In this document: in pieces, positions 1 through 64,000 of the stretch
How positions within the stretch are numbered: the stretch's first letter is position 1
Layout: the number at the start of each line of letters is the position of its first letter
IMG/VR virus record: IMGVR_UViG_3300021400_000042
Strand: one strand, 5' to 3'
From: a virus
DNA: 64,000 nucleotides
Made by a program: the position numbers and the translations under genes
The notes under the pieces: generated by a model
What the model was told of the DNA's origin: nothing
The model's input: only the letters and a program-made list of their open reading frames with translations
Database searches by the model: none

Positions 1-2
1 AC

Positions 3-743
3 GTGATAAAGGAAGCGGACATGCAGTATTCCCGCCTTCTCTGGGAGTATGAAGGGTCCGAGCTTGCGATTGACGTAGATCCGACAGCCCTGAGACCGAA
101 ACGGGCAGAGGGCGGCGGCGTGGAAATGCCGAAGCTGAATCAGCGCCTCTTCCGTGCGGTTGACATTGATAAGGGTGACCGCGATCTGTACGATGTGTTT
201 TCTCCGAATATCCGTGATGCGAGTATCCTGAATGGCCTGAATCAGCTCATGATCCGTATTGAGGATCTGTCCGGGCTGTCCCGTGGAACGCTGTCAGATG
301 CCAATGTAGAGGCACGGACAGCAACGGAAATGAAAATCATCAAACAGAGATCCTATACCACGATAGCAGACAACCAGGCAGCCCTGGAACGGTGTCTGAA
401 GGATGTTGTCCGGGTTATGAACAAATACGCCACTGTTTACCATCTGGCTCCGGAGGGTGACTATGATGTGTCTTTTGAGTGGGACGATTCGATTCTGACC
501 GATACGGACGCGGAAATGCAGGAACGGCTTATGATGCTGAATGCCGGCATTATCAGCAAGGCAGAATTCCGTGAATGGTATTTTGGGGAGACGAAGGCAC
601 AGGCCAAAGCCGCTATTGAAAGCATAAGCGACGAAAAGGCCGCAGACATGCAGGCCATGATGCCGCAGCAGACAGACCAGACAGAGAACGGAGGAAATGG
701 CGGCGGTCCGCTTCCCACACCCGCAGGCGGTGATGAAGAGTGA
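3..743 (+). CDS. Portal protein, C-terminal part (ORF runs off the 5' window edge)
   Basis: ORF is open to the window edge and is followed by MuF, scaffold and capsid genes. A portal N-terminus sits at 63755-64000 after the terminase. Confidence 0.7.
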   Translation: MIKEADMQYSRLLWEYEGSELAIDVDPTALRPKRAEGGGVEMPKLNQRLFRAVDIDKGDRDLYDVFSPNIRDASILNGLNQLMIRIEDLSGLSRGTLSDANVEARTATEMKIIKQRSYTTIADNQAALERCLKDVVRVMNKYATVYHLAPEGDYDVSFEWDDSILTDTDAEMQERLMMLNAGIISKAEFREWYFGETKAQAKAAIESISDEKAADMQAMMPQQTDQTENGGNGGGPLPTPAGGDEE

Positions 744-1888
744 CACAGGCAGAACTTGAAAAGAAAGTCGATATAATCATGCAGCGTTTCGATGAGGTAA
801 ACGCTTTTTTTATTGCCAAAGTAGCAGACCAGGTTATGAGAGTGGGGAAGCTCATACCTTCCACCATGAACATAATTTCTGTTATGGCAAGTATGAATGA
901 GGATATCGCGGCGATCAATCAGAAGATTGCGGCAGCACTGAGAATGAGTATCCCGGATCTGTATGACCTGTACAACGATGCCATGCAGAGCCATTACAGG
1001 GATCCGCGTTTTGTACGGGCGCTGCAGGAAACGCCTTTGACGGACAGCGCGAAAGCCAGGATCCGGCATTTTACGGAAGCGGTCAGCAGACAGACGGCCG
1101 GAACCATGATAAACCTGTCAAACACTACAATAGCGTCCAATGTATACCGGCATACCGTCGATAATGCGATCCTTGCAGTCAGCAGCGGATTGACTGATTA
1201 CAGGTCAGCTACACGGCAGAGCATTAGGGACCTGGGACACAATGGCCTGCAGATGCAGTATCCTTCCGGGTATCACAGACGGCTGGATACTGCTGTCCGA
1301 CAGAATATCATAGACGGCGCGAACCAGATTGCACAGCAGGGGTCAATCCTGATGGGGGAAGAGTTGGGCTATGATGCCTATGAGCTTTCCGCGCATGTAC
1401 GATCAGCGCCGGATCATGAACCGATACAGGGCAGAGTGTTCCTGATTGCAGAGTTTGAGAAGCTGCAGAATCAGCAGCCCTTTGAAGACGTTGACGGGAA
1501 CCAGTACGAAGCAATCCGCCGGCCTATCGGTGAGTGGAACTGTATGCATATCGCTATGGCCTTCTCTACGAAGTATTCAAAGCGGCAGTATACAGACGCA
1601 CAGCTCAAAAAGTGGGCAGATGACAATGAGAAGGGCTGCATGATAGGCGGAAAGCACTATACCACCTATGAGGCGGCACAGCTCATGAGACAGATTGAAA
1701 CACAGGTCCGGCGGGAGAAGGATACAGCCAATGCCGCGAGAATTGCCGGTGACGATGTTCTCCGGAGAGAATGCCAGATCCGGATCAATAACCTGGCAAG
1801 GAAGTATCAGGAAGTTGTTCAAGCATCAGGCTTGAAAGCCCGAAAAGAGCGCATGAGCGTGGAGGGCTTCAGGATGGTTAAAGTATAA
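740..1888 (+). CDS. Head morphogenesis / minor capsid protein (MuF, SPP1 gp7-like)
   Basis: GTG start overlaps the portal stop. Canonical position between portal and scaffold. 382 aa, resembles the Phage_Mu_F family by eye. Confidence 0.65.
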   Translation: MTQAELEKKVDIIMQRFDEVNAFFIAKVADQVMRVGKLIPSTMNIISVMASMNEDIAAINQKIAAALRMSIPDLYDLYNDAMQSHYRDPRFVRALQETPLTDSAKARIRHFTEAVSRQTAGTMINLSNTTIASNVYRHTVDNAILAVSSGLTDYRSATRQSIRDLGHNGLQMQYPSGYHRRLDTAVRQNIIDGANQIAQQGSILMGEELGYDAYELSAHVRSAPDHEPIQGRVFLIAEFEKLQNQQPFEDVDGNQYEAIRRPIGEWNCMHIAMAFSTKYSKRQYTDAQLKKWADDNEKGCMIGGKHYTTYEAAQLMRQIETQVRREKDTANAARIAGDDVLRRECQIRINNLARKYQEVVQASGLKARKERMSVEGFRMVKV

Positions 1889-1899
1889 AGGAGGCACAC

Positions 1900-2355
1900 A
1901 TGGAATTCAGAGAAGCATTCAAAGCAATGAGAGCGGGTAAGAAGGTTCGTCTTCCGAGTTGGTCCGGTTACTGGGCGTGGGAGAACGGCACAATTATGAT
2001 GCACTGTCATGACGGGAAGGTGCTGGACATCCGAAACACGGACGATCCTGCATACACCTTTACAAACATCGCGTCTTCCGCCTGGAAGATTGTTGGTGAG
2101 ATGACCGATCTGAAAGATACGGCAGCGGCCATGGTATCTGCTGACTACAAAGAGCGGTTCAAAGCAGAGTATTACCAGACCGTCATCCGGTTCAAAAAGC
2201 TGATGGTAATGCTGAAAAAGTGGGATGCTGGAAAACTGGACTTCACACCGACCTGCTGCAGAGGTATCTATAATCTTCAGATCCGTGCTATGGCTGACTA
2301 TATTGCAGCCCTGGAAGCACGCGCACAGATCGAAGGCATTAAGTTGGAGGGATGA
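1900..2355 (+). CDS. DUF2829 (Tad2-like) domain protein with a helical C-terminal extension
   Basis: N-terminus MEFREAFKAMRAGKKVRLPSWSGYWAWENG...SSAWKIV matches the DUF2829 pattern (F.eA..A.k.GKKV...W...W.iv). GGAGG RBS upstream. Confidence 0.6.
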   Translation: MEFREAFKAMRAGKKVRLPSWSGYWAWENGTIMMHCHDGKVLDIRNTDDPAYTFTNIASSAWKIVGEMTDLKDTAAAMVSADYKERFKAEYYQTVIRFKKLMVMLKKWDAGKLDFTPTCCRGIYNLQIRAMADYIAALEARAQIEGIKLEG

Positions 2356-2358
2356 GAG

Positions 2359-2607
2359 ATGCAGGAAAAAGCAAGACAGATTGTGATGGAATATTTCAAC
2401 AGTCATGCTGATGTGACCGACGGCGTACAGATCAGCATGGAGGACGTGTATGTTGTCTGGTTCAGTAAGACGCTGCAGAACTGGAAAGCTCTGGTAAGCA
2501 CTAAGGTTCCGGATAACAAATATTATGAGCTTACCTACAACGGGGACAAGGGCGAAACCTATGTTGACGTTTACGTGAAACTGGACAACCAGGTTGTGAA
2601 GGATTGA
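2359..2607 (+). CDS. Hypothetical protein (82 aa)
   Basis: ORF starts 4 nt after the upstream stop, with a GGAGGG RBS. Confidence 0.5.
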   Translation: MQEKARQIVMEYFNSHADVTDGVQISMEDVYVVWFSKTLQNWKALVSTKVPDNKYYELTYNGDKGETYVDVYVKLDNQVVKD

Positions 2608-2620
2608 GGAGGGCAGGAAC

Positions 2621-3097
2621 ATGAGAAAGTTCATAAATCTCAGCGCTCCGTGGGTCCTTTTTTACAGAGAGATAGAAGCCCTGTTTAAAGAGGATCCGGC
2701 TGTCAGGGTTGAATATGATGAGGCCAATCAGACGATCAGGCTGTATGTGGAAGGCGAAGAAAAAGCGGACGCGCTGGCGCAGTTGCTTCCGACAGTGAGG
2801 ACATTCGGAGATGTCGTGGTAAAGGTGGCGGTCATTCCGGCCAACTTAAAGGGTCCTTCCAAGCTGCAGTTGTTTCAGAAAGCATTTGAGGGCAATCCTG
2901 CACTTGCATTTATTCAGGGCGGCAGCAGTGGTGTTTTTGATCTCAACTATGTGGTGTTTAAGAGTAAAGTTGTTCAGTTCAAGAGTGATGATATCGGGGA
3001 TGTGAACGGCCTGACATCTACTCTGTATCAGAACATCGCAAAGGATCTTTTTGAGGATGTCCGCGGAATATTCTTCTGCACGGAAATTGCAGAATGA
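2621..3097 (+). CDS. Hypothetical protein (158 aa)
   Basis: ORF with a GAGGAGGG RBS. No recognisable motif. Confidence 0.5.
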   Translation: MRKFINLSAPWVLFYREIEALFKEDPAVRVEYDEANQTIRLYVEGEEKADALAQLLPTVRTFGDVVVKVAVIPANLKGPSKLQLFQKAFEGNPALAFIQGGSSGVFDLNYVVFKSKVVQFKSDDIGDVNGLTSTLYQNIAKDLFEDVRGIFFCTEIAE

Positions 3098-3186
3098 AGC
3101 AGCAAATCTGCACATTATGTGCCGGTTTTTGTAAAAATTCCGCAAAAATCGGGGTTAAAACTCTGAAAAACATAATTTTGTTGATA

Positions 3187-3211
3187 AGCCTCTGAGAAAT
3201 CAGGGGCTTTT
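3187..3211 (+). terminator. Rho-independent terminator-like hairpin
   Basis: AGCCTCTGA-GAAA-TCAGGGGCT followed by TTTT. Confidence 0.5.
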
Positions 3212-3323
3212 CATATATCTACTACCCGGCGTTGCAGGGATATAAATGCGACGGTTCAGCCATACCGCTGAGTGGCAGCGGAAATACAAATTAAATCAAG
3301 CATGAACGACAGGAGGAACAGAC

Positions 3324-3995
3324 ATGGAATTTTTGAAAGCACTTTTCGGAGATGAAGCATTGACCTATGACCAGCTTGCGGCAAAGGTGGCAGAGGGCAA
3401 ACTGAATGTTGTCAATATTGCGGACGGGTCCTACGTGAGCCGGAACAAGTTTGATGACACAGTGAACGGCCTGAAATCTCAGGTAACTGACCTTCAGGGG
3501 CAGATAGCGCAGAGAGACACCGATCTTGCCGGCCTGAATGAACAGCTCACAGCTGCACAGGCGGACGCTGGACAGCTTGCAGAAGCTCAGAAACAGCTTT
3601 CCGCGCTGCAGTCCAAGTATGACAAGGACAGTAAGGCGTGGGAGGCAAAGAACGCACAGCAGGCCTATGAATATGCTGTCAGAAGCAAGGCCGGTGAACT
3701 GAAGTTCACGAGCGCGGCAGCAAAGAAAGACTTTATCAGGGAGGCCATTGCACAGGGATTCAAGATGGATGGCGATACGCTGATGGGCTACACAGACTTT
3801 GTGGCGAAGTACCAGGAGAATGATCCGGGTGCATTCGTGAAAGAAACGCCTGCAGCAGATCCGAAACCGGCGGATCCGACTCCTACGATTGTGCTTCCGG
3901 GAAAGTCCAATCCTAACCCTCATAAGATGTCTCTGGCGGAAGCTATGAAGGCAAAAAATGAAAACCCGAACATGGAAATCAATTTTGAAAGCTGA
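3324..3995 (+). CDS. Capsid scaffolding protein
   Basis: 223-aa coiled-coil, Ala/Gln/Lys-rich ORF directly upstream of the capsid gene. The N-terminus MEFLKALFGDEALTYDQL is typical of Firmicute phage scaffold proteins. Confidence 0.7.
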   Translation: MEFLKALFGDEALTYDQLAAKVAEGKLNVVNIADGSYVSRNKFDDTVNGLKSQVTDLQGQIAQRDTDLAGLNEQLTAAQADAGQLAEAQKQLSALQSKYDKDSKAWEAKNAQQAYEYAVRSKAGELKFTSAAAKKDFIREAIAQGFKMDGDTLMGYTDFVAKYQENDPGAFVKETPAADPKPADPTPTIVLPGKSNPNPHKMSLAEAMKAKNENPNMEINFES

Positions 3996-4026
3996 TTTCC
4001 GCTGATTACCAGAAAGGAGAATAGAA

Positions 4027-5097
4027 ATGCCTGGTATTTTTGATAACAAACTTTTCAATGCAGAGGTATTCCAGAAGTACGTTGATCGTATCCCGAACCT
4101 CAACAGAAACGAGCTGATTCGCTCTCGTGCGGTACGTCCGAGACCGGATCTTGCTGCAGCTATGGCCGATCAGGTGGGCGGCAACTATCTGACCACTCCG
4201 CTGTATGGCCTCATCAATGGCGCTGAAGTCCAGAACTATGACGGTAACACTGACATCGATTCCAATGAGACTGTGACCTTCAGTCACTCCCGTGTCGTTG
4301 TCGGCCGTGCGCAGTCCTGGGTTGAGCGTGATTTCAGTTACGATATCACCGGAGGCGTTGACTTCCTGGAGAACGTGGCACAGCAGATCGCTGAATACTG
4401 GGAGGAAGTCGATCAGGCTACGATCGTTCACATCCTGAACGGTGTGTTTGCTATGACCGATACCGAAGGTAAGAAGTTCGTCGATGGCCATACCCTGGAC
4501 ATCACTGCGAAGGAGAACAGTGAGGGTGTTACCGGTGTAATGGACGGAACTACTCTGAATATCGCTATGCAGCAGGCCTGCGGTGATAACAAGGGTAAGT
4601 TCTCCCTGGCTATCATGCATTCCTTTGTCGCGACGAACCTTGAAAACCTGAGACTTCTGGCCTATCTGAAGTACACGGACGCTTCCGGTATGCAGCGTGA
4701 CCTTGCTATCGGTACGCTGAACGGCAGAACCGTCCTCGTGGACGATAACATGCCGGTCAAGACTACCGGAACCGGTGCGGAAGCAAAGACCACCTATACC
4801 ACCTATGTTCTGGGTGACGGCGCTATCGAGTACACCGATTGCGGCGCAAAGGTCCCGTATGAGACTGACCGTGATCCGGCCAAGAACGGCGGCCAGGATA
4901 CCCTGTATTCCCGTCAGAGAAAGTGCTTTGCTCCGTATGGTATTTCCTTCACGAAGAAGAGCATGACTTCTCTGTCCCCGACTGATGCGGAACTGGAAAA
5001 GGGTCAGAACTGGGAGCTGGTAAACAGCACCGGAGACACCAAACAGTATATCGCTCACAAGGCTATCCCGATTGCACGTATCATTTCCCTGGGCTGA
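4027..5097 (+). CDS. Major capsid protein
   Basis: 356-aa ORF after the scaffold gene with a strong RBS (AAAGGAGA). Canonical position and size. Confidence 0.8.
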   Translation: MPGIFDNKLFNAEVFQKYVDRIPNLNRNELIRSRAVRPRPDLAAAMADQVGGNYLTTPLYGLINGAEVQNYDGNTDIDSNETVTFSHSRVVVGRAQSWVERDFSYDITGGVDFLENVAQQIAEYWEEVDQATIVHILNGVFAMTDTEGKKFVDGHTLDITAKENSEGVTGVMDGTTLNIAMQQACGDNKGKFSLAIMHSFVATNLENLRLLAYLKYTDASGMQRDLAIGTLNGRTVLVDDNMPVKTTGTGAEAKTTYTTYVLGDGAIEYTDCGAKVPYETDRDPAKNGGQDTLYSRQRKCFAPYGISFTKKSMTSLSPTDAELEKGQNWELVNSTGDTKQYIAHKAIPIARIISLG

Positions 5098-5136
5098 TTG
5101 TCCAGGGATTTCTGCTGAAGACGGGAGGTGCTACAC

Positions 5137-5520
5137 ATGATGTACCTGACATACGAAGAGTACAAAGGATACGGCGGGGATCTCCCGGAAACGGATTTCA
5201 TTCTGTTTGAGCATAGGGCAAGAAAGCGGATTGACTACTGGACAGACTGCCGTGTTCAGAACATGGCAGCAGTGCCGGAAGCAGTCAAGCTGTGCATGAT
5301 GCAGATTATTAAGCTGGACGGAAAATTCGGTGTGGACGCGCAAACGGATAATCCGGTTGTCGCGTCCTTCAATACTGACGGATATTCGGAAAGCTACGGA
5401 AGTGCATCTGACCAGGCGGCGGCTGCAGAGGCGAGTCTGTATAAAACCGTGAGAAGCCTGTTATACGGCGAAAAGGATGACTACGGTACACCGTTACTTT
5501 ACCGGGGGGTGTACGGATGA
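5137..5520 (+). CDS. Head-tail connector (gp6-like)
   Basis: ATG at 5137 is preferred because the GTG at 5128 overlaps the GGGAGG RBS. Position after the capsid gene. Confidence 0.55.
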   Translation: MMYLTYEEYKGYGGDLPETDFILFEHRARKRIDYWTDCRVQNMAAVPEAVKLCMMQIIKLDGKFGVDAQTDNPVVASFNTDGYSESYGSASDQAAAAEASLYKTVRSLLYGEKDDYGTPLLYRGVYG

Positions 5521-5924
5521 AAGAATGTAATGAGACGATAACTGTTTTTAACACACGCCTGGATGATGACAAGGGGTATGACCTGTACGTCCCTACAATC
5601 ATCCGGGGCGTTTCGTGGTTCTGTGAAATTGCATCGAATGTAGATTCTTCAGGATTGAAAGCAGCCAATAAATTCATAATCCGTATCCCTGTTGACGCGG
5701 ATTTCTCTGATAAGGCATATGTCCCGCCTGCGGCATATGCGGGAGGTGATCCTAATACCGTTTTTACCCTGAAACAAGGTGATGTCATAGTGCATGGAGA
5801 GGAAACGGAACCTATGCAGCCTGCACAGCTGCAGGAAAAGTATGGGGAACTGGTAACGATCCTGGGCGTGACGGACAGCAGCAGGCGGCCGCACGCGAAG
5901 CACTGGAAGGTGGTGGGGGCATGA
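5517..5924 (+). CDS. Head closure / head-tail adaptor candidate
   Basis: ATGA overlap with the upstream gene. Position only. Confidence 0.45.
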   Translation: MKECNETITVFNTRLDDDKGYDLYVPTIIRGVSWFCEIASNVDSSGLKAANKFIIRIPVDADFSDKAYVPPAAYAGGDPNTVFTLKQGDVIVHGEETEPMQPAQLQEKYGELVTILGVTDSSRRPHAKHWKVVGA

Positions 5925-6379
5925 TCGAATTCAAAGCGAGAAAGGAATTCATGGATCTGGATACAGAAAAGCTGCTTGCGCGGTTTAATCTGGAATCCGG
6001 CGGAATGGTCCAGAAGGCCATAGACGCGGCGGTCATCCGCTACGATATGCAGTATGTTCCATGGGATACCGGAACGCTTGCGAGAAGCCCTTACTCAGTT
6101 ACAGCCATAGGCAGCGGTGAAGTGGTGTATCCCGGACCGTATGCCCACTATATGTATTATGGTGAGGTCTATGGTCCGAATATTCCGGTTTTTGAGGATG
6201 ACAGCGGAGAGCCTACAAGATGGTTTTCGCCACCCGGGAGAGAGAAGCATCCGACGGGAAGACCGCTGGAATACAGTCAGGAACCGAACCCACTTGCCGG
6301 ATCCTATTGGTTTGAGCGCATGAAGGCAGACCACCTTCAGGACATCATAGAAGAGGCACGAAGAGCAGTAGGGAGGTAA
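5921..6379 (+). CDS. Neck / minor capsid protein (HK97 gp10-like)
   Basis: ATGA overlap with the upstream gene. 152 aa, in the head-tail joining block. Confidence 0.5.
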   Translation: MIEFKARKEFMDLDTEKLLARFNLESGGMVQKAIDAAVIRYDMQYVPWDTGTLARSPYSVTAIGSGEVVYPGPYAHYMYYGEVYGPNIPVFEDDSGEPTRWFSPPGREKHPTGRPLEYSQEPNPLAGSYWFERMKADHLQDIIEEARRAVGR

Positions 6380-6384
6380 TCGGA

Positions 6385-6822
6385 ATGCCGGACATAAATA
6401 ACACAGAGGCATTGAGAGACTGGTTCCGTACCTGTCCCGTGATACAGAAAGGGAATCGGTTCCGTGTGGATTATGTGGCGGAGAATCCGACAGAATACGC
6501 GATTTATGCGGTTCCTTCTACTCTGCGGTATCACGAAAACATTCTGGGTGAGGAAGTCCTGGACGATATCCAAACACAGAATTTCATTTTTGCATCCAAA
6601 GAGCATTACGGCGCTGACATTCAGCAGAACCTTGCGAACCTGGGATTTCATCAGGCCGTTGTTGAATGGATCTTAGAGCAGAATACAGCAAGGAATTTCC
6701 CGGAATGGTCCGGCGGATACGTCAAATCCATCGTACCTACACTGACCGGATATCCGGTACAGGTCGGGAGCAGCGCAGCAAAGTATCAGATACAGTTAAA
6801 AATCACATACAGGAGAGTGTAA
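6385..6822 (+). CDS. Tail completion / neck protein candidate
   Basis: Position immediately upstream of the major tail gene. Confidence 0.45.
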   Translation: MPDINNTEALRDWFRTCPVIQKGNRFRVDYVAENPTEYAIYAVPSTLRYHENILGEEVLDDIQTQNFIFASKEHYGADIQQNLANLGFHQAVVEWILEQNTARNFPEWSGGYVKSIVPTLTGYPVQVGSSAAKYQIQLKITYRRV

Positions 6823-6824
6823 TC

Positions 6825-7304
6825 ATGGCAGGAAAAATTGAAAGAAAATACCTTGCACATTTTATTGATGCCTCCTTCAATGGTACTCCCGTGAACTATA
6901 TCCGTCTGGGTAAAGATCTGGAAGAGTACAACGAGGAGCTGAATCCGGATGTCGAGGTAAGCCAGAACATTCTTGGTGAACAGAATGTTCAGCACAATGG
7001 CTATGAAGTTCAGAGTGAGGTTGATCCTTTCTATGCGTATGAAGGTGATCCGATGTTTACGCGCCTTTGCAAGATTGCAAATGAGCGCCTGACCGGTGAT
7101 GCCTGCATGACCACGAAGGTTGACGTGCTGCTGAAGGCAGACGGGACCGTCGAGTGGGCGTATTGTGAGGACTGCTACGTCGTGCCTAATACGGTCGGCG
7201 GCGATACTTCCGGTGTCCAGGTTCCGTTTACGGTTTACAATGCCGGCAACCGGAAGAAGGGTACTTTCAACATGAGTACGAAGAAGTTTACCGCTACCAC
7301 CTGA
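6825..7304 (+). CDS. Major tail protein
   Basis: ATG at 6825 follows an AGGAGA RBS and the stop of the preceding gene (6820-6822). The longer 6666 start overlaps the upstream gene. No sheath gene is present, consistent with a siphovirus tail. Confidence 0.65.
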   Translation: MAGKIERKYLAHFIDASFNGTPVNYIRLGKDLEEYNEELNPDVEVSQNILGEQNVQHNGYEVQSEVDPFYAYEGDPMFTRLCKIANERLTGDACMTTKVDVLLKADGTVEWAYCEDCYVVPNTVGGDTSGVQVPFTVYNAGNRKKGTFNMSTKKFTATT

Positions 7305-7328
7305 TAGCGGACGGCAGAAACAGATAAC

Positions 7329-7359
7329 AGGGAGTTTGGTATAGACCAGGCTCCCTTTT
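7329..7359 (+). terminator. Hairpin plus T-run after the major tail gene (attenuator-like)
   Basis: AGGGAG...CTCCCT stem followed by TTTT. Confidence 0.35.
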
Positions 7360-7378
7360 CTTATGAATGGAGGCAAAC

Positions 7379-7861
7379 ATGGCAGAAGAAAAGAAACAGG
7401 CAGCATTAAAGATTGTCATTGATGACGGCAGTCAGCGGATCCCGATTGAAAACATGAACGGGGATGAAATCGGTGTGTTCTATTTCCATCCTACGGATGT
7501 GGGTATCATCGAGCGCTACAACGAAACAATGTCCAAATTTGACGAGATCGTGGCTCCCCTGGAAGAGATCGATATCAACGCGGACGGTACGGCAGATGCA
7601 AATGACGAGGCGGCCGCCAAAGCCCTGAAAGAAGCAGAAAAGCGGCTTTATGAGGCCTGTGATTATATATTCGGCGGAAACATGTCCGAAGCATTTTTCG
7701 GGAAAATGCACCCGTTTTCCCCGGTGGGCGGACTCTTCTACTGTGAGAGTGCGCTGAATAAGGTTGGAGCCTTTATTTCAGAGCAGTTTGAACAGGAGAC
7801 TACGAAGATCAACAGCCGCCTGAAACAGTATGTAGGAAAGTACGGTAAGGGCAAAAAATGA
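7379..7861 (+). CDS. Tail assembly chaperone
   Basis: Position between the major tail and tape measure genes. Acidic 160-aa protein. Confidence 0.55.
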   Translation: MAEEKKQAALKIVIDDGSQRIPIENMNGDEIGVFYFHPTDVGIIERYNETMSKFDEIVAPLEEIDINADGTADANDEAAAKALKEAEKRLYEACDYIFGGNMSEAFFGKMHPFSPVGGLFYCESALNKVGAFISEQFEQETTKINSRLKQYVGKYGKGKK

Positions 7862-8418
7862 TCGGTGTACTTCCGACAAGCCTTGAAGTAAGCGGAAAAG
7901 AGTATGCAATACGGAGTGATTTCCGGGACATCCTCACAATCATAACAGCTTTCAATGATCCGGATTTAGAGGACAAAGAAAAGATGTTTGCATGTCTGTA
8001 CATTCTCTATGAGGATTTTGAGGATATGCGGAATGAGGAATACGAAGAGGCCTATATGCAGGCCATCCGCTTTATTGACTGCGGTGACGAACCCAAAGAC
8101 GGGAAGCATCCGCGTCTGATGGACTGGGAACAGGATGAACGGATCCTGTTTCCGGCCATCAACAGTGTGGCAGGATATGAAACACGGTCCAGCAAATACG
8201 TTCACTGGTGGACGTTCGTTGGGTATTTTATGGAGATCCATGAAGGCGTGTTTTCACAGGTGCTATCTCTGCGACAGAAAAAGTCAAAGGGCAAAAAGTT
8301 GGAAAAATGGGAGCAGGAATTCTGGCGTTCAAACAGAGAACTATGCGTCCTGCAGCACAAACTATCCAAAGAAGAGAAGGAAGAAAGAGACCGGCTGAAT
8401 GCCCTGTTAAATGGCTAA
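7858..8418 (+). CDS. Gp15-family tail assembly protein
   Basis: Lies in the -1 frame relative to the upstream chaperone, overlapping it at GGC AAA AAA TGA. The N-terminus MIGVLPTSLEVSGKEYAIRSDFRDIL resembles the bacteriophage Gp15 family. Confidence 0.6.
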   Translation: MIGVLPTSLEVSGKEYAIRSDFRDILTIITAFNDPDLEDKEKMFACLYILYEDFEDMRNEEYEEAYMQAIRFIDCGDEPKDGKHPRLMDWEQDERILFPAINSVAGYETRSSKYVHWWTFVGYFMEIHEGVFSQVLSLRQKKSKGKKLEKWEQEFWRSNRELCVLQHKLSKEEKEERDRLNALLNG

Positions 8419-8434
8419 TGGGAGGTGAGAAAGC

Positions 8435-11400
8435 ATGGCTGGAAAGAGCGACGGCTCTATAACGATTGATACAAAACTGGATAATAGCGGTTTTTCCAGA
8501 GGATCGGATGAGCTGAAGCACGCCGTCAAGTCCCTGACAGATCAGGTGAACGAGACTGGAAGTAAGATCCAGAATGCGTTCAAGTTTGATTTTGGGCAGC
8601 CCAAACAGGCTGTCAATTCATTCTCACGAGCAATTAAGCAGGTCAATGATGAAATTCAGAGTCTTGGAGAGCTTGGACAGAGAGCGCTGGAAGGTGATGC
8701 GGATGCACTGGCACGGTTCCGGTCTGAAAGCGGGGAAACCCTGAGTAAGCTGGAAGAAATGAAGGCTGAACTGGAAAAGTTCGGCAGTACGGAATTCATG
8801 ACACCGGAATACGCGAAAGCTGCGGACCAGTACCAGAAAGCAGCTACACAGGTGGATGAACTGGCAAAGTCCCTGGAAAATGCAGAAGCCGCCTTTGAAC
8901 AGCTGACAAATGATTTTGGCAGCTCCGAAGAATATACGGCACTGGAAGACCGGATAGATGTCCTGAAGATGTATCAGAAGGAATACGAAGCTGCTATGAA
9001 GCGCGGTGACAGCGGCGCGGCAGCACAGGCCTTCATGAATTCAGGTGTGGGAAAAGGGACGATTGCGGATGCGGTAAAAGAAGCAGAAGCAGAAATGCAG
9101 AAGCTCTGGGATAAGTTTGAAAACTCCACTCCGTACAGATCAGCTCAGAAAGAGATTGATAAGATCACGGCAAAACTGGAACAGGCGAAAGCACAGGCTG
9201 AACAGTATAAAGCCGAAATGGACGCGACTCCGGCAACGTTTGAAGGGTATGCGTCTACAGAGTATGAAAGAGATCAGGCCGCACTGGAAAGAACGATTGA
9301 CCGGCTCCTGGAATACAGGCAGCTTGTCAGAGAAGGCGTAGGAAGCGACACAGCACCGTCGGCAGAATGGCAGGCGGTACAGGAACGTTGGCAAAACATG
9401 ACTACCATGAGCGGTCTTATCCGTAATGCCTTTACCAGTCTTTTCAGCACGATTACAAGCGGAGCGCGTACCGTAGGAAGCGCACTCAGCACGGGTATTA
9501 CTCATCCGATTCAGCTTGTAGATCGTGCGCTTGGCGGCGTTGCTGTGGGTGCATGGAAAGCAGTTTCTTCCCTTGGAAGGCTTGCCGGCAATGCGATTGT
9601 AAGCGGCATTCAGAGGATAGCGAGTGCCGCGAGACAGGCAGCCGTACACCTGGCGGGAATGGCGAAAAGTGCCATCACGAACGGTCTGAAGAAGCTGGGT
9701 AACGCGATTGCCAATGTCGGAAAGAAATCAAAGAGTACAAACGTTTCTCTTTCCGGCGGATTTAAAACTATGTTGAAGTACGGACTGGGTATTCGTTCCA
9801 TGTTCGTACTTTTTAATAAATTGAGAAATGCAATCAAAGAGGGATTCGGCGCACTGGCAGAACAGGATGCAGCGTTCGGTCAGACCGTGAATAACTTCAA
9901 AGCAGCTCTCACAAACCTGAAAATGAGTTTTGCAGCGGCATTCGCTCCGATTGCAGAGACGGTATTGCCCATACTGACAAACCTCATCAATACACTGGCA
10001 ACAGCAATATCGAAAATAGGTCAGCTTGTGGCGGCGCTGTCGGGGAAAACGACCTATAAAAGAGCGATCACTTCTCAGGCGGCTATGGCCGATAACACTT
10101 CAAACGCGGCAGACGCGATGAAGGATGAATCGAAGGCCGCAAAGGAAGCACAGAAAACACTGGCCGGTTTTGATGACGTGGAAATCCTTCATGATAATTC
10201 GTCAAATCTGGATCAGGGACAGACAGCCGGGAACGGTGGCGGTGGTGGTTTTGAAGAACTGCCGATTGACAGTAAATTCGCGGACCTTGCAAAGAAGCTC
10301 AAAGACATGTGGAAGAATGCAGATTTCACAGAGCTTGGCCGGATGCTTGGACAAGGGTTAAAAGATGCCCTGGATAAGATCCCGTGGGATTACATCAAAC
10401 AGGTAGCGGCGAAACTGGGAAAGAGCATAGCTACACTGTTCAACGGCTTTCTGGAAGTGCCGGGACTGTTTACGACGATTGGAAAGACAATCGGAGAAGG
10501 TATCAATACGATATTTGAATTCCTGGATGCGTTCGCCTCTAACTTCCATTGGGCAAGTCTCGGACAGGCTATCAAAGATGCGATCCTCGGAATGCTCAAT
10601 ACGATTGACTGGCCGCTGATTTATCACACCATGGCAACATTCGGTGAGGGTATCGGGACAGCGCTTGAAACAGCACTGAATAATCCGGAGATATGGACAG
10701 CCATATTCACGGCAGTCAGTAACGGCTTGAATTCGATTGTGTACGGTATTGATGCATTTCTGAAAGCAGTGAACTGGGGTGAGCTTGGCGCGAACATTGG
10801 AACCGGCCTGAATGCCGGCGTAGAGGCCTTTGATTGGAGCGCACTGTCACAGACGTTGATAGATCTGATAAACGGCGCATTCGATCTGTGGTACAACTTT
10901 GTGACCACATTCGATTTTTATAAATTCGGGTCTCATATTGGTACAGCCCTGTCCGATGCAGTAAAGGGTATCAACTGGACTGAGGGCGGTGCAAGCGTCG
11001 CACAGACGATTAACGGCCTGTTTGAAGCTCTGAATGGGTTTATACAGTCTACAGACTGGAAAGCCCTTGGAGCGGCGGTTATCGATGCCATAGGCGGCTT
11101 TTTCGGTGAGATTGACTGGGGAACCATGGCGGAAACGCTGTCCAGTGCGGCGATAGGCCTGTTGGATGCCCTCACAGGTGCATTTCAGGAAGTTGACTGG
11201 AAAGCGCTGCCCGGACAGATTACAGAGGCAATTAAGACGTTCCTGACAGAATTTGACTGGGCGGGAGTCGCAACGGCAGCAGGTGAACTGATCGGAGCGG
11301 CATTCACAGCACTGATTGAAGTCGGCGGGGAACTGTGGGAGTCCATGAAATCTGTCGGTAAGAACATCATGGAAGGAGGTTTTCAGGGTATTATAGATGC

Positions 11401-13315
11401 CCTGGCAAGTGTCGGTGAATGGATAAAGACAAACATCTTCGATCCGTTCATTACCGGGTTTAAGACCGCGTTTGGTATTGAATCACCTTCTACGGAGATG
11501 ATGCCGCTTGGCGGTTACATCATCGCAGGTATGCTGCAGGGTATTATCGACGGCCTTGTAAATATCGGGACCTGGATCAAAACAAATATCGTGGATCCGT
11601 TCGTATCCGGCGTGAAGAGTATGTTCGGTCTGGACGGTGAGGAGTCCGTTCTGGTAAGCGTCGGTAAAGACCTGATTGCCGGCCTGAAAGCCGGTATCGG
11701 GGCAGTCATGACCGGTATCAGCGATTGGATCAAAACTGTTATCGTGGATCCGTTTGTATCCGGTGTGAAAAGCATGTTCGGTCTGGATGGTGAAGAATCC
11801 GTGCTTGTCAGTGTTGGTAAAAACCTTCTGGAAGGTCTGAAGAACGGTCTGCTTGGAGCAATGGACGGTATCGGTGATTGGATCGGTACGAATATTACCG
11901 GCCCTATCTGCGGATTCTTTAAGGACCTGTTCGGAATTGCCAGCCCGTCAACTGTATTCTCTGAATACGGTGGTTTCCTGCTTGCCGGTCTGAAAAACGG
12001 TCTGCTTGCGGCAATGGATGGTATCGGTGATTGGATTAGCACAAACGTAACCGGCCCCATCTGCGGATTTTTCAAAGATTTGTTCGGTATTAACAGCCCG
12101 TCAACCGTGTTCAATGAATACGGCGGATACCTTATGCAAGGTCTGGAAGGCGGTATTGACGAGAATAAAGAGCTTCCGAAAACAGCTCTGTCAAATGCTC
12201 AGACTTCCATGGAAACGGTATTCAGCGCACAGAAACAACTGCTTGCATGGGCGCAGGTCGGTAGCAACGTGATGTCCCTCGGATTAAGAGCAGGTATCCT
12301 GCTGAAGACACCGGCTGTCCTGGCCACAATCACTAAGCTGGAAGACGATATGCGAAAGGTCATCACAAAACAGTTCAATACCTGGAAAACAGCGGCGGGA
12401 ACACTGCTTGACAATTTTAAGAACGGATTGACCGGGAAACAGGCAACACTGATAACAACAGTCAATACGATTATTACTGCACTGAAGACAAAAATTGATA
12501 GCTTCAAATCTCAGCTGAATAATTCCGGACGTGATCTGATGACGGATCTGCAGAATGGGATGAACAGCATGAGCGGCAGCATCTCTTCTTCAGCAAGTAA
12601 TATAGCAACCGGAATACATAACAGCTTCAATAACCAGAACTGGAATAATCTTGGGTACAACATCGGGATGGGTATTTATAACGGTCTGGTATCTTCCGGA
12701 AGCTGGCTGTCTACGCTTGCATGGAATACAGCTGTAAACATGTACAATTCGGCTTGTCGCGCCTTGGGGATTGCATCACCTTCCAAAGAATTTGCATGGA
12801 TTGGTGAAATGATTACCAGAGGTCTGGGCGGCGGAATTGAGGCTACACAGGACAATGCGGTGAGTGCGGTCACATCCCTGGCGGATGCCGTGACGCAGGA
12901 AGCAGAAGACAGCAATCCGATTATGCACATCGATACGGCCGTGAATGGGATAGACAGTGTGCTTTCCACATTCTCTGACAAGGTAGTACAGAGCTTTGAT
13001 GCGATGATCTCTGCAATGGAGAGTATTGTAAATGGCTCTTCTCTCACACTGCCTGCAATGGCAAACGGCTCTGTAATGCCGTATTCTGCCCGTAGGAGCG
13101 CTTCGCAGGATGAGGGGGATAAACTATCGTCCCTCATCGAAACACTGGCACAGCGGGACGCTGACAGGCTCACACGGGATGATCTGAGTGAAGTCCTTAT
13201 CAATGTACTCAGGCAGTATTTGAACATTGATTTTTACATCGGTGATGAACAAATTGCAAGACACGCGAACGCGGGAAACGCAAAACTGAATCGCCGGTAC
13301 AGTACAGCAACATAA
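8435..13315 (+). CDS. Tape measure protein (1626 aa)
   Basis: Very long ORF after the chaperones, with coiled-coil and Gly/Ala-rich repeats. Confidence 0.9.
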   Translation: MAGKSDGSITIDTKLDNSGFSRGSDELKHAVKSLTDQVNETGSKIQNAFKFDFGQPKQAVNSFSRAIKQVNDEIQSLGELGQRALEGDADALARFRSESGETLSKLEEMKAELEKFGSTEFMTPEYAKAADQYQKAATQVDELAKSLENAEAAFEQLTNDFGSSEEYTALEDRIDVLKMYQKEYEAAMKRGDSGAAAQAFMNSGVGKGTIADAVKEAEAEMQKLWDKFENSTPYRSAQKEIDKITAKLEQAKAQAEQYKAEMDATPATFEGYASTEYERDQAALERTIDRLLEYRQLVREGVGSDTAPSAEWQAVQERWQNMTTMSGLIRNAFTSLFSTITSGARTVGSALSTGITHPIQLVDRALGGVAVGAWKAVSSLGRLAGNAIVSGIQRIASAARQAAVHLAGMAKSAITNGLKKLGNAIANVGKKSKSTNVSLSGGFKTMLKYGLGIRSMFVLFNKLRNAIKEGFGALAEQDAAFGQTVNNFKAALTNLKMSFAAAFAPIAETVLPILTNLINTLATAISKIGQLVAALSGKTTYKRAITSQAAMADNTSNAADAMKDESKAAKEAQKTLAGFDDVEILHDNSSNLDQGQTAGNGGGGGFEELPIDSKFADLAKKLKDMWKNADFTELGRMLGQGLKDALDKIPWDYIKQVAAKLGKSIATLFNGFLEVPGLFTTIGKTIGEGINTIFEFLDAFASNFHWASLGQAIKDAILGMLNTIDWPLIYHTMATFGEGIGTALETALNNPEIWTAIFTAVSNGLNSIVYGIDAFLKAVNWGELGANIGTGLNAGVEAFDWSALSQTLIDLINGAFDLWYNFVTTFDFYKFGSHIGTALSDAVKGINWTEGGASVAQTINGLFEALNGFIQSTDWKALGAAVIDAIGGFFGEIDWGTMAETLSSAAIGLLDALTGAFQEVDWKALPGQITEAIKTFLTEFDWAGVATAAGELIGAAFTALIEVGGELWESMKSVGKNIMEGGFQGIIDALASVGEWIKTNIFDPFITGFKTAFGIESPSTEMMPLGGYIIAGMLQGIIDGLVNIGTWIKTNIVDPFVSGVKSMFGLDGEESVLVSVGKDLIAGLKAGIGAVMTGISDWIKTVIVDPFVSGVKSMFGLDGEESVLVSVGKNLLEGLKNGLLGAMDGIGDWIGTNITGPICGFFKDLFGIASPSTVFSEYGGFLLAGLKNGLLAAMDGIGDWISTNVTGPICGFFKDLFGINSPSTVFNEYGGYLMQGLEGGIDENKELPKTALSNAQTSMETVFSAQKQLLAWAQVGSNVMSLGLRAGILLKTPAVLATITKLEDDMRKVITKQFNTWKTAAGTLLDNFKNGLTGKQATLITTVNTIITALKTKIDSFKSQLNNSGRDLMTDLQNGMNSMSGSISSSASNIATGIHNSFNNQNWNNLGYNIGMGIYNGLVSSGSWLSTLAWNTAVNMYNSACRALGIASPSKEFAWIGEMITRGLGGGIEATQDNAVSAVTSLADAVTQEAEDSNPIMHIDTAVNGIDSVLSTFSDKVVQSFDAMISAMESIVNGSSLTLPAMANGSVMPYSARRSASQDEGDKLSSLIETLAQRDADRLTRDDLSEVLINVLRQYLNIDFYIGDEQIARHANAGNAKLNRRYSTAT
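11410..12150 (+). repeat. About five diverged ~50-aa tandem repeats inside the tape measure
   Basis: Repeated peptides W-I-K/G-T-N-I-x-D/G-P-F/I...FG(L/I)...(e.g. DPFVSGVKSMFGLDGEESVLVSVGK twice, GPICGFFKDLFGI.SPSTVF.EYGG twice). Confidence 0.8.
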
Positions 13316-13327
13316 GGAGGCAGGCGA

Positions 13328-13699
13328 ATGGCGTTCAAAAATCCTTTTAAGGTTGACGGGGTGGTTTTACCCACCCCGGATGAATATAAGCCGGGAATTG
13401 AAGATCTGTCTTCTGAAGCAACCGGCAGAACTCTGGACGGTATCATGCACAAGGACGTTGTTTCCACAAAGGACTATTACGAGTTTGTGTGGAAGGTCGT
13501 TTCATGGGCGGATGCCGCAAAGATATTCAATGCAGTGGACGGAAAGACGCAGGTGACACTTACCTATGCGGATCCCCGGACACCAAACAGATTTCTGACC
13601 AACACATTCTATGTCGGAAAACGGAGTTGTTCGGCTTTGAATCTGAATGATCCGGTTCGTACCTGGAAGGACGTATCTCTGACATTCACAAGAATTTAA
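13328..13699 (+). CDS. Tail component (hypothetical, 123 aa)
   Basis: AGGAGG RBS. Position after the tape measure gene. Confidence 0.5.
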   Translation: MAFKNPFKVDGVVLPTPDEYKPGIEDLSSEATGRTLDGIMHKDVVSTKDYYEFVWKVVSWADAAKIFNAVDGKTQVTLTYADPRTPNRFLTNTFYVGKRSCSALNLNDPVRTWKDVSLTFTRI

Positions 13700-13712
13700 G
13701 GAGGTCGCACAG

Positions 13713-15932
13713 GTGATAAATCTTTCAAGAGCTTTCCGGCAGGAGCTTTTTTACAACAGAAGAAATTATCTCACCTATGCGGATATTACTCTGTCAACCG
13801 GAAGAACATTGTCCCTGACCAATACACAGATATGGTCCGGTGGTTTTTCAACAGAGGATGCCGTATCGGAGGATAATTCTTTTACGGCCCTCGGTTCAAC
13901 AATCATGGGAGCGGCAACGCTGGTCATAAACAATATGACAGAGGCCTATTCCAATTATGATTTCACCAATGCAAAGGTTGTCCTTTATGTGGGTATGACC
14001 TTCAAAGTCAATGGATCCACCCGGACAGAGAAAATCAAAAAGGGAACCTATACCGTTGATGAAACGAGCTATAACGGTGGTACAATCACGCTCTCCCTGC
14101 TGGATTACATGGAGCAGTTTGACCGGCCGTACAGCAACAGTACATTGAGCTATCCTAATACTTTGGATGCCATTGTCAGGGATGCCTGTAATAAATGCGG
14201 TGTATCCCTGAATACCTATACTTTCCCGCATAGAGATTATGTGGTTCAAAATAGACCGGAGGATGAAGCAATCACCTTCCGGGAGGTCATCGGCTGGGCG
14301 GCCTGTATCGCCGGGTGCTTTGCCAGATGCAATGTTGATGGAAAACTGGAACTGAAATGGTTCGATCAGACTACACTGGAAAGCCGCACAAATGTCATTG
14401 ACGGTGGCAGGTCCTTCAGTTCTTCCGGAACGCTGATTGATGGCGGCGGGTTTGATACTGATTATGATGTTATCGACGGCGGCAATCTGGCAGACGATGA
14501 CGGGATGCATTATGTCCATTCTCTGTATTCTCAGGATATCAGTGTAGACGATGTGGTCATTACTGGGGTCCATATTACGGTTAAAGATGAGACAGAAGAA
14601 GGGAAGTCTTCTACAAAGGAATTCAATTCCGGGCGAAAGGGTTATGTAATTGGGATTGAAAACAATGATTTCATTACACCTGAAACCGGACAGGAGGTTG
14701 CGAACTGGTTAGGGGAGCAGCTGATTGGTCTGACCTTCCGGAAGGCTTCCGTTACACATGCCAGTGATCCTTCCATGGAGGCCGGTGATATCGGGATCCT
14801 GTGGGACAGGAAAGACAATGAATATCCTGTCCTGATTACCCGGACAAACTTCTCTGCTACTGCTTCACAGAAAACGGTAAGCGGGGCGGAAACGCCTTCA
14901 CGAAACAGTGCTACACGGTACGGGTGGCAGACAAAAAGCTATGTGGAGTCCAGGAAGCTGCTGAAGAAGGAACAGACTACCAGAGAAGCCATGCTGAAAG
15001 ATCTTGCCGATAAACTGGCAGCTCATTCCGGTCTGTATTCTACGGTTGAAACACAGTCGGACGGCAGCAGCATTTTCTACCTTCACGATATGCCTACTTT
15101 GAATGAGTCCGCGATTGTCTGGAAAATGACAAAAGAGGCCTGGGGCGTAACGACGAATTACAACAAGGGTAAAAATACAGTATGGAACGGCGGCATGACC
15201 GTTGACGGTGATACTATCGTTCGTATTCTTACAGCTGTCGGCGTGGACGCGGACTGGATCAATACCGGAAAGATACAGTCAAAAGACGGGTCTGTATCAA
15301 TCGATCTGGACAAGAACACGATCAACCTGAAGGGTATCACTTCCTTTGATGGGTTTGAGACAAAGGACAATCTGAAGACTGCCGGCAAAACCACGATCAA
15401 CGGCGCGAATATCACAACCGGGTCCATAAAGGACGCAAACAGTAACACGGTATTCAATCTGTCAACCGGTTCCCTGACAATGAAGAAAGGAAGCATTGAA
15501 CTGGGAACTCGATTTAAAGTAGACAGTAATGGTTATCTTACGGCTGAATCAGTTGACCTTAAAGGCCATTTTCGGAGTGTTTCAGGAAGTACCTTTACAG
15601 AAATATATAATGGTCAATTCCGCGCCGGTACTACCAATGGTAGCTACGATACTTTGCACGGTGTTATTGATGCAGATGCAAACTATAGCGGCGGAACACA
15701 TGCCGTTTCAGTAATTGCAAAAACGGGTTTTTTGGTCCTTGGAGGAAATGGGACAATCTGGTTTACAGATCAAACCGGATCCGGAAATGCATGGGGCTGG
15801 GCAAACAGTAATGGTCTGCATTCAAAAGGTGGATTAAGCGTAAGCAGTATTGCCATTCCTACCGCTTTTGATAGCGAAGGCAAAGCGGTAAGTTGGTATA
15901 CCGGATACATAGATGACGGCATTATCAAATAG
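13713..15932 (+). CDS. Tail tip / tail-associated protein (Tal or endopeptidase-tail-like)
   Basis: 739-aa ORF with a GTG start and AGGAGG RBS, in the baseplate position. Confidence 0.6.
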   Translation: MINLSRAFRQELFYNRRNYLTYADITLSTGRTLSLTNTQIWSGGFSTEDAVSEDNSFTALGSTIMGAATLVINNMTEAYSNYDFTNAKVVLYVGMTFKVNGSTRTEKIKKGTYTVDETSYNGGTITLSLLDYMEQFDRPYSNSTLSYPNTLDAIVRDACNKCGVSLNTYTFPHRDYVVQNRPEDEAITFREVIGWAACIAGCFARCNVDGKLELKWFDQTTLESRTNVIDGGRSFSSSGTLIDGGGFDTDYDVIDGGNLADDDGMHYVHSLYSQDISVDDVVITGVHITVKDETEEGKSSTKEFNSGRKGYVIGIENNDFITPETGQEVANWLGEQLIGLTFRKASVTHASDPSMEAGDIGILWDRKDNEYPVLITRTNFSATASQKTVSGAETPSRNSATRYGWQTKSYVESRKLLKKEQTTREAMLKDLADKLAAHSGLYSTVETQSDGSSIFYLHDMPTLNESAIVWKMTKEAWGVTTNYNKGKNTVWNGGMTVDGDTIVRILTAVGVDADWINTGKIQSKDGSVSIDLDKNTINLKGITSFDGFETKDNLKTAGKTTINGANITTGSIKDANSNTVFNLSTGSLTMKKGSIELGTRFKVDSNGYLTAESVDLKGHFRSVSGSTFTEIYNGQFRAGTTNGSYDTLHGVIDADANYSGGTHAVSVIAKTGFLVLGGNGTIWFTDQTGSGNAWGWANSNGLHSKGGLSVSSIAIPTAFDSEGKAVSWYTGYIDDGIIK

Positions 15933-15937
15933 GAGGC

Positions 15938-16150
15938 ATGATGACGTACATTACAGTTTTAAACGGAGTAGAAACCATTATCACAAAAGATCAGCAAATG
16001 TACGATTGTATCAAACAAAATGGGGAGATCTATTCTATAGATGATGATGGGAGCAGAACGTTAATTGCAAACGGAAAAGAAGGTTTTCTTCGTGGAAGAC
16101 CTGGTTTTCCGGTATATCCGACACATAGAAAGAAAACGGAGGACGAATAA
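15938..16150 (+). CDS. Hypothetical protein (70 aa)
   Basis: ORF with an AGGAGG RBS in the tail module. Confidence 0.4.
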   Translation: MMTYITVLNGVETIITKDQQMYDCIKQNGEIYSIDDDGSRTLIANGKEGFLRGRPGFPVYPTHRKKTEDE

Positions 16151-16461
16151 TGGATATCGGAGATCTTTTAACAGCTGTAGAAAACCATATTTACAGTTTT
16201 GCCAAAAAACAGTTTGATATCAATAATATTTCCCCTTCCATGCAAAGGTTAATCATGGAGGCCGTTTTCAGCAAATTTCAGGCGGAAGCCATCGCAGAAA
16301 TGATTCTCAATCAGATTTCGTATGAGGGAGAAGATACACCGGATAAACAGATCGATCAGACCAAAGAAACAGTCGAAGACATGGTGGATACCTTGAGAGA
16401 GTTTTACAATAACGAGGAGGGAGAGAATGGCGGAACAGAAGATAGTTCAGCACAGGCGTGA
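16150..16461 (+). CDS. Hypothetical protein (103 aa)
   Basis: Its ATG overlaps the upstream stop (TAATG). Confidence 0.45.
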   Translation: MDIGDLLTAVENHIYSFAKKQFDINNISPSMQRLIMEAVFSKFQAEAIAEMILNQISYEGEDTPDKQIDQTKETVEDMVDTLREFYNNEEGENGGTEDSSAQA

Positions 16462-17107
16462 CATTTATTCCAACTTTGCCCCGTCGAAGATAAAGCCCGG
16501 TGAGATCATCATGATTACCAGCGGCGATCCGAATTCATCCAGTGGTAAATCGGTATACGCCTGTATCGCTGCCGGTGATGTGATGCAGTTGGCTACACGG
16601 GACGAACTGAAGACTTACGATCAGGCAGCACAGACAGCGGCGGAAGCGGCGGCACAATCCAAAACGGATGCAGCCACAATCAAAGGTCAGATCGATGAAG
16701 AACTGACATCTGCACAGAACGCAGCACAGGCGGCAGCTGAACAGGCAGAGGCCGCAGCGCAGGCGAATGGTCAAATCGCGGAGAAGACCACAGCTGCACA
16801 GAAAGCAGCAGAGGACGCGCAGGCTGCCCTTGAAAGTGTTCAGACAAAAGCAGCGGATATCGAGGACATTCTGGTTCATAACTCCCATACAATCGAAACA
16901 GGGGACGGCGCTACAGATGAAAACGGGAGCGTTTACATTTATCTGAGTGATTACTTCAAGGAAATCCTTGGAGAAGGTCAAACAGGATATAGGGTTTTCC
17001 TTCAGGAAGAAGGAGAAGGCAAGGTGTATGTCAGTGAAAAGACAGACACCTTTTTTGTTGTATCCGGTACAGAGAGCCTTGCGTTCTCTTGGATGATAAT
17101 TCTCTAA
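16427..17107 (+). CDS. Tail-fibre-like protein (Ala/Gln coiled coil)
   Basis: The N-terminus IVQHRRDIYSNF...PGEIIMITSGD resembles the N-terminal motif of HylP and Mtd-type fibre proteins. Central AAQAAAEQAEAAAQ coiled coil. Confidence 0.5.
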   Translation: MAEQKIVQHRRDIYSNFAPSKIKPGEIIMITSGDPNSSSGKSVYACIAAGDVMQLATRDELKTYDQAAQTAAEAAAQSKTDAATIKGQIDEELTSAQNAAQAAAEQAEAAAQANGQIAEKTTAAQKAAEDAQAALESVQTKAADIEDILVHNSHTIETGDGATDENGSVYIYLSDYFKEILGEGQTGYRVFLQEEGEGKVYVSEKTDTFFVVSGTESLAFSWMIIL

Positions 17108-17133
17108 AAGATTTTCAGGAAAGGAGAGGGCAA

Positions 17134-17478
17134 ATGGTTACACAGGAATTTGAACTGAGTGTCACGCCTATTGGCAGTCCGCCTGTCATCCATCTGAATA
17201 AGGATGACGCGGATTTTCAGCTGATATTCAACATCGATTCCCGGTCAGGGAAGTTCACGATGGAGAATAACACGTCTGCACAGATACGCGGAACAAAACC
17301 GGATGGAACAAAATTCCAGGCTTCCGGAACCGTGTCCGTAGCAAACAAAAGGGTAACTATCAACGGCGATAAGAATATGACCAATGTTCCGGGTATCGGG
17401 ATCTTTGAAATCTGTCTTATCCATGCAAGAAAGGAACTCTATACACAGAATTTCAAAGTGTGTATTGAGGATATTTAA
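17134..17478 (+). CDS. BppU_N-like baseplate protein (paralogue of the fibre N-terminus)
   Basis: AAGGAGAGG RBS. The sequence aligns by eye with residues 1-110 of the 2009-aa fibre (..IRGTKPDG..A.G....N..VTI.G...) . Confidence 0.55.
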   Translation: MVTQEFELSVTPIGSPPVIHLNKDDADFQLIFNIDSRSGKFTMENNTSAQIRGTKPDGTKFQASGTVSVANKRVTINGDKNMTNVPGIGIFEICLIHARKELYTQNFKVCIEDI

Positions 17479-17507
17479 GCACATCACAAAGAAAGGAAGA
17501 AGGGCAA

Positions 17508-20500
17508 ATGATTATTCATGAATTTGATCTGGACATGATACCTGGTGGTAACGTGCCGTCAATCAGGGTGAATCAGTATGATGAAGATTTCAACCTGAAG
17601 ATCAACCTGTTTTCCAGAAACGGGAATTTCTCTGTCCTCAGTGGCACAACCGCCCTGGTAAGAGGAACAAAGCCGGATGGAAATGCCTATTCTGCGGAAG
17701 CCTCCGTCAACGGGACCGTTGTTACCGTGACCGGAAATCAGCAGATCACAGCGGCAGCAGGCAGAGCGATCTTTGAAATTTCCCTCCGCAGGAACGGAAG
17801 AGAACTGAATACGGCAAACTTTGTCATTGATATTGAGCAGGCGGCCATGGATAAGGATACCGTTGCATCCACGTCCGTTGTCAGAGAGCTTGTCGATATT
17901 ATGGATAACTCTGAGGAAATCATCAATGCGGGTCAGCAGTATGAGAATTCTCAGAGGGCGATGGAGGAACTGACTGCGAGATCTGAAGCGGCTGCTGAAA
18001 CAGCAACCACGATGAAGACGCAGACGGAGGAAATCGCTACACAGACTGCTGAGAAATGGACAGAAGTCTCTGAACAGATGGACCGTAAATCTGCAGCTAT
18101 CGCTACTCTGGTATCCAATGCGGATCAAGTGGCGGCAGAGGCATCTGAAAAGGCCGGCAATGCTCTGAACGAGGCAGCGGAAGTATCCAACAGCCTTGAA
18201 GACATTCAGGGGAAAGTTACCGCTCTGGAACTGGGGCAGAACAACTATGTTGCGGATGGTTATGTGGAAGACGAAGAGGCCGTTTTTGTCGATAAGGACG
18301 GAAACGAGATGTTCCGTATTACGGGCATCGGCGGATCCGGCGGCGGTGGCGGAAGTTCTGACCAGACCGTGAAATCCCAGGTTACCATGGACAACATGAC
18401 TGGATGGCTTTCCAAAACGATTGCTGCAGGTGCGGAATGCCCGGTATCCTTTGTATGGTCCTCCACGATGGAAGGCATCCCGACCGGAAACGGCGTTGTC
18501 AGTGTGACTGTCAACAACGTGGTAAAGGCCACTATGGACGTTGCACAGGGAGCCGTAGAGATTGACCTGACTCCGTACATGACTGCAAGCGTGAACCGTG
18601 TCGAAGTTCGTGTAACAGATATTGAGGGTCAGTACAAGAGGATCAATTACAGTATCACGATCATGCAGCTATCTCTCAGCTCCACATTCGACGTGGCCAC
18701 ACCGTATACCGGTGCTATCCCGTTCCCGTACACTCCGATTGGTGCGGTACAGAAGACCGTGCATTTCATCCTGGATGGTACGGAAATCGGCACTCAGCAG
18801 ACCTCCGTAACCGGCAGACAGATGACCTATACGATCCCGGCACAGGCCCACGGCGGCCACTCTATCAGAGTTTACTTTGAGGCAGAGATCAATGGTGAGA
18901 CGGTGCGCTCCAATGAGCTGTACTATGAATTCACCTGCCTGGAAGCGATGAGCGATGAAGTCATCATCACGAGTCCGTACAATCAGGCTACACAGCCGCA
19001 GTATACGTCCATCGCTATTCCGTTCACGGTTTACGATCCGGTATCCCCGACGGCCGAAGTCAAAATCTATGCAAACGGTGAGCTGCTTTCTACTCAGACG
19101 GTTGACAGATCTGAACAGTCCTATACCTACAGGGCAACAGAGGCCGGTCCGCTGGTAATTGAGATCAAGAGCCATGAAACGACCAAAACCTTCAATATCG
19201 AGATCACCGAATCTGATGTCCATGCGGAAGCAGAGACGGAAAACCTTATGCTCTTCCTGTCTTCTCAGGGCAGAAGCAACAATGAGGAAAATCCGTGGAC
19301 ATGGGTTTCCAATGTTGGAGAGAACGATGTCAGTGCAGTTCTTTCCGGCTTCAATGGCGCGTCTGATGGATGGCAGACCGATGAGAGCGGTATTACCTGC
19401 CTGCGCGTGACCGGCGGTGCAAGAGTCCAGATCCCGTATCAGATTTTTGCTGCTGACGCGAGAAGAACAGGTCTTACCTTTGAGATCGAGTATGCAACCA
19501 GAAACGTGTCTGATTACAACGCGACGATCCTTTCCTGCATGAATGGCGGCAGAGGACTTGAAATCACTCCGCAGAGAGCAACACTGAAGTCTGAACAGAC
19601 CGAACTGTACATGCAGTACAAAGAGGGCGAACATATCCGCGTTGCCTATACCATCGGCAAGAGATCTGAAAACCGTCTGGTGAAGAGCTATATCGATGGT
19701 AAGATTGCGAGGGTTACACAGTATCCGGATGATGATGACTTTGCACAGGTAGCGCCCGTTGGAATTTCTATCGGTTCCGATAACTGCACAATCGATATCT
19801 ACTGCATCCGCGTATACACCAATGACCTTACCGCAAATCAGGTCATGGACAACTGGATTGCTGACACACAGGACGGATCCCTGATGCTTGAAAGATATGC
19901 GAGGAACCAGATTTTCGATGCATATGGTCAGGTAGTTCCGGGACAGCTGCCGTCCAACCTTCCTTACATGATTATCGAGTGCGAGGAGCTGCCGCAGTAC
20001 AAGGGCGATAAGAAGACAGTGAATGTATCCTATACGGATCCGCTGTATCCGAGTCATTCCTTCACGGCAGAGAAGGTACAGGCGAACGTCCAGGGTACAT
20101 CTTCCGCCCCGTATGCAGTGAAGAACCTTGACCTGCAGTTCAAGGGCGGCTTTGAGATGACCACAACCGGCCATTCCAAACTGTACAGACTGAGAGACGA
20201 TTCCATGCCGACGGCAAGGTTCGTTCTGAAGGCTGACGTGGCCTCTTCCGAGTCCGCAAACAATACGCAGCTGGTAAGACTGTACAATGACCTTTGCCCG
20301 TATAAGACTCCGGAAATGGAGGAAGATGAGAGAGTCCGTTGGGGTATCGATGGTATCCAGATTGTCATGTTCTGGCGTGACACGGTGACCGGAGATCTGC
20401 ACTTCAAGGGCAAATACAATTTCAACTTCCCGAAGAGGTTCCCGGAGGGGTACGGCTACACAGAGGATCAGGAGTCCTGGGAGTGGCAGAACAACACTTC

Positions 20501-23500
20501 CGACCGTATGCTTTTCAAGTCTGATGACTTTGACAGCATTTATACGGATCCGGAGACTCTGGAACAGTTCCCGGCATGGAAGAACGACTTTGAAGCACGT
20601 TTCCCGGAAGATACCTGGGAAGATATCGACAAACTGAAAGAGTGGATCAGCTGGGTAGTATCTACAGACCGCGATCAGGCTACAGGTGATGCTCTTGAAG
20701 CTCCTGTAACCTATGACGGAACTGAGTACACTGCCGATACTGCGGAATATCGTCTGGCGAAGTTCAAAGCAGAACTGGCGGATTATGCAGAGGTTGACAC
20801 TCTGATTTTCTACTATGTATGGACAGAATTCTTCCTGATGGTAGACTCCCGTGCAAAGAACCTGTTCATGGGCTTCCATGGCAGCCCGTGTGAGATCGAG
20901 GGTAGCGCGATTGATCGTAAGATCGTCGCAGAGCCTTACGATATGGATACCGGCCTGGGAACCAACAATGAAGGTACTCTGACATACACCTACAGTCTGG
21001 AAGATCTGGACACGATTGCCGGCGCGGATGTTTTCAACGGACAGCACTCTGTACTGTGGTGCAACCTGAGAGATACGCACAGAGCCGCAATCGTCAACAT
21101 GTATCAGACGCTCCGTTCCTCCGGCGGCCTTAACTACAAAGCAGTTGAGAAGCGCTATGAGGATGCACAGAATATCTGGCCGGAAGCAGTCTGGAATGAA
21201 GACGGAAGGATCAAATATACCGATCCTCTGACCAATCCGGAGACCGGTAAAGAACCGACGGCCTTCTATCTTCCCATGGCACAGGGATCAAAGGAGCAGC
21301 AGCGTAAATGGTGGCTGGGTAACCGTTTCGCGTACATGGACAGCAAATGGAATGCCGGTGATGCACTGGCACAGGTCATTCAGCTTCGTGGCTATGCAAA
21401 AGCGGATATCACGGTTACACCTTACATTGACCTGTATCCGACGGTCAAATATGGATCCTACCTGGTACAGCAGAGAGGTACGGCGGGGACACCTGCTACA
21501 CTGGCCTGCCCGATGGATTCTGTGAATGATACTGAGATCTATATTTACAGTGCGCCGCAGATTGCAAGCGTGGGCGATCTGTCCGGGCTGAAAGTCGGTG
21601 TCGCTGACTTCTCTCAGGCTACAAACATTCAGGAGGTCAAACTGGGTGATGCGGATCCGAGTTACGAAAACAACAACATGAAGCGTCTGAGCTTCGGCAG
21701 CAACGTTCTTCTGAAGAAGATCGATGTCCGGAACTGTGCGATGCTTGGAACCGACGAACAGAAGAGCGTGGACGTTTCCAACTGCGCTATTCTGGAAGAG
21801 GCTTACTTCGACGGCACAGCTATTCAGGGTCTTTCCCTTCCGAATGGCGGCGTGCTGAGAGTGCTGCACGTACCGGCTACAATGTCGAACCTGACGATCA
21901 GGAACCAGAAGAACCTTGCAGAGTTTGTTATCCCGTCCTACAGCAATATCTCGACGTTGTGGCTGGAAAACAACAGCGCCGTGATTGATACTCTGGATAT
22001 TGTGAAGAAGGTTCCGGCAAATGCCCGTATCCATCTGGTAGGGGTAGCGTGGGAAGCGGCTGACGCGGCAGAGATCAGAACCGTCCTGGATCTTCTTGAT
22101 ACAATGAGAGGTCTGGATGACTACGGCAACAACCAGGATCAGGCGTATGTTTCCGGATCCATCCACACAAGCAGCCTGACCGGTGCTGAAGTGGCGGAGT
22201 TTGAAGGCAGATACCCGTATCTGAAGATCCTTGCTGACCACACAACGTCTTACCGCACCTATGCGGATTATGACGGTACAGAGCTGAAGAAGGTTGCTTG
22301 CATCGACGGCGTACCGCAGGAGAGCGCACCGGCCAATCCGTCTAGGGCGCAGACAGCTCAGTACAGCTATTCCTTCGTGGGATGGTCTAAGAGCATGAAC
22401 GCTGAGACAGCGGACTCTGATGCACTGGATAACGTGATTGCTGACAGGACGATCTATGCGGCCTACAGCAAGACCGTGAGGGAATACACCGTAACATGGA
22501 AGAATGCGGATGGAACCACTCTCAGAACGGATACGCTGAAATATGGCGCAACACCGTCCTGGGGACAGGCTATGCCGACCAATTCCAGCGGCCAGACGGC
22601 ACAGGGATGGACACCGACGATCAGCACGGTCACCGGTAACGCAACCTATACCGCGTCCTACATTCCGGTATACAACGTATACTTCTACAACGGTACGACG
22701 CTGCTGAAGGAACAGCAGGTACAGCAGGGTGGAAATGCTACACCGCCGAGTGAAACACCTGTGAGCGCGGACGGTCCGGATTATGAATTCACCGGATGGC
22801 TGCCGGGGTACACGAACATTCAGGGTAACACTTCCTGCTATGCACAGTTCAAAGCTCCGAGTGCTGTGAAGGAAATCACGGATGACTGGGCAACCATTGT
22901 CTCAAAGATTGCGAACGGCACGGCAAATTACCAGGTAGGTAACTACAAGCCTCTGGACCTTGGTACAGAGGGCGTTGTCAATATGCAGATCGTTGGTAAG
23001 AATACCAGTCCTCTTGCATCCGGCAGCGGAACAGCTACTTATGACTGGCTGAGTATGGAACTGCTTGCAACTGACCATAGAATGAACCCGTCCAACAACA
23101 ATAACGCTGAAGGAACCGGGTCTATCGGTGGTTGGGAGAAGTGTGAAATGAGGAAGTACCTCAAAGAGACCATTAAGCCGCTCATACCTGAGACGGTTAG
23201 AAATGCAATCAAAGAGGTTACGAAGTATTCGCGTATCTTTGATACAAGCGGAACTGCAGTCAACGATGTGGCATCGACAGAAGATGTCTGGATCCCGTCC
23301 AAACGTGAAATGTTTGGTGCAATCAGTAATGCAGAGACGATGGGACCGATCTATGACGGAATCTTCACGGATAATGCAAGCCGTGTGAAGAAGAAAGTAG
23401 GCGCGTCCAGCGCCTCGTTCTGGTGGTGCCGGTCCGCTGGTACCAACCATGGCTTCAGTGGTGTGAACAGCAGCGGCGGCAATAGCTATAACGGCGCGAG

Positions 23501-23537
23501 CAACTCCTACCCGCTGGCCCTGGGCTTCTCAATTTAA
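17508..23537 (+). CDS. Giant modular tail fibre / receptor-binding protein (2009 aa), DGR target 1
   Basis: Contains a BppU_N-like N-terminus, a coiled coil, an LRR-like block (KLGDADPSYENNNMKRLSFGSNVLLKKIDVRNC...) and Listeria-Bacteroides-type repeats (YSFVGWS..., YEFTGWL...). The C-terminal domain ends in VR1. Confidence 0.85.
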   Translation: MIIHEFDLDMIPGGNVPSIRVNQYDEDFNLKINLFSRNGNFSVLSGTTALVRGTKPDGNAYSAEASVNGTVVTVTGNQQITAAAGRAIFEISLRRNGRELNTANFVIDIEQAAMDKDTVASTSVVRELVDIMDNSEEIINAGQQYENSQRAMEELTARSEAAAETATTMKTQTEEIATQTAEKWTEVSEQMDRKSAAIATLVSNADQVAAEASEKAGNALNEAAEVSNSLEDIQGKVTALELGQNNYVADGYVEDEEAVFVDKDGNEMFRITGIGGSGGGGGSSDQTVKSQVTMDNMTGWLSKTIAAGAECPVSFVWSSTMEGIPTGNGVVSVTVNNVVKATMDVAQGAVEIDLTPYMTASVNRVEVRVTDIEGQYKRINYSITIMQLSLSSTFDVATPYTGAIPFPYTPIGAVQKTVHFILDGTEIGTQQTSVTGRQMTYTIPAQAHGGHSIRVYFEAEINGETVRSNELYYEFTCLEAMSDEVIITSPYNQATQPQYTSIAIPFTVYDPVSPTAEVKIYANGELLSTQTVDRSEQSYTYRATEAGPLVIEIKSHETTKTFNIEITESDVHAEAETENLMLFLSSQGRSNNEENPWTWVSNVGENDVSAVLSGFNGASDGWQTDESGITCLRVTGGARVQIPYQIFAADARRTGLTFEIEYATRNVSDYNATILSCMNGGRGLEITPQRATLKSEQTELYMQYKEGEHIRVAYTIGKRSENRLVKSYIDGKIARVTQYPDDDDFAQVAPVGISIGSDNCTIDIYCIRVYTNDLTANQVMDNWIADTQDGSLMLERYARNQIFDAYGQVVPGQLPSNLPYMIIECEELPQYKGDKKTVNVSYTDPLYPSHSFTAEKVQANVQGTSSAPYAVKNLDLQFKGGFEMTTTGHSKLYRLRDDSMPTARFVLKADVASSESANNTQLVRLYNDLCPYKTPEMEEDERVRWGIDGIQIVMFWRDTVTGDLHFKGKYNFNFPKRFPEGYGYTEDQESWEWQNNTSDRMLFKSDDFDSIYTDPETLEQFPAWKNDFEARFPEDTWEDIDKLKEWISWVVSTDRDQATGDALEAPVTYDGTEYTADTAEYRLAKFKAELADYAEVDTLIFYYVWTEFFLMVDSRAKNLFMGFHGSPCEIEGSAIDRKIVAEPYDMDTGLGTNNEGTLTYTYSLEDLDTIAGADVFNGQHSVLWCNLRDTHRAAIVNMYQTLRSSGGLNYKAVEKRYEDAQNIWPEAVWNEDGRIKYTDPLTNPETGKEPTAFYLPMAQGSKEQQRKWWLGNRFAYMDSKWNAGDALAQVIQLRGYAKADITVTPYIDLYPTVKYGSYLVQQRGTAGTPATLACPMDSVNDTEIYIYSAPQIASVGDLSGLKVGVADFSQATNIQEVKLGDADPSYENNNMKRLSFGSNVLLKKIDVRNCAMLGTDEQKSVDVSNCAILEEAYFDGTAIQGLSLPNGGVLRVLHVPATMSNLTIRNQKNLAEFVIPSYSNISTLWLENNSAVIDTLDIVKKVPANARIHLVGVAWEAADAAEIRTVLDLLDTMRGLDDYGNNQDQAYVSGSIHTSSLTGAEVAEFEGRYPYLKILADHTTSYRTYADYDGTELKKVACIDGVPQESAPANPSRAQTAQYSYSFVGWSKSMNAETADSDALDNVIADRTIYAAYSKTVREYTVTWKNADGTTLRTDTLKYGATPSWGQAMPTNSSGQTAQGWTPTISTVTGNATYTASYIPVYNVYFYNGTTLLKEQQVQQGGNATPPSETPVSADGPDYEFTGWLPGYTNIQGNTSCYAQFKAPSAVKEITDDWATIVSKIANGTANYQVGNYKPLDLGTEGVVNMQIVGKNTSPLASGSGTATYDWLSMELLATDHRMNPSNNNNAEGTGSIGGWEKCEMRKYLKETIKPLIPETVRNAIKEVTKYSRIFDTSGTAVNDVASTEDVWIPSKREMFGAISNAETMGPIYDGIFTDNASRVKKKVGASSASFWWCRSAGTNHGFSGVNSSGGNSYNGASNSYPLALGFSI
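23404..23531 (+). repeat. DGR variable region VR1
   Basis: 128 nt, collinear with TR 24132-24259. Has 14 mismatches in the body, all at TR adenines in AAC/AAT codons. Confidence 0.95.
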
Positions 23538-23549
23538 GCCCGTATCCAT

Positions 23550-23576
23550 GATCTGGCCCGCTTGTCGGGCCAGATC
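23550..23576 (+). promoter_or_regulatory. GC hairpin downstream of VR1 (retrohoming-associated)
   Basis: GATCTGGCCCG-CTTGT-CGGGCCAGATC, an 11-bp stem, 18 nt after VR1. Confidence 0.7.
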
Positions 23577-23603
23577 CCCCGGCTTGCAAGGAACCCACCT
23601 TTT

Positions 23604-23630
23604 CCGCCGCGTAAGCGGCGGCGAATTTTT
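23604..23630 (+). terminator. Rho-independent terminator after the tail fibre gene
   Basis: CCGCCGC-GTAA-GCGGCGG followed by CGAATTTTT. Confidence 0.65.
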
Positions 23631-23645
23631 GGGGATTTTTTAGGG

Positions 23646-23674
23646 TAGACGAACGGCGTAAGCTGAAGTATAAT
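23646..23674 (+). promoter_or_regulatory. Candidate promoter of the avd-TR-RT unit
   Basis: TAGACG, 17 nt, TATAAT. Confidence 0.45.
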
Positions 23675-23699
23675 GACGTGCTGAAAGTAGGTGAAAGCA

Positions 23700-24104
23700 A
23701 TGTCGGTCATCCGTAGTAAACGCGCGGAGTCCGAAATGGAGTTTATCCATACTGCCCGACAGCTTCAGGTCTATACGATTCAGAAGTGTGTCGGATTTCC
23801 CAAACGGTACACATTTTACATCGCCCAACCGATTGCAAATGCAGCTACACGGGTGCATGAGCTGACGAAGATGGCGAATAGTGTCTATCCCACCAATTCC
23901 CATGAAGTCCAGCTTCGGCGGGACTATCTCCTCAGAGCAAATGCAGAATTGAACAGCCTTGTCTCACAGATCGAAGTCGCTCATGAGCTATTCGGTCTTG
24001 AACCCAATGTCATGAAATTCTGGATGGATCTGGTGGATAAGGAGATCCGTTTGGTAAAGGGAACTCTGAAAAAGGACAAAGAGCGTTACAAGAATATCAC
24101 ATAA
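23700..24104 (+). CDS. avd: DGR accessory variability determinant (Avd, four-helix bundle)
   Basis: About 134-aa basic helical protein between the target gene and TR. The ATG at 23700 has an AGGTG RBS. Same position as bAvd in BPP-1-type DGRs. Confidence 0.8.
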   Translation: MSVIRSKRAESEMEFIHTARQLQVYTIQKCVGFPKRYTFYIAQPIANAATRVHELTKMANSVYPTNSHEVQLRRDYLLRANAELNSLVSQIEVAHELFGLEPNVMKFWMDLVDKEIRLVKGTLKKDKERYKNIT

Positions 24105-24131
24105 GTTTATTTTGGGTTTTGTTCTAAACAT

Positions 24132-24259
24132 CGTCCAGCGCCTCGTTCTGGTGGTGCCGGTCCGCTAATAACAACAATAACTTCAATGGTGTGAACAGCA
24201 GCGGCAACAATAACAATAACAACGCGAACAACTCCTACCCGCTGGCCCTGGGATCCTCA
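24132..24259 (+). repeat. DGR template repeat (TR)
   Basis: Non-coding, with a run of AAC/AAT triplets. Matches VR1 over 128 nt and VR2 over 108 nt. The 3' end GGATCCTCA differs from both VRs (GGCTTCTCA), consistent with an IMH* versus IMH distinction. Confidence 0.95.
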
Positions 24260-24485
24260 TCTGTGAGACAAAGTAACCCATGAGGGCGAAATCAGTGCAA
24301 GAGGATGAGAAGGAGAATAGAACCCTCCATGCGGAAGCATGGTAAATAATGCCCTTGATAGGTCTGGGCGGACGCTGCTTGCATGGCGGTGCTTGATGGT
24401 GATGCACCGTTTCATGCCCACTGACCTTACGCGGCTATATGTAACCATCCGGCAGCCGTACAGGGGCAATTTTAAAAAAGGACTG

Positions 24486-25640
24486 ATGACAATGACCAGT
24501 GAAGAACGTCGGGAGGGACGGTATCAGAGAAGGATTGCAAAGCGCATGGCGAAGAGAAATCAGAGCCGTGCTTTTTGTGATGACTTCAACACCGTATTCT
24601 CTTATGAAAATCTTTACCGGTCATATAAGAAATGCCGCAGGAATGTGGCGTGGAAAGCATCCGTCCAGAAATACATCACGCAAGCGCCTTTGATGGTCAA
24701 TCAGACATACGAAAAGCTGCAGGCGGGGAAATTCAAGTCCAGCGGCTTTTATGAGTTTGATATCAATGAGCGTGGGAAGATCCGGCATATTAAGTCGGTG
24801 ACTATAACAGAAAGAGTGGTACAGCGCTGTCTGTGCGATAATGCGCTTGTACCCATGCTGAGTCCTACTTTCATCTATGATAATGGTGCTTCACTGGAAA
24901 ACCGTGGATATCATTTCTCCATACGGCGGATGGTGAGACACCTGCAGGAGCATTACCGGAAACATGGTACAGAAGGTTATGTCCTGCTTTTTGATTTTTC
25001 CAAATTCTTTGATAATGTCTCTCATGAACTGTGCAAGCAAATCATGAGAGAACAGTTCACCGATGAAAGGGTCATAGGTATCACAGATCATTTCATTGAC
25101 ATGTTCGGTGATGTCGGCCTGGGACTTGGAAGTCAGATCAGTCAGACATTCGCTCTGGCCTCTGCAAATCGTCTCGATCATTATGTGAAAGAGGTACTGC
25201 GGATCAGAGGCTATGGACGGTATATGGATGACGGGTATCTGATTCACGAGAGTAAGGAATACCTGCAGCACTGCCTGACGGAAATCCGGCGGGTATGTAG
25301 GGAACTTGGGATCACGATCAATGAGAAGAAAACGCAGATTGTGAAGATATCCCATGGTTTTACCTTCCTGAAAGCTCGTTTTTACCTCACTGAAACCGGA
25401 AAAGTTGTCCGGAAAATATATAAAAAGTCCATCGTCCGGGAGCGGCGCAAGCTGAAAAAGTTTGTGCCTCTTCTGGAAAACGGGGTCATGAGCTACACGG
25501 ACGTTGCGACGGCCTTTCAGTCGTGGTGTGCGTATGCAAAGAACTTCAGCGCATGGCATACGATACAGAATATGTGTCGATTGTATAATCAACTATTCAT
25601 TTATCCCTGGATAATACAGGGAGGGACACAAGGTTGCTGA
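24486..25640 (+). CDS. DGR reverse transcriptase
   Basis: Contains RYMDDGYL (YMDD box) and LGLGSQISQ (the DGR-type [LIV]GxxxSQ motif). The start is set at ATG 24486 or 24492. The longer ORF from 24339 would cover the TR-RT spacer. Confidence 0.9.
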   Translation: MTMTSEERREGRYQRRIAKRMAKRNQSRAFCDDFNTVFSYENLYRSYKKCRRNVAWKASVQKYITQAPLMVNQTYEKLQAGKFKSSGFYEFDINERGKIRHIKSVTITERVVQRCLCDNALVPMLSPTFIYDNGASLENRGYHFSIRRMVRHLQEHYRKHGTEGYVLLFDFSKFFDNVSHELCKQIMREQFTDERVIGITDHFIDMFGDVGLGLGSQISQTFALASANRLDHYVKEVLRIRGYGRYMDDGYLIHESKEYLQHCLTEIRRVCRELGITINEKKTQIVKISHGFTFLKARFYLTETGKVVRKIYKKSIVRERRKLKKFVPLLENGVMSYTDVATAFQSWCAYAKNFSAWHTIQNMCRLYNQLFIYPWIIQGGTQGC

Positions 25641-25642
25641 AA

Positions 25643-25670
25643 GCATCTTCCAGACGGGAGGTGCTTTTTT
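25643..25670 (+). terminator. Rho-independent terminator after RT
   Basis: GCATCTTCC-AGAC-GGGAGGTGC (two G-U pairs) followed by TTTTTT. Confidence 0.6.
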
Positions 25671-25699
25671 AATGCCCAAAAGAAAGGAGATTCAGCAAG

Positions 25700-26041
25700 A
25701 TGAAACTGGAAATGGTATTGATGGATGGAACGGCGGTGGAACTGATTGAGGCTTCTTATCCGCAGCACTATGTCCTGTCCTGTGGGAGCCGGACGGCCTT
25801 CACAAAGATCTGGGGCAAGATGACGGATGAAAACATCTCGGAGATTCACATCAAAGAAGATGATGAAGAGAAGGCCATCATCGTAGGATCCCGGCTTGTC
25901 GGAACTCAGACAGTAAACTTCCCCAACAATGTAATGCTTGGTCATTTCTACTTCAGCGGCGGCGATGTGTACGGCCCCGGTGAGTATCCGCCTGCAGAGG
26001 AAGAGGAATTTATTGATGAGGAAGAGACACCTGACGAATAA
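25700..26041 (+). CDS. Hypothetical acidic protein (113 aa)
   Basis: AAAGGAGA RBS. No recognisable motif. Confidence 0.5.
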   Translation: MKLEMVLMDGTAVELIEASYPQHYVLSCGSRTAFTKIWGKMTDENISEIHIKEDDEEKAIIVGSRLVGTQTVNFPNNVMLGHFYFSGGDVYGPGEYPPAEEEEFIDEEETPDE

Positions 26042-26072
26042 TCACGGCTTCAACAGAAAGGAGAACTGACCA

Positions 26073-26468
26073 ATGGACTTTCTTCAGACGCTCATCGGCG
26101 GATTGATCGGTGGTGGGCTTATAGGCTTTATCGAATTCCTTATCCGCCGAAAGGATGAAAAGGAAGACAAAAACAGCGAGATCCTGAAAGCTGTGAAAGA
26201 TCTGTCGAAAAAGGTTTCTGACATTGAAACACGCCTCGATAAAGAAAACGCTGACAATGCCCGGAGAAATATCCTGGCATTCGATGACGAATTGAGGCGC
26301 GGCATGGACCATTCAGAGGAAAGTTTTAACCAGATCCTCGAAGACACCAACTTTTATACCCGCTATTGCAAGGATCACCCTGAATACGAGAATAACAAGG
26401 CGATCAATGCGATAGCACATATCAACACAGTTTATCAGCATGTGAAAGCTGAAAACAAGTTCATCTGA
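26073..26468 (+). CDS. Membrane-anchored protein (131 aa), lysis-module associated
   Basis: N-terminal TM segment [18 protein letters not shown]. Lies immediately upstream of the holin. Confidence 0.5.
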
Positions 26469-26482
26469 GAAAGGAGATCATC

Positions 26483-26677
26483 ATGAATAAGAGAACATGG
26501 ATTCAGGCAGCAGGAGTAAGAGCGATTAAGACGGTTGCACAGACAGCAGTGGCCACCATCGGTACTGCCGCCGTACTCGGTGATGTGAACTGGGTTGCTG
26601 TGGCAAGCGCGTCCGTACTGGCAGGCATCCTGTCTCTGCTGACCAGCGTTGCCGGCCTTCCCGAAGTCGAAGCGTGA
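26483..26677 (+). CDS. Holin
   Basis: 64 aa with two hydrophobic segments ([28 protein letters not shown]). Upstream of the endolysin. Confidence 0.7.
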
Positions 26678-26799
26678 GACACGCGCTCATTATCGGAGCC
26701 GTCCTGCTATGCGGGGCGGCTCTTACTTTTGGCGGCATGGTAATACATGAACTTGGACGATTTATCAACGATGTAAGGGGAGATAACGAATATGAATAA
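26674..26799 (+). CDS. Possible small membrane peptide (41 aa, GTG start)
   Basis: Bridges the holin stop and the endolysin start. One TM segment ([21 protein letters not shown]). Below the ORF-track cutoff. Confidence 0.3.
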
Positions 26800-28588
26800 A
26801 GAAAATATGGCCGTCCTGACAAATGTTATCGGCGCGGTAGAGTCTGGCGGTCAGATCTACGGGAAGCGCGACTATTCCGCGTATGCGGCCCCGTACACGA
26901 ACAGCAATGTGGAGCATACAATCACCCTGGGATGGGCGCAGAACTACGGATCTGAAGCCCACAAGCTGATTCAGATGATTTATGATGCGGATCCGGCAGC
27001 CTTCAAAAAGATTGATGGGAACGGCAGCATAAAGAAAGCGTTGGCGAAGGACTGGGTAGCTACACGGTGGAATCCGAGTGCTGCACAGAAGAAGACACTG
27101 ATTGCCCTGATTTCTTCCGACGCAGGAAAGAAGTGCCAGGACGAACTGTTTGCACAGCTTATGGATACCTTCATCGCGGAGTGCGAGAAGAAATATACCA
27201 AAGATATCAAGGCGGTCATGATGTATTGTCAGATCCGGCATCTGGGTGGCGGTGGTCCTGTAAAGAGGATCTTTGACCGGTTGGGAGGAGACTACAGCCT
27301 GGACGCGATCATGGCATCTCTGAAGAAGGATCAGAACGATACATCCAATGATAATCAGGTCGGGGACGCGAAGTTCTGGACCAGACATCAGAAGTGTAAG
27401 CAGTTCATTGAGAAGTATGCGGTAGTGGATAAAGTGGATAAAGTAGATGAAAGTGAGGATAAGACAATGGGAGTAACAGCTGAACAGGTCATTGCGGTAT
27501 ATAGGAGCTGGATCGGGCTGTCCCGTGCGGCCGGCACACACTCTGTTATCCTGGACACATATAACAAGTACATTCGGAACCATCCGGGAGCAGGCCGTAA
27601 CTATCAGGTTCAGAGAAGTGACGCATACTGCGATACTACGTTCTCTGCAGCATTCGTGAAGCTGAATGCGGTTGACCTGATCGGTGGCGTGGAATGCGGT
27701 GTGGAAGAACATGTGAAGATCTTCAAGGCTGCCGGTATCTGGGAAGAGGACGGCAGTATTACGCCTAAACCCGGTTACGGCATCATCTATAACTGGGATG
27801 ATGCGACGCAGCCGAATGACGGCTACAGTGACCATATCGGCATCGTAGAGAAGGTTTCCGGCGGGTACATTACCTGCATTGAAGGAAACATGAACGGCGG
27901 TGTTGTCGGCCGCAGGACAATTCCGGTTGGCTGGGGGTATATCCGCGGTTTCGCAAAACCGAAATATGCGACATCCTCCGGTAAGACCGAAGAGAAGCAG
28001 GAGCAGACTGCTACACAGCAGCAGGCGGGTGGCGGAACGACACTCAGCAAAGCAAAGAAGTGGAACGGCATTGTCGTGGATAAGACCGGCGCAAATGTAC
28101 GGACCTGGCCGGGAACGGAGAACCATCAGGTTTCCTTCAGTCCTCTGAAATACGGAACCGTGGTAGATGTCTGCGATACCATCAAAGCGGCGGATCAGAC
28201 AGACTGGTATTACATCCGGTATAATGGTCGGTATGGTTTTGTCAGTGCTGCCCTCATCCAGCGGAAGGAAACGGCGGCAGCAGCCCCGTTCACACCGAAG
28301 GAACAGGCCACAAAAAAGACGGCCACCTATGGCGCGTCTATCGGTCCTGACAAGTCTGTGGCCGGAACCTATAAGGTCACAGCTGACAGCCTGAATATCC
28401 GGAACCGTGCCGGTGTGGACACGGCTAAAGGGTGTACGATCCTGGGAGCAATTCCGGAGGGGACCAAAGTCCAGAACTACGGTTTCTATTCCATGGTCGG
28501 CGGTGTGAAGTGGCTTTACATTCAGGTCACCTATGACGGTGTGACCTATACCGGTCATTGTTCCGGCGAATATCTGAAGAAGGTTTGA
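26792..28588 (+). CDS. Endolysin (CHAP/NlpC-P60-like amidase plus two SH3b domains)
   Basis: Cys in SDAYCDTTFSAAF and His in YSDHIGIVEKV. Two C-terminal SH3-like repeats (NVRTWPG...WYYIRYNGRYGFV and LNIRNRAG...WLYIQVTYDG). Confidence 0.8.
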   Translation: MNKENMAVLTNVIGAVESGGQIYGKRDYSAYAAPYTNSNVEHTITLGWAQNYGSEAHKLIQMIYDADPAAFKKIDGNGSIKKALAKDWVATRWNPSAAQKKTLIALISSDAGKKCQDELFAQLMDTFIAECEKKYTKDIKAVMMYCQIRHLGGGGPVKRIFDRLGGDYSLDAIMASLKKDQNDTSNDNQVGDAKFWTRHQKCKQFIEKYAVVDKVDKVDESEDKTMGVTAEQVIAVYRSWIGLSRAAGTHSVILDTYNKYIRNHPGAGRNYQVQRSDAYCDTTFSAAFVKLNAVDLIGGVECGVEEHVKIFKAAGIWEEDGSITPKPGYGIIYNWDDATQPNDGYSDHIGIVEKVSGGYITCIEGNMNGGVVGRRTIPVGWGYIRGFAKPKYATSSGKTEEKQEQTATQQQAGGGTTLSKAKKWNGIVVDKTGANVRTWPGTENHQVSFSPLKYGTVVDVCDTIKAADQTDWYYIRYNGRYGFVSAALIQRKETAAAAPFTPKEQATKKTATYGASIGPDKSVAGTYKVTADSLNIRNRAGVDTAKGCTILGAIPEGTKVQNYGFYSMVGGVKWLYIQVTYDGVTYTGHCSGEYLKKV

Positions 28589-28594
28589 TCGGGT

Positions 28595-28634
28595 TGCCCT
28601 GGTGAGGATTGAGGTCCTTGCCGGGGCATTTTTT
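28595..28634 (+). terminator. Terminator after the lysis genes
   Basis: TGCCCTGG...CCGGGGCA stem followed by TTTTTT. Confidence 0.55.
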
Positions 28635-28636
28635 AT

Positions 28637-28892
28637 ATTACAAACGCCTGTAATATTCTGTAATATTGCGTAATTTTGTAATTTGGAATTCGGGAATCTC
28701 ATTACAAAATTACGGAGTATTACAAAATCTGTAATCCGTGAAAGCCGCATAGAATAAGGCTTTATCTGCATTTATTACAATATTACAAACATTTCTAATA
28801 GACCTATTGAAATAGAGAAAATAGAGAGTACATGTCCCGCCTGTCCCGCCTAATGCGAACACGTCTATACGCGCGTGCGAGAAACGTAATTA
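28637..28892 (+). repeat. Iteron-rich element, copy A (homologous to 53121-53363)
   Basis: Shares GTAATATTGCGTAATTTTGTAAT, TTACAAAATTAC, CTGTCCCGCCTAAT and AACACGTCTATA with copy B. GTAAT occurs at 28650, 28660, 28670 and 28678. Confidence 0.85.
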
Positions 28893-28910
28893 ACTCCCCT
28901 GATAAACGAC

Positions 28911-28987
28911 AGTCGAAAATGTTCAACTTTAGCATTGACAAGTCGAAATAAGTTTGCTATAGTGTACTCAGTAAAACAAATTCAACT
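28911..28987 (+). promoter_or_regulatory. Early promoter with operators
   Basis: TTGACA (28935), 17 nt, TATAGT (28958). Operator AGTCGA-N6-TCAACT at 28911-28928 and a half-matching site at 28970-28987. Confidence 0.65.
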
Positions 28988-29005
28988 GAACGGAGGAACG
29001 CAAAA

Positions 29006-29269
29006 ATGATGAAAGCAAAGGCGCTCAACCTTAAAAACATGAAAGAGACACTGGTGAACTACAGCGGCGATCAGAAAGAACTTGAAAAAATTTGGGACGG
29101 ATTACATCAAATGGCGTGCCTGGGATTTATCACACAGGATACATGGAGAAAATTCTATGAGGAGTGCAAAGGCTGGTTCGTAACGACGGACGGGGCGGAA
29201 GTCAGAGACAGCGAACAGGGCGATGCAGTTATCTGGACATACACGGGGGAGGCACAGTACAAAGCATGA
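29006..29269 (+). CDS. Hypothetical protein (87 aa)
   Basis: First gene after the promoter, with a GGAGGA RBS. Confidence 0.5.
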   Translation: MMKAKALNLKNMKETLVNYSGDQKELEKIWDGLHQMACLGFITQDTWRKFYEECKGWFVTTDGAEVRDSEQGDAVIWTYTGEAQYKA

Positions 29270-29472
29270 AAGCGATCATCAAGTATTACGATCAGTGGGG
29301 CGGTAAAAGGCAGGCCACGGTAGAGATTGAAACGAATGAGCCGAACAGCATTCTTGTCAAGGCCATGAAAACGAAGAAAATCAGTCCGTGGGATGTGGTC
29401 AGAACGATCCGGTGCGGTCAGAGAGAATACCAGTGGATGGGCAGAGCTAAAGAGGCTATGAAGGAGGCTTAA
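29266..29472 (+). CDS. Hypothetical protein (68 aa)
   Basis: ATGA overlap with the upstream gene. Confidence 0.5.
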   Translation: MKAIIKYYDQWGGKRQATVEIETNEPNSILVKAMKTKKISPWDVVRTIRCGQREYQWMGRAKEAMKEA

Positions 29473-29474
29473 TC

Positions 29475-29690
29475 ATGAAGAAGGGTGATACCTACCAGAA
29501 TTTCGGATGCACCTGGGTAGTAGATGACGTTTACGAGGTTCCGGACTCAGCATTGATGAGTCCGGAAAACCCCTTCGGGCTGTGGCACAAAAAGCGCTTT
29601 AAAGCGCATGTGATAAAGGCTCCGGAAGGATATGAGGGGGTCAGAGAGATGGACGCGGCATTGACCGGTTTTATGGCAGAGGAGGAATGA
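29475..29690 (+). CDS. Hypothetical protein (71 aa)
   Basis: Starts 2 nt after the upstream stop, with a GGAGG RBS. Confidence 0.5.
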   Translation: MKKGDTYQNFGCTWVVDDVYEVPDSALMSPENPFGLWHKKRFKAHVIKAPEGYEGVREMDAALTGFMAEEE

Positions 29691-29954
29691 GTGATGAAAA
29701 GGACAATCAGTGCAAAGCGTGTTTTAGATGAGCTGGCAGAGGCTTATAACGATCACACTATTGCCTATGGCTATGCAATGGCAACCGGTGACAATAAGAC
29801 GGCAAATGAGCTTCAAATAGCTATCAATGTTATCAGCAAACTGGTAAGGGATCTTGGCTTCACGTCCGGTGTGGACTATACAACGGAACGTGTCCATGAG
29901 GAAATGGCCAATGTATCGTTCATGTACTGGAAGATGGAAAAGTGCGGAGGTTGA
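29691..29954 (+). CDS. Hypothetical protein (87 aa)
   Basis: GTG/ATG start abutting the upstream stop. Confidence 0.5.
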   Translation: MMKRTISAKRVLDELAEAYNDHTIAYGYAMATGDNKTANELQIAINVISKLVRDLGFTSGVDYTTERVHEEMANVSFMYWKMEKCGG

Positions 29955-29956
29955 AA

Positions 29957-30199
29957 ATGATTGAAATCGTAAGCAGCAGGAATGCATTGTCAGCGGAGGA
30001 CCTACGGGTCCTCTGCATTCGGGAAAACTGGTTCACCAATGGGGATAATTCACAGTATGAGAAACTGTTTGACTTGAACCGGGAAGGCGCTTCCCTGGAC
30101 GATCTGGCCTTGGTGATCTGGCTGTGCAGTTCGGATGTGGAACGCGAGGAAGTGCTACACAAGCTGAATGAAAGATGCAGGAGGGTAAACTATGGTTGA
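29957..30199 (+). CDS. Hypothetical protein (80 aa)
   Basis: ATG at 29957 after a GGAGG RBS. Confidence 0.5.
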   Translation: MIEIVSSRNALSAEDLRVLCIRENWFTNGDNSQYEKLFDLNREGASLDDLALVIWLCSSDVEREEVLHKLNERCRRVNYG

Positions 30200-30344
30200 C
30201 TATGAAGCTCTGATTTTGGAGCGGCAGGAGAATATCGAGATCTGGGAAGATGAACCGGACAGTCCGTATCTTCAGCAGCCCTTTGACAGCGGTAACTGGT
30301 GGGACGATATCCCGGATGAAGAATTTGAGGAGGTAAGACGATGA
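30192..30344 (+). CDS. Hypothetical acidic peptide (50 aa)
   Basis: Fills a gap in the ORF track. Overlaps both neighbouring genes. Confidence 0.4.
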   Translation: MVDYEALILERQENIEIWEDEPDSPYLQQPFDSGNWWDDIPDEEFEEVRR

Positions 30345-30502
30345 CTGTAGAACAGAGGTATCAGGCAGCTATCAGGGAGATCGGAGGAGCCGCAGGGCTT
30401 CTCAGTCTTCCGGAAGAGGTAAAGGATATTCTGAAAGAGACTATGGACCTGGAAACAAAAACAGTGCTGTTGGAAGCAATCGCAGAGAAGAAAGAGAGGT
30501 AA
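30341..30502 (+). CDS. Hypothetical peptide (53 aa)
   Basis: ATGA overlap with the upstream gene. Ends 4 nt before the next ATG. Confidence 0.4.
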   Translation: MTVEQRYQAAIREIGGAAGLLSLPEEVKDILKETMDLETKTVLLEAIAEKKER

Positions 30503-30506
30503 GGGC

Positions 30507-30692
30507 ATGAAGGTTATTTTTACGATGGAGAAGGCAACAAAGAACACGATCCGGTTCACGGAGAAACTGGAAAACGAACTGGATGCACCGAAGATCGGAA
30601 CGATTTATGTTCCAAAAGCCACCCTGGGCGCTATCGGCTGGAAGGAAGGCCGCGTGTTGACGGTAGATCTGGGAGCGGAGGAACCAGCATGA
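30507..30692 (+). CDS. Hypothetical protein (61 aa)
   Basis: GAGAGG RBS. Overlaps the next gene. Confidence 0.5.
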   Translation: MKVIFTMEKATKNTIRFTEKLENELDAPKIGTIYVPKATLGAIGWKEGRVLTVDLGAEEPA

Positions 30693-31078
30693 GGCAGATG
30701 AGGCGGAGAGTCAGATACAGTGTGAACATTCACGGGGAGCGCGTTGAGCGTACTCCCCGTGAGTACCCTTACAGCTATGATCCGTTTCAGGTCTTCAAGG
30801 ATCCTGCCTGGGCAGATACGGACGCGGTTGTTTACTCTGACCGGATGCTTCAGTGGGATCGGGACAAATACGATCAAAGCTGTGAGAAGATCTGGAATAA
30901 TCACGGTCAGTCCTTCAGCGGGAGAGAACCGGCAGAGATTGAGAAGTTTCTGCAGCTGTATTTTGAGGATCCTACATTGGTGCTGACCGGCATTGAAGCG
31001 GGATGTAATTATTCAAACGGATATCCGTTCTGGGTGTTCTACATGAGAGGTGAGAAGGTGTGTACAAATACTATTTGA
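30689..31078 (+). CDS. Hypothetical protein (129 aa)
   Basis: ATGA overlap with the upstream gene. Confidence 0.5.
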   Translation: MRQMRRRVRYSVNIHGERVERTPREYPYSYDPFQVFKDPAWADTDAVVYSDRMLQWDRDKYDQSCEKIWNNHGQSFSGREPAEIEKFLQLYFEDPTLVLTGIEAGCNYSNGYPFWVFYMRGEKVCTNTI

Positions 31079-31641
31079 CAGAGCGGCCGCGTTCAATCGC
31101 TACACAGCCGGACGGATACAAGGACTGGATCGATTACGATGAGCGGACGTATATTAGCGAGATCGGGCGGTCCGTCTGGGGAGTGCTGTACTATGATCGG
31201 CAGCTCACGCCGGAAGAGATTGAACGGTTTGAACTGTATGACGCATCTCTGATCCTGGCAAATGTCCTGAGAGGGCCGACAGGAGATAACGAGAAGGATC
31301 TGAAGCAGGAGCTTTATGGCGTGAGATGGGCGTATCAGTTTCTCTCTAACGGAACGTGGGGATGCGTTGATCTTCAGAGTACGGATAAGACAGACAAAGG
31401 TGAGTCCTGGGCTATGGGGGCATACGGGAACATGAAGATCTTTATCATGAGCGGGATTGCAGAGGAAATATACCTGCTGCGGGATGTTGACCGGCAGGAA
31501 GCGGTCAGGGCAGCAAATCAGAAAGTGCGAGAAACCGGCTGCAAGGATATGTCCATCCTGAAAGAAGAGGTTGCAAAGAGAGCGCTGACAATCATAGATC
31601 GGGAGTACGTGGAAGCACAGCGGGAAGCAAGGTGGAAATGA
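31060..31641 (+). CDS. Hypothetical protein (193 aa)
   Basis: GTG start. The N-terminus MYKYYLTERPRSIATQPDGY recalls domains seen in conjugative-element polyvalent proteins, but no assignment is made. Confidence 0.5.
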   Translation: MYKYYLTERPRSIATQPDGYKDWIDYDERTYISEIGRSVWGVLYYDRQLTPEEIERFELYDASLILANVLRGPTGDNEKDLKQELYGVRWAYQFLSNGTWGCVDLQSTDKTDKGESWAMGAYGNMKIFIMSGIAEEIYLLRDVDRQEAVRAANQKVRETGCKDMSILKEEVAKRALTIIDREYVEAQREARWK

Positions 31642-31642
31642 G

Positions 31643-31777
31643 ATGACGATTTCAAAAGGGAACCGGTATGCGGTTGATAATGGTTTTGGTTACGACCTGT
31701 ATGAGCGGGATCGGTATGTTTGCAGTGTGGCTACACTGTCAGAGGCAGAGTATTTTGTGGACGGAGGGGACGAATGA
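31643..31777 (+). CDS. Hypothetical peptide (44 aa)
   Basis: Starts 2 nt after the upstream stop. ATGA overlap with the downstream gene. Confidence 0.4.
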   Translation: MTISKGNRYAVDNGFGYDLYERDRYVCSVATLSEAEYFVDGGDE

Positions 31778-32112
31778 AAAAGCGGCCTGAGATCGGTACG
31801 GTGCTGTGGTCTGTACATGAGCATCTGTATTATATTCCGGGCAGAGCAGGACCGGTGATGGAGTATTGTGTCTGCGACGCTGCAGTAACAGGATATTACG
31901 AGGGCGGATTTGTGGAGATTTGTGTTACGGGCAAGAGTCCGGACGGATACCGCACACCGTACCGTTACAAGTTGGCTGATCTGGGGAAGAGTATATTCTT
32001 CACTCCAAGGGAAGCGGCAGAACTGGCACAGAGGGAAACAGAACGATATGAGCGGACATGGAGTCGGATGGGATACCCGCCTATGCGCCGGACATGGGAG
32101 GTGTATTTATGA
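31774..32112 (+). CDS. Hypothetical protein (112 aa)
   Basis: ATG at 31774 is preferred over the 31720 start because of the translational coupling. Confidence 0.5.
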   Translation: MKKRPEIGTVLWSVHEHLYYIPGRAGPVMEYCVCDAAVTGYYEGGFVEICVTGKSPDGYRTPYRYKLADLGKSIFFTPREAAELAQRETERYERTWSRMGYPPMRRTWEVYL

Positions 32113-32336
32113 GCATAAGAGTAGGCGGCCCCATGACGGGCGTTACCGGAATAAAGGAATGTGATACATGCAGGTGGGCCGATATTTACGAAGGGCCGCG
32201 CACGATCAGGAAAGGAAGCATGACTTTGATCCAGAACGGAAAGCATAACATTGACTGCACTCATACCGGCGATAAAACCATAAACTTTGATGACAAAGGG
32301 ATGAAGTGCAGCGGATGGGAGCCGCGCGAGGAGTAA
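32109..32336 (+). CDS. Hypothetical Cys-containing protein (75 aa)
   Basis: ATGA overlap with the upstream gene. Last gene of the operon. Confidence 0.5.
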   Translation: MSIRVGGPMTGVTGIKECDTCRWADIYEGPRTIRKGSMTLIQNGKHNIDCTHTGDKTINFDDKGMKCSGWEPREE

Positions 32337-32347
32337 CAGCTACACAT

Positions 32348-32376
32348 AACATTATCCAACATTATCCAACATTTTA
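32348..32376 (+). repeat. Tandem repeat AACATTATCC x2 plus a partial unit
   Basis: Direct reading of the sequence. Lies between the convergent small-gene operon and the integrase. Confidence 0.8.
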
Positions 32377-32402
32377 CCCCGGAGGCTATTGAGCTTCCGG
32401 GG
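32377..32402. terminator. Bidirectional terminator hairpin
   Basis: CCCCGGAGGC-TATTGA-GCTTCCGGGG, flanked by a T-run on the + strand. Confidence 0.6.
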
Positions 32403-32410
32403 TATTTCTT

Positions 32411-34012
32411 TTACAGCAGGCCTTCAATGGCGAACACATCCAGGTGCATGTACCAGATCAGGCGGAGTGGTTCGCCTGTTGGTCGCTCAGGTACGGGTGA
32501 GCGACTACAGTCGAACACTTCAGAAGTGCCGTCTGTAGTCGCTTTTTCTATGTCTTCAACCTTGACTGTATTCCCGTCTCCGCTGAAATTCAGCGTAATC
32601 AGGAAGTGATCGTCATACAGGAAGATGGCGTTGACAAAAGTATCGATCAGTCGCTTTTTAGCATCCAGATTATCCGTGTCCATATCACGCATGGTTTCCA
32701 GGAAGAATTCAATGCGCTCTTTGGTCAGCTTTATTCCCTTTGCAAGCTCTCGGTCAGCGAGGGCCTTTTTTAATGCCGCTTTTTGCCCGTTCAGTTCATC
32801 CAGGCGCGTCTGTATCAGATCGAAGGGCATTCCGCTCTCAACCGATTTCACGAGGTTTGCAATTCCCTTTTCTACGCCGGCAAGTTCCGTCTGCATTGCC
32901 TGTATTTCTGTCTGTTCTGTATCTTGCTTCAGGTAGAATTCCCAAGTCTTATCTACGATCAGCTGGAAGATCTCTGGATTGTGAAGAATCTCATGGATCT
33001 TTTCAAGGACCAGAGGTTCTATATAGTCTTGCCGGACGTTCTGCTTATCACAGCCTTTACCGTTATGCCGGTTCCAGCAGCCATAATAGCAGTGCTTATC
33101 TCCGGTTCTGCTGGTTCCGCTTTTTCCTACCATCGAGGATCCGCATTTTCCGCAGAACAGTTTTCCTGTCAGCAGATAATCAGAGTATGACCATTTATGC
33201 GATGGCATTCTTTTATTGATCTTCAGCATATCCTGTACCTTCCGGAACGTGTCCTTATCTACGAGGGCCGGAACCGCGTCTTCATCCCGGATTATGTCCT
33301 TGTAGATGTATGTGCCGATGTATAACTCGTTATGCAGCATCCTTTTCAGACTGCTGCGGTTAAAAGCTACACCGCGTTGTGTGCGATGTCCCTGCTCATT
33401 CAGATACCGGATGATTTCAAATTCTGTGCTGCCGGCAGCATACATCTCAAAGATTTTCTTTGCAATCGGACCGGTTACAGGATCGATCTCATATGTCTTA
33501 TCTGCGGCAGCCCGGTATCCGAATGCGATTGCACGGCCGCCGGGGACGTGATGCTTCTTTGCGGCTTCCAGCAGGCCGCGTCTTACGTTCTGGGACAGCT
33601 GCAGGCTGTAATATTCAGCCATGCCTTCCAGGACGCTTTCCAGGATCACGCCTTCCGGTCCGTCTACTACATTCTCAGCTACGTATTCGACGCGGACACC
33701 GTGCTTTTTCGCCTTGTATTTGTTGAACGTGATTTCTTCCCGGTTACGTCCGAACCGGTCAACCTTCCAGACGATGATGACACTGAACTGATGTTTTGCA
33801 CAGTCGTGTAACATCTGCTGGAAGGCCTCTCTGTTGTCGTTTGTGCCGGTTTTAGCTCTGTCACAGTATTCCCGGATGATAGTGTATCCCTTTTTCTCCG
33901 CGTATTTCTGTGCAGCGGCAAGCTGACCTTCAATGGAGGTCTCATGCTGTTTTGCTGATGAGAACCGGGCATATACGACAGCCATTTCTCCATCTGTCTT
34001 CTTACCAGTCAT
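32411..34012 (-). CDS. Large serine recombinase (integrase)
   Basis: N-terminal resolvase motif VVYARFSS..Q. 533 aa with a Cys cluster (CGKCG...CYYGC) and a coiled-coil tail. Confidence 0.85.
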   Translation of the reverse strand: MTGKKTDGEMAVVYARFSSAKQHETSIEGQLAAAQKYAEKKGYTIIREYCDRAKTGTNDNREAFQQMLHDCAKHQFSVIIVWKVDRFGRNREEITFNKYKAKKHGVRVEYVAENVVDGPEGVILESVLEGMAEYYSLQLSQNVRRGLLEAAKKHHVPGGRAIAFGYRAAADKTYEIDPVTGPIAKKIFEMYAAGSTEFEIIRYLNEQGHRTQRGVAFNRSSLKRMLHNELYIGTYIYKDIIRDEDAVPALVDKDTFRKVQDMLKINKRMPSHKWSYSDYLLTGKLFCGKCGSSMVGKSGTSRTGDKHCYYGCWNRHNGKGCDKQNVRQDYIEPLVLEKIHEILHNPEIFQLIVDKTWEFYLKQDTEQTEIQAMQTELAGVEKGIANLVKSVESGMPFDLIQTRLDELNGQKAALKKALADRELAKGIKLTKERIEFFLETMRDMDTDNLDAKKRLIDTFVNAIFLYDDHFLITLNFSGDGNTVKVEDIEKATTDGTSEVFDCSRSPVPERPTGEPLRLIWYMHLDVFAIEGLL

Positions 34013-34493
34013 TTTGTAATTTCAACGCCTCCTGCATTGTCAGGACATCCATGTACGGATCAAAGAAGATCACATAGTCCTGATATTTAACGTGCGTGCC
34101 GTATTTATCGTGATAGCATTCCAAGCAATCTCTGAGAAAGTTCTGTGGAACATCGAGATATTCTGCAGTCTCATACATGTTCTTACAGCCGGCCTCTTTT
34201 GCTTCGATAAGGCCGGGTAATCCGATCTGTACGTCAAAGGCCCACATCCTTGCTTTGCGCTCCTGCTTTCTGGATTCGGGCGTGTCATCGAGGATATCAC
34301 CGGATGATGTGAAGTAATGTCCAAGCTCTTCAGCCAGGACGCACGCTTTCTTCCGGTAGGTGGGTATAGTGCGACGGATAGCTACACGGTTGCCTTTGAT
34401 ACGTCCGTCATAGGCCTGCAGATCCTTTTCTCTGGTTACAAGGCCAAGGCTGTCAGCTACGGCAAGTAAGCCATCATAAGTCATGTAAACCAT
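34002..34493 (-). CDS. ImmA/IrrE-family metallopeptidase
   Basis: Contains an HExxH-type motif in LAEELGHYF. Lies directly downstream of the XRE repressor, as in ImmR/ImmA modules. Confidence 0.7.
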   Translation of the reverse strand: MVYMTYDGLLAVADSLGLVTREKDLQAYDGRIKGNRVAIRRTIPTYRKKACVLAEELGHYFTSSGDILDDTPESRKQERKARMWAFDVQIGLPGLIEAKEAGCKNMYETAEYLDVPQNFLRDCLECYHDKYGTHVKYQDYVIFFDPYMDVLTMQEALKLQNDW

Positions 34494-34544
34494 CCCCTTT
34501 TACAGTTACATACCAAAAGCGTTGTCCGCGCAGGGTTACAATGG

Positions 34545-35030
34545 TCAAAAGTCATCGCCGTCCATGATGTCTTCATCATGAGCGATCATCTCCGGAGTTA
34601 CCTTCACATCTGTTCTGACATGGGCGGCATTCGGAAGGGAGTCAAGATACTTATCCTGCATGAGCATCCCCTGGATGACACCTTCAGCCCGTAGACGGTC
34701 AGCCGGATCCAGTTTGCTGATTAGCTGCATCAGGTTGCTGTCAGCAGCAGGCCGCTGAAATGAAACAGTTTTCTGGGGAGCCGGATCCGCCGGTTTTGTT
34801 TTTCCCTTTGCATAATCGGTCGGATCATCGGTCCGGCCTAAAAGATAGTCTGTCGATACTTCCAGCGCGTCAGCGACGGCGGCCACAGTATTACCCAACG
34901 GCGTGATGTCCTTAGTGTTCCATTTTGAGATTGTTGCTTTTGTCGATCCAAATAGGCTGGCGGCCTTCTGAGAACACGGTTCCAGTCCACGCTTTTCCGC
35001 GATTGCAGCATATCTGTCATAGAAAGACAA
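34545..35030 (-). CDS. XRE-family (CI/ImmR-like) repressor
   Basis: N-terminal HTH (QKAASLFGSTKATISKWNT). Divergent from the early rightward promoter. Confidence 0.8.
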   Translation of the reverse strand: MSFYDRYAAIAEKRGLEPCSQKAASLFGSTKATISKWNTKDITPLGNTVAAVADALEVSTDYLLGRTDDPTDYAKGKTKPADPAPQKTVSFQRPAADSNLMQLISKLDPADRLRAEGVIQGMLMQDKYLDSLPNAAHVRTDVKVTPEMIAHDEDIMDGDDF

Positions 35031-35045
35031 CTCTGTTCACCTCAC

Positions 35046-35212
35046 AGTCGAAAGAATTCTATTTTTCCTCTTGACAAGTTGAATTTGTTTTGCTACACTC
35101 GCTATAGACAGTTGAACGAGGTAGACCAAAACAAAAAGCAAAGAGTTCCGGTCATAGAGGATAGTTAAAAGTGGTGTTCTAATTATACTCTATTAGTTGA
35201 AATCTTTCAACT
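35046..35212. promoter_or_regulatory. Lysis-lysogeny switch region
   Basis: Rightward promoter TTGACA (35071), 17 nt, TACACT (35094). Perfect palindrome AGTTGA-AATCTT-TCAACT at 35195-35212 overlaps the -35 of a leftward TTGAAA-17-TATAAT promoter. Half-sites at 35046, 35077 and 35110. Confidence 0.65.
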
Positions 35213-35251
35213 GTAAATACATAAGAAATTTGCAGAGACAGGAGGTAAGGA

Positions 35252-35557
35252 ATGGCACTGGTTCTTAACGAGGACTGGACGGCGCATGTAGTCGGGCAAA
35301 TGCACAAGTACCGGATCATGAATATCGAGCTGGCAGCGCGATGTGTGTACAAGGTGGATGAGAACGGAGAGAAGAAGAGCTATTCTCCGCAGTATCTTTC
35401 CACGGTTCTGAACGGTAACAAGGTATTTGAGAGTGAAGAAGCCGCCCAGAAGACACAGGAACGCATTTTATCGGCTCTGGATGAGCTGATAGCGGAAAGA
35501 ATGAGCGAGGTAGAAAAATCAGATGCAGGGAATGATGCAGGACCCGAAGGGGATTGA
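35252..35557 (+). CDS. Cro/antirepressor-position early protein (101 aa)
   Basis: First rightward gene after the switch, with a GGAGG RBS. Confidence 0.5.
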   Translation: MALVLNEDWTAHVVGQMHKYRIMNIELAARCVYKVDENGEKKSYSPQYLSTVLNGNKVFESEEAAQKTQERILSALDELIAERMSEVEKSDAGNDAGPEGD

Positions 35558-35705
35558 CCTTTCACTTATCCCACCTGCAGAAATTCAAAACCTGGCAGCA
35601 ACGTTTCTCGATGCCGTAAAGAGCTTTTATGAGGATCCTGGAAACGAGGCGAAGTTCCAGGCATGGTTACGGCGGCGGGAAGAACAGAGGAAACAAGCGG
35701 TATAG
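35523..35705 (+). CDS. Hypothetical protein (60 aa)
   Basis: ORF overlaps the upstream gene end. Start is uncertain. Confidence 0.35.
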   Translation: MQGMMQDPKGIDLSLIPPAEIQNLAATFLDAVKSFYEDPGNEAKFQAWLRRREEQRKQAV

Positions 35706-35730
35706 CAATCACATACAAGGAGGCAAAACT

Positions 35731-36231
35731 ATGTTGGAAATCAAAGTAAACATCGAGGCAACCGCACCGGATCTTTCAGCAGCAATCGAAAAACTGGCAG
35801 TGGCGCTGAAAGGATCGGTGATCCTGAGTCCGGAAGGGGTGCAGACGCAGCTCAGTGGAGTACAGGTTGCAGGAAACCCTACAGTTACTCCTGCATCGGC
35901 TACTGTGGAAAGTGTTCCTGCAGTCAATACGAATGCGCAGCAGGCTGTAGCACAGAACGCGGTTGACCAGATTCCTGCAGCGCAGGCACAGCCGGGGCAG
36001 ACGGCGCAGGTCGCACAGCAGCAGTTCATGAATCCGCCTGTTACGGCAGCAGCTCCGGTAATTGATCTGGAAACGATCAGCAGAGCAGGCGCGGCCCTTA
36101 TCGATCAGGGAAAGACAGGGAATGTCCTTGCATTACTGAAGCAGTTCGGAGTACCGGCGGTCAATCTTCTGGATCCGAGTCAGTACCCGGCATTTGCAGA
36201 GGGCTTGAAAGCACTGGGCGCAAGTATCTGA
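35731..36231 (+). CDS. Hypothetical Ala/Gln-rich protein (166 aa)
   Basis: ATG at 35731 after an AAGGAGG RBS. Confidence 0.5.
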   Translation: MLEIKVNIEATAPDLSAAIEKLAVALKGSVILSPEGVQTQLSGVQVAGNPTVTPASATVESVPAVNTNAQQAVAQNAVDQIPAAQAQPGQTAQVAQQQFMNPPVTAAAPVIDLETISRAGAALIDQGKTGNVLALLKQFGVPAVNLLDPSQYPAFAEGLKALGASI

Positions 36232-36240
36232 TGGAGGTGA

Positions 36241-37482
36241 GTGCGGATGGCTACACCGAATGAACATGCGAAGGCGAGTGCATCCGGATCCGGCCGCTGG
36301 TTGAACTGCACGATGTCCCCAACTTTTGAAGCACAGTTTCCGGACGGAGATCCGGGGCCGTATGCGAAAGAGGGAACACTTGCACATCGGATCTGTGAGC
36401 TGACGGCTGAATACAATTCCGGGGAGATCACGAAACGGAAATACAATTCGCAGATTAAGAAATGCCGTGAAGATCCGCTTTTCCAGGAAGAGATGATAAA
36501 GACAGCTGAGTTTTACGGTCAGTACGTCTGGGAGAAGGTTACGGGATTTTCCGGAAAGCCTTATCAGAAGCAGGAAGTCAGGGTTGATTTTTCTGAGTAT
36601 GTTCCGGGAGGCTTTGGAACATGTGACTGCCTGATAATCGGCGGCGATACGCTTTGCATCGTTGATTACAAGCATGGTAAGGGCGTTCCGGTATCAGCTG
36701 AAAACAATTCACAGATGCGATTGTACGCACTGGGAGCGTTGAAACAGTACGGAATGCTTTATGCAGTGAAGAACGTTTCAATGGCAATCGTGCAGCCCCG
36801 GATCACGGAAGAGGTCAGTGAGGAGACAATCACGGTAGAGGAACTGCTTTCCTGGGGAGAACAGATCAAACCGATTGCACAGAAGGCCGTAACCGGTATC
36901 GGGGCGGAATTCAAGGAAGGCCCATGGTGTCGGTTCTGCAAAGGCCGTGCGGTATGCAGGGCGAGGGCAGAGAACATGACAGCGCTGGAAGACTTCAAAG
37001 ATCTTCCAATCGATGGAAAGTTGACAGAGGAAGAGAAGACACAGAGGGCAGCGGCCATGGATGCCGGCTTTACCCTTCTGTCGGTTTTGACGGATGCGGA
37101 TGTTGGGGATCTGCTTTTCAGGGGAGAACAGCTTGTCAGCTGGTACAACGATCTGAAGGATTATGCGCTGGAAGCGATTCTGACCGGAAAAGAGATCCCC
37201 GGATGGAAGGCAGTGGCCGGAAGATCAAACAGGGCGTTTGATGATACGGACGCAGCTCTGGAAGCAGCGAAGAAGGCCGGATATGACGAAGCTGTCCTGT
37301 ATGACAGGAAGCCGAAAACCCTCACTGAACTGGAAAAGATGATGGGTAAGAAAGAATTTGCTGAAGTCATGGGGAGCCACATTGTAAAGCCAATAGGAAA
37401 ACCCACACTGGTAGAGCAGTCAGATAAGCGGGAGCCGTACAGTCCGGCGGCGGCTGATTTTGCAGGAGCTACACAGTCATGA
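36241..37482 (+). CDS. DUF2800-type PD-(D/E)XK (Cas4-like) nuclease
   Basis: N-terminus SASGSGRWLNC and a C-terminal Cys cluster (WCRFCKGRAVC). Usual partner of DUF2815 and PolA. Confidence 0.65.
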   Translation: MRMATPNEHAKASASGSGRWLNCTMSPTFEAQFPDGDPGPYAKEGTLAHRICELTAEYNSGEITKRKYNSQIKKCREDPLFQEEMIKTAEFYGQYVWEKVTGFSGKPYQKQEVRVDFSEYVPGGFGTCDCLIIGGDTLCIVDYKHGKGVPVSAENNSQMRLYALGALKQYGMLYAVKNVSMAIVQPRITEEVSEETITVEELLSWGEQIKPIAQKAVTGIGAEFKEGPWCRFCKGRAVCRARAENMTALEDFKDLPIDGKLTEEEKTQRAAAMDAGFTLLSVLTDADVGDLLFRGEQLVSWYNDLKDYALEAILTGKEIPGWKAVAGRSNRAFDDTDAALEAAKKAGYDEAVLYDRKPKTLTELEKMMGKKEFAEVMGSHIVKPIGKPTLVEQSDKREPYSPAAADFAGATQS

Positions 37483-37889
37483 CAGAGAGAAGTTTGGAGT
37501 TCAGGCGTTATGGCTGCCGGATGACTCTGAATATGCCGGTAGCCATGGAGGAAATGTCGATCACCAATCTCCGGAAGTTCTTCAAGCTGATGGACGAGGA
37601 ATATTGGAGGAATGAAGAAAGCACCCGCTCTTTCTTCTCCTATATTCCTGAGATCCTGGAAGACCTGAAGGACAAATGGAACGAGGAAAGCCTGAAGTTC
37701 CAGAAGGAATATCAGGATCCTAAGTTTGACTCATCTGGAAACTATATCAGTGACAAGGTTGAGCGCGAGAAGAGAAGGAACCACAATAAACGGCTGATGA
37801 ACCGAGTGAAAGCGGCAAAGGCCAGGTATGAACGGTTTCAGAAGAAGATTCCAAAGTTAAAAGAACTGCAAGAGCAGTATTCACATTAA
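37479..37889 (+). CDS. Hypothetical protein (136 aa)
   Basis: ATGA overlap with the upstream gene. Confidence 0.5.
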   Translation: MTERSLEFRRYGCRMTLNMPVAMEEMSITNLRKFFKLMDEEYWRNEESTRSFFSYIPEILEDLKDKWNEESLKFQKEYQDPKFDSSGNYISDKVEREKRRNHNKRLMNRVKAAKARYERFQKKIPKLKELQEQYSH

Positions 37890-37901
37890 GGAGGCAAATA
37901 T

Positions 37902-38663
37902 ATGTATCAGAATATCCCTACTAAAGTTTTAACCGGTGAAGTCAGACTTTCCTATTGCCATCTGAATGAGCCGTCTCTGAGAAAAGATGCAGCTCCGGGC
38001 GAAAAGCCGAGATACAGCGTAACTCTGCTGATTCCGAAAACAGATGTGGCAACAAAGGCCGATATCGACTCTGCTATCAAAGCGGCCTATGAGGATGGTG
38101 TGGCGAACAAGTGGAAGGGCCTGCGGCCTGAAATGGCTTCCCCGCTGATCTGGGACGGTGACGGAAGACGTAAAGGCGGCGATGAGTTCGGTCCTGAGTG
38201 CAAAGGCCACTGGGTTATTACAGCGAACACTCCGGACAATACCAGAAAGCCGCAGGTCGTTGACATCTCCAATATCAATGTCGAGCTTGCACCGAAGGAT
38301 GTTTATTCCGGCATGTATGCCCGTGTAACGCTTAATTTCTTCTCCTACAGCAGAGGAAACAAGGGTGTTGGTTGCGGCCTGGGTAACGTCATGAAGACCA
38401 GAGACGGAGAGCCGCTGTCCGGTGGCGCGTCTGCTGCTTCCGACTTTGACGGTATCGGTCAGGCCGTCGCTCCCGGTGTCGGTTTTGGAGCAGGGCCGCA
38501 GGGAACAGCTACACCGAACTACGGCGGAGCGATGCCGGCCACACCCGGACAGATGGGTTACCAGAATACCGGAATGAACATCAATCCGATCACTGGCCAG
38601 CCGATGGGCGGTCCGCAGATGAGCGGGGTACAGATCAATCCGATCACAGGACAGCCCATGTAA
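37902..38663 (+). CDS. DUF2815-family ssDNA-binding-like protein
   Basis: N-terminus VLTGEVRLSYCHLNEP plus a Gly/Pro/Gln-rich tail. Gene context fits. Confidence 0.6.
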   Translation: MYQNIPTKVLTGEVRLSYCHLNEPSLRKDAAPGEKPRYSVTLLIPKTDVATKADIDSAIKAAYEDGVANKWKGLRPEMASPLIWDGDGRRKGGDEFGPECKGHWVITANTPDNTRKPQVVDISNINVELAPKDVYSGMYARVTLNFFSYSRGNKGVGCGLGNVMKTRDGEPLSGGASAASDFDGIGQAVAPGVGFGAGPQGTATPNYGGAMPATPGQMGYQNTGMNINPITGQPMGGPQMSGVQINPITGQPM

Positions 38664-38823
38664 GTTCTTCATAGTTTTTCTCCTTTTCACGGCAGAGCCG
38701 GAACTGCCTTAACAAAACATACACTGGGCAAATAATTGGCGGCATTACGGAACAGCCTAAGAACCGCAAGGGGAACACGCGGATAACACGTCTACCCCGG
38801 ACGAACCAGTTATCCGCACTGTG

Positions 38824-38965
38824 CGGAGCATAGCTCAATGGTAGAGCGGCGTGTATTCAGTAGCGATGGCGTGTCACATTGACGATACGTTGCTGCGGAG
38901 GGATCCGGACCAGTCACCCGGTTTTCAATTCAGTGACGGTGCAGGTTCAAGTCCTGCTGCTCCGC
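38824..38965 (+). ncRNA. tRNA-like element 1 (expanded anticodon region)
   Basis: Acceptor CGGAGCA/TGCTCCG, TA, D-arm GCTC-AATGGTA-GAGC, T-arm GCAGG-TTCAAGT-CCTGC. About 93 nt lie between the D- and T-arms instead of about 23. Confidence 0.6.
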
Positions 38966-39280
38966 TTATAGAAAACAGGGAGGGGGTGAACAGCTTTTAT
39001 GAATTCGGTGACTATCTTCCGTTTCGGATCTTTCGGATATGTGTCAACAGGAAAAGTATTACTGAGACTATGGCTTTTCGTTGGCATGATATCGCCGGAG
39101 ACAGTGAAAAGCTGGCATCCTATTTAGATTAAGCCCATGTAATGAAGAGCTTCTCGTTTAATAACCCAAAGATCCGAACGATGGTGAGTATTACATGGGC
39201 GCATAAAGCTCAACATGTGAATCGATAGTGCGTGTCTCCTGGCAGTGGAAATACAGGAATCACGACACGCACTCTTTTAT

Positions 39281-39376
39281 CGGAACGTGGACAAGAGGTC
39301 AAAGTCGCAGAGCTGAAAGAGAGATTGATCTGACAAAGGAAGCTCAGAGACGCAGGTTCAAATCCTGCCGTTCCGA
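39281..39376 (+). ncRNA. tRNA-like element 2
   Basis: Acceptor CGGAACG/CGTTCCG, D-arm GAC-AAGAGGTCAAA-GTC, T-arm GCAGG-TTCAAAT-CCTGC. About 45 nt in the anticodon-arm region, with no 7-nt anticodon loop. Confidence 0.55.
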
Positions 39377-39534
39377 AGCGGGGTGGAGAACAAATTATCC
39401 GCGCACCCAGTGACAAGTAGCGATAACACTTGTGAAGTAGGGGGACTAAAGTACACGGCCTCTTGAAAAACAGGTGGCGAAAACGTCAGGCCAACCTTGC
39501 GGGATGAGTGGTTTCGGTTACCTGAACCGACCAT

Positions 39535-39613
39535 CGGAACGTAGCTCAAAGGTAGAGCAGGGAATATGGCGGCCGAGGAAGCCCCGATGCAGGTTCAAGT
39601 CCTGTCGTTCTGA
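39535..39613 (+). ncRNA. tRNA-like element 3
   Basis: Acceptor CGGAACG/CGTTCTG, D-arm GCTC-AAAGGTA-GAGC, T-arm GCAGG-TTCAAGT-CCTGT. The 30-nt middle part does not fold into a canonical anticodon arm. Confidence 0.55.
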
Positions 39614-39990
39614 AGTAGTTGGCAGCGCGGAGAGCTGCAGATCTTGCCACACCCAAAATAGACCCGCGCATAAATAAGGGGCTGATCCTGCCGGTACAAA
39701 CAGAAACGGAATGTTCAGCAGGATACCGTGACAACATGAGAGGATGTTGACAGTCTGGAAAAAGAAGCGATGGACAGGCTACACAGTGAGGGAAAACACT
39801 TGAGCGAAAAAACACGCAACCGGGCGTAACACGGCGGTCGAGTCAGGATGTACACGGCGGGGCCGATACGTTGGCCGTGGCATGTCGGAAGTTTATGCAG
39901 GTTAGAGTGAACCGACGAAAAATAGTAACGACGTAACCGCAGAGGGCGAACTGTTCACCCGTCCCTCTCAAAACTAACGGGAGAACTTTT

Positions 39991-40095
39991 CGGAACGTAG
40001 CTTAAAAGGGAAAGCAGCGGCGGAGGATTTTGTCATGTTCCTAAATTATCAGTTGTGCAAGCCGCAGGATGCGCGTTCGAGTCCCGCCGTTCCGA
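39991..40095 (+). ncRNA. tRNA-like element 4
   Basis: Acceptor CGGAACG/CGTTCCG, D-arm GCTT-AAAAGGGA-AAGC, stem GCGGC/GCCGC closing a 39-nt loop, T-arm GCGCG-TTCGAGT-CCCGC (one mismatch). Confidence 0.55.
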
Positions 40096-40406
40096 TTGCC
40101 CGTCCGGTCATGTTTGAACCGGAAATTGAAACCGATTGCACTTTGGCAGCACGTCAGCCGGTCGAAGAGCGGCAGCAGTCAGGAGCGGCTATACGGCCTG
40201 CGTTTCGCTGTGAACGAAATCACAGAGCGCGAGGTTATGTTCGGTTTGTAGCGCGTAAAGGGTCCTGAAGACCGGACGATATACGGGGAAACCATATACA
40301 GCGACCGGAGCAGGTGAGAACCGACGATCTGGGGTTGTTAAACGGTGCATCGGTATGGGAGTACCCGTTTTTCTCTGAGATTTACAAGTGATGAAGGAGG
40401 CAACCT

Positions 40407-42413
40407 ATGATGCATCACTTATCAATCGACCTGGAAACGTACTCTGAAGCGACTATCACAAAGACAGGAGCGCAGCGGTACATTCTGGATCCGAGTTTTG
40501 AAATATTATTGTTCGCCTATTCCGTGGACGGGCAGCCGGTCCAGATCATCGATCTGGCAAACGGTGAGACGGTCCCGGAATGGTTGAAAACAGCATTGGT
40601 GAATCCGGCCTATATCAAACACGCCTATAATGCACCGTTTGAATTCGGCTGCCTGTCAAAGTATTACGGACAGCTGTATCCGGCACAGTGGCGCTGCACG
40701 ATGTTCCACGGTCTGTATTGTGGCTACACAGCGGGACTGGAAGCAACGGGTAAGGCTTTAGGGCTGCCGGAAGACAAACAGAAATTGAAAACCGGTCGAG
40801 ACCTGATCCGGTACTTTTGTGTACCATGCCGGCCGACAAAGAGTAACGGACAGCGGACCAGAAACTATCCGCATCATGATCCGGATAAATGGCAGCTCTT
40901 CAAAGAATATTGCTGTCAGGACGTGGTTACAGAGATGGAGATTGAAAGACGGCTTTCTTCTTTCCCGGTTCCCGACTTTGTACAGAAGCAGTGGGAAACG
41001 GATCTGAGGATAAACTTCAGAGGCGTGGCCGTGGATATGCCGTTTGTGGAAGGCGCTCTCATCATGGGTAACCAGGTGAAGACGGAAATGATCGAAGAGG
41101 CAGAACAGATAACGAACCTTGACAATCCGAACAGTATTTCACAACTGAAAGACTGGCTGAATAAAGAGATTGGAACCGGTGAAGAGGAACCGGAAATTCA
41201 GAGCTTGTCAAAGGACATCGTGAAGAAGCTCCTGAACCGTGAAGACAACAGTCCGGATGTACAGAGGATGCTGCAGATCCGTCAGGAGCTTGGAAAGACA
41301 TCCACGAAGAAGTATGACGCAATAAAGATATGTGTTTGTCCTGATAAGCGGGTCAGAGGACTGCTGCAGTTCTATGGAGCCAACAGAACCGGCAGATGGG
41401 CCGGCCGGCTGGTACAGGTCCAGAACCTTCCGAGAACGTACACAGATCCGATAGAGCTTGCCCGTGAGCTTGTCACAGACAGGAAGACAACGGCGGTCAG
41501 ATGCCTTTACGGATCTGTCTCTGACACGCTCTCACAGCTCATCAGGACGGCTTTCATTGCCAGTCCTGGGAATGTTCTGATCGATGCCGATTTCAGCGCT
41601 ATTGAGGCGCGTGTGATCTCGTGGCTGGCCGGTGAACAGTGGAGACTGGAAGTATTCCGGACGCACGGGAAGATCTACGAGGCTTCCGCTTCACAGATGT
41701 TCGGCGTACCGATAGAGCTGATTAAGAAGGGCAATCCTGAATATGCTCTGAGGGCAAAAGGGAAGGTCGCTGAATTGGCTTTAGGATATCAGGGAAGTTC
41801 CGGGGCGCTCATCAATATGGGAGCTTTGGAGATGGGGCTACACGAAGAGGAACTGCCGGACATCGTACAGAGATGGAGGACCGCGAACAGGCACATTCAA
41901 AGTCTCTGGTATGAAATGGATGAAGGGGCGCGGCAGGTTATCGGTTTTGGCGGGGCCGTGAATGTACACGGGTTATGGCTGGCAAGGGAGTATGACTATA
42001 ACCAGGGTGTTTACTGCTTCACGATCACGTTACCTTCCGGCCGGAAGCTCTTTTACATCAATCCGAAGATCGGAACGAACCGGTTTGGCGGTGAGTCTAT
42101 CACGTACTGGGGTATGGACCAGACATCGAAGAAGTGGAAAGAGATAGAGACCTACGGCGGGAAACTGACAGAGAACGTTGTGCAGGCTATTGCTCGTGAT
42201 TGTCTGGCAGAGGCGATTGAACGCCTGGAAGCGGCAGGGTTTCCCATTGTCTTCCATGTGCATGATGAAGTGGTCATTGATATAAAGCCCTATGCAGACA
42301 ACAAGGCGATGCTGCAGCAGGTAGTCGATATCATGAAGCAGCCGCCGGCATGGGCGGCAGATATGCCGCTGAATGCGGCAGGATGGGTAGGAGATTTCTT
42401 CACGAAGGATTAA
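40407..42413 (+). CDS. Family A DNA polymerase with 3'-5' exonuclease domain
   Basis: ExoI motif LSIDLETYS. 668 aa. Context with DUF2800 and DUF2815. Confidence 0.8.
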   Translation: MMHHLSIDLETYSEATITKTGAQRYILDPSFEILLFAYSVDGQPVQIIDLANGETVPEWLKTALVNPAYIKHAYNAPFEFGCLSKYYGQLYPAQWRCTMFHGLYCGYTAGLEATGKALGLPEDKQKLKTGRDLIRYFCVPCRPTKSNGQRTRNYPHHDPDKWQLFKEYCCQDVVTEMEIERRLSSFPVPDFVQKQWETDLRINFRGVAVDMPFVEGALIMGNQVKTEMIEEAEQITNLDNPNSISQLKDWLNKEIGTGEEEPEIQSLSKDIVKKLLNREDNSPDVQRMLQIRQELGKTSTKKYDAIKICVCPDKRVRGLLQFYGANRTGRWAGRLVQVQNLPRTYTDPIELARELVTDRKTTAVRCLYGSVSDTLSQLIRTAFIASPGNVLIDADFSAIEARVISWLAGEQWRLEVFRTHGKIYEASASQMFGVPIELIKKGNPEYALRAKGKVAELALGYQGSSGALINMGALEMGLHEEELPDIVQRWRTANRHIQSLWYEMDEGARQVIGFGGAVNVHGLWLAREYDYNQGVYCFTITLPSGRKLFYINPKIGTNRFGGESITYWGMDQTSKKWKEIETYGGKLTENVVQAIARDCLAEAIERLEAAGFPIVFHVHDEVVIDIKPYADNKAMLQQVVDIMKQPPAWAADMPLNAAGWVGDFFTKD

Positions 42414-42426
42414 GGGGAGTGAGTTC

Positions 42427-42597
42427 ATGAAGAATACGGTTTTAAAGGTACAGGCGTATATATGCCTAATCATCTGGACGATCGCCGCTTGTGCGGTAGA
42501 TAGTGACAGCTGGATACCAACTATCATAGTTGCTGTCGTGACAGCATGGCTGACGCTTTTCGCATATGCGAATGACTGGTTTGAGGGGTACTGCTGA
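42427..42597 (+). CDS. Small membrane protein (56 aa)
   Basis: Two hydrophobic segments. Below the ORF-track cutoff. Confidence 0.35.
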   Translation: MKNTVLKVQAYICLIIWTIAACAVDSDSWIPTIIVAVVTAWLTLFAYANDWFEGYC

Positions 42598-42627
42598 AAA
42601 AGGCAGTAAATAATAAGGGGGCAAAAC

Positions 42628-42858
42628 ATGAAGCGCACAAACAGGGGATCCGGAAGAGAAATCTTCACGGAAGAGTATTGGGACAAAGTGTTTATGAAGC
42701 TGCTTATGCGGATCGGGATCTTTGCTATCACCGTAACGGTGATCGGGGTACTGGCCACACCGATAATCATGTCTGTGGTTTACACCTGGCGGTGGATGTT
42801 CCTGTATCCGGCATATCTGGTAATCATACTTTTAGCATTGGCATTTGATAGGAGGTAA
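42628..42858 (+). CDS. Small membrane protein (76 aa)
   Basis: Hydrophobic C-terminal two-thirds. Confidence 0.45.
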   Translation: MKRTNRGSGREIFTEEYWDKVFMKLLMRIGIFAITVTVIGVLATPIIMSVVYTWRWMFLYPAYLVIILLALAFDRR

Positions 42859-42860
42859 AC

Positions 42861-43496
42861 ATGAAGATCATTAAACCATCAGTAGAGTTCATCACACCTT
42901 TGAACGGGAAAGTCATCATGGAGCGGCTGGAAGAATGCGGCCGTGTCTGCTACAAGTCGGAAGATTCCATCACAGAGGGAAGCGCAGAGAAGTTCCTGAA
43001 AGGGATCATTTCAAGAGGGCATGAGGCAGTCCTGGAACATTGTTCCTTCACAGTCAAATTCATCTGTGATCGTGGAGTATCCCATGAAATCGTAAGACAC
43101 AGGCTTGCCGCTTACTGTCAGGAGTCCACACGGTACTGCAATTACAGTAAGGATAAGTACAACAACGAAATTACGGTCATAGAGCCGTGTTATCTGACTC
43201 AGGGTACAGAAACCTATGCCCGATGGGAAAAGGCCTGCATTGAGGCGGAGAGTGCTTATTTTGACCTTCTGAATGCCGGTTGTTCCCCGCAGGAAGCAAG
43301 GGCAGTCCTTCCCAACAGTCTGAAGACAGAGCTTGTCATGACAGCGGACATCAGAGAGTGGAGACACTTCCTCAGACTCAGATGCAGTAAAGCCGCCCAT
43401 CCGCAGATAAGGGAGGTAGCTACACAGCTTTTGGAAGCGCTGCAGTGGGATCTGCCGGTTTTGTTCGGTGATATCTGGGAGGATCTGAAGAAATGA
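42861..43496 (+). CDS. thyX: FAD-dependent thymidylate synthase ThyX
   Basis: Contains VRHRLAAYCQESTRY, the RHR...S..Y ThyX signature. Confidence 0.85.
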   Translation: MKIIKPSVEFITPLNGKVIMERLEECGRVCYKSEDSITEGSAEKFLKGIISRGHEAVLEHCSFTVKFICDRGVSHEIVRHRLAAYCQESTRYCNYSKDKYNNEITVIEPCYLTQGTETYARWEKACIEAESAYFDLLNAGCSPQEARAVLPNSLKTELVMTADIREWRHFLRLRCSKAAHPQIREVATQLLEALQWDLPVLFGDIWEDLKK

Positions 43497-43654
43497 CTTT
43501 TACATTGATTGCAAAGACGGTTTTTATGGTCGCGGCGCTGCTCTTTTCAGTATGCAGCGTGGGAGCGAAGGAACAGAATGTCGGCTGGCGGTGCGTGGTA
43601 CTGTCAGCGGTATTTACAGCTGCTTTAGCGGCGATGATTGTGATTAAGGGGTGA
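43493..43654 (+). CDS. Small membrane protein (53 aa)
   Basis: ATGA overlap with thyX. Two TM segments. Confidence 0.35.
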   Translation: MTFTLIAKTVFMVAALLFSVCSVGAKEQNVGWRCVVLSAVFTAALAAMIVIKG

Positions 43655-43660
43655 CAAGGG

Positions 43661-43951
43661 ATGAAGAGAAAAGAGGTTTTACAGCAGGCTGACAAGTGTG
43701 TAAATGGCGAAAGAGAACAGGATTACGGTACACCGGAACAGAACTTTCAGATTATCGCGGACCTGTGGAGCGTTTACAAGGGCGTATCCTTTTCACCGGT
43801 AGATGTGGCAATGATGATGTCCCTTCTGAAGATTGCGCGGATTAAGAGCGGCGGCGGAACCGGTGACAGCTTTGTTGATCTGGCCGGATATGCAGCCTGC
43901 GGCGGCGAACTGGCAGAACTGGAAAAGACGAGAGTGACGGCGAAACGATGA
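43661..43951 (+). CDS. DUF6378-like protein (96 aa)
   Basis: Contains GEREQDYGTPEQNF...KIARIK, resembling DUF6378 phage proteins by eye. Confidence 0.5.
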   Translation: MKRKEVLQQADKCVNGEREQDYGTPEQNFQIIADLWSVYKGVSFSPVDVAMMMSLLKIARIKSGGGTGDSFVDLAGYAACGGELAELEKTRVTAKR

Positions 43952-45306
43952 GAGAAACGAACCTGATAATAGATTGCTTTGCCGGCGGAGGAGGGGCTTC
44001 CGTCGGTATCGAAATGGCGGTAGGCCGCAGCGTAGATATCGCGGTAAACCATGATCCGCAGGCCATACGGATGCATACCGTCAATCACCCGAAAACACTT
44101 CATCTGACAGAGGATATCTTTGAGGTTGATCTGCAGAAATATGTTGGTGGCCGTCATGTGGCCCTTATGTGGGCTTCTCCGGACTGTACGCAGTTCAGTA
44201 AGGCCAAAGGTGGAAAGCCCCGTGTGAGCGGGATCCGGATGCTTCCCTGGGCGGTATATAAACACGCGAAGGCTGTACAGCCGGATGTCATCATTATGGA
44301 AAACGTCGAGGAGATCCAGCAGTGGGGTCCTCTGGATGAGAACGGCAGACCGATAAAAGAAAAGATGGGTGAAGAGTATTCCCGGTTCATATCGGCAGTC
44401 AAAGGTTTGGGCTATGTGTTTGACAGCAGAGAACTGATTGCAGCTGATTACGGCGCTCCCACGACACGGAAACGCTGGTATGCGATATTCCGCAGAGACG
44501 GCAGGCCAATTACCTGGCCGCAGCCGTCTCATTTCAGAGATGCGGAACCGCGCTGGAAGCCATGCGGAGATTATATAGACTGGTCGGATCTGGGGCAGTC
44601 GATCTTTAACCGAAAGAGGCCGTTGGCGGAGGCTACACAACGCAGGATAGCGAACGGTATACGTAAGTATATCGTCGAGAATCCGGATCCGTACATCGTG
44701 AAGGATGAAAAGGCCCTGGCCTTCATCATCCAGTATCACGGAGAACAGAAGGATGGGGATAGCCGGGGACAGGTCCTCACAGAGCCAATCAGAACTATAG
44801 ACACGTCAAATCGGTACGGACTGGTAACGGCCTTTGTGACGAAGTTCTATAAAACCGGGATCGGGCAGGGGTGTGACGAACCGCTGCATACGATCACAAC
44901 AAGCCCCGGACACTTTGGCGTGATATCGGCATTCTTGGTCAAGTATTACGGGCAGGGATGCGGTCAGCAGGTATCAGAACCGCTGGCAACGATCACGACA
45001 AAAGACAGGTTTGGTCTGGTTAATGTACTGCTGACTATAGATGGTCAGAAATACGTTATTTCAGATATATTTCTGCGAATGCTGAAGCCTACAGAACTGA
45101 AGGTTATGCAGGGATTTCCGAATGATTACATCATCGGATATGACCTGTCATGGAGGAAGATGTCTGTAGCAGAGCAGGTCGCAAAAATAGGAAACAGCGT
45201 TTCCCCGCCGGTTGCTAAAGCACTTGTGGAGGCGAACTGTGCATATCTCAAAGAGGGCGAGAGGAAACCGATAATCAGTTTTGACAGACTGGAAAAGACC
45301 GGTTGA
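43948..45306 (+). CDS. DNA (cytosine-5)-methyltransferase
   Basis: Motif I DCFAGGGG, motif IV-like SPDCTQFS, motif VI IIMENVEE. Confidence 0.8.
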   Translation: MRETNLIIDCFAGGGGASVGIEMAVGRSVDIAVNHDPQAIRMHTVNHPKTLHLTEDIFEVDLQKYVGGRHVALMWASPDCTQFSKAKGGKPRVSGIRMLPWAVYKHAKAVQPDVIIMENVEEIQQWGPLDENGRPIKEKMGEEYSRFISAVKGLGYVFDSRELIAADYGAPTTRKRWYAIFRRDGRPITWPQPSHFRDAEPRWKPCGDYIDWSDLGQSIFNRKRPLAEATQRRIANGIRKYIVENPDPYIVKDEKALAFIIQYHGEQKDGDSRGQVLTEPIRTIDTSNRYGLVTAFVTKFYKTGIGQGCDEPLHTITTSPGHFGVISAFLVKYYGQGCGQQVSEPLATITTKDRFGLVNVLLTIDGQKYVISDIFLRMLKPTELKVMQGFPNDYIIGYDLSWRKMSVAEQVAKIGNSVSPPVAKALVEANCAYLKEGERKPIISFDRLEKTG

Positions 45307-45319
45307 ATAAGGAGGCATT

Positions 45320-45925
45320 ATGAAAATCGGAAGAGAGATCAAAGAGACCTGGGCAGAAATCGAAGAGCTTCAGAAGAATGGCGCATTGCTGAATCGGTGC
45401 GTTCCCGGGGATTACAAGCTCGTAGATTTTGGAGAGGATGGCGTTATCAGAATGCGCTTTGCCGGATTACATAAGGACGTAAGGGAATATGGAGAACCGG
45501 CTTATGCAACATGGGTTGCAGGAGATCTGACTGCAAAGAGACACCAGATGCACAATGACTGGTTTGGTGAGTACAGCAAATCGGATCTTAGAAAATGGCT
45601 GAACGATGAACTGTATAACCGGCTGCCGGATGACCTGAAGAGAATCATCGTTCCTGTGCTGAAACGGCAGGTGGCGTATGACGCGGACTGGAATTGCTAC
45701 ACAGATGAAGTGGTGGATAAAATCTGGATCCCGTCGTTTGCGGAGCTATTTGAGGGCGGATATCCTGATCTGTTTACAGACGATGAGAGCCGCGCTATGG
45801 GTGCGTTTTATTGGTGCCGGTCCGCTTATAACGGCAATTACTTCAGTGGTGTGGACAGCAGCGGCAACAATAGCCATGACATCGCGGACTACTCCTACCC
45901 GCTGGCCCTGGGCTTCTCAACCTGA
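45320..45925 (+). CDS. DGR target 2: stand-alone paralogue of the fibre C-terminal (DUF6273/CLec-like) domain, 201 aa
   Basis: Aligns by eye with the last ~240 aa of the 2009-aa fibre (IKETWAEI.. vs ITDDWATI..; RKWLN.. vs RKYLK..; IWIPS..E.F). Ends in VR2. Confidence 0.85.
   Translation: MKIGREIKETWAEIEELQKNGALLNRCVPGDYKLVDFGEDGVIRMRFAGLHKDVREYGEPAYATWVAGDLTAKRHQMHNDWFGEYSKSDLRKWLNDELYNRLPDDLKRIIVPVLKRQVAYDADWNCYTDEVVDKIWIPSFAELFEGGYPDLFTDDESRAMGAFYWCRSAYNGNYFSGVDSSGNNSHDIADYSYPLALGFST
45812..45919 (+). repeat. DGR variable region VR2
   Basis: 108 nt, collinear with TR 24152-24259. Has 12 mismatches in the body, all at TR adenines. Same GGCTTCTCA 3' end as VR1. Confidence 0.95.
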
Positions 45926-45934
45926 TCTTGAATC

Positions 45935-45955
45935 CGCGCCCGCTTGTCGGGCGCG
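45935..45955 (+). promoter_or_regulatory. GC hairpin downstream of VR2
   Basis: CGCGCCCG-CTTGT-CGGGCGCG, 15 nt after VR2. Same loop and inner stem as the VR1 hairpin. Confidence 0.7.
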
Positions 45956-45989
45956 TAAACCAAAAACAGGAAGGAGGAAAAGACCAAAT

Positions 45990-46196
45990 ATGAAGGTCAC
46001 ATTGTTTTCGACAAACTGTCCGCGCTGTAAAGTCCTGGCACAGAAATTAACGGATAAGGGTATTGAATTCAATATCTCGGAAGACGTTGATGAGATGATC
46101 CGCAGGGGCTTCAGAAGTGCGCCGGTATTGGATGTTGACGGAAACTCGATGAATTTTAGTGATGCAATCAACTGGGTTGACGGCAGGGAAGGATAA
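45990..46196 (+). CDS. Glutaredoxin-like protein (NrdH-like)
   Basis: 68 aa with CPRC. AAGGAGGA RBS. Directly upstream of nrdD. The longer 45678 ORF is rejected. Confidence 0.7.
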   Translation: MKVTLFSTNCPRCKVLAQKLTDKGIEFNISEDVDEMIRRGFRSAPVLDVDGNSMNFSDAINWVDGREG

Positions 46197-46198
46197 CT

Positions 46199-48118
46199 AT
46201 GTACATACCTATCAAAGTAAACAAGGACTTTGAAAGAGTCCTTGACGGGTTGATTAAGAAGTATGGCGAAGACTTTGAAACCCTGAACGGTTTTCACGAG
46301 TCTCAGCTGAATTTTTCGGATTTTATCGATGGGTTCATTGATAAGAATGTGGCGGATGCTACGATTGACAGCAATGCGAACGCCCATCATAAGGACATCC
46401 GAAGCATGATGAATGAGAAGGGCAAATCGGAAGACAAGCTCTTCTGCTACAACAAAATCTATTTTGAACTGAAAAAGAAATATGGTCTCAGGACAGCAAA
46501 CGAGTGGCTGGAAACGGAGTACAACGGCGGGTTCTATCTGCATAATGCTCACACGAGTTCCATGATCCCGTATTGCTATGCTTACGATCTCAGCAGACTG
46601 GCAACAGAGGGACTTTTCTTCCTGGAAAACTACAACAATGAAGCTCCGAAGCACCTGACTACATTCCTGGATGACCTGATCGAATTTATCAGTTTCATGT
46701 CTAATCGCAGTTCAGGGGCCTGTGGTATCCCGAATGTCCTTCTGTGGACTATGTATTTCTGGAAGAAGGACTGTGATAACGGGTACTACATCAAAGATCC
46801 GGATTATTACATCCGGCAGTGTTTCCAGAAGTTTATTTACAGAATGAATCAGCCATTTATCAGGGTCGATCAGAGCGCCTTTGTCAATGTATCGATCTTT
46901 GACCGACATTACTATGAAGCTCTTTTCGGTGGGGTAACCTTCCCGGATGGATCCTTTGCCATTGATTATGTGGACCTGTTCATGGAGCATCAGAAAGTGT
47001 TCATGGAGGTTGTTTCGGACATCCGCAGCGCCAATATGTTCACGTTTCCGGTTCTGACCTATTCCCTGCTTTTCAAAGACGGAAAGTTTGCAGATGAGGA
47101 ATTTGCAAGATGGTGTTCTGACCATAACTGTACCTGGAACGACAGCAATTTCTTCCAGAGCGAAAGCACGGGAACGCTGTCAAACTGCTGCCGGCTTTTA
47201 TCCGATACAACGAAGCTGGATGCCTTTATCAATTCCATCGGCGGCACGGCCCTTTCCATCGGATCCGTACAGGTCAACACAATCAATCTGGTAAGGATTG
47301 CTTACGAGGCCGAAGGGGACGAAGAGAAGTATCTGGAAATCCTGAAGAAACGTGCGCTGCTTTGCTGTAAGGTGCTGGACGTTGTGCGGCACATCATAAA
47401 ACGGAACATCGAAAAGGGCCTGCTGCCGAATTACTGTGACGGCGGGATCGAGCTGGAAAAGCAGTATGCTACACTGGGCATTTTGGGATTATTTGAAACG
47501 GTGGAAGCATTCGGTCATACGGTCCGGGATGAGTTCGGAAACGTCTCATACACGGATGAAGGTATTGCCCTGGCGGATCAGATTTTCAAGGTCCTCAATG
47601 ATGTGAAGGATACCTTCCCGAAGGATTATTCCTTCAATATCGAGTCAGTGCCGGCGGAACGGGCAGCAGTCATCCTGTGCCAGAAGGACAATCTGCTGTA
47701 TGAGAAGAACGAGAAGTTCATCTATTCAAATCAGTGGATCCCGCTCTCAGAGAAATGCACGATTCAGGAAAAGCTCAGACTCAGCTCTATTCTGGATGAG
47801 AAGTGTTCCGGCGGAGCGATAGCACATATCAACCTGGAACAGAATTTCCCGAATACGGAAGTAGCCTGGAAGATGCTGAACTATATCGCGTCTCAGGGAG
47901 TGTTCTACTTCGCTTTCAATACCCGGATCAATGAGTGCAAAAACCATCACGGTTTTGTGGGTACGGATACATGCCCGGTATGTGGGGAGCCTGTCTATGA
48001 CACCTATCAGCGGATCGTGGGGTTCCTGGAACCGCGCCGGACATATTCCAAAGACAGGAAGCGTGAGTTTGATACCCGTAAATGGTATGAGTATGCGGAT
48101 CTGAAAGGTGAGATATGA
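46199..48118 (+). CDS. nrdD: Anaerobic ribonucleoside-triphosphate reductase
   Basis: C-terminal CPVCG Zn site and a glycyl-radical-type motif (QRIVGFL). Confidence 0.85.
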   Translation: MYIPIKVNKDFERVLDGLIKKYGEDFETLNGFHESQLNFSDFIDGFIDKNVADATIDSNANAHHKDIRSMMNEKGKSEDKLFCYNKIYFELKKKYGLRTANEWLETEYNGGFYLHNAHTSSMIPYCYAYDLSRLATEGLFFLENYNNEAPKHLTTFLDDLIEFISFMSNRSSGACGIPNVLLWTMYFWKKDCDNGYYIKDPDYYIRQCFQKFIYRMNQPFIRVDQSAFVNVSIFDRHYYEALFGGVTFPDGSFAIDYVDLFMEHQKVFMEVVSDIRSANMFTFPVLTYSLLFKDGKFADEEFARWCSDHNCTWNDSNFFQSESTGTLSNCCRLLSDTTKLDAFINSIGGTALSIGSVQVNTINLVRIAYEAEGDEEKYLEILKKRALLCCKVLDVVRHIIKRNIEKGLLPNYCDGGIELEKQYATLGILGLFETVEAFGHTVRDEFGNVSYTDEGIALADQIFKVLNDVKDTFPKDYSFNIESVPAERAAVILCQKDNLLYEKNEKFIYSNQWIPLSEKCTIQEKLRLSSILDEKCSGGAIAHINLEQNFPNTEVAWKMLNYIASQGVFYFAFNTRINECKNHHGFVGTDTCPVCGEPVYDTYQRIVGFLEPRRTYSKDRKREFDTRKWYEYADLKGEI

Positions 48119-48585
48119 AGATAAAGGTCGTGAATGTAATAGATGAGGATTTCTCAAATTACAAACGTGCATCCATGACCATAGGTTTTCCGTTCTGTAC
48201 TTTCAAGTGTGGGCGGCAGGTGTGTCAGAACGGCACACTTGCCGCAGCCCCAAAGATCGAGATAGAGGCGGCGGATCTGGTAGAGCGGTACATGAAAAAT
48301 CCCATTACGGAAGCAATCATCTTTCAGGGATTGGAACCGTTCGACTCTCCGGAGGTCTTTGATCTGGTAGCGGAATTCCGAGATAAGACGGATGACACGA
48401 TTGTGATTTATACCGGCTACACAAGGGAAGAGGCGGATGACAGAGCATGGATAGATTACTTGAAGTTCTTCCCGAATATCATTGTGAAGTACGGCCGGTT
48501 TATCCCCGGACAGGAACCACACTTTGATGAGGTTCTGGGAGTAAACCTTGCTTCTGATAACCAGTATGCAGTGAAGGAGTCCTGA
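48115..48585 (+). CDS. nrdG: Anaerobic RNR activating protein (radical SAM)
   Basis: ATGA overlap with nrdD. Cys cluster FCTFKCGRQVC. 156 aa. Confidence 0.65.
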   Translation: MKIKVVNVIDEDFSNYKRASMTIGFPFCTFKCGRQVCQNGTLAAAPKIEIEAADLVERYMKNPITEAIIFQGLEPFDSPEVFDLVAEFRDKTDDTIVIYTGYTREEADDRAWIDYLKFFPNIIVKYGRFIPGQEPHFDEVLGVNLASDNQYAVKES

Positions 48586-48586
48586 C

Positions 48587-48979
48587 ATGAAAAAGATACA
48601 TCCCTGGATCAGAGCAATGATTATTGTGATCGGGCTTTTGCTGATACTGACCGCTGTGCTGCACTTCCGGCAGCAGAGGCAGCAGCGGGAAATGGATAAG
48701 CAGGAGCTTCACTATGACGCTGACAACTATTTCCTCATGATCGATGCCACAAACGGGATTGCAGGATTTTACTTTTGCGCTCACCCGCTTACGCACATGC
48801 GGATCCGGACGGACGCGCTTGACGGTGTGTATGATGCATATTTCCATGATGGGTATATGTATTTGGAGCATACAAAGCAGGACGCGACAATTCAGGTCCC
48901 ATTGACAAGGCGGCAGGCGGCATGGATAGAGGCAGAATATGAGGACGGGTTTCCGGCCTTGGTGTACAGGAGGCGGTAG
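48587..48979 (+). CDS. Membrane-anchored hypothetical protein (130 aa)
   Basis: N-terminal TM segment WIRAMIIVIGLLLILTAVL. Confidence 0.5.
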   Translation: MKKIHPWIRAMIIVIGLLLILTAVLHFRQQRQQREMDKQELHYDADNYFLMIDATNGIAGFYFCAHPLTHMRIRTDALDGVYDAYFHDGYMYLEHTKQDATIQVPLTRRQAAWIEAEYEDGFPALVYRRR

Positions 48980-48982
48980 ACG

Positions 48983-49219
48983 ATGGCGATTGAGAAACGT
49001 TGGGAACATGGAGAAGAGATCTTCACACCGGTCTGTGATGGATGCGGTGATGAGTTGGCCGACGAATATGATTTTTATGACGCGGTAGACGCGAAGAAAC
49101 TTGCAGGATGGCGGTCAAAGAAGATTGATGGGGAATGGCAGGACTATTGTCCGGAATGCCAGGAGAGATTTAATCACGAAAACGCTGTGGGCGATTTTGC
49201 AGGGATAGGGAGGTTATAA
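48983..49219 (+). CDS. Zinc-ribbon protein (78 aa)
   Basis: Contains CDGCG...CPEC. Confidence 0.5.
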   Translation: MAIEKRWEHGEEIFTPVCDGCGDELADEYDFYDAVDAKKLAGWRSKKIDGEWQDYCPECQERFNHENAVGDFAGIGRL

Positions 49220-49221
49220 AG

Positions 49222-49686
49222 ATGGGACTGGTAGATTCTTTTGCAGCAGAAGACAGGGTTGAAGTAAAGTATTCGGACTTCTACAAACTGGTAAGAGCTG
49301 AAGCGGAAAGAGCGCTTTTGAAGAATGCCGTGTTTGCGGGGGTCCCGCGTGAGCAGATCCTTAAAATGCTGTCCGGTCAGAATGATGAGCTGGAAGAGTA
49401 CAGAAAGACCGGGCTGTCTCCGGATCAGATCAGGGAGATGGATAAGTTTTACGCAGAGAAGTGTAAGGAAGTTGCGATAACCACGGCTGAAAAGGATGTG
49501 CTGAAAAAGCAGATCGAGGATCTGATGGTGCAGCGCGAAGCGGAAGAGGCAGCAGCGGCAGATGCAGCTGTCCAGGATGAGGCGGAAGCGGCGGCTGATG
49601 GGGGCGAAGCTACACAGGCGGAAACTGAGACAGAAATTACTGCGGATCCGGACAAAAAAAAAACGGTCTGGAAAAAGGAACATTGA
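49222..49686 (+). CDS. Hypothetical acidic protein (154 aa) ending just after an A10 tract
   Basis: ORF with a GGGAGG RBS. Confidence 0.55.
   Translation: MGLVDSFAAEDRVEVKYSDFYKLVRAEAERALLKNAVFAGVPREQILKMLSGQNDELEEYRKTGLSPDQIREMDKFYAEKCKEVAITTAEKDVLKKQIEDLMVQREAEEAAAADAAVQDEAEAAADGGEATQAETETEITADPDKKKTVWKKEH
49654..49663 (+). promoter_or_regulatory. A10 homopolymer (possible slippage site)
   Basis: Direct reading of the sequence. One fewer A would fuse 49222-49686 to the frame ending at 49840. Confidence 0.5.
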
Positions 49687-49840
49687 CAGGGGTAAGATCC
49701 TCGCTTTAAAGAAAGCGGGTTGGAAGGTGAAGGATATTGCGGAAGATATGGGGTTGGAAGCATCGACTGTATCACAGGTCCTCTGGCAGGAGAACCGGAA
49801 AGCAAAGCAAGTGGGGAAAGATGAGAACGCGCTGTTATAA
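49664..49840 (+). CDS. Start-less frame encoding an HTH (possible frameshift extension)
   Basis: Encodes RSGKRNIDRGKILALKKAGWKVKDIAEDMGLEASTVSQVLW. There is no ATG, GTG or TTG upstream in this frame after the A10 tract. Confidence 0.35.
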   Translation, partial: RSGKRNIDRGKILALKKAGWKVKDIAEDMGLEASTVSQVLWQENRKAKQVGKDENALL

Positions 49841-50225
49841 GTGTTTTGGAGCGGCGATGGATGATTGTAAAGATTGTGAAAGGATATATGCCATGACAGT
49901 ACAGGAATATCAGGATAAAGCAAGACGGACACAGGCGCAGGGATTGAATCAGGAAGAGAGAATGCTTCATGCAGCTCTGGGCCTGACATCGGAAGCCGGT
50001 GAGGTGTCCGGGATCCTGCAGAAGAAATATCAGGGTCATCCGGTTGACCGGGATCATCTGATTAAGGAACTGGGTGATTGCCTTTGGATGATCGCGGAAG
50101 CGTGCGACGCTATTGACGTTCCGATGGAATACGTGATGGCAGTCAACATTAAGAAGCTGGAAGAGAGGTTCCCGGAAGGGTTTTCTGCTGAGAAATCGCT
50201 ACACCGGAAAGAAGGAGACATCTGA
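49821..50225 (+). CDS. mazG: MazG-like nucleotide pyrophosphohydrolase (start uncertain: 49821, 49857 or 49893)
   Basis: Contains LGLTSEAGEVSGILQKK...ELGDCLWMIA, the EExxE/D-type MazG helices. Confidence 0.7.
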   Translation: MRTRCYKCFGAAMDDCKDCERIYAMTVQEYQDKARRTQAQGLNQEERMLHAALGLTSEAGEVSGILQKKYQGHPVDRDHLIKELGDCLWMIAEACDAIDVPMEYVMAVNIKKLEERFPEGFSAEKSLHRKEGDI

Positions 50226-50227
50226 GA

Positions 50228-50428
50228 ATGAGCGGAACGGATATCCGGAAGAACGGTTCAGGATACAGAGACGATACAGCTTTTAGGGCGATTTGTAATG
50301 TAACACGGGAAGAAAGGAAAGCAAGGAGGCATGGTAACGCTAATATTCAGGCTCTTAGGCCTGGTCATAATCATAACGATAATAGCGCTGTGGATAAGCG
50401 CAATGATCGCACCGACAATGCCGGATAG
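50228..50428 (+). CDS. Hypothetical protein (66 aa)
   Basis: Starts 2 nt after the mazG stop. Confidence 0.4.
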   Translation: MSGTDIRKNGSGYRDDTAFRAICNVTREERKARRHGNANIQALRPGHNHNDNSAVDKRNDRTDNAG

Positions 50429-50573
50429 TTGGGACGAAGACGCAGGCAGGTTTATCCCTTGCTCGGATTGCTGCTGGAAATGTGATGATGATTATTCCCT
50501 TTTCGGAGAGCCGGGACCGGGCTGCAAAAGTTGTCCGTTTTGTCATAAGCCGGGAAATAATACAGTCGAATGA
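50331..50573 (+). CDS. Membrane-anchored Cys-rich protein (80 aa; overlaps the previous ORF)
   Basis: TM segment LLGLVIIITIIALWI, then CSDCCWKC...CKSCPFC. Confidence 0.4.
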   Translation: MVTLIFRLLGLVIIITIIALWISAMIAPTMPDSWDEDAGRFIPCSDCCWKCDDDYSLFGEPGPGCKSCPFCHKPGNNTVE

Positions 50574-50587
50574 AGTTGTCTGTCTGA

Positions 50588-50642
50588 TTGACAGATGATT
50601 TCTTTTGACTTATAATCGAAAGAGAGTTGAACGAAATCGACT
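50588..50642 (+). promoter_or_regulatory. Consensus promoter plus operator
   Basis: TTGACA (50588), 17 nt, TATAAT (50611). Operator AGTTGA-ACGAAA-TCGACT at 50625-50642. Confidence 0.7.
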
Positions 50643-50678
50643 CACGCTCTTAACCGGCAGTTAAAGGAGAGGCGATGC

Positions 50679-53147
50679 ATGAAACTACAGTATGACCGAC
50701 AGCTCACTATTTCAGTAGGGAACAGTCGGAAGGACATGAATTGGAAACCACAAACACTGACGATCGGTGAGTTGTGGGAAAGACTCAAAGTACCGGCAAG
50801 GGGTACGGAAACCATATCTCAATACCTTGCACTCAAAAAGGCGCAGCAGGACGAACTGAAGGACGTTGGCGGTTTTATGGCCGGTACACTGAGCGGCGGC
50901 AGGCGTAAAGCCTCCGCCGTTACCGGCAGGGATGTGGTCACGCTGGACTTTGATACCATTCCAGCCTATGGCACGGAAGGCGTGCTGAAGGCAGCCGATA
51001 ACCTGGGCTGCGGGTATGCCGTTTATAGTACCAGAAAGCATATCGAGACAGCGCCGCGCCTGAGATTACTTTTCCCTCTGGATAGAACAGTATCGGCAGA
51101 TGAGTATGAACCGATTGCCCGGTGGATGGCTGCACAGATCGGCATTCAGATGGCGGATCCTACCACGTTTGAACCGTCACGCCTTATGTACTGGCCTTCC
51201 TGTAGCGTGGACAGCGACTATGTATTCAAGTACAAGGACGCGCCACTTGTGAAGGCCGACGGCGTGCTGAACAGCTACACAGACTGGCGGGACTTCTCAT
51301 CCTGGCCGCAGGTTCCCGGAGCTGTCAGCTATCAGCGCCTTGCTACAAAGCAGGGTGATCCGGATACAAAACCGGGTGTCGTGGGCGCTTTTAACCGGGC
51401 ATACGGGGATGTCTATACCGTCATGGACAAGGTTATCCCTGGTATCTATGATCCGGTTGACGGAGATCCGAACAGATTCACGTATCTGGGCGGCAGCACG
51501 ACAGGCGGCGCGGTGGTGTACGACAACGGAAAGTTCTTGTATTCCCATCATGCGACGGATCCGTGCGGCGGAAAGCTGGTCAACTGTTTTGATCTGGTAC
51601 GCCTTCACAAGTTTGGTGACAAGGACGATGAGGCAGCGGCCGGCACTCCGAATAACCGTCTTCCGTCCTATCTGGCCATGTGTGAGTTCGCGGTTGCGGA
51701 TCCCTTGTGTTCTGCACTGATGGCGAAGGAACGCCACGAAGAGGCCATGAAGGATTTTGACGGCGTTGGGGCAGATAATCACGATGACCCGGCCAACTGG
51801 ATGCAGAAGCTCGATCTGAACGCCAAATCAGGCCTTGTAAAGCCTACCATTGACAACATTCTCATAATCCTTGACAACGATCCGATGCTGAAGAAAAAGT
51901 TCGCACTGAATCAGTTTGCAGGGCGCGGGGAGATCCTGGGGCAGCTTCCCTGGTCGAACGATAAGACGCGCCGGCTGTGGTCCGATACGGACAGCAACGG
52001 CCTTTACTGGTATCTGGAAAAGGCCTACCAAATCACCGGCAGAGGGAACATTGACGCGGCGCTGGATATTCACGCAGCCACGCACGCATTCAATGAGGTG
52101 CAGGATTATCTGAAGAGTCTGGAATGGGACGGTGTGCCGCGTCTGGACACGCTCTTTATCGACTATCTGGGGGCGGAGGATGACGCGGCGGGATACTGCA
52201 GGGCAGTGTGTCGGAAGTCCTTCACGGCGGCCGTAGCGCGTGCCATGGAGCCGGGTTGTAAGTTCGATAACATGCTGATTCTTTGTGGTCCGCAGGGCAT
52301 CGGAAAGTCAACCATATTAGACCGCATGAGTCACGGCTGGTTCAATGACAGTATCCGGACGTTTGAAGGCAAGGAAGCGGCGGAGCTGCTGCCGGGTGTC
52401 TGGATCGTGGAGGTGGCGGAGCTGGATGCATTTCGGCGGACGGACGTTGCCCGTATCAAACAGTTCCTCTCACTGAGATCTGACAGGTACAGAGCAGCAT
52501 ACGGACGGAACATGAAGGAACAGCCACGGACATGCATCTTCTTTGGAACCTGTAACCAGATGGACTTCCTGCAGGATACGACAGGAAACCGGAGGTTCTG
52601 GCCGGTGGACGTGGGGAAAAAGCTACACCCTAAGAATGTATGGAAGGATCTGACCGATGAAACGGTAGCGCAGGTCTGGGCGGAAGCAAAAGTCAGATGG
52701 CAGATGGGTGAACAGCTCTATCTCACGGGTGATCTGGAAGAGGCCGCAAAGGAACATCAGGAGCAGCACAGAGACACTTCACCGTGGGAAGGCATGATAC
52801 ATGAATTCATGGCAAAGCCGGTTCCGGATGACTGGTTGAAATGGGATCTGGACAGGCGGCGCGACTTCTGGGCGGCAAACGTGAAGGGCAGTTATAACCT
52901 GGTTCCCCGTGATCGGATAACAGCTATTGAAGTATGGTGCGAAATGTTCATGGGGAGAAAAAACGATATGAAAGCTAATGATCGGAAGGAAATAAATGCG
53001 TGTTTGGCGAATGCAAAGGGCTGGATCCGGGCAGATAAGCCGTTTTATGCAGGAATACCCTATGCGACGCAGAGAGGGTTTATTTCCAATATGACAGGCG
53101 TTCAGGCGGCATATAACCAAATTACAAACGGATGTAATATCCCGTAA
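50679..53147 (+). CDS. VirE / P4-type primase-helicase (822 aa)
   Basis: Walker A motif CGPQGIGKST. Size and context match virulence-associated-E or D5-like primase-helicases. Confidence 0.75.
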   Translation: MKLQYDRQLTISVGNSRKDMNWKPQTLTIGELWERLKVPARGTETISQYLALKKAQQDELKDVGGFMAGTLSGGRRKASAVTGRDVVTLDFDTIPAYGTEGVLKAADNLGCGYAVYSTRKHIETAPRLRLLFPLDRTVSADEYEPIARWMAAQIGIQMADPTTFEPSRLMYWPSCSVDSDYVFKYKDAPLVKADGVLNSYTDWRDFSSWPQVPGAVSYQRLATKQGDPDTKPGVVGAFNRAYGDVYTVMDKVIPGIYDPVDGDPNRFTYLGGSTTGGAVVYDNGKFLYSHHATDPCGGKLVNCFDLVRLHKFGDKDDEAAAGTPNNRLPSYLAMCEFAVADPLCSALMAKERHEEAMKDFDGVGADNHDDPANWMQKLDLNAKSGLVKPTIDNILIILDNDPMLKKKFALNQFAGRGEILGQLPWSNDKTRRLWSDTDSNGLYWYLEKAYQITGRGNIDAALDIHAATHAFNEVQDYLKSLEWDGVPRLDTLFIDYLGAEDDAAGYCRAVCRKSFTAAVARAMEPGCKFDNMLILCGPQGIGKSTILDRMSHGWFNDSIRTFEGKEAAELLPGVWIVEVAELDAFRRTDVARIKQFLSLRSDRYRAAYGRNMKEQPRTCIFFGTCNQMDFLQDTTGNRRFWPVDVGKKLHPKNVWKDLTDETVAQVWAEAKVRWQMGEQLYLTGDLEEAAKEHQEQHRDTSPWEGMIHEFMAKPVPDDWLKWDLDRRRDFWAANVKGSYNLVPRDRITAIEVWCEMFMGRKNDMKANDRKEINACLANAKGWIRADKPFYAGIPYATQRGFISNMTGVQAAYNQITNGCNIP

Positions 53148-53363
53148 TATTGCGTAATTTTGTAATGCGGTTGTCTTACAAAATTACAGGATATTACAAA
53201 CGTTGTAATCTCGGAAAGCCTTATTTTATCAGGGTTTCAAGAGAATATTACAAAATTACAATTATTTCTATAGAGGTATAGAAATAGAGAGAACAGGGGG
53301 TATATGTACTCCCTGTCCCGCCTAATCGCAACACGTCTATAACGCGCGCGCGAAAGTGTAATT
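53121..53363 (+). repeat. Iteron-rich element, copy B (starts inside the primase 3' end)
   Basis: Homologous to 28637-28892. GTAAT occurs at 53134, 53144, 53154 and 53162. Confidence 0.85.
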
Positions 53364-53468
53364 GTTCATTCCGGAAATCGGATTTTGCGGTTATGGGGGA
53401 CGAGCGCGAACCGTGTGCAGGTGTTCACTCTTACGCGCGGGGAATTTTTCGACGGGAGGCCGGCAGGG

Positions 53469-53771
53469 ATGGCAGAGAAGGATATTGAACGGAAACTGAA
53501 GAAGCGCGTCGAGGCGCTGGGCTGTATGTGCCTGAAGTTTGAGAGTCCGGGTTATACGGGAGTACCTGACCGGATCGTTCTCATGCCGGGAGGCGAGGCG
53601 TTCTTTGTGGAGCTGAAAGCACCTGGGAAGAAGGAACGGCCCCGGCAGGAATACGTACAGCAGCAGTTCCGGAATCTCGGATTTATCGTAGTCAGTTCAG
53701 TAGACAGCGAGGACGGCATCAATCGGGTTGTCGCACTGATCGAGTCTTATTTGCAGAGGGAACAGTTTTGA
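53469..53771 (+). CDS. VRR-NUC nuclease
   Basis: Contains GVPDRIVL...FFVELK. ATG at 53469 after a GGGAGG RBS. Confidence 0.7.
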   Translation: MAEKDIERKLKKRVEALGCMCLKFESPGYTGVPDRIVLMPGGEAFFVELKAPGKKERPRQEYVQQQFRNLGFIVVSSVDSEDGINRVVALIESYLQREQF

Positions 53772-55156
53772 AAGAGTATAAGCCGCACAGATATCAGCAA
53801 TATGTTACAGAGAAGATGATAGAGCTTCCCTTCATGGGTGCATGGCTGGACATGGGACTGGGAAAGACGGTCTGCACGCTGACGGCGCTACACAGCCTGA
53901 AGTATTACCGGTTCTGCATCCGGAAAGCTCTTGTCATCGCACCGAAAAAGGTTGCTGAGAATACATGGTCCGCAGAGGCGGCAAAATGGGAGCATCTGAA
54001 GGATCTGAGAGTGTCGGTTGTCCTGGGATCCGCAAAGGAACGGTTGGCGGCCCTGAAGGTGACCGCTGACGTTTATGTCATCAATCGGGAAAATACACAG
54101 TGGCTTGTCAAGCTGTACGGGAATAAGTGGCCGTTTGACGTGGTTGTCCTGGATGAAAGCAGTTCTTTCAAAAGTCATCAGGCAAAGCGCTTCAAGGCGC
54201 TGAAAGCGGTTCGGCCTCATATCGGCAGACTGATAGAGCTGACTGGCACACCGTCCCCGCATGGCCTTATGGATCTGTGGGCGCAGGTGTATTTACTGGA
54301 TGGAGGGGAGCGCCTGGGAAAGACGATCTCATGTTATCGGGAAATGTACTTTGTGCCGGATAAGCGCAGCCGTACAACGATATTCTCATACGCGCCGAAG
54401 GACGGCGCGGCGGATGCGATATACAGACAGATACAGGATATCTGTATCAGCATGAAGTCAGAGGATTATTTACAACTGCCGGATATGGTCATTGATGATA
54501 TTCCGGTTGCCCTGGATCCGAAGGCAAAGAGAGCCTATACAGAGCTTGAAAAGACCATGCTTTTGACTGTAGACGAAGACCAGCTTGTCACGGCAACGAC
54601 GGCGGCCACACTGACCGGGAAGCTGCTGCAGCTGTGCAATGGGGCAGTGTATGACGAAAACGGGGATGTTCTGGAAGTCCATGACTGCAAACTGGAAGCA
54701 TTCATGGAGACGATAGAACAGCTGAACGGACAGCACGCACTTGTCTATTATTACTTCAAGCATGATCGGGAAAGACTTCTTACGGCCCTGGGAAAAACGG
54801 GGTTGCGCGTGCGCGTGTATATGGGGGCGCATGATGAGAAGGACTGGAACGCGGGAAAGATTGACATATTATTGGCGCAACCGGCCTCATGCGGTTACGG
54901 TCTGAATCTGCAGGACGGCGGTCATCATGTAATATGGTTCGGCCTGACGTGGAGTCTGGAAGAGTACCAGCAGGCAAACAAACGCCTTCACAGGCAGGGG
55001 CAGCAGTTCCCTGTAATCATCCATAGATTGATTGTACAGGGCGGAACGGATGAGGATGTGATCCGGTCACTGGAAAGTAAAGACGGAGCGCAGGAGGCGT
55101 TACTTGCGGCCCTGAAAGCAAGAGTGGATAGAGCAAAGGAGGGGTTACCGGGATGA
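53768..55156 (+). CDS. SNF2-family helicase
   Basis: TTG start. Motifs GLGKT, DESS and a helicase-C motif HRQGQ. Confidence 0.8.
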   Translation: MKEYKPHRYQQYVTEKMIELPFMGAWLDMGLGKTVCTLTALHSLKYYRFCIRKALVIAPKKVAENTWSAEAAKWEHLKDLRVSVVLGSAKERLAALKVTADVYVINRENTQWLVKLYGNKWPFDVVVLDESSSFKSHQAKRFKALKAVRPHIGRLIELTGTPSPHGLMDLWAQVYLLDGGERLGKTISCYREMYFVPDKRSRTTIFSYAPKDGAADAIYRQIQDICISMKSEDYLQLPDMVIDDIPVALDPKAKRAYTELEKTMLLTVDEDQLVTATTAATLTGKLLQLCNGAVYDENGDVLEVHDCKLEAFMETIEQLNGQHALVYYYFKHDRERLLTALGKTGLRVRVYMGAHDEKDWNAGKIDILLAQPASCGYGLNLQDGGHHVIWFGLTWSLEEYQQANKRLHRQGQQFPVIIHRLIVQGGTDEDVIRSLESKDGAQEALLAALKARVDRAKEGLPG

Positions 55157-55347
55157 TGTATTTGATGGCGGCTGTATTTGTCGGATGGACAATCGGAGTT
55201 GTCGCAATCGTGATTGACTGGCGGAAAGACTGCAAAGAGATTGGCAGGGAGAATCTTGCGGTTTCATTGGGAGAACGGTTACGGGCATTTTTCCTTTGTT
55301 TTGTCCTTCCTGTGATCCTGGGATTGCTGACCAGAAGAAAGGGGTAA
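55153..55347 (+). CDS. Small membrane protein (64 aa)
   Basis: ATGA overlap with the upstream gene. Two TM segments. Confidence 0.45.
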   Translation: MMYLMAAVFVGWTIGVVAIVIDWRKDCKEIGRENLAVSLGERLRAFFLCFVLPVILGLLTRRKG

Positions 55348-55348
55348 G

Positions 55349-55540
55349 GTGATGAAATGTCCGTACTGTGGGGGCCGTATGGTCATTGAATACTTTGGCA
55401 GCTATGGGAACGTGTACCCGCTGAAAAAGGACGGGGAGCCGGGAAAGAAAAGAATACGGCGGTTCCTGTATGAAGAATCTGGGGATTATCCGTTGATTTA
55501 CTGTCTGGACTGCAGGAGACCGAAGGAGGATGAAGCATGA
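55349..55540 (+). CDS. Zinc-ribbon protein (63 aa)
   Basis: Contains CPYCG...CLDC. Confidence 0.5.
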   Translation: MMKCPYCGGRMVIEYFGSYGNVYPLKKDGEPGKKRIRRFLYEESGDYPLIYCLDCRRPKEDEA

Positions 55541-55737
55541 AAGGTTTACGTCCATGCCCGTTTTGTGGCAGCGAAGTCAAAATAGTGATTCATAGCTATG
55601 GTGTGGCGAGTGTGATTGATTGTGGGAAATGCCATGCCCGGTTTATTTTCCCATGGAGCAAGACAGAAACAACAAACGATTTATGCGAGGTCTGGAATGA
55701 AAGAGTCGGAGAGCCTGAAGTATCAGGCAATAGGTGA
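55537..55737 (+). CDS. Lar-family restriction alleviation protein
   Basis: Contains LRPCPFCGS...CGKCHA...VWNER, the typical Lar pattern. Confidence 0.65.
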   Translation: MKGLRPCPFCGSEVKIVIHSYGVASVIDCGKCHARFIFPWSKTETTNDLCEVWNERVGEPEVSGNR

Positions 55738-56077
55738 AGAGCTGGCAGAGGGGTTAAGAGTTGGGGCATCAAAAACGAAGGATCCTAAATTGGAGCCGTG
55801 CCGATGCGGAAGGCCGGTAGAGGTCAACTATATAGCAGGCCTGGGGCGCGGTGTGATCGAGCATGTAAGCAATCCATTCAAGAGCAGCTATCCGACGTAT
55901 TACATTCACTGTCCCGTGTGCAATCGGAATCTGTGCATCCGGATAACCAGAGGATCCGCAGTGGAGTACAGAGACAGAGCGCGGCGGAAGCTGATACGGA
56001 AATGGAATGCAGTCATGAGGTCGGATATCGATCTGATACCGGCAAATACAAAGAATGTGTGGGAGGTAACGAAGTGA
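55697..56077 (+). CDS. Second Lar-like zinc-ribbon protein (start uncertain)
   Basis: Contains CRCG...CPVC...RKWNAV. Confidence 0.45.
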   Translation: MKESESLKYQAIGEELAEGLRVGASKTKDPKLEPCRCGRPVEVNYIAGLGRGVIEHVSNPFKSSYPTYYIHCPVCNRNLCIRITRGSAVEYRDRARRKLIRKWNAVMRSDIDLIPANTKNVWEVTK

Positions 56078-56191
56078 GCTGGGCGATAAGGTTTTTCTAC
56101 AGGGTAATACCGCTTTGTATCATCATGCAGACGTTCGCAATAATGTGGATGGCGTGGGTAATGACCAGAGTTGCAATGAGGAGGAGAAAGC

Positions 56192-56548
56192 GTGGCAGAA
56201 GAAAAGTCAGTCATCATAATGGGTGAGCTGTGGCGCATCAAAGAGGGGACAGAGGAAGAGTTTCCCGGATTGATCGGGGCGGACGGGTACACCGATTCAA
56301 GTATCAGATCGATTGTGATAGAGGCCACAATCACGCATGATACGGATCCGGCGGCAAAGGCCAATTTGGAAGAGTACAAGAAACAAGTCATCAGACATGA
56401 AATCATTCACGCCTTCCTGTATGAGAGCGGGTTAGAGGGTAACACGAACAAGAGTAAGAATTGGTCGCAGAATGAAGAGATGGTGGACTGGATCGCTATT
56501 CAGTTCCCGAAGATCCTGAAGGTATTCAAATCACTGAACGTGCTGTAG
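56192..56548 (+). CDS. Putative HExxH metallopeptidase-like protein (118 aa)
   Basis: GTG start after a GAGGAGGAG RBS. Motif RHEIIHAF. Confidence 0.5.
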   Translation: MAEEKSVIIMGELWRIKEGTEEEFPGLIGADGYTDSSIRSIVIEATITHDTDPAAKANLEEYKKQVIRHEIIHAFLYESGLEGNTNKSKNWSQNEEMVDWIAIQFPKILKVFKSLNVL

Positions 56549-56559
56549 GAGGTAGAGGA

Positions 56560-56766
56560 ATGTCAGCAAACGTAAATCCGGAAGATAACGAAAGATGGCT
56601 GTCAGATGGTAACTGTACATACTGCAGACGGAAGAAATACTGCAGCAAGGCCTGTACAGCACAGAAGAGGCGGAAAGAGGCAATTATACGGGCTATGGTC
56701 CGCAATATGACCGGCATAGGGCAGCTGAAAAAAGCGGTAGAGGGAAAGCTGAATGAGAGCATCTGA
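56560..56766 (+). CDS. Small basic Cys-containing protein (68 aa)
   Basis: ORF with a GGAGG RBS. Confidence 0.45.
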   Translation: MSANVNPEDNERWLSDGNCTYCRRKKYCSKACTAQKRRKEAIIRAMVRNMTGIGQLKKAVEGKLNESI

Positions 56767-57112
56767 AGAGGTAAAAGCATTCCTGGATTTTATCAGAGAA
56801 GCAGAGCCGCGTTACATGCTTGCCCTGGAAGCGATGAAGACCGAAGAGAAGCGGACGCAGGACTTTCTTCACGCTATCGAGTTTGAACCACATGCAGGGG
56901 AACGAAGCAAGATAGCAACGAAGATGAGGGCAAGCCGGATAGCACGGCGGGAGAATAAGGACATCGTGGAAGAGCTGGAACCTATCATTGACTTTCTGAG
57001 CGTACAGAGCAACAAGAAGGCCATTGACCAGCTCACACAGCTATTAGGCAGGATCCGGAAAGTGGAAAAGTACCACGAGAACCGGTCCTATCATCCGAGG
57101 GTGGAGAGGTGA
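56753..57112 (+). CDS. Hypothetical protein (119 aa)
   Basis: ORF overlaps the upstream gene end. Confidence 0.45.
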   Translation: MRASEEVKAFLDFIREAEPRYMLALEAMKTEEKRTQDFLHAIEFEPHAGERSKIATKMRASRIARRENKDIVEELEPIIDFLSVQSNKKAIDQLTQLLGRIRKVEKYHENRSYHPRVER

Positions 57113-57297
57113 CCATGGACAGGAAGAAATACTACAAGCTGATAACAGACATGCGCGAGGCGGCGCGGCTGGCGCTACACACTGCGGAGGACCGGACATT
57201 GGTCTGTGAGCTGTGCGGCCTGAAGCTGACACAGTGTGCGAATGAGTTTGAAAAGCTGCTGCGGAAACTGGCAGATCAGGAGGATGACGGGAAATGA
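57109..57297 (+). CDS. Hypothetical protein (62 aa)
   Basis: Overlap with the upstream stop. Confidence 0.4.
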   Translation: MTMDRKKYYKLITDMREAARLALHTAEDRTLVCELCGLKLTQCANEFEKLLRKLADQEDDGK

Positions 57298-57473
57298 AAT
57301 CAGCGGGTTGTTCATGTGCGACGATAACAGATCAATGGCATGGTTACGAGTGTGAGGTAACCGGCGGCGCTTGTGTCTTCCTGAGACCAAATAGTAAAGC
57401 GTGTGCAGAGATCTATGGAGAAGGCCCGGACGCATGGCCTGATGATTCAGAAGAAGAAGAAACAGAGGATTGA
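57294..57473 (+). CDS. Cys-rich acidic peptide (59 aa)
   Basis: ATGA overlap with the upstream gene. Below the ORF-track cutoff. Confidence 0.35.
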   Translation: MKSAGCSCATITDQWHGYECEVTGGACVFLRPNSKACAEIYGEGPDAWPDDSEEEETED

Positions 57474-57667
57474 TTATGTGCGTGAGGATCTGTGAGTGTT
57501 CGCGGTGCGGACGGAAAAGGCGGTGCCGGAATTGTAGTTGGATAGGGGCAGCCCTGGCACAGATGACAAAACACGGCGCGGACATCACAGCATCCGTAAT
57601 GTGCAGGACAGGTGACGGTGTGCAATGGTGTCCGGGCTTCATACAAAGGGGAGGTAAGCAGAATTGA
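57470..57667 (+). CDS. Cys-rich basic protein (65 aa)
   Basis: Contains CECSRCGRKRRCRNC. Confidence 0.4.
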   Translation: MIMCVRICECSRCGRKRRCRNCSWIGAALAQMTKHGADITASVMCRTGDGVQWCPGFIQRGGKQN

Positions 57668-58068
57668 CCATCAAAGAGTTATCACAGCTCTATTACCTTA
57701 ACCGGGAAATAGAGGACTGTCAGAAGAAACTGGAAGAACTGGAATCACAGAGAGGTGTCAGCGCGGTCATGATCGATGATATGCCGCACGGTAAGGGACC
57801 GGCGAAAAGCAGGGTTGAACAGCTGGCACTGGAAATTGTGGATCTGAAAGCAATCATACATGCAAAGCAGATCGAATGTATCCATGAGCGGAACCGTTTA
57901 GAACGGTACATAGCAGAGATACCGGATTCATTGACACGTCAGATCTTTGAATACCGTTTTGCAAATTGCCTTCCTTGGCATCAGGTAGCATTGCACATCG
58001 GTGGTGACAATACAGCGGACAGCGTGAGAATGGCCTGTAAGAGATACCTTGAAAAAGTGGCAGGCTGA
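57664..58068 (+). CDS. Sigma-70 region-4-like late regulator (ArpU/RinA/DUF1492-like)
   Basis: TTG start. C-terminal HTH (RQIFEYRFANCLPWHQVALHIG). Positioned upstream of the packaging genes. Confidence 0.55.
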   Translation: MTIKELSQLYYLNREIEDCQKKLEELESQRGVSAVMIDDMPHGKGPAKSRVEQLALEIVDLKAIIHAKQIECIHERNRLERYIAEIPDSLTRQIFEYRFANCLPWHQVALHIGGDNTADSVRMACKRYLEKVAG

Positions 58069-58257
58069 AGGTTGTTCGTTTTGTTCGGTCAGTCTGTGAT
58101 ATGCTTTATCATGGAATTCGTATGATACGGAGTGGGAGTTGCCTCCGCTCCCGGCCGGCAGAGTGTTCTCCGTAACATGCACATAGAATTTCCAACAGGG
58201 CCTCTGGCGCGTGGTAAGCACACGTCAGGGGTCTTTTCAATGGTGGAGGTGAAGAAC

Positions 58258-58878
58258 ATGTCATATAGACAGCAGCGGGACTATGAGAACCTGAATAAAG
58301 CGATATTCGATGGAGTGGGTGAGTATGACATTCCGGTCATCGAACCAGACAGTCCGCAGGTTGATAACTGGATCAGTTTCAACTATGCGAAAGGGTGCGA
58401 GGAACCGGAGATACACGGCATCCACTTTTTCATTGACGATTATCAGTTTGTCCGTGTCTGGAAGCAGCCGGATGTTTACCTGGATATGCTGAGAAAGTTT
58501 CAGGCAGTATGCACGCCTGACTTTTCCACGTATACAGACTTTCCGAAGACGATACAGCTGTATAACCACTATCGGAAGCACTGGTTAGGTGCGTACTGGC
58601 AGATGAACGGGATCCGGGTGATACCTACCATCAGCTGGGCGGATCGGGACAGCTACGAATGGTGTTTTACCGGTGAGCCGGAAGGCTACACGGTCGCGGT
58701 CAGTAGCGTTGGAACGCAGGGCAGTCAGGAGACACGACAGTTATTTCTGGACGGATATCGGGAAATGATGACCAGGCTGCAGCCGCAGAGGATCATCATG
58801 TATGGCAACGTACCGGATGAATGCCAGGGAAATATTATTCCCGTCAAAGCGTTTCAGCAGAAATGGAGGAATGGCTAA
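58258..58878 (+). CDS. DUF4417-like protein
   Basis: ATG at 58258 after a GGAGGTG RBS. Motif HFFIDDYQF. Confidence 0.5.
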   Translation: MSYRQQRDYENLNKAIFDGVGEYDIPVIEPDSPQVDNWISFNYAKGCEEPEIHGIHFFIDDYQFVRVWKQPDVYLDMLRKFQAVCTPDFSTYTDFPKTIQLYNHYRKHWLGAYWQMNGIRVIPTISWADRDSYEWCFTGEPEGYTVAVSSVGTQGSQETRQLFLDGYREMMTRLQPQRIIMYGNVPDECQGNIIPVKAFQQKWRNG

Positions 58879-59492
58879 TGGGCGGTCGTGGGGCAAGTTT
58901 TACCACAGCCAGAGAAATAGTCGGACAGTATGAGTTGACGGATATAACCGACAGTAAATCAAAGATTGTCAGTTTCTTCCGTGACATTGATAAGAACGGC
59001 GGTATTCGAGTTGATGAAGAGGCCGGAAAGATCAAAGTCACGAAGTCAGCAATGCAGAAGGCACGGGATCTGGCAGATGAGCTTTCTGAAAGAATGGTCG
59101 AAAGGGATGAACAATCCCTGAGAGATTACAGAGATATCCGTCAGATAATGAATGGTGAGTATTCGATCAGCGATCAGGACCGCAGTAACATTCCTGATTT
59201 CAATGCTTATGTCCGGTCGAGTGAGAATTTCATAAAGATCCGGCGCAATGGTATGAGCATTGACACAGCATATCAGGAACTTGCGTCCATGTATCCATAT
59301 TACTTTGATGCAGACCGGGTAACCAATCCTGCGGATCAGCTGCAGGACATTAACCGTGTCCTGGCAGATCTGAAGAACAGCACGCGACAGATACCGCGTG
59401 AATACCGGCAGGAAGCGGCGGATGACTTGCGAACTACCATTATCCGGGGTTATATCGCACTGCAGTACAGGAAGGGGCGCAGGACGGCATGA
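58878..59492 (+). CDS. MGGRG-N-terminus protein 1 (204 aa, no recognised domain)
   Basis: TAATG overlap with the upstream gene. Starts MGGRGASF. Confidence 0.55.
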   Translation: MGGRGASFTTAREIVGQYELTDITDSKSKIVSFFRDIDKNGGIRVDEEAGKIKVTKSAMQKARDLADELSERMVERDEQSLRDYRDIRQIMNGEYSISDQDRSNIPDFNAYVRSSENFIKIRRNGMSIDTAYQELASMYPYYFDADRVTNPADQLQDINRVLADLKNSTRQIPREYRQEAADDLRTTIIRGYIALQYRKGRRTA

Positions 59493-59623
59493 CGGAGAAA
59501 AGCAAGACTGATATCAGCAAGGCAGTCGAAACGGTGATGAGAAAATGCGGTGTAACTATTCCTGACAGGATAAAAGAGTATACCGTAGAAGAGGAAGATG
59601 ACAAAACGGTTGAAAAAAGTTGA
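59489..59623 (+). CDS. Small acidic peptide (44 aa)
   Basis: ATGA overlap with the upstream gene. Below the ORF-track cutoff. Confidence 0.35.
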   Translation: MTEKSKTDISKAVETVMRKCGVTIPDRIKEYTVEEEDDKTVEKS

Positions 59624-59646
59624 CTGTTTACACAGGAGGTGCTATC

Positions 59647-60300
59647 ATGGGAGGTAGAGGAAGTGGAAGCGGATTAAAACAAAGCGACGGCCCTCGTGGA
59701 GGTGGCGGCGGTGATACAAAATGGAATCAGCCGAATACGCCACAAATGCGGCCGCCGGCCCCGAATATCAGAGGGGTCATAGGCGCGAAAGGCAAGCCTA
59801 TATCCGCCACACAAGCAGTTAAAAGCATCAATCCTTTCAGAGATGCTGAGTATGGCGATTACAGCGAGAATTGCCAGCGTTGCGTTGTTGCTTTTGAGCT
59901 GAATCGAAGAGGTTACAAAGTAGAGGCAGAAGCGACGTGGGAGAATGATACATACCCGCGTGGAAACCATTGGCTGTCCGCATTTAAAGGCGGAAAGCTG
60001 GAAGATGTTGGCGCTCGTAACACAGCGGCGATCAATAAAAACATTCTTTCAAAAATGGGATCTTGGGGTGAAGGTTCCAGGGCTATTGTCAAAGTACAGT
60101 ATCCCGGAGGCAATTCAGGGCATGTATTCAATGTTGAATACCATCGGGGAAAACTTTATTATTACGACGCTCAAACCGGCGTTTCGTATAAAAACCGAAC
60201 GGTGTTTGACCATGTTGTAAAGGGTAACGTCCAAATCGTTAGAAGCGATAATCTTGATATTGCCGATAATGTTAGGGATATGGTGAGAAAGCGCAGGTAA
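59647..60300 (+). CDS. MGGRG-N-terminus protein 2 with a papain-fold (Tox-PL1/glutamine-deamidase-like) domain
   Basis: Starts MGGRGSGS after an AGGAGG RBS. Candidate catalytic residues: Cys in ENCQRCVVAFEL, His in SGHVFNVEY, and YYYDAQTG. Confidence 0.55.
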   Translation: MGGRGSGSGLKQSDGPRGGGGGDTKWNQPNTPQMRPPAPNIRGVIGAKGKPISATQAVKSINPFRDAEYGDYSENCQRCVVAFELNRRGYKVEAEATWENDTYPRGNHWLSAFKGGKLEDVGARNTAAINKNILSKMGSWGEGSRAIVKVQYPGGNSGHVFNVEYHRGKLYYYDAQTGVSYKNRTVFDHVVKGNVQIVRSDNLDIADNVRDMVRKRR

Positions 60301-60322
60301 GGTAACCAGTTAGGAGGCAAAC

Positions 60323-60553
60323 ATGGGGACTAAAGAAGCTATCGAAAAAGCCAAAAAATTAAATCCAAATTATAACAAGTGTGTTGAGCATTCAAACGCG
60401 TGGGCATTTAGCCGTGACGATGATGAAGAACGCGTCGGAGGGCCGGATGCAGGTATCGTTATCATGAAAGATGACGGGCGCGTGCTTAGAATGTACGAGT
60501 ATTACATGACAGATCTTGGTGAGAGTGAAATCATAAGCGAACAGAAGATCTGA
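60323..60553 (+). CDS. Small acidic protein (76 aa), immunity-position gene
   Basis: Immediately downstream of the toxin-like gene, with an AGGAGG RBS. Confidence 0.45.
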   Translation: MGTKEAIEKAKKLNPNYNKCVEHSNAWAFSRDDDEERVGGPDAGIVIMKDDGRVLRMYEYYMTDLGESEIISEQKI

Positions 60554-60569
60554 CACAGAAAGGCGTAAA

Positions 60570-61154
60570 ATGGGCGGTAGAGGCGGTTCATTCACCAGTG
60601 TTGGTGAAAGCATCGCATACAGAAACGCCTTAAATGCAGCGGAAAACGGGATAAAGCGTGATAGGGTTGAAACAGCTATCCTTCTGGACAAAGACGGGAA
60701 TACCATTTTCACCGAGTCACAGGGCAGTGCTGATTCGGTACAATTCTCACCGGATCAGTTCAATCAAATGAAGGACGGCACGCTCACGCACAATCATCCG
60801 AGTGGATCAACCTTCAGTTGGCAAGATCTTGACTTGCTGGTGCGAAGTGGATTGAAAGAGATCCGCGCCACATCTGCAAACAGGACGTATCGAATGATAG
60901 ACCTTGGAGGATCCTTCTCTGGAAAAGGAAATTTTCCACAGGATTTCTTTAACGCTTATCAGGCCAACAAAGCTGTATGCGATGCGAAATATCAGAAGAT
61001 CGAAAACAATTACAATTCAGGAGCCATATCATACAATGAGTATGCTGACCAGTGTTCAAACCTCAATAAAGAGCTGAACATGATGAACAGTAAATGGTTA
61101 AGGTCAAATGCTCGATTGTATGGATACAGGTATGAAATGATCGGGAGGAACTGA
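60570..61154 (+). CDS. MGGRG-N-terminus protein 3 with a JAB/RadC-like motif
   Basis: Starts MGGRGGSF. Contains THNHPSGSTFSWQDL, resembling HNHPSG...S..D of RadC/JAMM. Confidence 0.5.
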   Translation: MGGRGGSFTSVGESIAYRNALNAAENGIKRDRVETAILLDKDGNTIFTESQGSADSVQFSPDQFNQMKDGTLTHNHPSGSTFSWQDLDLLVRSGLKEIRATSANRTYRMIDLGGSFSGKGNFPQDFFNAYQANKAVCDAKYQKIENNYNSGAISYNEYADQCSNLNKELNMMNSKWLRSNARLYGYRYEMIGRN

Positions 61155-61155
61155 T

Positions 61156-61314
61156 ATGCCTAAAACAAAAGACGGCGGATATTTATTACATGAACCGGAT
61201 GCAGCGGCCGGCCCGTATGCTCCGAAGGCAAAAGAAGAGGAAAAGAAGTCCGGAAAGGGTAAAAAACCCGGAACGGTGAAGAGATCAGGAAACAAGCGAA
61301 CAGGAAAGAAGTAA
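61156..61314 (+). CDS. Small Lys-rich peptide (52 aa)
   Basis: Starts 2 nt after the upstream stop. Below the ORF-track cutoff. Confidence 0.3.
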   Translation: MPKTKDGGYLLHEPDAAAGPYAPKAKEEEKKSGKGKKPGTVKRSGNKRTGKK

Positions 61315-61374
61315 AACCCTCTACCACATACGGCGGAGGGTTTCTTTATGCCCTGAGAAAGTGAGGTATGCCGT

Positions 61375-61902
61375 ATGGCGTTCGCAAAGGGGAATCAGTA
61401 CGGCAAAAAGCCGAAGTATAAGACACCCGAAGAAATACAGGAAAAAATAGATGCATACTTTGAGGAGTGTAAAGGTACACTCCTTGAAGATCATAACGGA
61501 GATCCGATCATTGACAGGTGGGGCAATCCGGTATATCTGGACAGGAAGCCGCCCACGGTCACGGGGCTGGCGCTTGCCCTGGGATTTAAAACGCGCCGCG
61601 CCTTAATGCTCTATCAGGCAAAGAAAGAGTTCATGGACGTGATACTGGAAGCGAAGTCCCGGATAGAGATGTACAACGAAGAACAGCTCTTTTCCCGCGA
61701 CGGGTCCAGAGGCGCACAGTTCTCTCTGCAGCATAACTTCCAGGGGTGGCAGGAAGAGAAGGAAGACGATAAGAAAGGTGCAGCGGTCAATATCATCAAT
61801 GATATTCCGAAGGGGACTGTCACGGTGAACACGGACACGGCGGTGTTCAATGCATTGCAGAAGCCGGAGGATGAAGCTACACAGGATGCCGGCGAAGAGT
61901 AA
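61375..61902 (+). CDS. Terminase small subunit
   Basis: Contains PPTVTGLALALGFKTRRALMLY (HTH typical of gp3/Terminase_4-type TerS). Upstream of TerL. Confidence 0.75.
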   Translation: MAFAKGNQYGKKPKYKTPEEIQEKIDAYFEECKGTLLEDHNGDPIIDRWGNPVYLDRKPPTVTGLALALGFKTRRALMLYQAKKEFMDVILEAKSRIEMYNEEQLFSRDGSRGAQFSLQHNFQGWQEEKEDDKKGAAVNIINDIPKGTVTVNTDTAVFNALQKPEDEATQDAGEE

Positions 61903-63145
61903 CCTTTCCGGGGTTCGTCTCACAGACCTGATAGCCCCGGCGTTCTATCCCGTGTACTGGGACGTAAGAGAGGGGAACCATACATATTACGATCTGTACG
62001 GCGGTCGAGGATCCACAAAATCATCCTTTATCAGTCTGGACCTGGTAATGGGTATCATGGAGGATCCGGCAGCGAATGCAGCTGTCTTCCGTAAAGTGGC
62101 AAGCACTATCGGGACATCTGTATTTGAACAGGTTTTGTGGGCGATCAATGCGTTAGGTGTGGAAGAACTGTGGAAGACCACAACCAATCCATACAAGGCC
62201 ACGTATAAACCGACGGGGCAGGTTATATTATTCCGAGGCCTGGATAAAGCCAAAAAGCTGAAGTCCATCAAAGTATCACGCGGATATCTGAAATATCTGT
62301 GGTTTGAAGAACTTGACGAGTTTTCAGGCGAAGAAGAGATCCGATCTGTACAGCAGTCAGTCCTCCGAGGCGGCCCGAAATACGTTGTATTCAAGTCCTT
62401 CAACCCGCCGATCAGTAAATCAAACTGGGCGAATAAATACGTCCTGAAGCCGCACAGAGGCGCGTACAGGCACAAATCCTGTTATCTGGATGTGCCGCGT
62501 GACTGGTTAGGACAGCAGTTCTTTGATGATGCGGAAGATCTGAAGAACACGAATTATCGTGCCTATCAGCATGAGTACCTGGGGGATGCCGTCGGAACTG
62601 GCGGTGAAGTCTTTGACAACCTGGAAATCAGGGCAATCACTGACGCGGAGATTGCGAGTTTTGCCAATATTTACATGGGTATTGACTGGGGCTGGTTCCC
62701 GGATCCGTACCACTGGGGCAAAATGAACTATGATGCAGCCCGTAGGACCTTATACATCTACGATGAAATGCGGTGCTGGAAGACATCGAATGCAGAGACC
62801 TGGAACCGGCTTGTTATGCAGCACGGCGTAACGAGTCAGGATCTTATCACTGCGGATTCTGCGGAAAAGAAATCTGTCGGAGACTATCGTGATTATGGCT
62901 CTCTGTGCCGGCCGGCAATCAAAGGTCCGGACAGTGTGCGGTATGGTATGAAATGGCTGCAGTCTTTAGTAAAGATTGTCATTGATCCGTACCGATGCCC
63001 GTATACGGCGCAGGAGTTTACAGAGTATGAGTATGAACGGACAGACGATGATGAGATAATCAGCAGCTATCCGGATGCAAATAACCATAGCATTGATATG
63101 ACCAGATATGCTATGGAACGCGTATATAAGCGCAAAGGCCAGTAA
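61886..63145 (+). CDS. Terminase large subunit (PBSX-type)
   Basis: Walker A motif YGGRGSTKS. About 420 aa. The start overlaps the TerS end. Confidence 0.85.
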   Translation: MPAKSNLSGVRLTDLIAPAFYPVYWDVREGNHTYYDLYGGRGSTKSSFISLDLVMGIMEDPAANAAVFRKVASTIGTSVFEQVLWAINALGVEELWKTTTNPYKATYKPTGQVILFRGLDKAKKLKSIKVSRGYLKYLWFEELDEFSGEEEIRSVQQSVLRGGPKYVVFKSFNPPISKSNWANKYVLKPHRGAYRHKSCYLDVPRDWLGQQFFDDAEDLKNTNYRAYQHEYLGDAVGTGGEVFDNLEIRAITDAEIASFANIYMGIDWGWFPDPYHWGKMNYDAARRTLYIYDEMRCWKTSNAETWNRLVMQHGVTSQDLITADSAEKKSVGDYRDYGSLCRPAIKGPDSVRYGMKWLQSLVKIVIDPYRCPYTAQEFTEYEYERTDDDEIISSYPDANNHSIDMTRYAMERVYKRKGQ

Positions 63146-63235
63146 TGAAAAAACAGCCCTGGCAAGGGCTGAGAGGATTGCAGTTGTCATGGAGCAGCTG
63201 CGGGATAGCGGTAGGCGTAGGGGCCGCTATTATTT

Positions 63236-63318
63236 GGGTGAGTGTGCCGAGAGGCGAAGGCAGCGGACTGTAAATCCGTGACAGAGAAACACCGGTGGTT
63301 CGATTCCACCTTCACCCA
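63236..63318 (+). tRNA. tRNA-Tyr (GTA), type II with a long variable arm
   Basis: Acceptor GGGTGAG/TTCACCC, anticodon arm GCGGA-CTGTAAA-TCCGT, T-arm GGTGG-TTCGATT-CCACC. Collinear with E. coli tRNA-Tyr. Confidence 0.8.
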
Positions 63319-63462
63319 CGATGCCCTCCGAGGTCTGCGGACCGGCGGTGAAAGCTCATTCTTTTTGGAGATTATGAGAAAGGCTACACAGTAAAAAGAG
63401 TTTTACTTTTCCCGTCGTTGTGGTAGAATCTTTTTATCACAATATGAGGGAGGCGTTTATAG

Positions 63463-63689
63463 TGGCAAACTATGTAACGATCACGTCAGATAAGAGCAAA
63501 AAGACAGCTTATCTGATTTGCCTCTTTACCGGAATGTTCGGCGGTCATTACTATTACGTCGGGCGAACGATGAGAGGATTACTTGCAACATTCACTTTGA
63601 ATTTTGCATTCATCGGTTGGATTCTGGATCTCCGGAAGATCCGGAAAGGAAAATTCAAAGACAATGTTGGTCAATATTTGAGGCAGTGA
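63463..63689 (+). CDS. TM2-domain membrane protein
   Basis: GTG at 63463 after a GAGGGAGG RBS. Contains FTGMFGGHYYYVGR...GWILD, the TM2 pattern. Confidence 0.6.
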
Positions 63690-63754
63690 TAATCACATCA
63701 AAAGCAGAGCAGAAATGCCCTGCTTTTTTCATGCAGAAAATGAGGTGAGGACGA

Positions 63755-64000
63755 TTGAATATCTTCACGGGCCTTATGGCAAAAATACGGGAGGTGTTAA
63801 GACGATTGATCCCATATAGAAACATAGAGCAGGTGGAGAATATCGAAACTCCCCTGTCAACAGATATGACGAACGCCCTTGACCTGTGGTACAAGCTGTA
63901 TCTGAATCAGGCGTACTGGTTAGGCGGCGAAGCGAATGTGAAATCTTTGAACCTTCCGGCTTTTATCAGTTCCGAGATTGCACGTCAGATTGTGCTTGAA
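63755..64000 (+). CDS. Portal protein, N-terminal part (runs off the 3' window edge)
   Basis: TTG start after a GAGGTGAGG RBS. Open for 82 codons to the window end. Contains LDLWYKLYLNQAYWLGG...SLNLPAFISSEIARQIV, typical of SPP1 gp6-like portals. Confidence 0.65.
   Translation, partial: MNIFTGLMAKIREVLRRLIPYRNIEQVENIETPLSTDMTNALDLWYKLYLNQAYWLGGEANVKSLNLPAFISSEIARQIVLE

Follow-up and report, generated by a model that had tools for sequence, protein, structure and literature searches.

Whether the single DGR of a phage rewrites both the tip of a tail fibre and a small gene far from its cassette, and what the product of such a gene would do, is the question raised by positions 45320-45925 of the window, by which is meant the whole 64,000-nucleotide stretch of DNA analysed here (IMG/VR virus record IMGVR_UViG_3300021400_000042). 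Judging by sample names, the phage is probably from a ruminant gut. As judged from the differences between assemblies described below, the 201-aa ORF at this locus is very probably a genuine and recently rewritten second target of that DGR. The cassette and its primary target comprise the following features:

17508-23537, plus strand: tail fibre, 2009 aa, with a C-terminal DUF6273 domain (ORF and domain search); the primary target
23404-23531, plus strand: VR1, with adenine-site variation in 10 strains
23550-23576, plus strand: VR1 hairpin, GATCTGGCCCG-CTTGT-CGGGCCAGATC, DNA fold z -5.2
23700-24104, plus strand: Avd accessory protein, 134 aa from ATG (PHROG 3206 'Avd protein of DGR', E 1.9e-12)
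24132-24259, plus strand: template repeat (TR), located between Avd and RT; 24152-24259 is the part that would template VR2
24259-24488, plus strand: RT-2 RNA motif (Rfam RF03077), 146 bits, E 2e-34
24492-25640, plus strand: DGR reverse transcriptase (RT), 382 aa (Pfam RVT_1; PHROG 1423, E 1e-87)

The exact 134-aa Avd product is on record on many contigs, unlike a 137-aa form with a GTG start, and a 433-aa RT ORF from 24339 was set aside as over-extended, the gene calls of relatives being 382 aa. The RT-2 RNA shares its first base with the end of the TR and stops just ahead of the RT start, a position from which we infer a DGR spacer RNA. The TR itself is identical in nine of ten related strains; the tenth carries one C-to-T change, mirrored in its own VR1.

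The features of the remote locus are as follows:

45309-45315, plus strand: Shine-Dalgarno AAGGAGG, read from the sequence, with the ATG 4 nt on and the methylase stop 3 nt back
45320-45925, plus strand: 201-aa ORF with a lone DUF6273 domain, orf43-like; the very probable second DGR target gene
45812-45919, plus strand: VR2, homologous to TR 24152-24259
45827-45890, plus strand: mutable core of VR2 (codons 170-191), with 12 TR-adenine changes and all differences between the window and contig L032
45910-45919, plus strand: IMH-like end of VR2, GGGCTTCTCA, the same at VR1; the TR has the IMH* form, GGGATCCTCA
45935-45955, plus strand: GC-rich hairpin of VR2, CGCGCCCG-CTTGT-CGGGCGCG, 15 nt past the IMH, DNA fold z -4.2

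The 201-aa ORF starts 13 nt after a C5-methylase ORF and is separated by 64 nt from nrdH, with nrdD next in line, as an earlier sequence-only reading of this DNA had placed it. With PolA, ThyX, C5 methylase, NrdH, NrdD and VapE as neighbours, the gene falls within the replication/early module and away from the cassette, the lysogeny switch lying at ∼35 kb and regulator and terminase genes at 57.7-63 kb. Promoter and terminator scans around the ORF returned chance-level signals only. Its position, with tight spacing and a strong RBS, indicates that the product is probably a soluble cytoplasmic protein made alongside the replication genes, and it is gene position only that suggests expression with early genes.

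A search with Pfam identified DUF6273 (PF19789) in the ORF with E 2.3e-10 and 41.1 bits (gathering cut-off 23.5), and the fibre tip scored 41.2 bits against the same family. Residues 5-200 of the small protein align with fibre residues 1788-2008 at 32% identity (E 3e-29), which bears out the paralogy proposed in the sequence-only reading over ∼220 rather than the last ∼240 residues of the fibre. The description of the ORF as a copy of the fibre tip, if a recent copy was meant, does not hold: the protein comes from an older, conserved orf43-like family. All 201 residues align with the terminal domain of the fibre, leaving nothing N-terminal to DUF6273 and no attachment or trimerisation module, and inspection for an N-terminal hydrophobic stretch, a signal peptide or an anchoring domain revealed none, in agreement with that reading. 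Scanning IMG/VR for the 201-aa protein yielded one locus, and Megablast of positions 43900-48200 against INPHARED phages gave no match. Many independent contigs have the locus in the same setting, which excludes an assembly artefact. Service as a silent cassette that recombines into the fibre is unlikely, given only 32% identity outside the VR.

A repeat search of the window revealed a single three-copy family, at 23404-23531 (VR1), 24132-24259 (TR) and 45792-45919 (VR2). The offset from TR to VR2 is 21,660 nt, close to the ∼21.5 kb first estimated. Over its full span VR2 differs from TR 24152-24259 at 14 positions. That all of 12 substitutions fall at TR adenines, as had been claimed, is correct for the mutable part (TR 24167-24230; 12 of 12, P = 3e-7 by chance on 33 adenines among 101 positions) but not for the full span, in which the two remaining mismatches, A24253->C and C24255->T, are common to VR1 and convert the IMH* of the TR to the IMH. 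The predicted IMH-like end was accordingly found at VR2 as at VR1, and the VR2 substitutions differ from those of VR1 in the same genome, again as proposed. The IMH-like end is retained in close relatives, and the two most diverged copies (L005 and L013) read GGCTTCTC and then a different base.

The hairpins beyond VR1 and VR2 have a common CTTGT loop on different stems. The VR2 hairpin is kept in all relatives, and a compensatory change is present in the VR1 hairpin stem of the distant relative represented by L007. By contrast with the two VRs, no hairpin was detected 3′ of the TR (DNA fold z -0.2). In Bordetella phage BPP-1, the GC hairpin 3′ of the VR has a loop that is sequence-specific and a stem that can vary (Guo et al. 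2011, PMC3240598), and the same pattern is seen here, such that the VR2 hairpin is likely to be a DGR target-recognition hairpin or cruciform. A terminator was judged unlikely, there being no T-run after the stem and no terminator called. Judged by its sequence, VR2 holds all features known to be required of a DGR target, namely TR homology, an IMH-type end and a hairpin.

The BPP-1 paradigm suggests how one cassette could act at two loci. RT and Avd would reverse-transcribe TR RNA with errors opposite adenines, and the cDNA would home in trans to any DNA with an IMH and a hairpin; because homing would depend on these elements, a single cassette would serve both the fibre tip and the remote gene. 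The proposal that one RT diversifies two ligand-binding domains, one on the fibre tip and one in a free-standing DUF6273 domain 21.7 kb away, is upheld at the strength given above.

The clearest evidence of recent rewriting was provided by comparison of the window with the near-identical contig L032. Across 4,906 bases the two differ at 17 positions, every one of which is in VR2 and corresponds to a TR adenine. Among eight VR2 copies sharing the TR allele of the window, each of which is distinct, 30 of 33 adenine sites are polymorphic compared with 4 of 59 other sites (Fisher p 1.4e-16). An invariant VR2 beside a varying VR1, which the sequence-only reading had associated with a relic target, is not what the strains contain: adenine-site changes average 15.1 per copy at VR2 and 14.2 at VR1, with a common spectrum of A->G>T>C. 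In a distant relative (67% protein identity), VR2 (L005) equals its own diverged TR (L007) except at adenines, a match that reads as concerted evolution.

The remainder of the gene behaves differently. For codons 1-164, dN/dS is ∼0.1 (0.07-0.25), a value pointing to purifying selection on the ORF outside the VR, and the ORF is 199-201 aa long in all 23 full-length homologues aligned and 201 aa on every further contig fetched; the pseudogenisation in relatives that had also been raised as a possibility is therefore not seen. In the protein alignment, entropy is 0.49 bits for residues 1-165 and 2.1-2.9 bits for codons with an adenine in the TR codon. On these sequence comparisons, codons ∼166-194 appear to have been overwritten many times by adenine-specific changes, with the rest of the gene conserved. 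Synteny around the gene is conserved on the fetched contigs, and the gene is retained where the adjacent methylase is disrupted, decayed or replaced.

Two other accounts of the VR2 variation were considered. In the first, VR2 is a relic of an old fibre-tip duplication or of one past homing event, its likeness to the TR being inherited and its rewriting ended. Identical VR2 proteins do occur on many contigs in some lineages (P0015 on 15 and P0008 on 5), and one relative (L019/L031) has a truncated RT, the small-gene layout still being present there. In addition, the VR of the most diverged homologue (P0024/L013) is unlike a DGR product, containing K and E residues that are impossible from AAY codons; this copy may be a decayed target or the target of a different template. 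Against a relic stand the genomes identical over 4.9 kb except at 17 TR-adenine positions in VR2, the eight distinct copies with a load equal to that of VR1, the co-evolution of VR2 with its own TR in the diverged relative, and the retention in relatives of the hairpin and of the IMH-like end (slightly diverged in L005 and L013). An ended relic is accordingly very improbable, and appears already contradicted by the comparison of the window with L032. Recurrence of identical VR2 proteins on many contigs in some lineages suggests instead that rewriting is episodic.

The second account, in which VR2 diversity arises by recombination or gene conversion with VR1 or with the fibre tips of other phages and without TR-templated reverse transcription, draws on the 108-128 nt of homology between the two loci and on near-identical strains (L009 and L026-L029) whose VR2 shows non-adenine differences from the TR of the window that could be imported tracts. 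These differences were tentatively ascribed to other TR alleles; when IMG/VR was searched with a degenerate nucleotide pattern representing the alternative VR2/TR allele of L009, no match resulted. Within the TR-allele group, however, variation is confined to TR adenines to an extent that VR-VR conversion would not yield, the substitutions of VR1 and VR2 differ within the same genome, and the variable tract stops exactly at the IMH, making recombination a most unlikely source.

The preferred reading, of VR2 as a second target of the DGR, has precedents, and the remote-target layout itself is not new: homologues occupying this position have already been found in gut phages, Shimadzu among them. 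Published remote DGR targets include Shimadzu orf43 and FP_Toutatis gp24 (see also Wu et al. 2018). The 201-aa protein belongs with an orf43-like family of ∼200-220 aa (Shimadzu orf43, the Dulem virus 34 homologue and P0028), the members of which are remote DGR targets in replication modules, often after a methylase. Orf43 of Roseburia phage Shimadzu (LR596903, 32976-33605), the VR2 target of that phage, is a full-length homologue (hhalign 99.0% over 180 columns, E 3.5e-18) of 209 aa compared with 201 aa in the window, neither protein having extra domains, although identity is low (∼21% in the profile alignment). Its gene immediately follows that of a DNA methylase within the replication module, ∼13 kb from the fibre-Avd-TR-RT cassette, and virion reads showed both Shimadzu VRs to be modified, that of orf43 included (bioRxiv 10.1101/575076). 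Shimadzu is a myovirus of human-gut Roseburia, whereas the window represents a different phage with a 2009-aa fibre, and the downstream neighbours are Erf/SSB in Shimadzu but nrdH/nrdD in the window.

In Dulem virus 34 (PP511788), a myovirus from lemur faeces, the small protein encoded at 35648-36313 has 27% identity over 99% of the query. Its gene is in the early region, directly after an adenine methylase, and its VR has adenine-only mismatches to a TR 14,775 nt away. The gene for an Ig-like tail protein terminates in a second VR, and next to it lie the TR, an ORF that is likely Avd and another ORF with a YMDD motif of RT type; the annotation of the record lists no RT, Avd or repeat features. 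Hairpins follow both VRs, with GAAA loops in place of the CTTGT of the window.

Faecalibacterium phage FP_Toutatis gp24 (NC_047915, 11505-12152) is a 215-aa DUF6273 protein encoded in the early region, near methylases and prohibitin. It is a core gene of unknown function with a remote VR, separated from the TR by ∼17.5 kb of the circular map (10.1101/2024.10.15.618418), and the repeat (11932-12035 versus 49076-49179) was confirmed here. Comparison of the window family with gp24 revealed no homology (BLASTP E 1.5; hhalign 1.6%), which leaves the common Pfam label and the layout as the sole grounds for treating gp24 as an analogue. Its VR, unlike that of the window gene, stops short of the extreme 3′ end, and in place of a fibre FP_Toutatis has a tentaclin or Hoc-like protein as its cassette-adjacent target.

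The tgt2 proteins of nd4 and nd12 (Baykov et al. 2023, PMC10743442) resemble the window protein in being small single-domain DUF6273 proteins with a C-terminal VR. Each is the second target of a phage DGR in which one TR serves two proteins, and they lack the beta-prism and beta-sandwich of Mtd (PMC10743442). Unlike the window gene, they are encoded inside the DGR cassette by the tail genes, and they are longer (234 and 294 aa), with flanking helices (PMC10743442). Tentaclin, in which an N-terminal DUF6273 is followed by Ig-like domains (Baykov et al. 2023), was rejected as a description of the 201-aa protein, which is single-domain with a C-terminal VR. With BPP-1 Mtd the system has in common adenine-specific transfer from TR to VR, the IMH/IMH* distinction and a VR C-terminal in a ligand-binding domain. 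Mtd differs in being cassette-adjacent and a proven virion receptor-binding protein with N-terminal trimerisation and attachment domains, and no Mtd-type N-terminal beta-prism or beta-sandwich is present in the 201-aa protein. DUF6273 has been called C-type-lectin-like in the literature; neither Foldseek, run against the PDB, nor a profile hmmsearch of PDB sequences revealed a C-type-lectin or Mtd match.

What the small protein does is less readily answered than how its gene varies. There is not quite an even chance that the protein acts extracellularly, as an accessory module for receptor or glycan binding that is either incorporated into the virion or set free at lysis. A virion component, that is, an Mtd- or gp38-like adhesin docked non-covalently on the fibre or baseplate and extending or altering host range, is plausible at somewhat less than that. 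The domain is the same as that of the receptor-binding tip of the fibre, nearly all of 865 homologues have it C-terminal on long fibre-like proteins, and structural matches in BFVD are tail-collar fibre, RBP and DUF6273 proteins. Receptor binding is also the default view in the literature (PMC10743442; 10.1101/2024.10.15.618418). Such a role is harder to reconcile with a protein that has no N-terminal attachment or trimerisation module and whose gene, in at least five phage lineages, belongs to the replication module rather than to that of the tail.

Binding of an intracellular host target in early or middle infection is possible but on the doubtful side. In its specific form, a hypervariable binder of a variable host factor (a defence protein, for example) within a counter-defence cluster that includes DNA methylases, the idea is tentative and rather unlikely. 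The early/replication operon position is conserved, signal peptide and anchor are absent, and the gene directly follows methylases of different families (C5 in the window, MboIIA-like in Dulem virus 34 and orf42 in Shimadzu) and survives disruption or replacement of its methylase neighbour. DGR-diversified putative antigen sensors of bacterial conflict systems are reportedly intracellular and C-type-lectin-based. Diversification of such putative sensors by DGRs (PMC10907252) is in keeping with an intracellular binder. The argument is nevertheless drawn purely from position, and the replication modules of Firmicutes phages are methylase-rich, such that the adjacency may be chance; moreover, the characterised relatives of the domain all bind extracellular ligands, and the protein has no effector domain. 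Some function other than extracellular or intracellular binding takes up the remaining probability. Unlikely, though of wider consequence, is the proposal that orf43-like proteins in general are early cytoplasmic non-virion binders, re-randomised by the DGR against a variable host target and forming with the methylases a programmable counter-defence module. Were this true, their recurrence in the replication modules of unrelated sipho- and myoviruses would represent an unrecognised general phage strategy.

Understanding of how DGRs work is unchanged by these results. A well-documented uncultured example is added to the few phages in which one DGR rewrites a fibre tip and a small free-standing homologous domain, and the comparison joins cases that had been described separately (Shimadzu orf43, Toutatis gp24, Dulem virus 34 and P0028). 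What emerges is a recurring layout, in which a bare DUF6273 gene of ∼200-220 aa is found among replication genes, often right after a DNA methylase. The role of this family is now a sharper question, and one that is testable in the cultivable Shimadzu system.

[quoted passage not shown]

23404-23531: copy 1 (VR1), terminating the 2009-aa fibre ORF at 17508-23537
24132-24259: copy 2 (TR), between the gene for the accessory protein Avd (PHROG 3206) and that for the reverse transcriptase, RT (Pfam RVT_1, PHROG 1423)
45792-45919: copy 3 (VR2 at 45812-45919), terminating the 201-aa ORF at 45320-45925 (+)

Base-by-base comparison of TR 24152-24259 with 45812-45919 gave 14 mismatches, 12 of which lie within 24167-24230, every one at a TR adenine (33 of the 101 positions are adenines, which puts the chance of this at 3e-7). 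The remaining two, A24253->C and C24255->T, convert TR GGGATCCTCA to GGGCTTCTCA, are present exactly alike in VR1, and are the distinction between the TR form (IMH*) and the variable-repeat 3' end (IMH). The substitutions in VR1 differ from those in VR2. The sequence-only reading of VR2 as a TR copy with 12 adenine-only substitutions, an IMH-like end and a pattern unlike that of VR1 was thus borne out. Its description of the ORF as a paralogue of the last ~240 aa of the fibre held for the paralogy, residues 5-200 aligning to fibre residues 1788-2008 (32% identity, E 3e-29), but the length is closer to 220. Pfam DUF6273 was matched by both proteins.

GC-rich hairpins were found 3' of both variable repeats: CGCGCCCG-CTTGT-CGGGCGCG at 45935-45955, 15 nt past the IMH of VR2 (z -4.2), and GATCTGGCCCG-CTTGT-CGGGCCAGATC at 23550-23576, 18 nt past that of VR1 (z -5.2). 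The same fold test gave no comparable hairpin 3' of the TR (z -0.2). The two loops are identical and the stems unlike, and one diverged relative carries a compensatory G:C to C:G flip in its VR1 stem. These features agree with the homing rules of BPP-1, in which the IMH and a downstream hairpin (sequence-specific loop, sequence-free stem) are enough to make a heterologous gene a homing target (PMC3240598). Rfam also placed an RNA motif beside the TR:

24259-24488 (+): RT-2 RNA motif (Rfam RF03077), 146 bits, from the last TR base to just short of the RT start

We read this motif as the DGR spacer RNA. Its extent shows that the RT really begins at 24492 (382 aa, the length also given by gene calls in relatives) and that the 433-aa RT ORF, which opens at 24339, is too long at its 5' end.

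Look-ups with NrdH and Avd as encoded in the window gave 10 contigs each. The TR is identical in nine of 10 related strains, the tenth having one C->T change that is mirrored by its own VR1, and VR1 is variable at adenine sites among these strains. Over 4,906 nt around the 201-aa ORF, the window and contig L032 differ at 17 positions, all 17 within 45827-45890 and at TR adenines. Among eight VR2 copies with the window's TR allele, polymorphism was seen at 30 of 33 adenine sites and at 4 of the 59 remaining ones (Fisher p 1.4e-16). Adenine-site changes per copy averaged 15.1 in VR2 and 14.2 in VR1, with an A->G>T>C spectrum common to both. A distant relative (67% protein identity) has a VR2 (L005) that equals its own genome's diverged TR (L007) at non-adenines and differs at adenines only. 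The L032 comparison and the variable adenine sites contradict an invariant VR2, which the sequence-only reading had named as evidence against itself. It had likewise named a decayed ORF; all 23 full-length proteins among 27 close homologues from a protein search are 199-201 aa, and pairwise dN/dS is 0.07-0.25 over codons 1-164 at divergences up to dS ~2, so the protein is real and under selection. Alignment entropy is 0.49 bits over the almost invariant residues 1-165 and rises to 2.1-2.9 bits at codons from adenine-containing TR codons. Diversification of VR2 by trans-acting mutagenic retrohoming is well supported, and the IMH and 3' hairpin would be the elements steering it to VR2.

The 5' limit of TR homology varies by strain (TGGTGCCGG versus TGGCTGCGG; window 45812-45820 compared with L025, L030, L031 and L034), codon 166 encoding Cys (TR-like) or Leu, and the homology is 12 nt longer in L001 and L006 (GAFYW -> ASFWW). 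A variable limit would be expected if the position of the incoming cDNA's 5' junction is not fixed, and the edges may mark where earlier homing events stopped at their 5' end. Identical VR2 proteins were found across several samples (P0015 on 15 contigs, P0008 on five); an allele of VR2 can thus last and be spread clonally, implying episodic rather than continuous rewriting.

Several contigs depart from this pattern. L009/L010 and L026-L029 have flanks 99% identical to the window and a VR2 with many non-adenine differences from the window TR (such as GCC..TCT..GCG against GCG..TCC..CCG), which points to different TR alleles or to exchanged cassettes in these strains. L019 (3794-4579; same contig as L031) has a truncated RT gene call of only 261 aa and adenine-site substitutions in both VR1 and VR2; its cassette may have been recently inactivated. 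The most diverged homologue, P0024 (L013 8269-8874; 58% identity), carries K and E in its VR, residues that AAY codons cannot yield, and may be a decayed target or use a different template. L013 retains the same hairpin and an IMH-like end, GGCTTCTCT, that has diverged slightly, and its homologue lies five small genes past the methylase, followed by NADAR and MazG genes.

The 201-aa ORF has a canonical AAGGAGG 4 nt upstream of its ATG and is intact even in near-identical strains that have lost a normal upstream C5 methylase (L009 9012-9987; L010 5186-6907; L025, L033). In these strains the methylase gene has been cut short by insertion of a GNAT acetyltransferase gene, broken into two, or replaced by PG_binding-domain genes. 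The AF2 model is one compact domain (pTM 0.76, mean pLDDT 77) with low confidence confined to the VR. The protein has neither a signal peptide nor a TM segment, and nothing extends its N-terminus. Foldseek against BFVD matched phage DUF6273, tail-collar fibre and receptor-binding proteins (E down to 1e-7, TM ~0.5). Foldseek and hmmsearch against PDB gave no matches; the C-type-lectin assignment therefore comes from the literature. In a representative-protein search, DUF6273 stood at the end of long proteins in most of 865 homologues, bare ~200-aa forms being a small minority.

PHROG and Pfam matches, with the RNA features, gave the following map:

1 to ~23.5 kb: head and tail genes, fibre at 17508-23537
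3221-3319 (+): GP20-a RNA motif, upstream of a head gene
23.7-25.6 kb: DGR cassette
up to 28.6 kb: lysis genes
32.4-35.0 kb (minus strand): serine integrase, ImmA-like protease, repressor
35.2 kb to at least 55.2 kb (plus strand): PDDEXK nuclease, SSB-like, PolA, ThyX, DUF6378, C5 methylase, 201-aa ORF, NrdH, NrdD, NrdG-like, MazG, VapE, SNF2
38824-38965 and 39535-39613 (+): tRNA-like Rfam matches not called by ARAGORN, one 142 nt long
39280-39377 and 63236-63319 (+): tRNA-Leu(AAG) and tRNA-Tyr(GTA), ARAGORN
57.7 kb: transcriptional regulator
61.4-63.1 kb: TerS and TerL

The 201-aa ORF thus lies deep inside the replication/nucleotide-metabolism operon, ~10 kb from the lysogeny switch. A scan next to it called no promoter or terminator, and its position suggests early or middle expression. 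In a Eubacterium-associated contig, VR2 lies ~45 kb upstream of the TR, so the 21.7-kb spacing belongs to the window's arrangement. The L005/L007 relative is on a contig with bacterial-type genes, and NCBI has the same proteins under a Eubacterium sp. MAG; L007 (18459-21194) and L005 lie on one 146.7-kb contig with phage genes beside GFO_IDH_MocA, thioredoxin and trigger-factor genes, which points to an integrated prophage of a Clostridia host. Many samples have record names beginning STEW18/19, XIEF21 or SHIW14, which we take to be rumen and ruminant-gut datasets.

Elsewhere in the window, an intergenic block of ~240 nt is duplicated at 28637-28869 and 53121-53341 (+; 24.5 kb apart, 74-91% identity), after the endolysin and VapE genes, respectively. 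It contains many TTACAAA/GTAAT inverted and direct repeats and a conserved CCCTGTCCCGCCTAAT segment, and may be a regulator-binding-site array, an origin or a small RNA. Tandem 153-nt (51-aa) repeats (76-80% identity; 11573-12129, +) lie inside a 1626-aa ORF (8435-13315), taken from its size and position as the tape-measure protein.

DGRs associated with phages commonly have non-adjacent targets, for the most part within 50 kb of their RT (Wu et al. 2018, PMC5758913), and such targets would be missed by large metagenomic surveys (PMC8144416). The recognised DGR target domains include DUF6273, which is known in small single-domain versions too (PMC10743442; PMC11792537). The window layout is exactly matched in three published or public genomes. 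Roseburia phage Shimadzu has its fibre-Avd-RT at 17.8-21.1 kb and, directly 3' of a DNA methylase amid Erf, SSB and replication genes, orf43 (209 aa), homologous full-length to the window protein family (hhalign 99.0%, E 3.5e-18); its virion reads carry 10-15 DGR-type mismatches in both VRs (10.1101/575076). Dulem virus 34, whose record lists no DGR features, encodes a 221-aa homologue directly after an adenine methylase, the small-gene VR showing adenine-only mismatches to a TR 14,775 nt away, with hairpins at both VRs as in the window. In FP_Toutatis, gp24, a 215-aa DUF6273 protein near methylases and prohibitin, is a remote second DGR target (10.1101/2024.10.15.618418); no sequence homology to the window protein was detected. 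P0028, a small homologue of 210 aa, lies between PolA and ThyX.

The small DUF6273 gene directly follows a DNA methylase in several unrelated phages (Shimadzu L039 32642-33605; Dulem L036 8154-9666; window 43948-45925; L005 8583-10600), and the methylases belong to different families. The adjacency may reflect a functional link, or may have arisen by chance in modules that contain many methylases. A Band_7/prohibitin gene is nearby in L005 and Toutatis.

An extracellular or virion-associated role for the 201-aa protein has close to an even chance: it shares its domain with the receptor-binding tip of the fibre, and the same template supplies both VRs. Against this role, the protein has no attachment module or export signal, and in at least five phage lineages its gene sits in the replication module, away from the tail genes, adjoining DNA methylases of different families in three. 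Those same observations favour an intracellular role, which we rate as somewhat less likely; some other role is less probable still.

The presence of VR2 as a second, remote DGR target is confirmed, and its interpretation as such is supported. Remote small DUF6273 targets are already known as a kind, to which the window adds another case; of more interest is the recurring family it belongs to, that of small DGR targets in the early region, for which Shimadzu is the best system.

Follow-up and report, generated by a model that had tools for sequence, protein, structure and literature searches.

Three consecutive genes coding for proteins that begin with MGGRG (proteins 1, 2 and 3; Table 1) were located in the window, which is the whole 64 kb stretch of viral DNA analysed. 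They are preceded by a DUF4417 gene and, as the preliminary description had stated, lie directly upstream of the terminase genes terS and terL. The mechanical ORF of the DUF4417 gene starts at GTG 58132, while its likely start is ATG 58258 and its relatives are 206 aa long. The ATG of protein 1 overlaps the TAA of the DUF4417 gene (TAATG), and an AGGAGG sequence is found 8 nt upstream of the protein 2 start. Behind each tagged gene the small ORF described earlier (44, 76 and 52 aa, respectively) is present with a plausible ribosome-binding site. The stem-loop that follows the cassette has a folding energy of −20.3 kcal/mol (z = −2.15) and was missed by a simple terminator scan; as the tagged genes lie upstream of terS with this hairpin between, their late expression is an assumption. 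The N-terminal sequence of the minor capsid protein 2 in the same window is identical to that of the 382-aa PF06152-annotated genes of L001-L004.

Table 1. Features of the tagged-gene locus and the minor capsid protein 2 gene, in window coordinates.
Feature	Position	Strand	Remarks
Minor capsid protein 2, MuF-like, 382 aa	740..1888	+	Lacks an effector extension; may be the carrier or docking partner
DUF4417 gene	58258..58878	+	Pfam PF14386, E = 3.8e-58; nearly obligate neighbour on the upstream side of tagged genes
Tagged protein 1, 204 aa	58878..59492	+	MGGRGASF and a module of polyvalent and MuF-type proteins
Tag of protein 1	58881..58901	+	GGRGASF; short form with its hydrophobic residue in position 7
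44-aa acidic small ORF	59489..59623	+	pI 5.0; protein 1 family partner
Tagged protein 2, 217 aa	59647..60300	+	MGGRGSGSGL, Gly/Pro-rich linker, Tox-PL1 papain-fold domain at aa 75-178
Tag of protein 2	59650..59676	+	GGRGSGSGL; of canonical length, with its hydrophobic residue in position 9
76-aa acidic small ORF	60323..60553	+	pI 4.8; may inhibit the Tox-PL1 protein or be its immunity partner
Tagged protein 3, 194 aa	60570..61154	+	MGGRGGSF, JAB/RadC-like domain, helical hairpin
Tag of protein 3	60573..60593	+	GGRGGSF
52-aa Lys-rich basic small ORF	61156..61314	+	pI 10.1; protein 3 family partner
Stem-loop, then CUUUAU	61314..61345	+	Separates the cassette from terS; may act as a weak terminator or an attenuator
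Terminase small subunit (terS)	61375..61902	+	PF16677 (GP3_package), E = 4.8e-15; phrog_606; downstream boundary of the slot
Terminase large subunit (TerL)	61850..63145	+	Walker A loop GGRGSTKS

The three MGGRG starts were confirmed in the sequence at 58878 (MGGRGASF, ATG GGC GGT CGT GGG GCA AGT TTT), 59647 (MGGRGSGS, ATG GGA GGT AGA GGA AGT GGA AGC) and 60570 (MGGRGGSF, ATG GGC GGT AGA GGC GGT TCA TTC). The wobble positions and the Arg codon (CGT or AGA) differ among them, so the likeness is at the protein level, in agreement with the earlier reading. The bodies behind the tags are unrelated, as had also been claimed: when the first 9 residues were removed, mutual BLASTP of the three proteins gave no similarity (best E = 1). 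GGRG occurs 10 times in the six-frame translation of the window, once in the Walker A loop of TerL, and is adjacent to a start codon only in these three genes. The sharing of the tag by the three proteins is real and far from chance. No prior description of the tag was found in the literature.

Comparison of homologues gave the consensus GGRG-[GAS]-S-S-G-[LIMF] and a short form GGRG-x-S-F, with a tag length of 7-10 residues. The MGGRG start was found in 22 of 34 members of the protein 1 family, in 53 of the 120 listed homologues of protein 2 (with LQFF-GGRG in about 30 more), and in 30 of 32 members of the protein 3 family, here down to 30% identity, while some homologues have degenerate Gly/Arg-rich N-termini such as MAKGGRGGKRGGGG or MGSRG. 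Overall the tag persists down to about 30-35% identity. Since each of three unrelated families retains it in homologues with about 30-45% identity, and with differing codons, it is under selection at the protein level. It is followed by the Gly/Pro-rich linker in protein 2, and in protein 3 the AF2 model places residues 1-11 as a disordered tail before the confident fold, consistent with a flexible tag.

The preliminary description had proposed looking for MGGRG-initiated ORFs beside the terminase genes of other phages, and in phages of Clostridia and Streptococcus the tag was indeed found, on no fewer than 30 protein families that are unrelated to one another. The 209 unique tagged proteins fell into 30 unrelated body clusters, and GGRG was invariant in all 209 even though the search pattern also admitted GSRG, GGKG and GSKG. 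Two clusters are ADP-ribosyltransferases (PF03496, E = 1e-24 and 2e-16) and one is a zinc protease. The tagged genes occur in arrays of 1-4, usually in the slot right after the DUF4417 gene and before terS, and the bodies are exchanged between close relatives; the same layout was observed in the cultured phages A25, Str01 and Javan115. A tagged gene lay directly downstream in 76 of 80 viral loci anchored on DUF4417. Conversely, among 99 loci picked only by the leader-tag pattern, DUF4417 was present in 73 and immediately adjacent in 51, with stop and start abutting or overlapping.

For protein 1 the preliminary description had recognised no domain. This stands as far as Pfam is concerned, and the AF2 model (pLDDT 90.9) gave no fold match in the PDB, but the protein recurs as a module in MuF-type proteins and in giant polyvalent ones. 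A profile built from it gathered 1077 relatives; these include Phage_min_cap2 and Phage_Mu_F proteins with the domain at their C-terminus, and 93 giant multi-domain proteins of 1,000-3,700 aa that carry it internally. In two members of the minor capsid protein 2 family (P0211 and P0219) it stands at the C-terminus, while P0203 combines the protein 1 and protein 3 domains in a single chain. The tag was carried by 11 of 35 protein 1 homologues of up to 300 aa, versus none of 115 longer ones. The 44-aa ORF follows 5 of 8 unique genes of the protein 1 family and is called as a gene in relatives.

Protein 2 had been described as having a Tox-PL1-like papain fold, and this assignment held. It scored 54.6 bits against Pfam PF15644 (Gln_amidase/Tox-PL1; cut-off 24.1, E = 2.9e-14), and among its 188 homologues all 120 listed were annotated with PF15644. 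C76, H159 and Q176 were invariant in 25 sequences including the MuF fusion of phage Fontainebleau, so by profile and residue conservation protein 2 is a Tox-PL1 papain-fold domain with the Cys, His and Gln intact. Acutalibacter phage Fontainebleau has the domain at the C-terminus of a MuF-type minor head protein (E = 3e-23); in this, the single Tox-PL1 fusion that was read, the tag is absent from the fusion junction. The domain also occurs in actinophage genes annotated as capsid maturation protease or MuF-like minor capsid protein, which suggests that a peptidase role, and not only a deamidase role, may be possible. The 76-aa ORF was found after 12 of 17 unique Tox-PL1 family genes; it gave recurrent sub-threshold matches to Imm-NTF2-2 (E = 0.018-0.14) and one PepSY match, and the small ORF behind the Fontainebleau fusion is unrelated to it.

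The RadC/JAMM-like reading of protein 3 was partly borne out. E34, H74-x-H76 and S83-x-x-D86 were invariant in 24 sequences, with 6 residues between the second His and the Ser where the JAMM motif E...H-x-H-x(7)-S-x(2)-D has 7. No Pfam family (including RadC PF04002 and Prok-JAB) was matched at E up to 1, nor any NCBIfam or PDB sequence. The AF2 model (pLDDT 91.7) matched phage proteins in BFVD at E = 5e-14 to 1e-4, including 'minor capsid proteins' of 485-633 aa, and phage RadC/MPN/metalloprotease entries at E = 3e-3 to 9e-3, while its PDB matches, none significant, were dCMP deaminases (E = 0.05), Rpn11 (E = 0.1) and the archaeal JAB protein AF2198 (E = 0.3). With motif and fold matches and no profile match, protein 3 is probably JAMM/JAB metallopeptidase-like, a reading that is not proven. 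In long-form homologues the tag is internal, behind a 75-aa N-terminal domain for which no family was detectable; either this domain is cleaved off or the tag has no strict need of a free N-terminus. The 52-aa ORF is kept after protein 3 homologues.

The small ORFs had been noted to stand where immunity or chaperone genes are usually found. They are conserved and co-vary with the upstream gene, but only the 76-aa product looks immunity- or inhibitor-like, and weakly so, while the 52-aa product is a basic peptide.

In many homologues a leader M-x-x-N-L-Q-F-F stands immediately ahead of GGRG, and within single families the start switches between M-GGRG and (N/D)LQ(F/Y/W)F-GGRG. The host protease Prp cuts this type of leader off ribosomal protein L27 at the published site MLxx(D/N)LQ(F/L)F'A (PMC9405229), and the capsid and scaffold proteins of phage 80alpha are also processed by it (PMC9405229, PMC5744158). 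The same phages carry a canonical NLQFF|A leader on the protein at the major-tail-protein position. In the tagged proteins, different from the L27 and 80alpha substrates, the residue after the cut would be Gly instead of Ala and the conserved element sits on the retained side; the three window proteins carry no (N/D)LQ(F/L)F leader and begin straight at M-GGRG. Removal of the initiator Met from these proteins and Prp cleavage of the leader forms, both predicted from the N-terminal sequences, would leave an identical free GGRG N-terminus.

Among known systems, the MuF polymorphic toxins (Jamet et al. 2017, PMC5576092) are one of the closest, and the analogy drawn in the preliminary description was strongly supported. 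As in the tagged genes, these toxins belong to temperate phages of Firmicutes, draw on the same effector repertoire (ADP-ribosyltransferases and peptidases), and are polymorphic between related phages; a variable effector domain with a small ORF downstream was found in both. Across the homologues compared, all three window bodies are fused elsewhere, as C-terminal domains, to MuF or minor-capsid-protein-2 proteins, and only unfused forms of protein 1 are tagged. The window proteins differ from MuF toxins in lacking a MuF (PF04233) or minor-capsid domain, being stand-alone chains of 194-217 aa with a tag of about 9 residues; in lying between DUF4417 and terS and not after the portal gene; and in numbering up to four per phage. 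Polyvalent proteins provide a second comparison: the protein 1 domain stands beside RadC-like JAB and ART-PolyVal domains in the 93 giants, and solo versions of polyvalent domains near phage structural genes were described by Iyer et al. 2017 (PMC5512222). That paper contains neither the tag nor the DUF4417 linkage ('glycine', 'DUF4417' and 'Tox-PL1' are absent from its text), and polyvalent proteins have two to fifteen effector domains per polypeptide, whereas each window protein has one globular domain.

A likeness to the capsid-targeting sequences of T4 had also been suggested. In T4 internal proteins and encapsulin cargos, a short terminal peptide common to unrelated cargos directs them into an HK97-type shell. 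Encapsulin cargo-loading peptides are Gly/Ser-rich with a hydrophobic anchor like the tag and are usually C-terminal. In T4 the prohead protease cleaves the targeting sequence off. We know of no sequence similarity between the GGRG tag and either type of peptide. No prohead protease gene was recognisable in the head module of this phage, and the tag lies on the retained side of the only predicted cleavage. The comparison holds as an analogy and no further; the tag would stay on the mature protein.

Since the tag occurs on dozens of unrelated small proteins, and their bodies are found in other places as fusions with a capsid-internal protein, it is probably an address for loading proteins into the virus head. 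We give an even chance to the fuller model, in which the three genes are free-standing, head-delivered effector modules and the tag is an address replacing fusion. They would be the cargo counterpart of the C-terminal toxin and effector domains of MuF toxins and of polyvalent modules, made as separate polypeptides. The tag peptide would require a free N-terminus at its front or only a few residues away. In this phage loss of the initiator Met would expose it, in many relatives a Prp cut of the L27-type leader, and it would then serve as a common address in place of covalent fusion to a MuF/minor capsid protein 2 carrier. We infer that the cargo is located in the virion and injected, the tag most likely docking it, while the procapsid is assembled or the DNA packaged, on an adaptor or on some conserved component of the head, and that the docking partner is of this kind; the cargo enzymes, candidates being a papain-fold peptidase/deamidase, a JAB-like metallopeptidase, ADP-ribosyltransferases and a zinc peptidase, would enter the next host along with the DNA. 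The co-translated DUF4417 protein would be the best candidate for an adaptor or processing factor, and the cognate small ORFs may hold the larger cargos in an inactive or soluble state or go along with them in some other way. A tagged gene is also present in some phages whose MuF protein is long, which shows that the tag does not simply stand in for fusion. Further points against the model are the internal tag of the long protein 3 forms, the degenerate N-termini of some homologues and the location of the genes ahead of terS. The earlier proposal that the tag is a packaging or processing signal gained unexpected support from the alternation with Prp leaders, while the virion data for Str01, the one published virion proteome of a phage with a tagged gene, point the other way: neither the tagged protein APZ81907 nor DUF4417 is among the 12 proteins listed (PMC6195288). 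That list includes contaminants such as holin, amidase and terS. As the cut-offs of the study were stringent and many proteins known to be structural escaped it, its negative is weak evidence.

The same absence from Str01 virions agrees with a different role, in which the tag is a handle for DUF4417 acting as enzyme or chaperone, and the effectors, activated, modified or localised by DUF4417, work inside the infected or producing cell (for example in anti-defence or host takeover) and are never packaged. The almost obligate linkage of tagged genes and DUF4417 in both directions, with stop and start abutting or overlapping, the frequent fusion of DUF4417 to a ParB-type NTPase domain, and one examined fused-type phage that has neither DUF4417 nor tagged genes all fit this role. 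It leaves unexplained why the same bodies are fused to the head proteins MuF and minor capsid protein 2 and why the tag is missing from all longer (fused or giant) protein 1 homologues, and about a quarter of the tagged loci have no DUF4417 within the locus sequence covered. We regard it as rather unlikely; since DUF4417 could itself be the loader, it is also compatible with the head-cargo model.

The toxin-type bodies (Tox-PL1, ADP-ribosyltransferase, peptidases), the cognate small ORFs downstream and the swapping of cassettes between close relatives would also be expected of ordinary prophage toxin-antitoxin or toxin-immunity cassettes serving addiction, abortive infection or competition after lysis, GGRG then being the relic of an ancestral leader spread by recombination, with no targeting role. 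Such a relic would not stay invariant (209/209) despite varying codons and bodies that are down to about 30% identity, would not be expected to persist through two exposure routes, and would not be missing from every longer protein 1 form. In addition, a small partner ORF is lacking for many of the tagged proteins of 80-160 aa, and several of the partners that exist do not resemble immunity proteins, being basic peptides rich in Lys. This origin is therefore improbable.

JAB enzymes cut at or after the Gly-Gly of ubiquitin-like proteins, and the GG could accordingly be a processing site cut by the JAB-like protein 3 or another peptidase, with the 75-aa domain of the long forms as the released ubiquitin-like or pro-domain. 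That domain ends before or with the GG and is followed by the JAB-like domain, and peptidase domains (JAB-like and papain-fold) are frequent among the cargos. Against this, a cut at GG would set nothing free from the M-type proteins, in which Met alone precedes it; JAB-like genes are found in only a minority of tagged arrays, with none in phage A25; and the 75-aa domain belongs to no detectable family. We consider such processing very unlikely. A nucleic-acid element (a G-rich translation-initiation enhancer or a DNA-packaging-related site), suggested by the purine- and G-rich sequence at the start codon adjoining terS, near which pac sites usually lie, is effectively refuted by the wobble and CGT/AGA differences and by the retention of the motif in leader forms, where it lies 6-13 codons behind the start, and in long forms, where it lies about 75 codons behind it.

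Returning to the head-cargo model, a more specific and doubtful version of it can be formulated. Here GGRG-x-S-S-G-[hydrophobic] would be the cargo half and DUF4417 the other half, a loader or ligase, of a modular head-loading system of Firmicutes phages that attaches any tagged protein, through its free N-terminal Gly-Gly laid bare by Met removal or host Prp, to the MuF/portal complex or to the DNA as it is packaged. This use of Gly-Gly would resemble that of a sortase nucleophile, and the attachment could be covalent or non-covalent. If this version is true, these phages would be able to swap injected effectors as gene cassettes without rebuilding a structural protein, and the tag would be a portable handle for packaging foreign proteins in phage heads.

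At ~64 kb the window spans an entire phage genome in circularly permuted form, close to metagenomic contigs of 63.9 and 64.7 kb; its two ends cut through the portal gene, and the rest is occupied by head, tail, lysis, recombinase and replication modules (Table). On six-frame translation GGRG occurred ten times in the window, and a start codon preceded it in only three cases, which were proteins 1, 2 and 3, so the shared MGGRG start upstream of terminase reported in the preliminary description was borne out. The ORFs begin with ATG GGC GGT CGT GGG GCA AGT TTT, ATG GGA GGT AGA GGA AGT GGA AGC and ATG GGC GGT AGA GGC GGT TCA TTC, respectively, all three with a ribosome-binding site, and the ATG of protein 1 overlaps the stop codon of the DUF4417 gene. 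As had been claimed, the codons differ at the motif, and a DNA- or translation-level explanation of it was rejected on this ground. Past residue 9, BLASTP found no mutual relation among the three, which agrees with the earlier statement that their bodies are unrelated, and megablast of window positions 56-64 kb against INPHARED phages returned no match. The window also carries tRNA-Leu (aag) and tRNA-Tyr (gta) genes, the latter between TerL and a TM2-domain gene.

Features of the window and of compared loci (positions in the window unless a locus is named)
Feature	Position	Remark
Portal gene	1-743 and 63755-64000	split across the window ends
Minor capsid protein 2 / MuF-type head protein	740-1888	separate gene in the window phage
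151-aa gene	1900-2355	directly 3' of minor capsid protein 2
tRNA-Leu (aag)	39280-39377	
Late-type regulator	57664-58068	phrog_36
DUF4417 gene	58258-58878	PF14386, E = 3.8e-58
Proteins 1, 2 and 3, one small ORF after each	between DUF4417 and terS, right end of window	ORF starts at 58878, 59647 and 60570
52-aa small ORF	61156-61314	after protein 3
Stem-loop, possible attenuator	61314-61345	between last small ORF and terS; -20.3 kcal/mol, z = -2.15, then CUUUAU
terS	61375-61902	
TerL	61850-63145	
TerL Walker A loop	61997-62020	GGRGSTKS
tRNA-Tyr (gta)	63236-63319	
TM2-domain gene	63420-63689	
Phage A25 gp23, tagged gene	L129 5001-5411	deposited start 10 codons too late; true ORF start MGGRGASSGM
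Javan115_0028	L333 1854-2531	annotated 'DNA modification methylase'; actually DUF4417 homologue, 43% identity, E = 2e-52
Javan115_0029, tagged gene	L333 2501-2911	deposited start ~45 codons too late; true ORF start MGGRGASSGM
Leader-bearing protein, 175-182 aa	L017 about 13378-13905; L114 about 10895-11443	reverse strand; major-tail-protein position

The Tox-PL1-like papain fold proposed for protein 2 was confirmed by a match to PF15644 (Tox-PL1, 'glutamine deamidase') above the curated cut-off, with Cys76, His159 and Gln176 invariant. Protein 3 has invariant E34, H74, H76, S83 and D86, a JAMM-like E...HxH...SxxD arrangement with a His-Ser gap one residue shorter, and its structure was modelled with a pLDDT of 91.7 and a disordered tag. 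Pfam and NCBIfam gave no profile match for it, sequence and profile searches of the PDB likewise gave nothing meaningful, and the PDB fold search returned dCMP deaminases, Rpn11 and the archaeal JAB protein AF2198, all weak and not significant. Among viral models it matched uncharacterised phage proteins (E = 5e-14), several 'minor capsid proteins' of 485-633 aa (E = 1e-9 to 1e-4) and RadC/MPN entries (E = 3e-3 to 9e-3). The RadC/JAMM resemblance noted earlier is thus suggested by the invariant residues and the viral-model matches but not by profiles or by significant PDB matches, and we accept protein 3 as probably JAB/RadC-like. Protein 1 was modelled with a pLDDT of 90.9, and its PDB fold search gave no match better than E = 0.6; NCBIfam gave nothing for any part.

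Searching 1.8 billion representative proteins with a protein 1 profile gave 1077 matches. The domain is found free-standing, at the C-terminus of Phage_min_cap2 proteins (relatives P0211 and P0219) and Phage_Mu_F proteins (P0210, P0218 and P0226), and as an internal part of 93 giant proteins (1,000-3,700 aa), with a RadC-like JAB domain present as well in one of them; in P0203 it shares a single chain with a protein 3-type domain. In Acutalibacter phage Fontainebleau the Tox-PL1 body forms the C-terminal domain of a MuF-type minor head protein of 632 aa (E = 3e-23); it is also found within actinophage genes whose annotation is 'capsid maturation protease', 'MuF-like' or, in some, a fusion of the two. 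Together with the viral-model matches of protein 3, these fusions indicate that all three bodies are modules which other phages attach covalently to the small MuF / minor capsid protein 2 inside the head, and the likeness to MuF-toxin fusions seen in the preliminary description therefore held. Among relatives of protein 1, a second prefix motif, (K)FNPYHDxxGRF with a Gly/Ser/Thr-rich stretch after it, stands ahead of each module in another lineage (P0196, P0203, P0206-P0209, P0212 and P0214); it is N-terminal in single-module proteins and lies between modules in multi-module ones, at 2-3 copies per chain. An alternative address and a cleavage site are possible roles for it. The 151-aa gene behind minor capsid protein 2 shares its N-terminus with a gene of locus L001 annotated PF21825 (Sequestin), and relative L004 has a Tad2-like gene in the same position. 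The head module thus seems to contain a second slot for polymorphic accessory genes.

The tag was confined to the unfused forms. GGRG precedes the protein 1 domain in 11 of 35 relatives of at most 300 aa and in 0 of 115 longer ones, and no retained GGRG was found at the fusion junctions of the MuF-cargo proteins checked. In Fontainebleau, which has the fused form, terS is preceded by neither DUF4417 nor a tagged gene, although this is a single case. A tag that takes the place of covalent linkage to the carrier would be expected to show such a pattern.

For the spread of the tag, IMG/VR was scanned for DNA encoding LQFFGGRG, and the at least 120 contigs obtained were pooled with those around homologues and around DUF4417. 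The pooled set held at least 209 unique tagged proteins of 80-275 aa in at least 30 unrelated body clusters, and with clusters weighted equally the consensus was G-G-R-G-[G/A/S]-S-S-G-[L/I/M/F]-[S/G]. The first hydrophobic residue was at position 9 in 133 of the collected proteins and at position 7 in 33; in the window, proteins 1 and 3 have the short form GGRGxSF and protein 2 the canonical GGRGSGSGL. Bodies identified comprise Tox-PL1, two ADP-ribosyltransferase clusters (PF03496, E = 1e-24 and 2e-16) and an HExxH zinc protease (phrog_7153). Tagged genes form arrays of one to four, in which starts with Met directly before GGRG (M-type) and starts with an LQFF-like leader (leader-type) may be mixed (L048, L043 and L072), and close relatives of the window phage encode other bodies at corresponding positions, in proteins of 102 aa (L003) and 220 aa (L001). 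The search of other phages for MGGRG-initiated ORFs near terminase, suggested earlier, was successful and included cultured phages, namely S. pyogenes A25 and Str01, many Javan streptococcal prophages and Dorea phage DO134P1. It also corrects gene starts in deposited genomes, since the tagged genes of A25 and Javan115 were annotated too short. In a 596-Gb genome collection the LQFFGGRG DNA pattern gave mostly chance matches in unrelated taxa and no taxonomic range; about five of the translated matches proved to be genuine genes with leader and tag at the N-terminus (Thermoclostridium, Acetatifactor and others).

DUF4417 was linked to the tag in both directions. A tagged gene lay directly downstream in 76 of 80 viral contigs selected solely for a DUF4417 relative, and two more (L182 and L188) had only a long form with an internal tag. 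In the reverse test, on 99 contigs selected solely by the leader-tag pattern among the matches listed and having enough upstream sequence, 73 had DUF4417 on the same strand, 51 of them immediately upstream with stop and start codons abutting or overlapping. The streptococcal 'DNA modification methylase' before the tagged gene is DUF4417, which in some cases has a ParB-type domain fused at its N-terminus; the PDB gave nothing meaningful for DUF4417 in sequence and profile searches.

An MGGRG start was found in 30 of 32 protein 3 homologues, down to 30% identity, in 22 of 34 of protein 1 and in 53 of the 120 protein 2 homologues listed. The initiator Met is normally cleaved off when Gly comes next. 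About 30 protein 2 homologues and two of protein 1 begin instead with M(x)2-12N-[LI]-Q-[FLYW]-F and have GGRG right after it, as in MIKLNLQFFGGRGSGS and MGFDLNLQYFGGRGARY. Firmicutes ribosomal protein L27 has the same leader as an N-terminal extension, which the host cysteine protease Prp cuts after the second Phe in the motif MLxx(D/N)LQ(F/L)F'A(S/H)KK (PMC9405229), and it is also present on capsid and scaffold proteins of phage 80alpha (PMC9405229, PMC5744158). Among the phages with tagged genes, L017 and L114 each encode a protein with the leader MKTNLQFF'AEDR at the major-tail-protein position; from this canonical NLQFF'A leader, their hosts would evidently process phage proteins by this route, and Prp-type processing may extend to tail proteins in these phages. 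With Met removal before Gly and the predicted Prp cut, M-type and leader-type proteins would share the mature N-terminus G-G-R-G. This convergence of two gene forms on one N-terminus would be the strongest sign of selection on the exposed peptide itself.

Other readings of the motif fared less well. The Walker A loop of TerL reads GGRGS(T/I/G)KS in all terminase types accompanying tagged genes and closely resembles GGRG(S/A)(S/G)S, but a functional link was rejected because the loop is buried in the ATPase fold, and the resemblance, though striking, is probably coincidental. A double-glycine bacteriocin leader was rejected since nothing stands upstream of GG in the M-type, and an N-degron since Gly is not known to act as one in bacteria.

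The small ORFs, placed earlier in the position of immunity or chaperone genes, are conserved and each tracks its partner, the 44-aa ORF following the protein 1 family and the 52-aa ORF the protein 3 family, while 12 of 17 Tox-PL1 genes are followed by the acidic 76-aa ORF. The immunity part of that claim fared worse: the 76-aa family gave recurrent matches to Imm-NTF2-2 and PepSY that were sub-threshold only, and the 52-aa ORF is basic with a Lys-rich tail, as are many partners in other arrays. The small ORF after the Fontainebleau fusion was unrelated to the 76-aa ORF of the window. In many partner ORFs of 45-70 aa a short stretch at the N-terminus is conserved and the tail is basic and rich in Lys, Ala and Pro (e.g. 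...KKKPAPAKKKPAAKGKKK), and such ORFs look unlike immunity proteins and nearer to DNA-binding tails.

We propose that proteins 1-3 would be free-standing cargo of the phage head, that the exposed GGRG peptide would serve as their address, that DUF4417 is the likeliest loader or processing partner, and that the small ORFs may be cognate inhibitors or escorts. Taken as a whole, the proposal stands about evenly balanced between right and wrong. In the virion proteome of Str01, twelve proteins with obvious contaminants among them, neither the tagged STR01_54 (APZ81907) nor DUF4417 is listed (PMC6195288); with stringent cut-offs and many structural proteins missed, this is weak negative evidence. 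A further weak point is the long form of protein 3 (phrog_5057, 255-359 aa; L163, L166, L168, L175, L176, L182, L148 and L165), the last gene before terS, in which a ~75-aa N-terminal domain precedes an internal GGRG(S/G)(S/G)SG(M/L), e.g. GGRGSSSGMGF. Either this domain is cleaved off or the tag can also work from within the chain; Pfam found nothing in the domain, whose size and following Gly-Gly tentatively recall a ubiquitin-like pro-domain. The placement of the cassette before terS, with a modest hairpin between them, is also a weak point.

Most of the known effectors that phages deliver are covalent fusions, such as MuF toxins and polyvalent proteins, and a few model phages give others (the internal proteins and Alt of T4, Dar of P1). 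The tagged proteins fit the framework of polyvalent proteins (PMC5512222) and of MuF toxins, of which the passages on effectors and packaging describe only covalent MuF fusions (PMC5576092). The polyvalent-protein paper mentions neither DUF4417 nor Tox-PL1 nor the word 'glycine' (PMC5512222), and full-text literature searches for MGGRG, LQFFG and NPYHD returned nothing relevant. We rate phage-delivered polymorphic effectors as known, and the portable N-terminal tag and its partner gene as new, neither having been previously described. If the proposal is true, sequence alone would reveal a large hidden class of candidate injected or anti-defence proteins among gut and streptococcal phages, and DUF4417, a common phage domain of unknown function, would gain a testable role. 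The leader-type proteins would form a new class of likely substrates of Prp, which is pursued as an antibiotic target, and the tag would offer a simple means to load foreign proteins into phage capsids.
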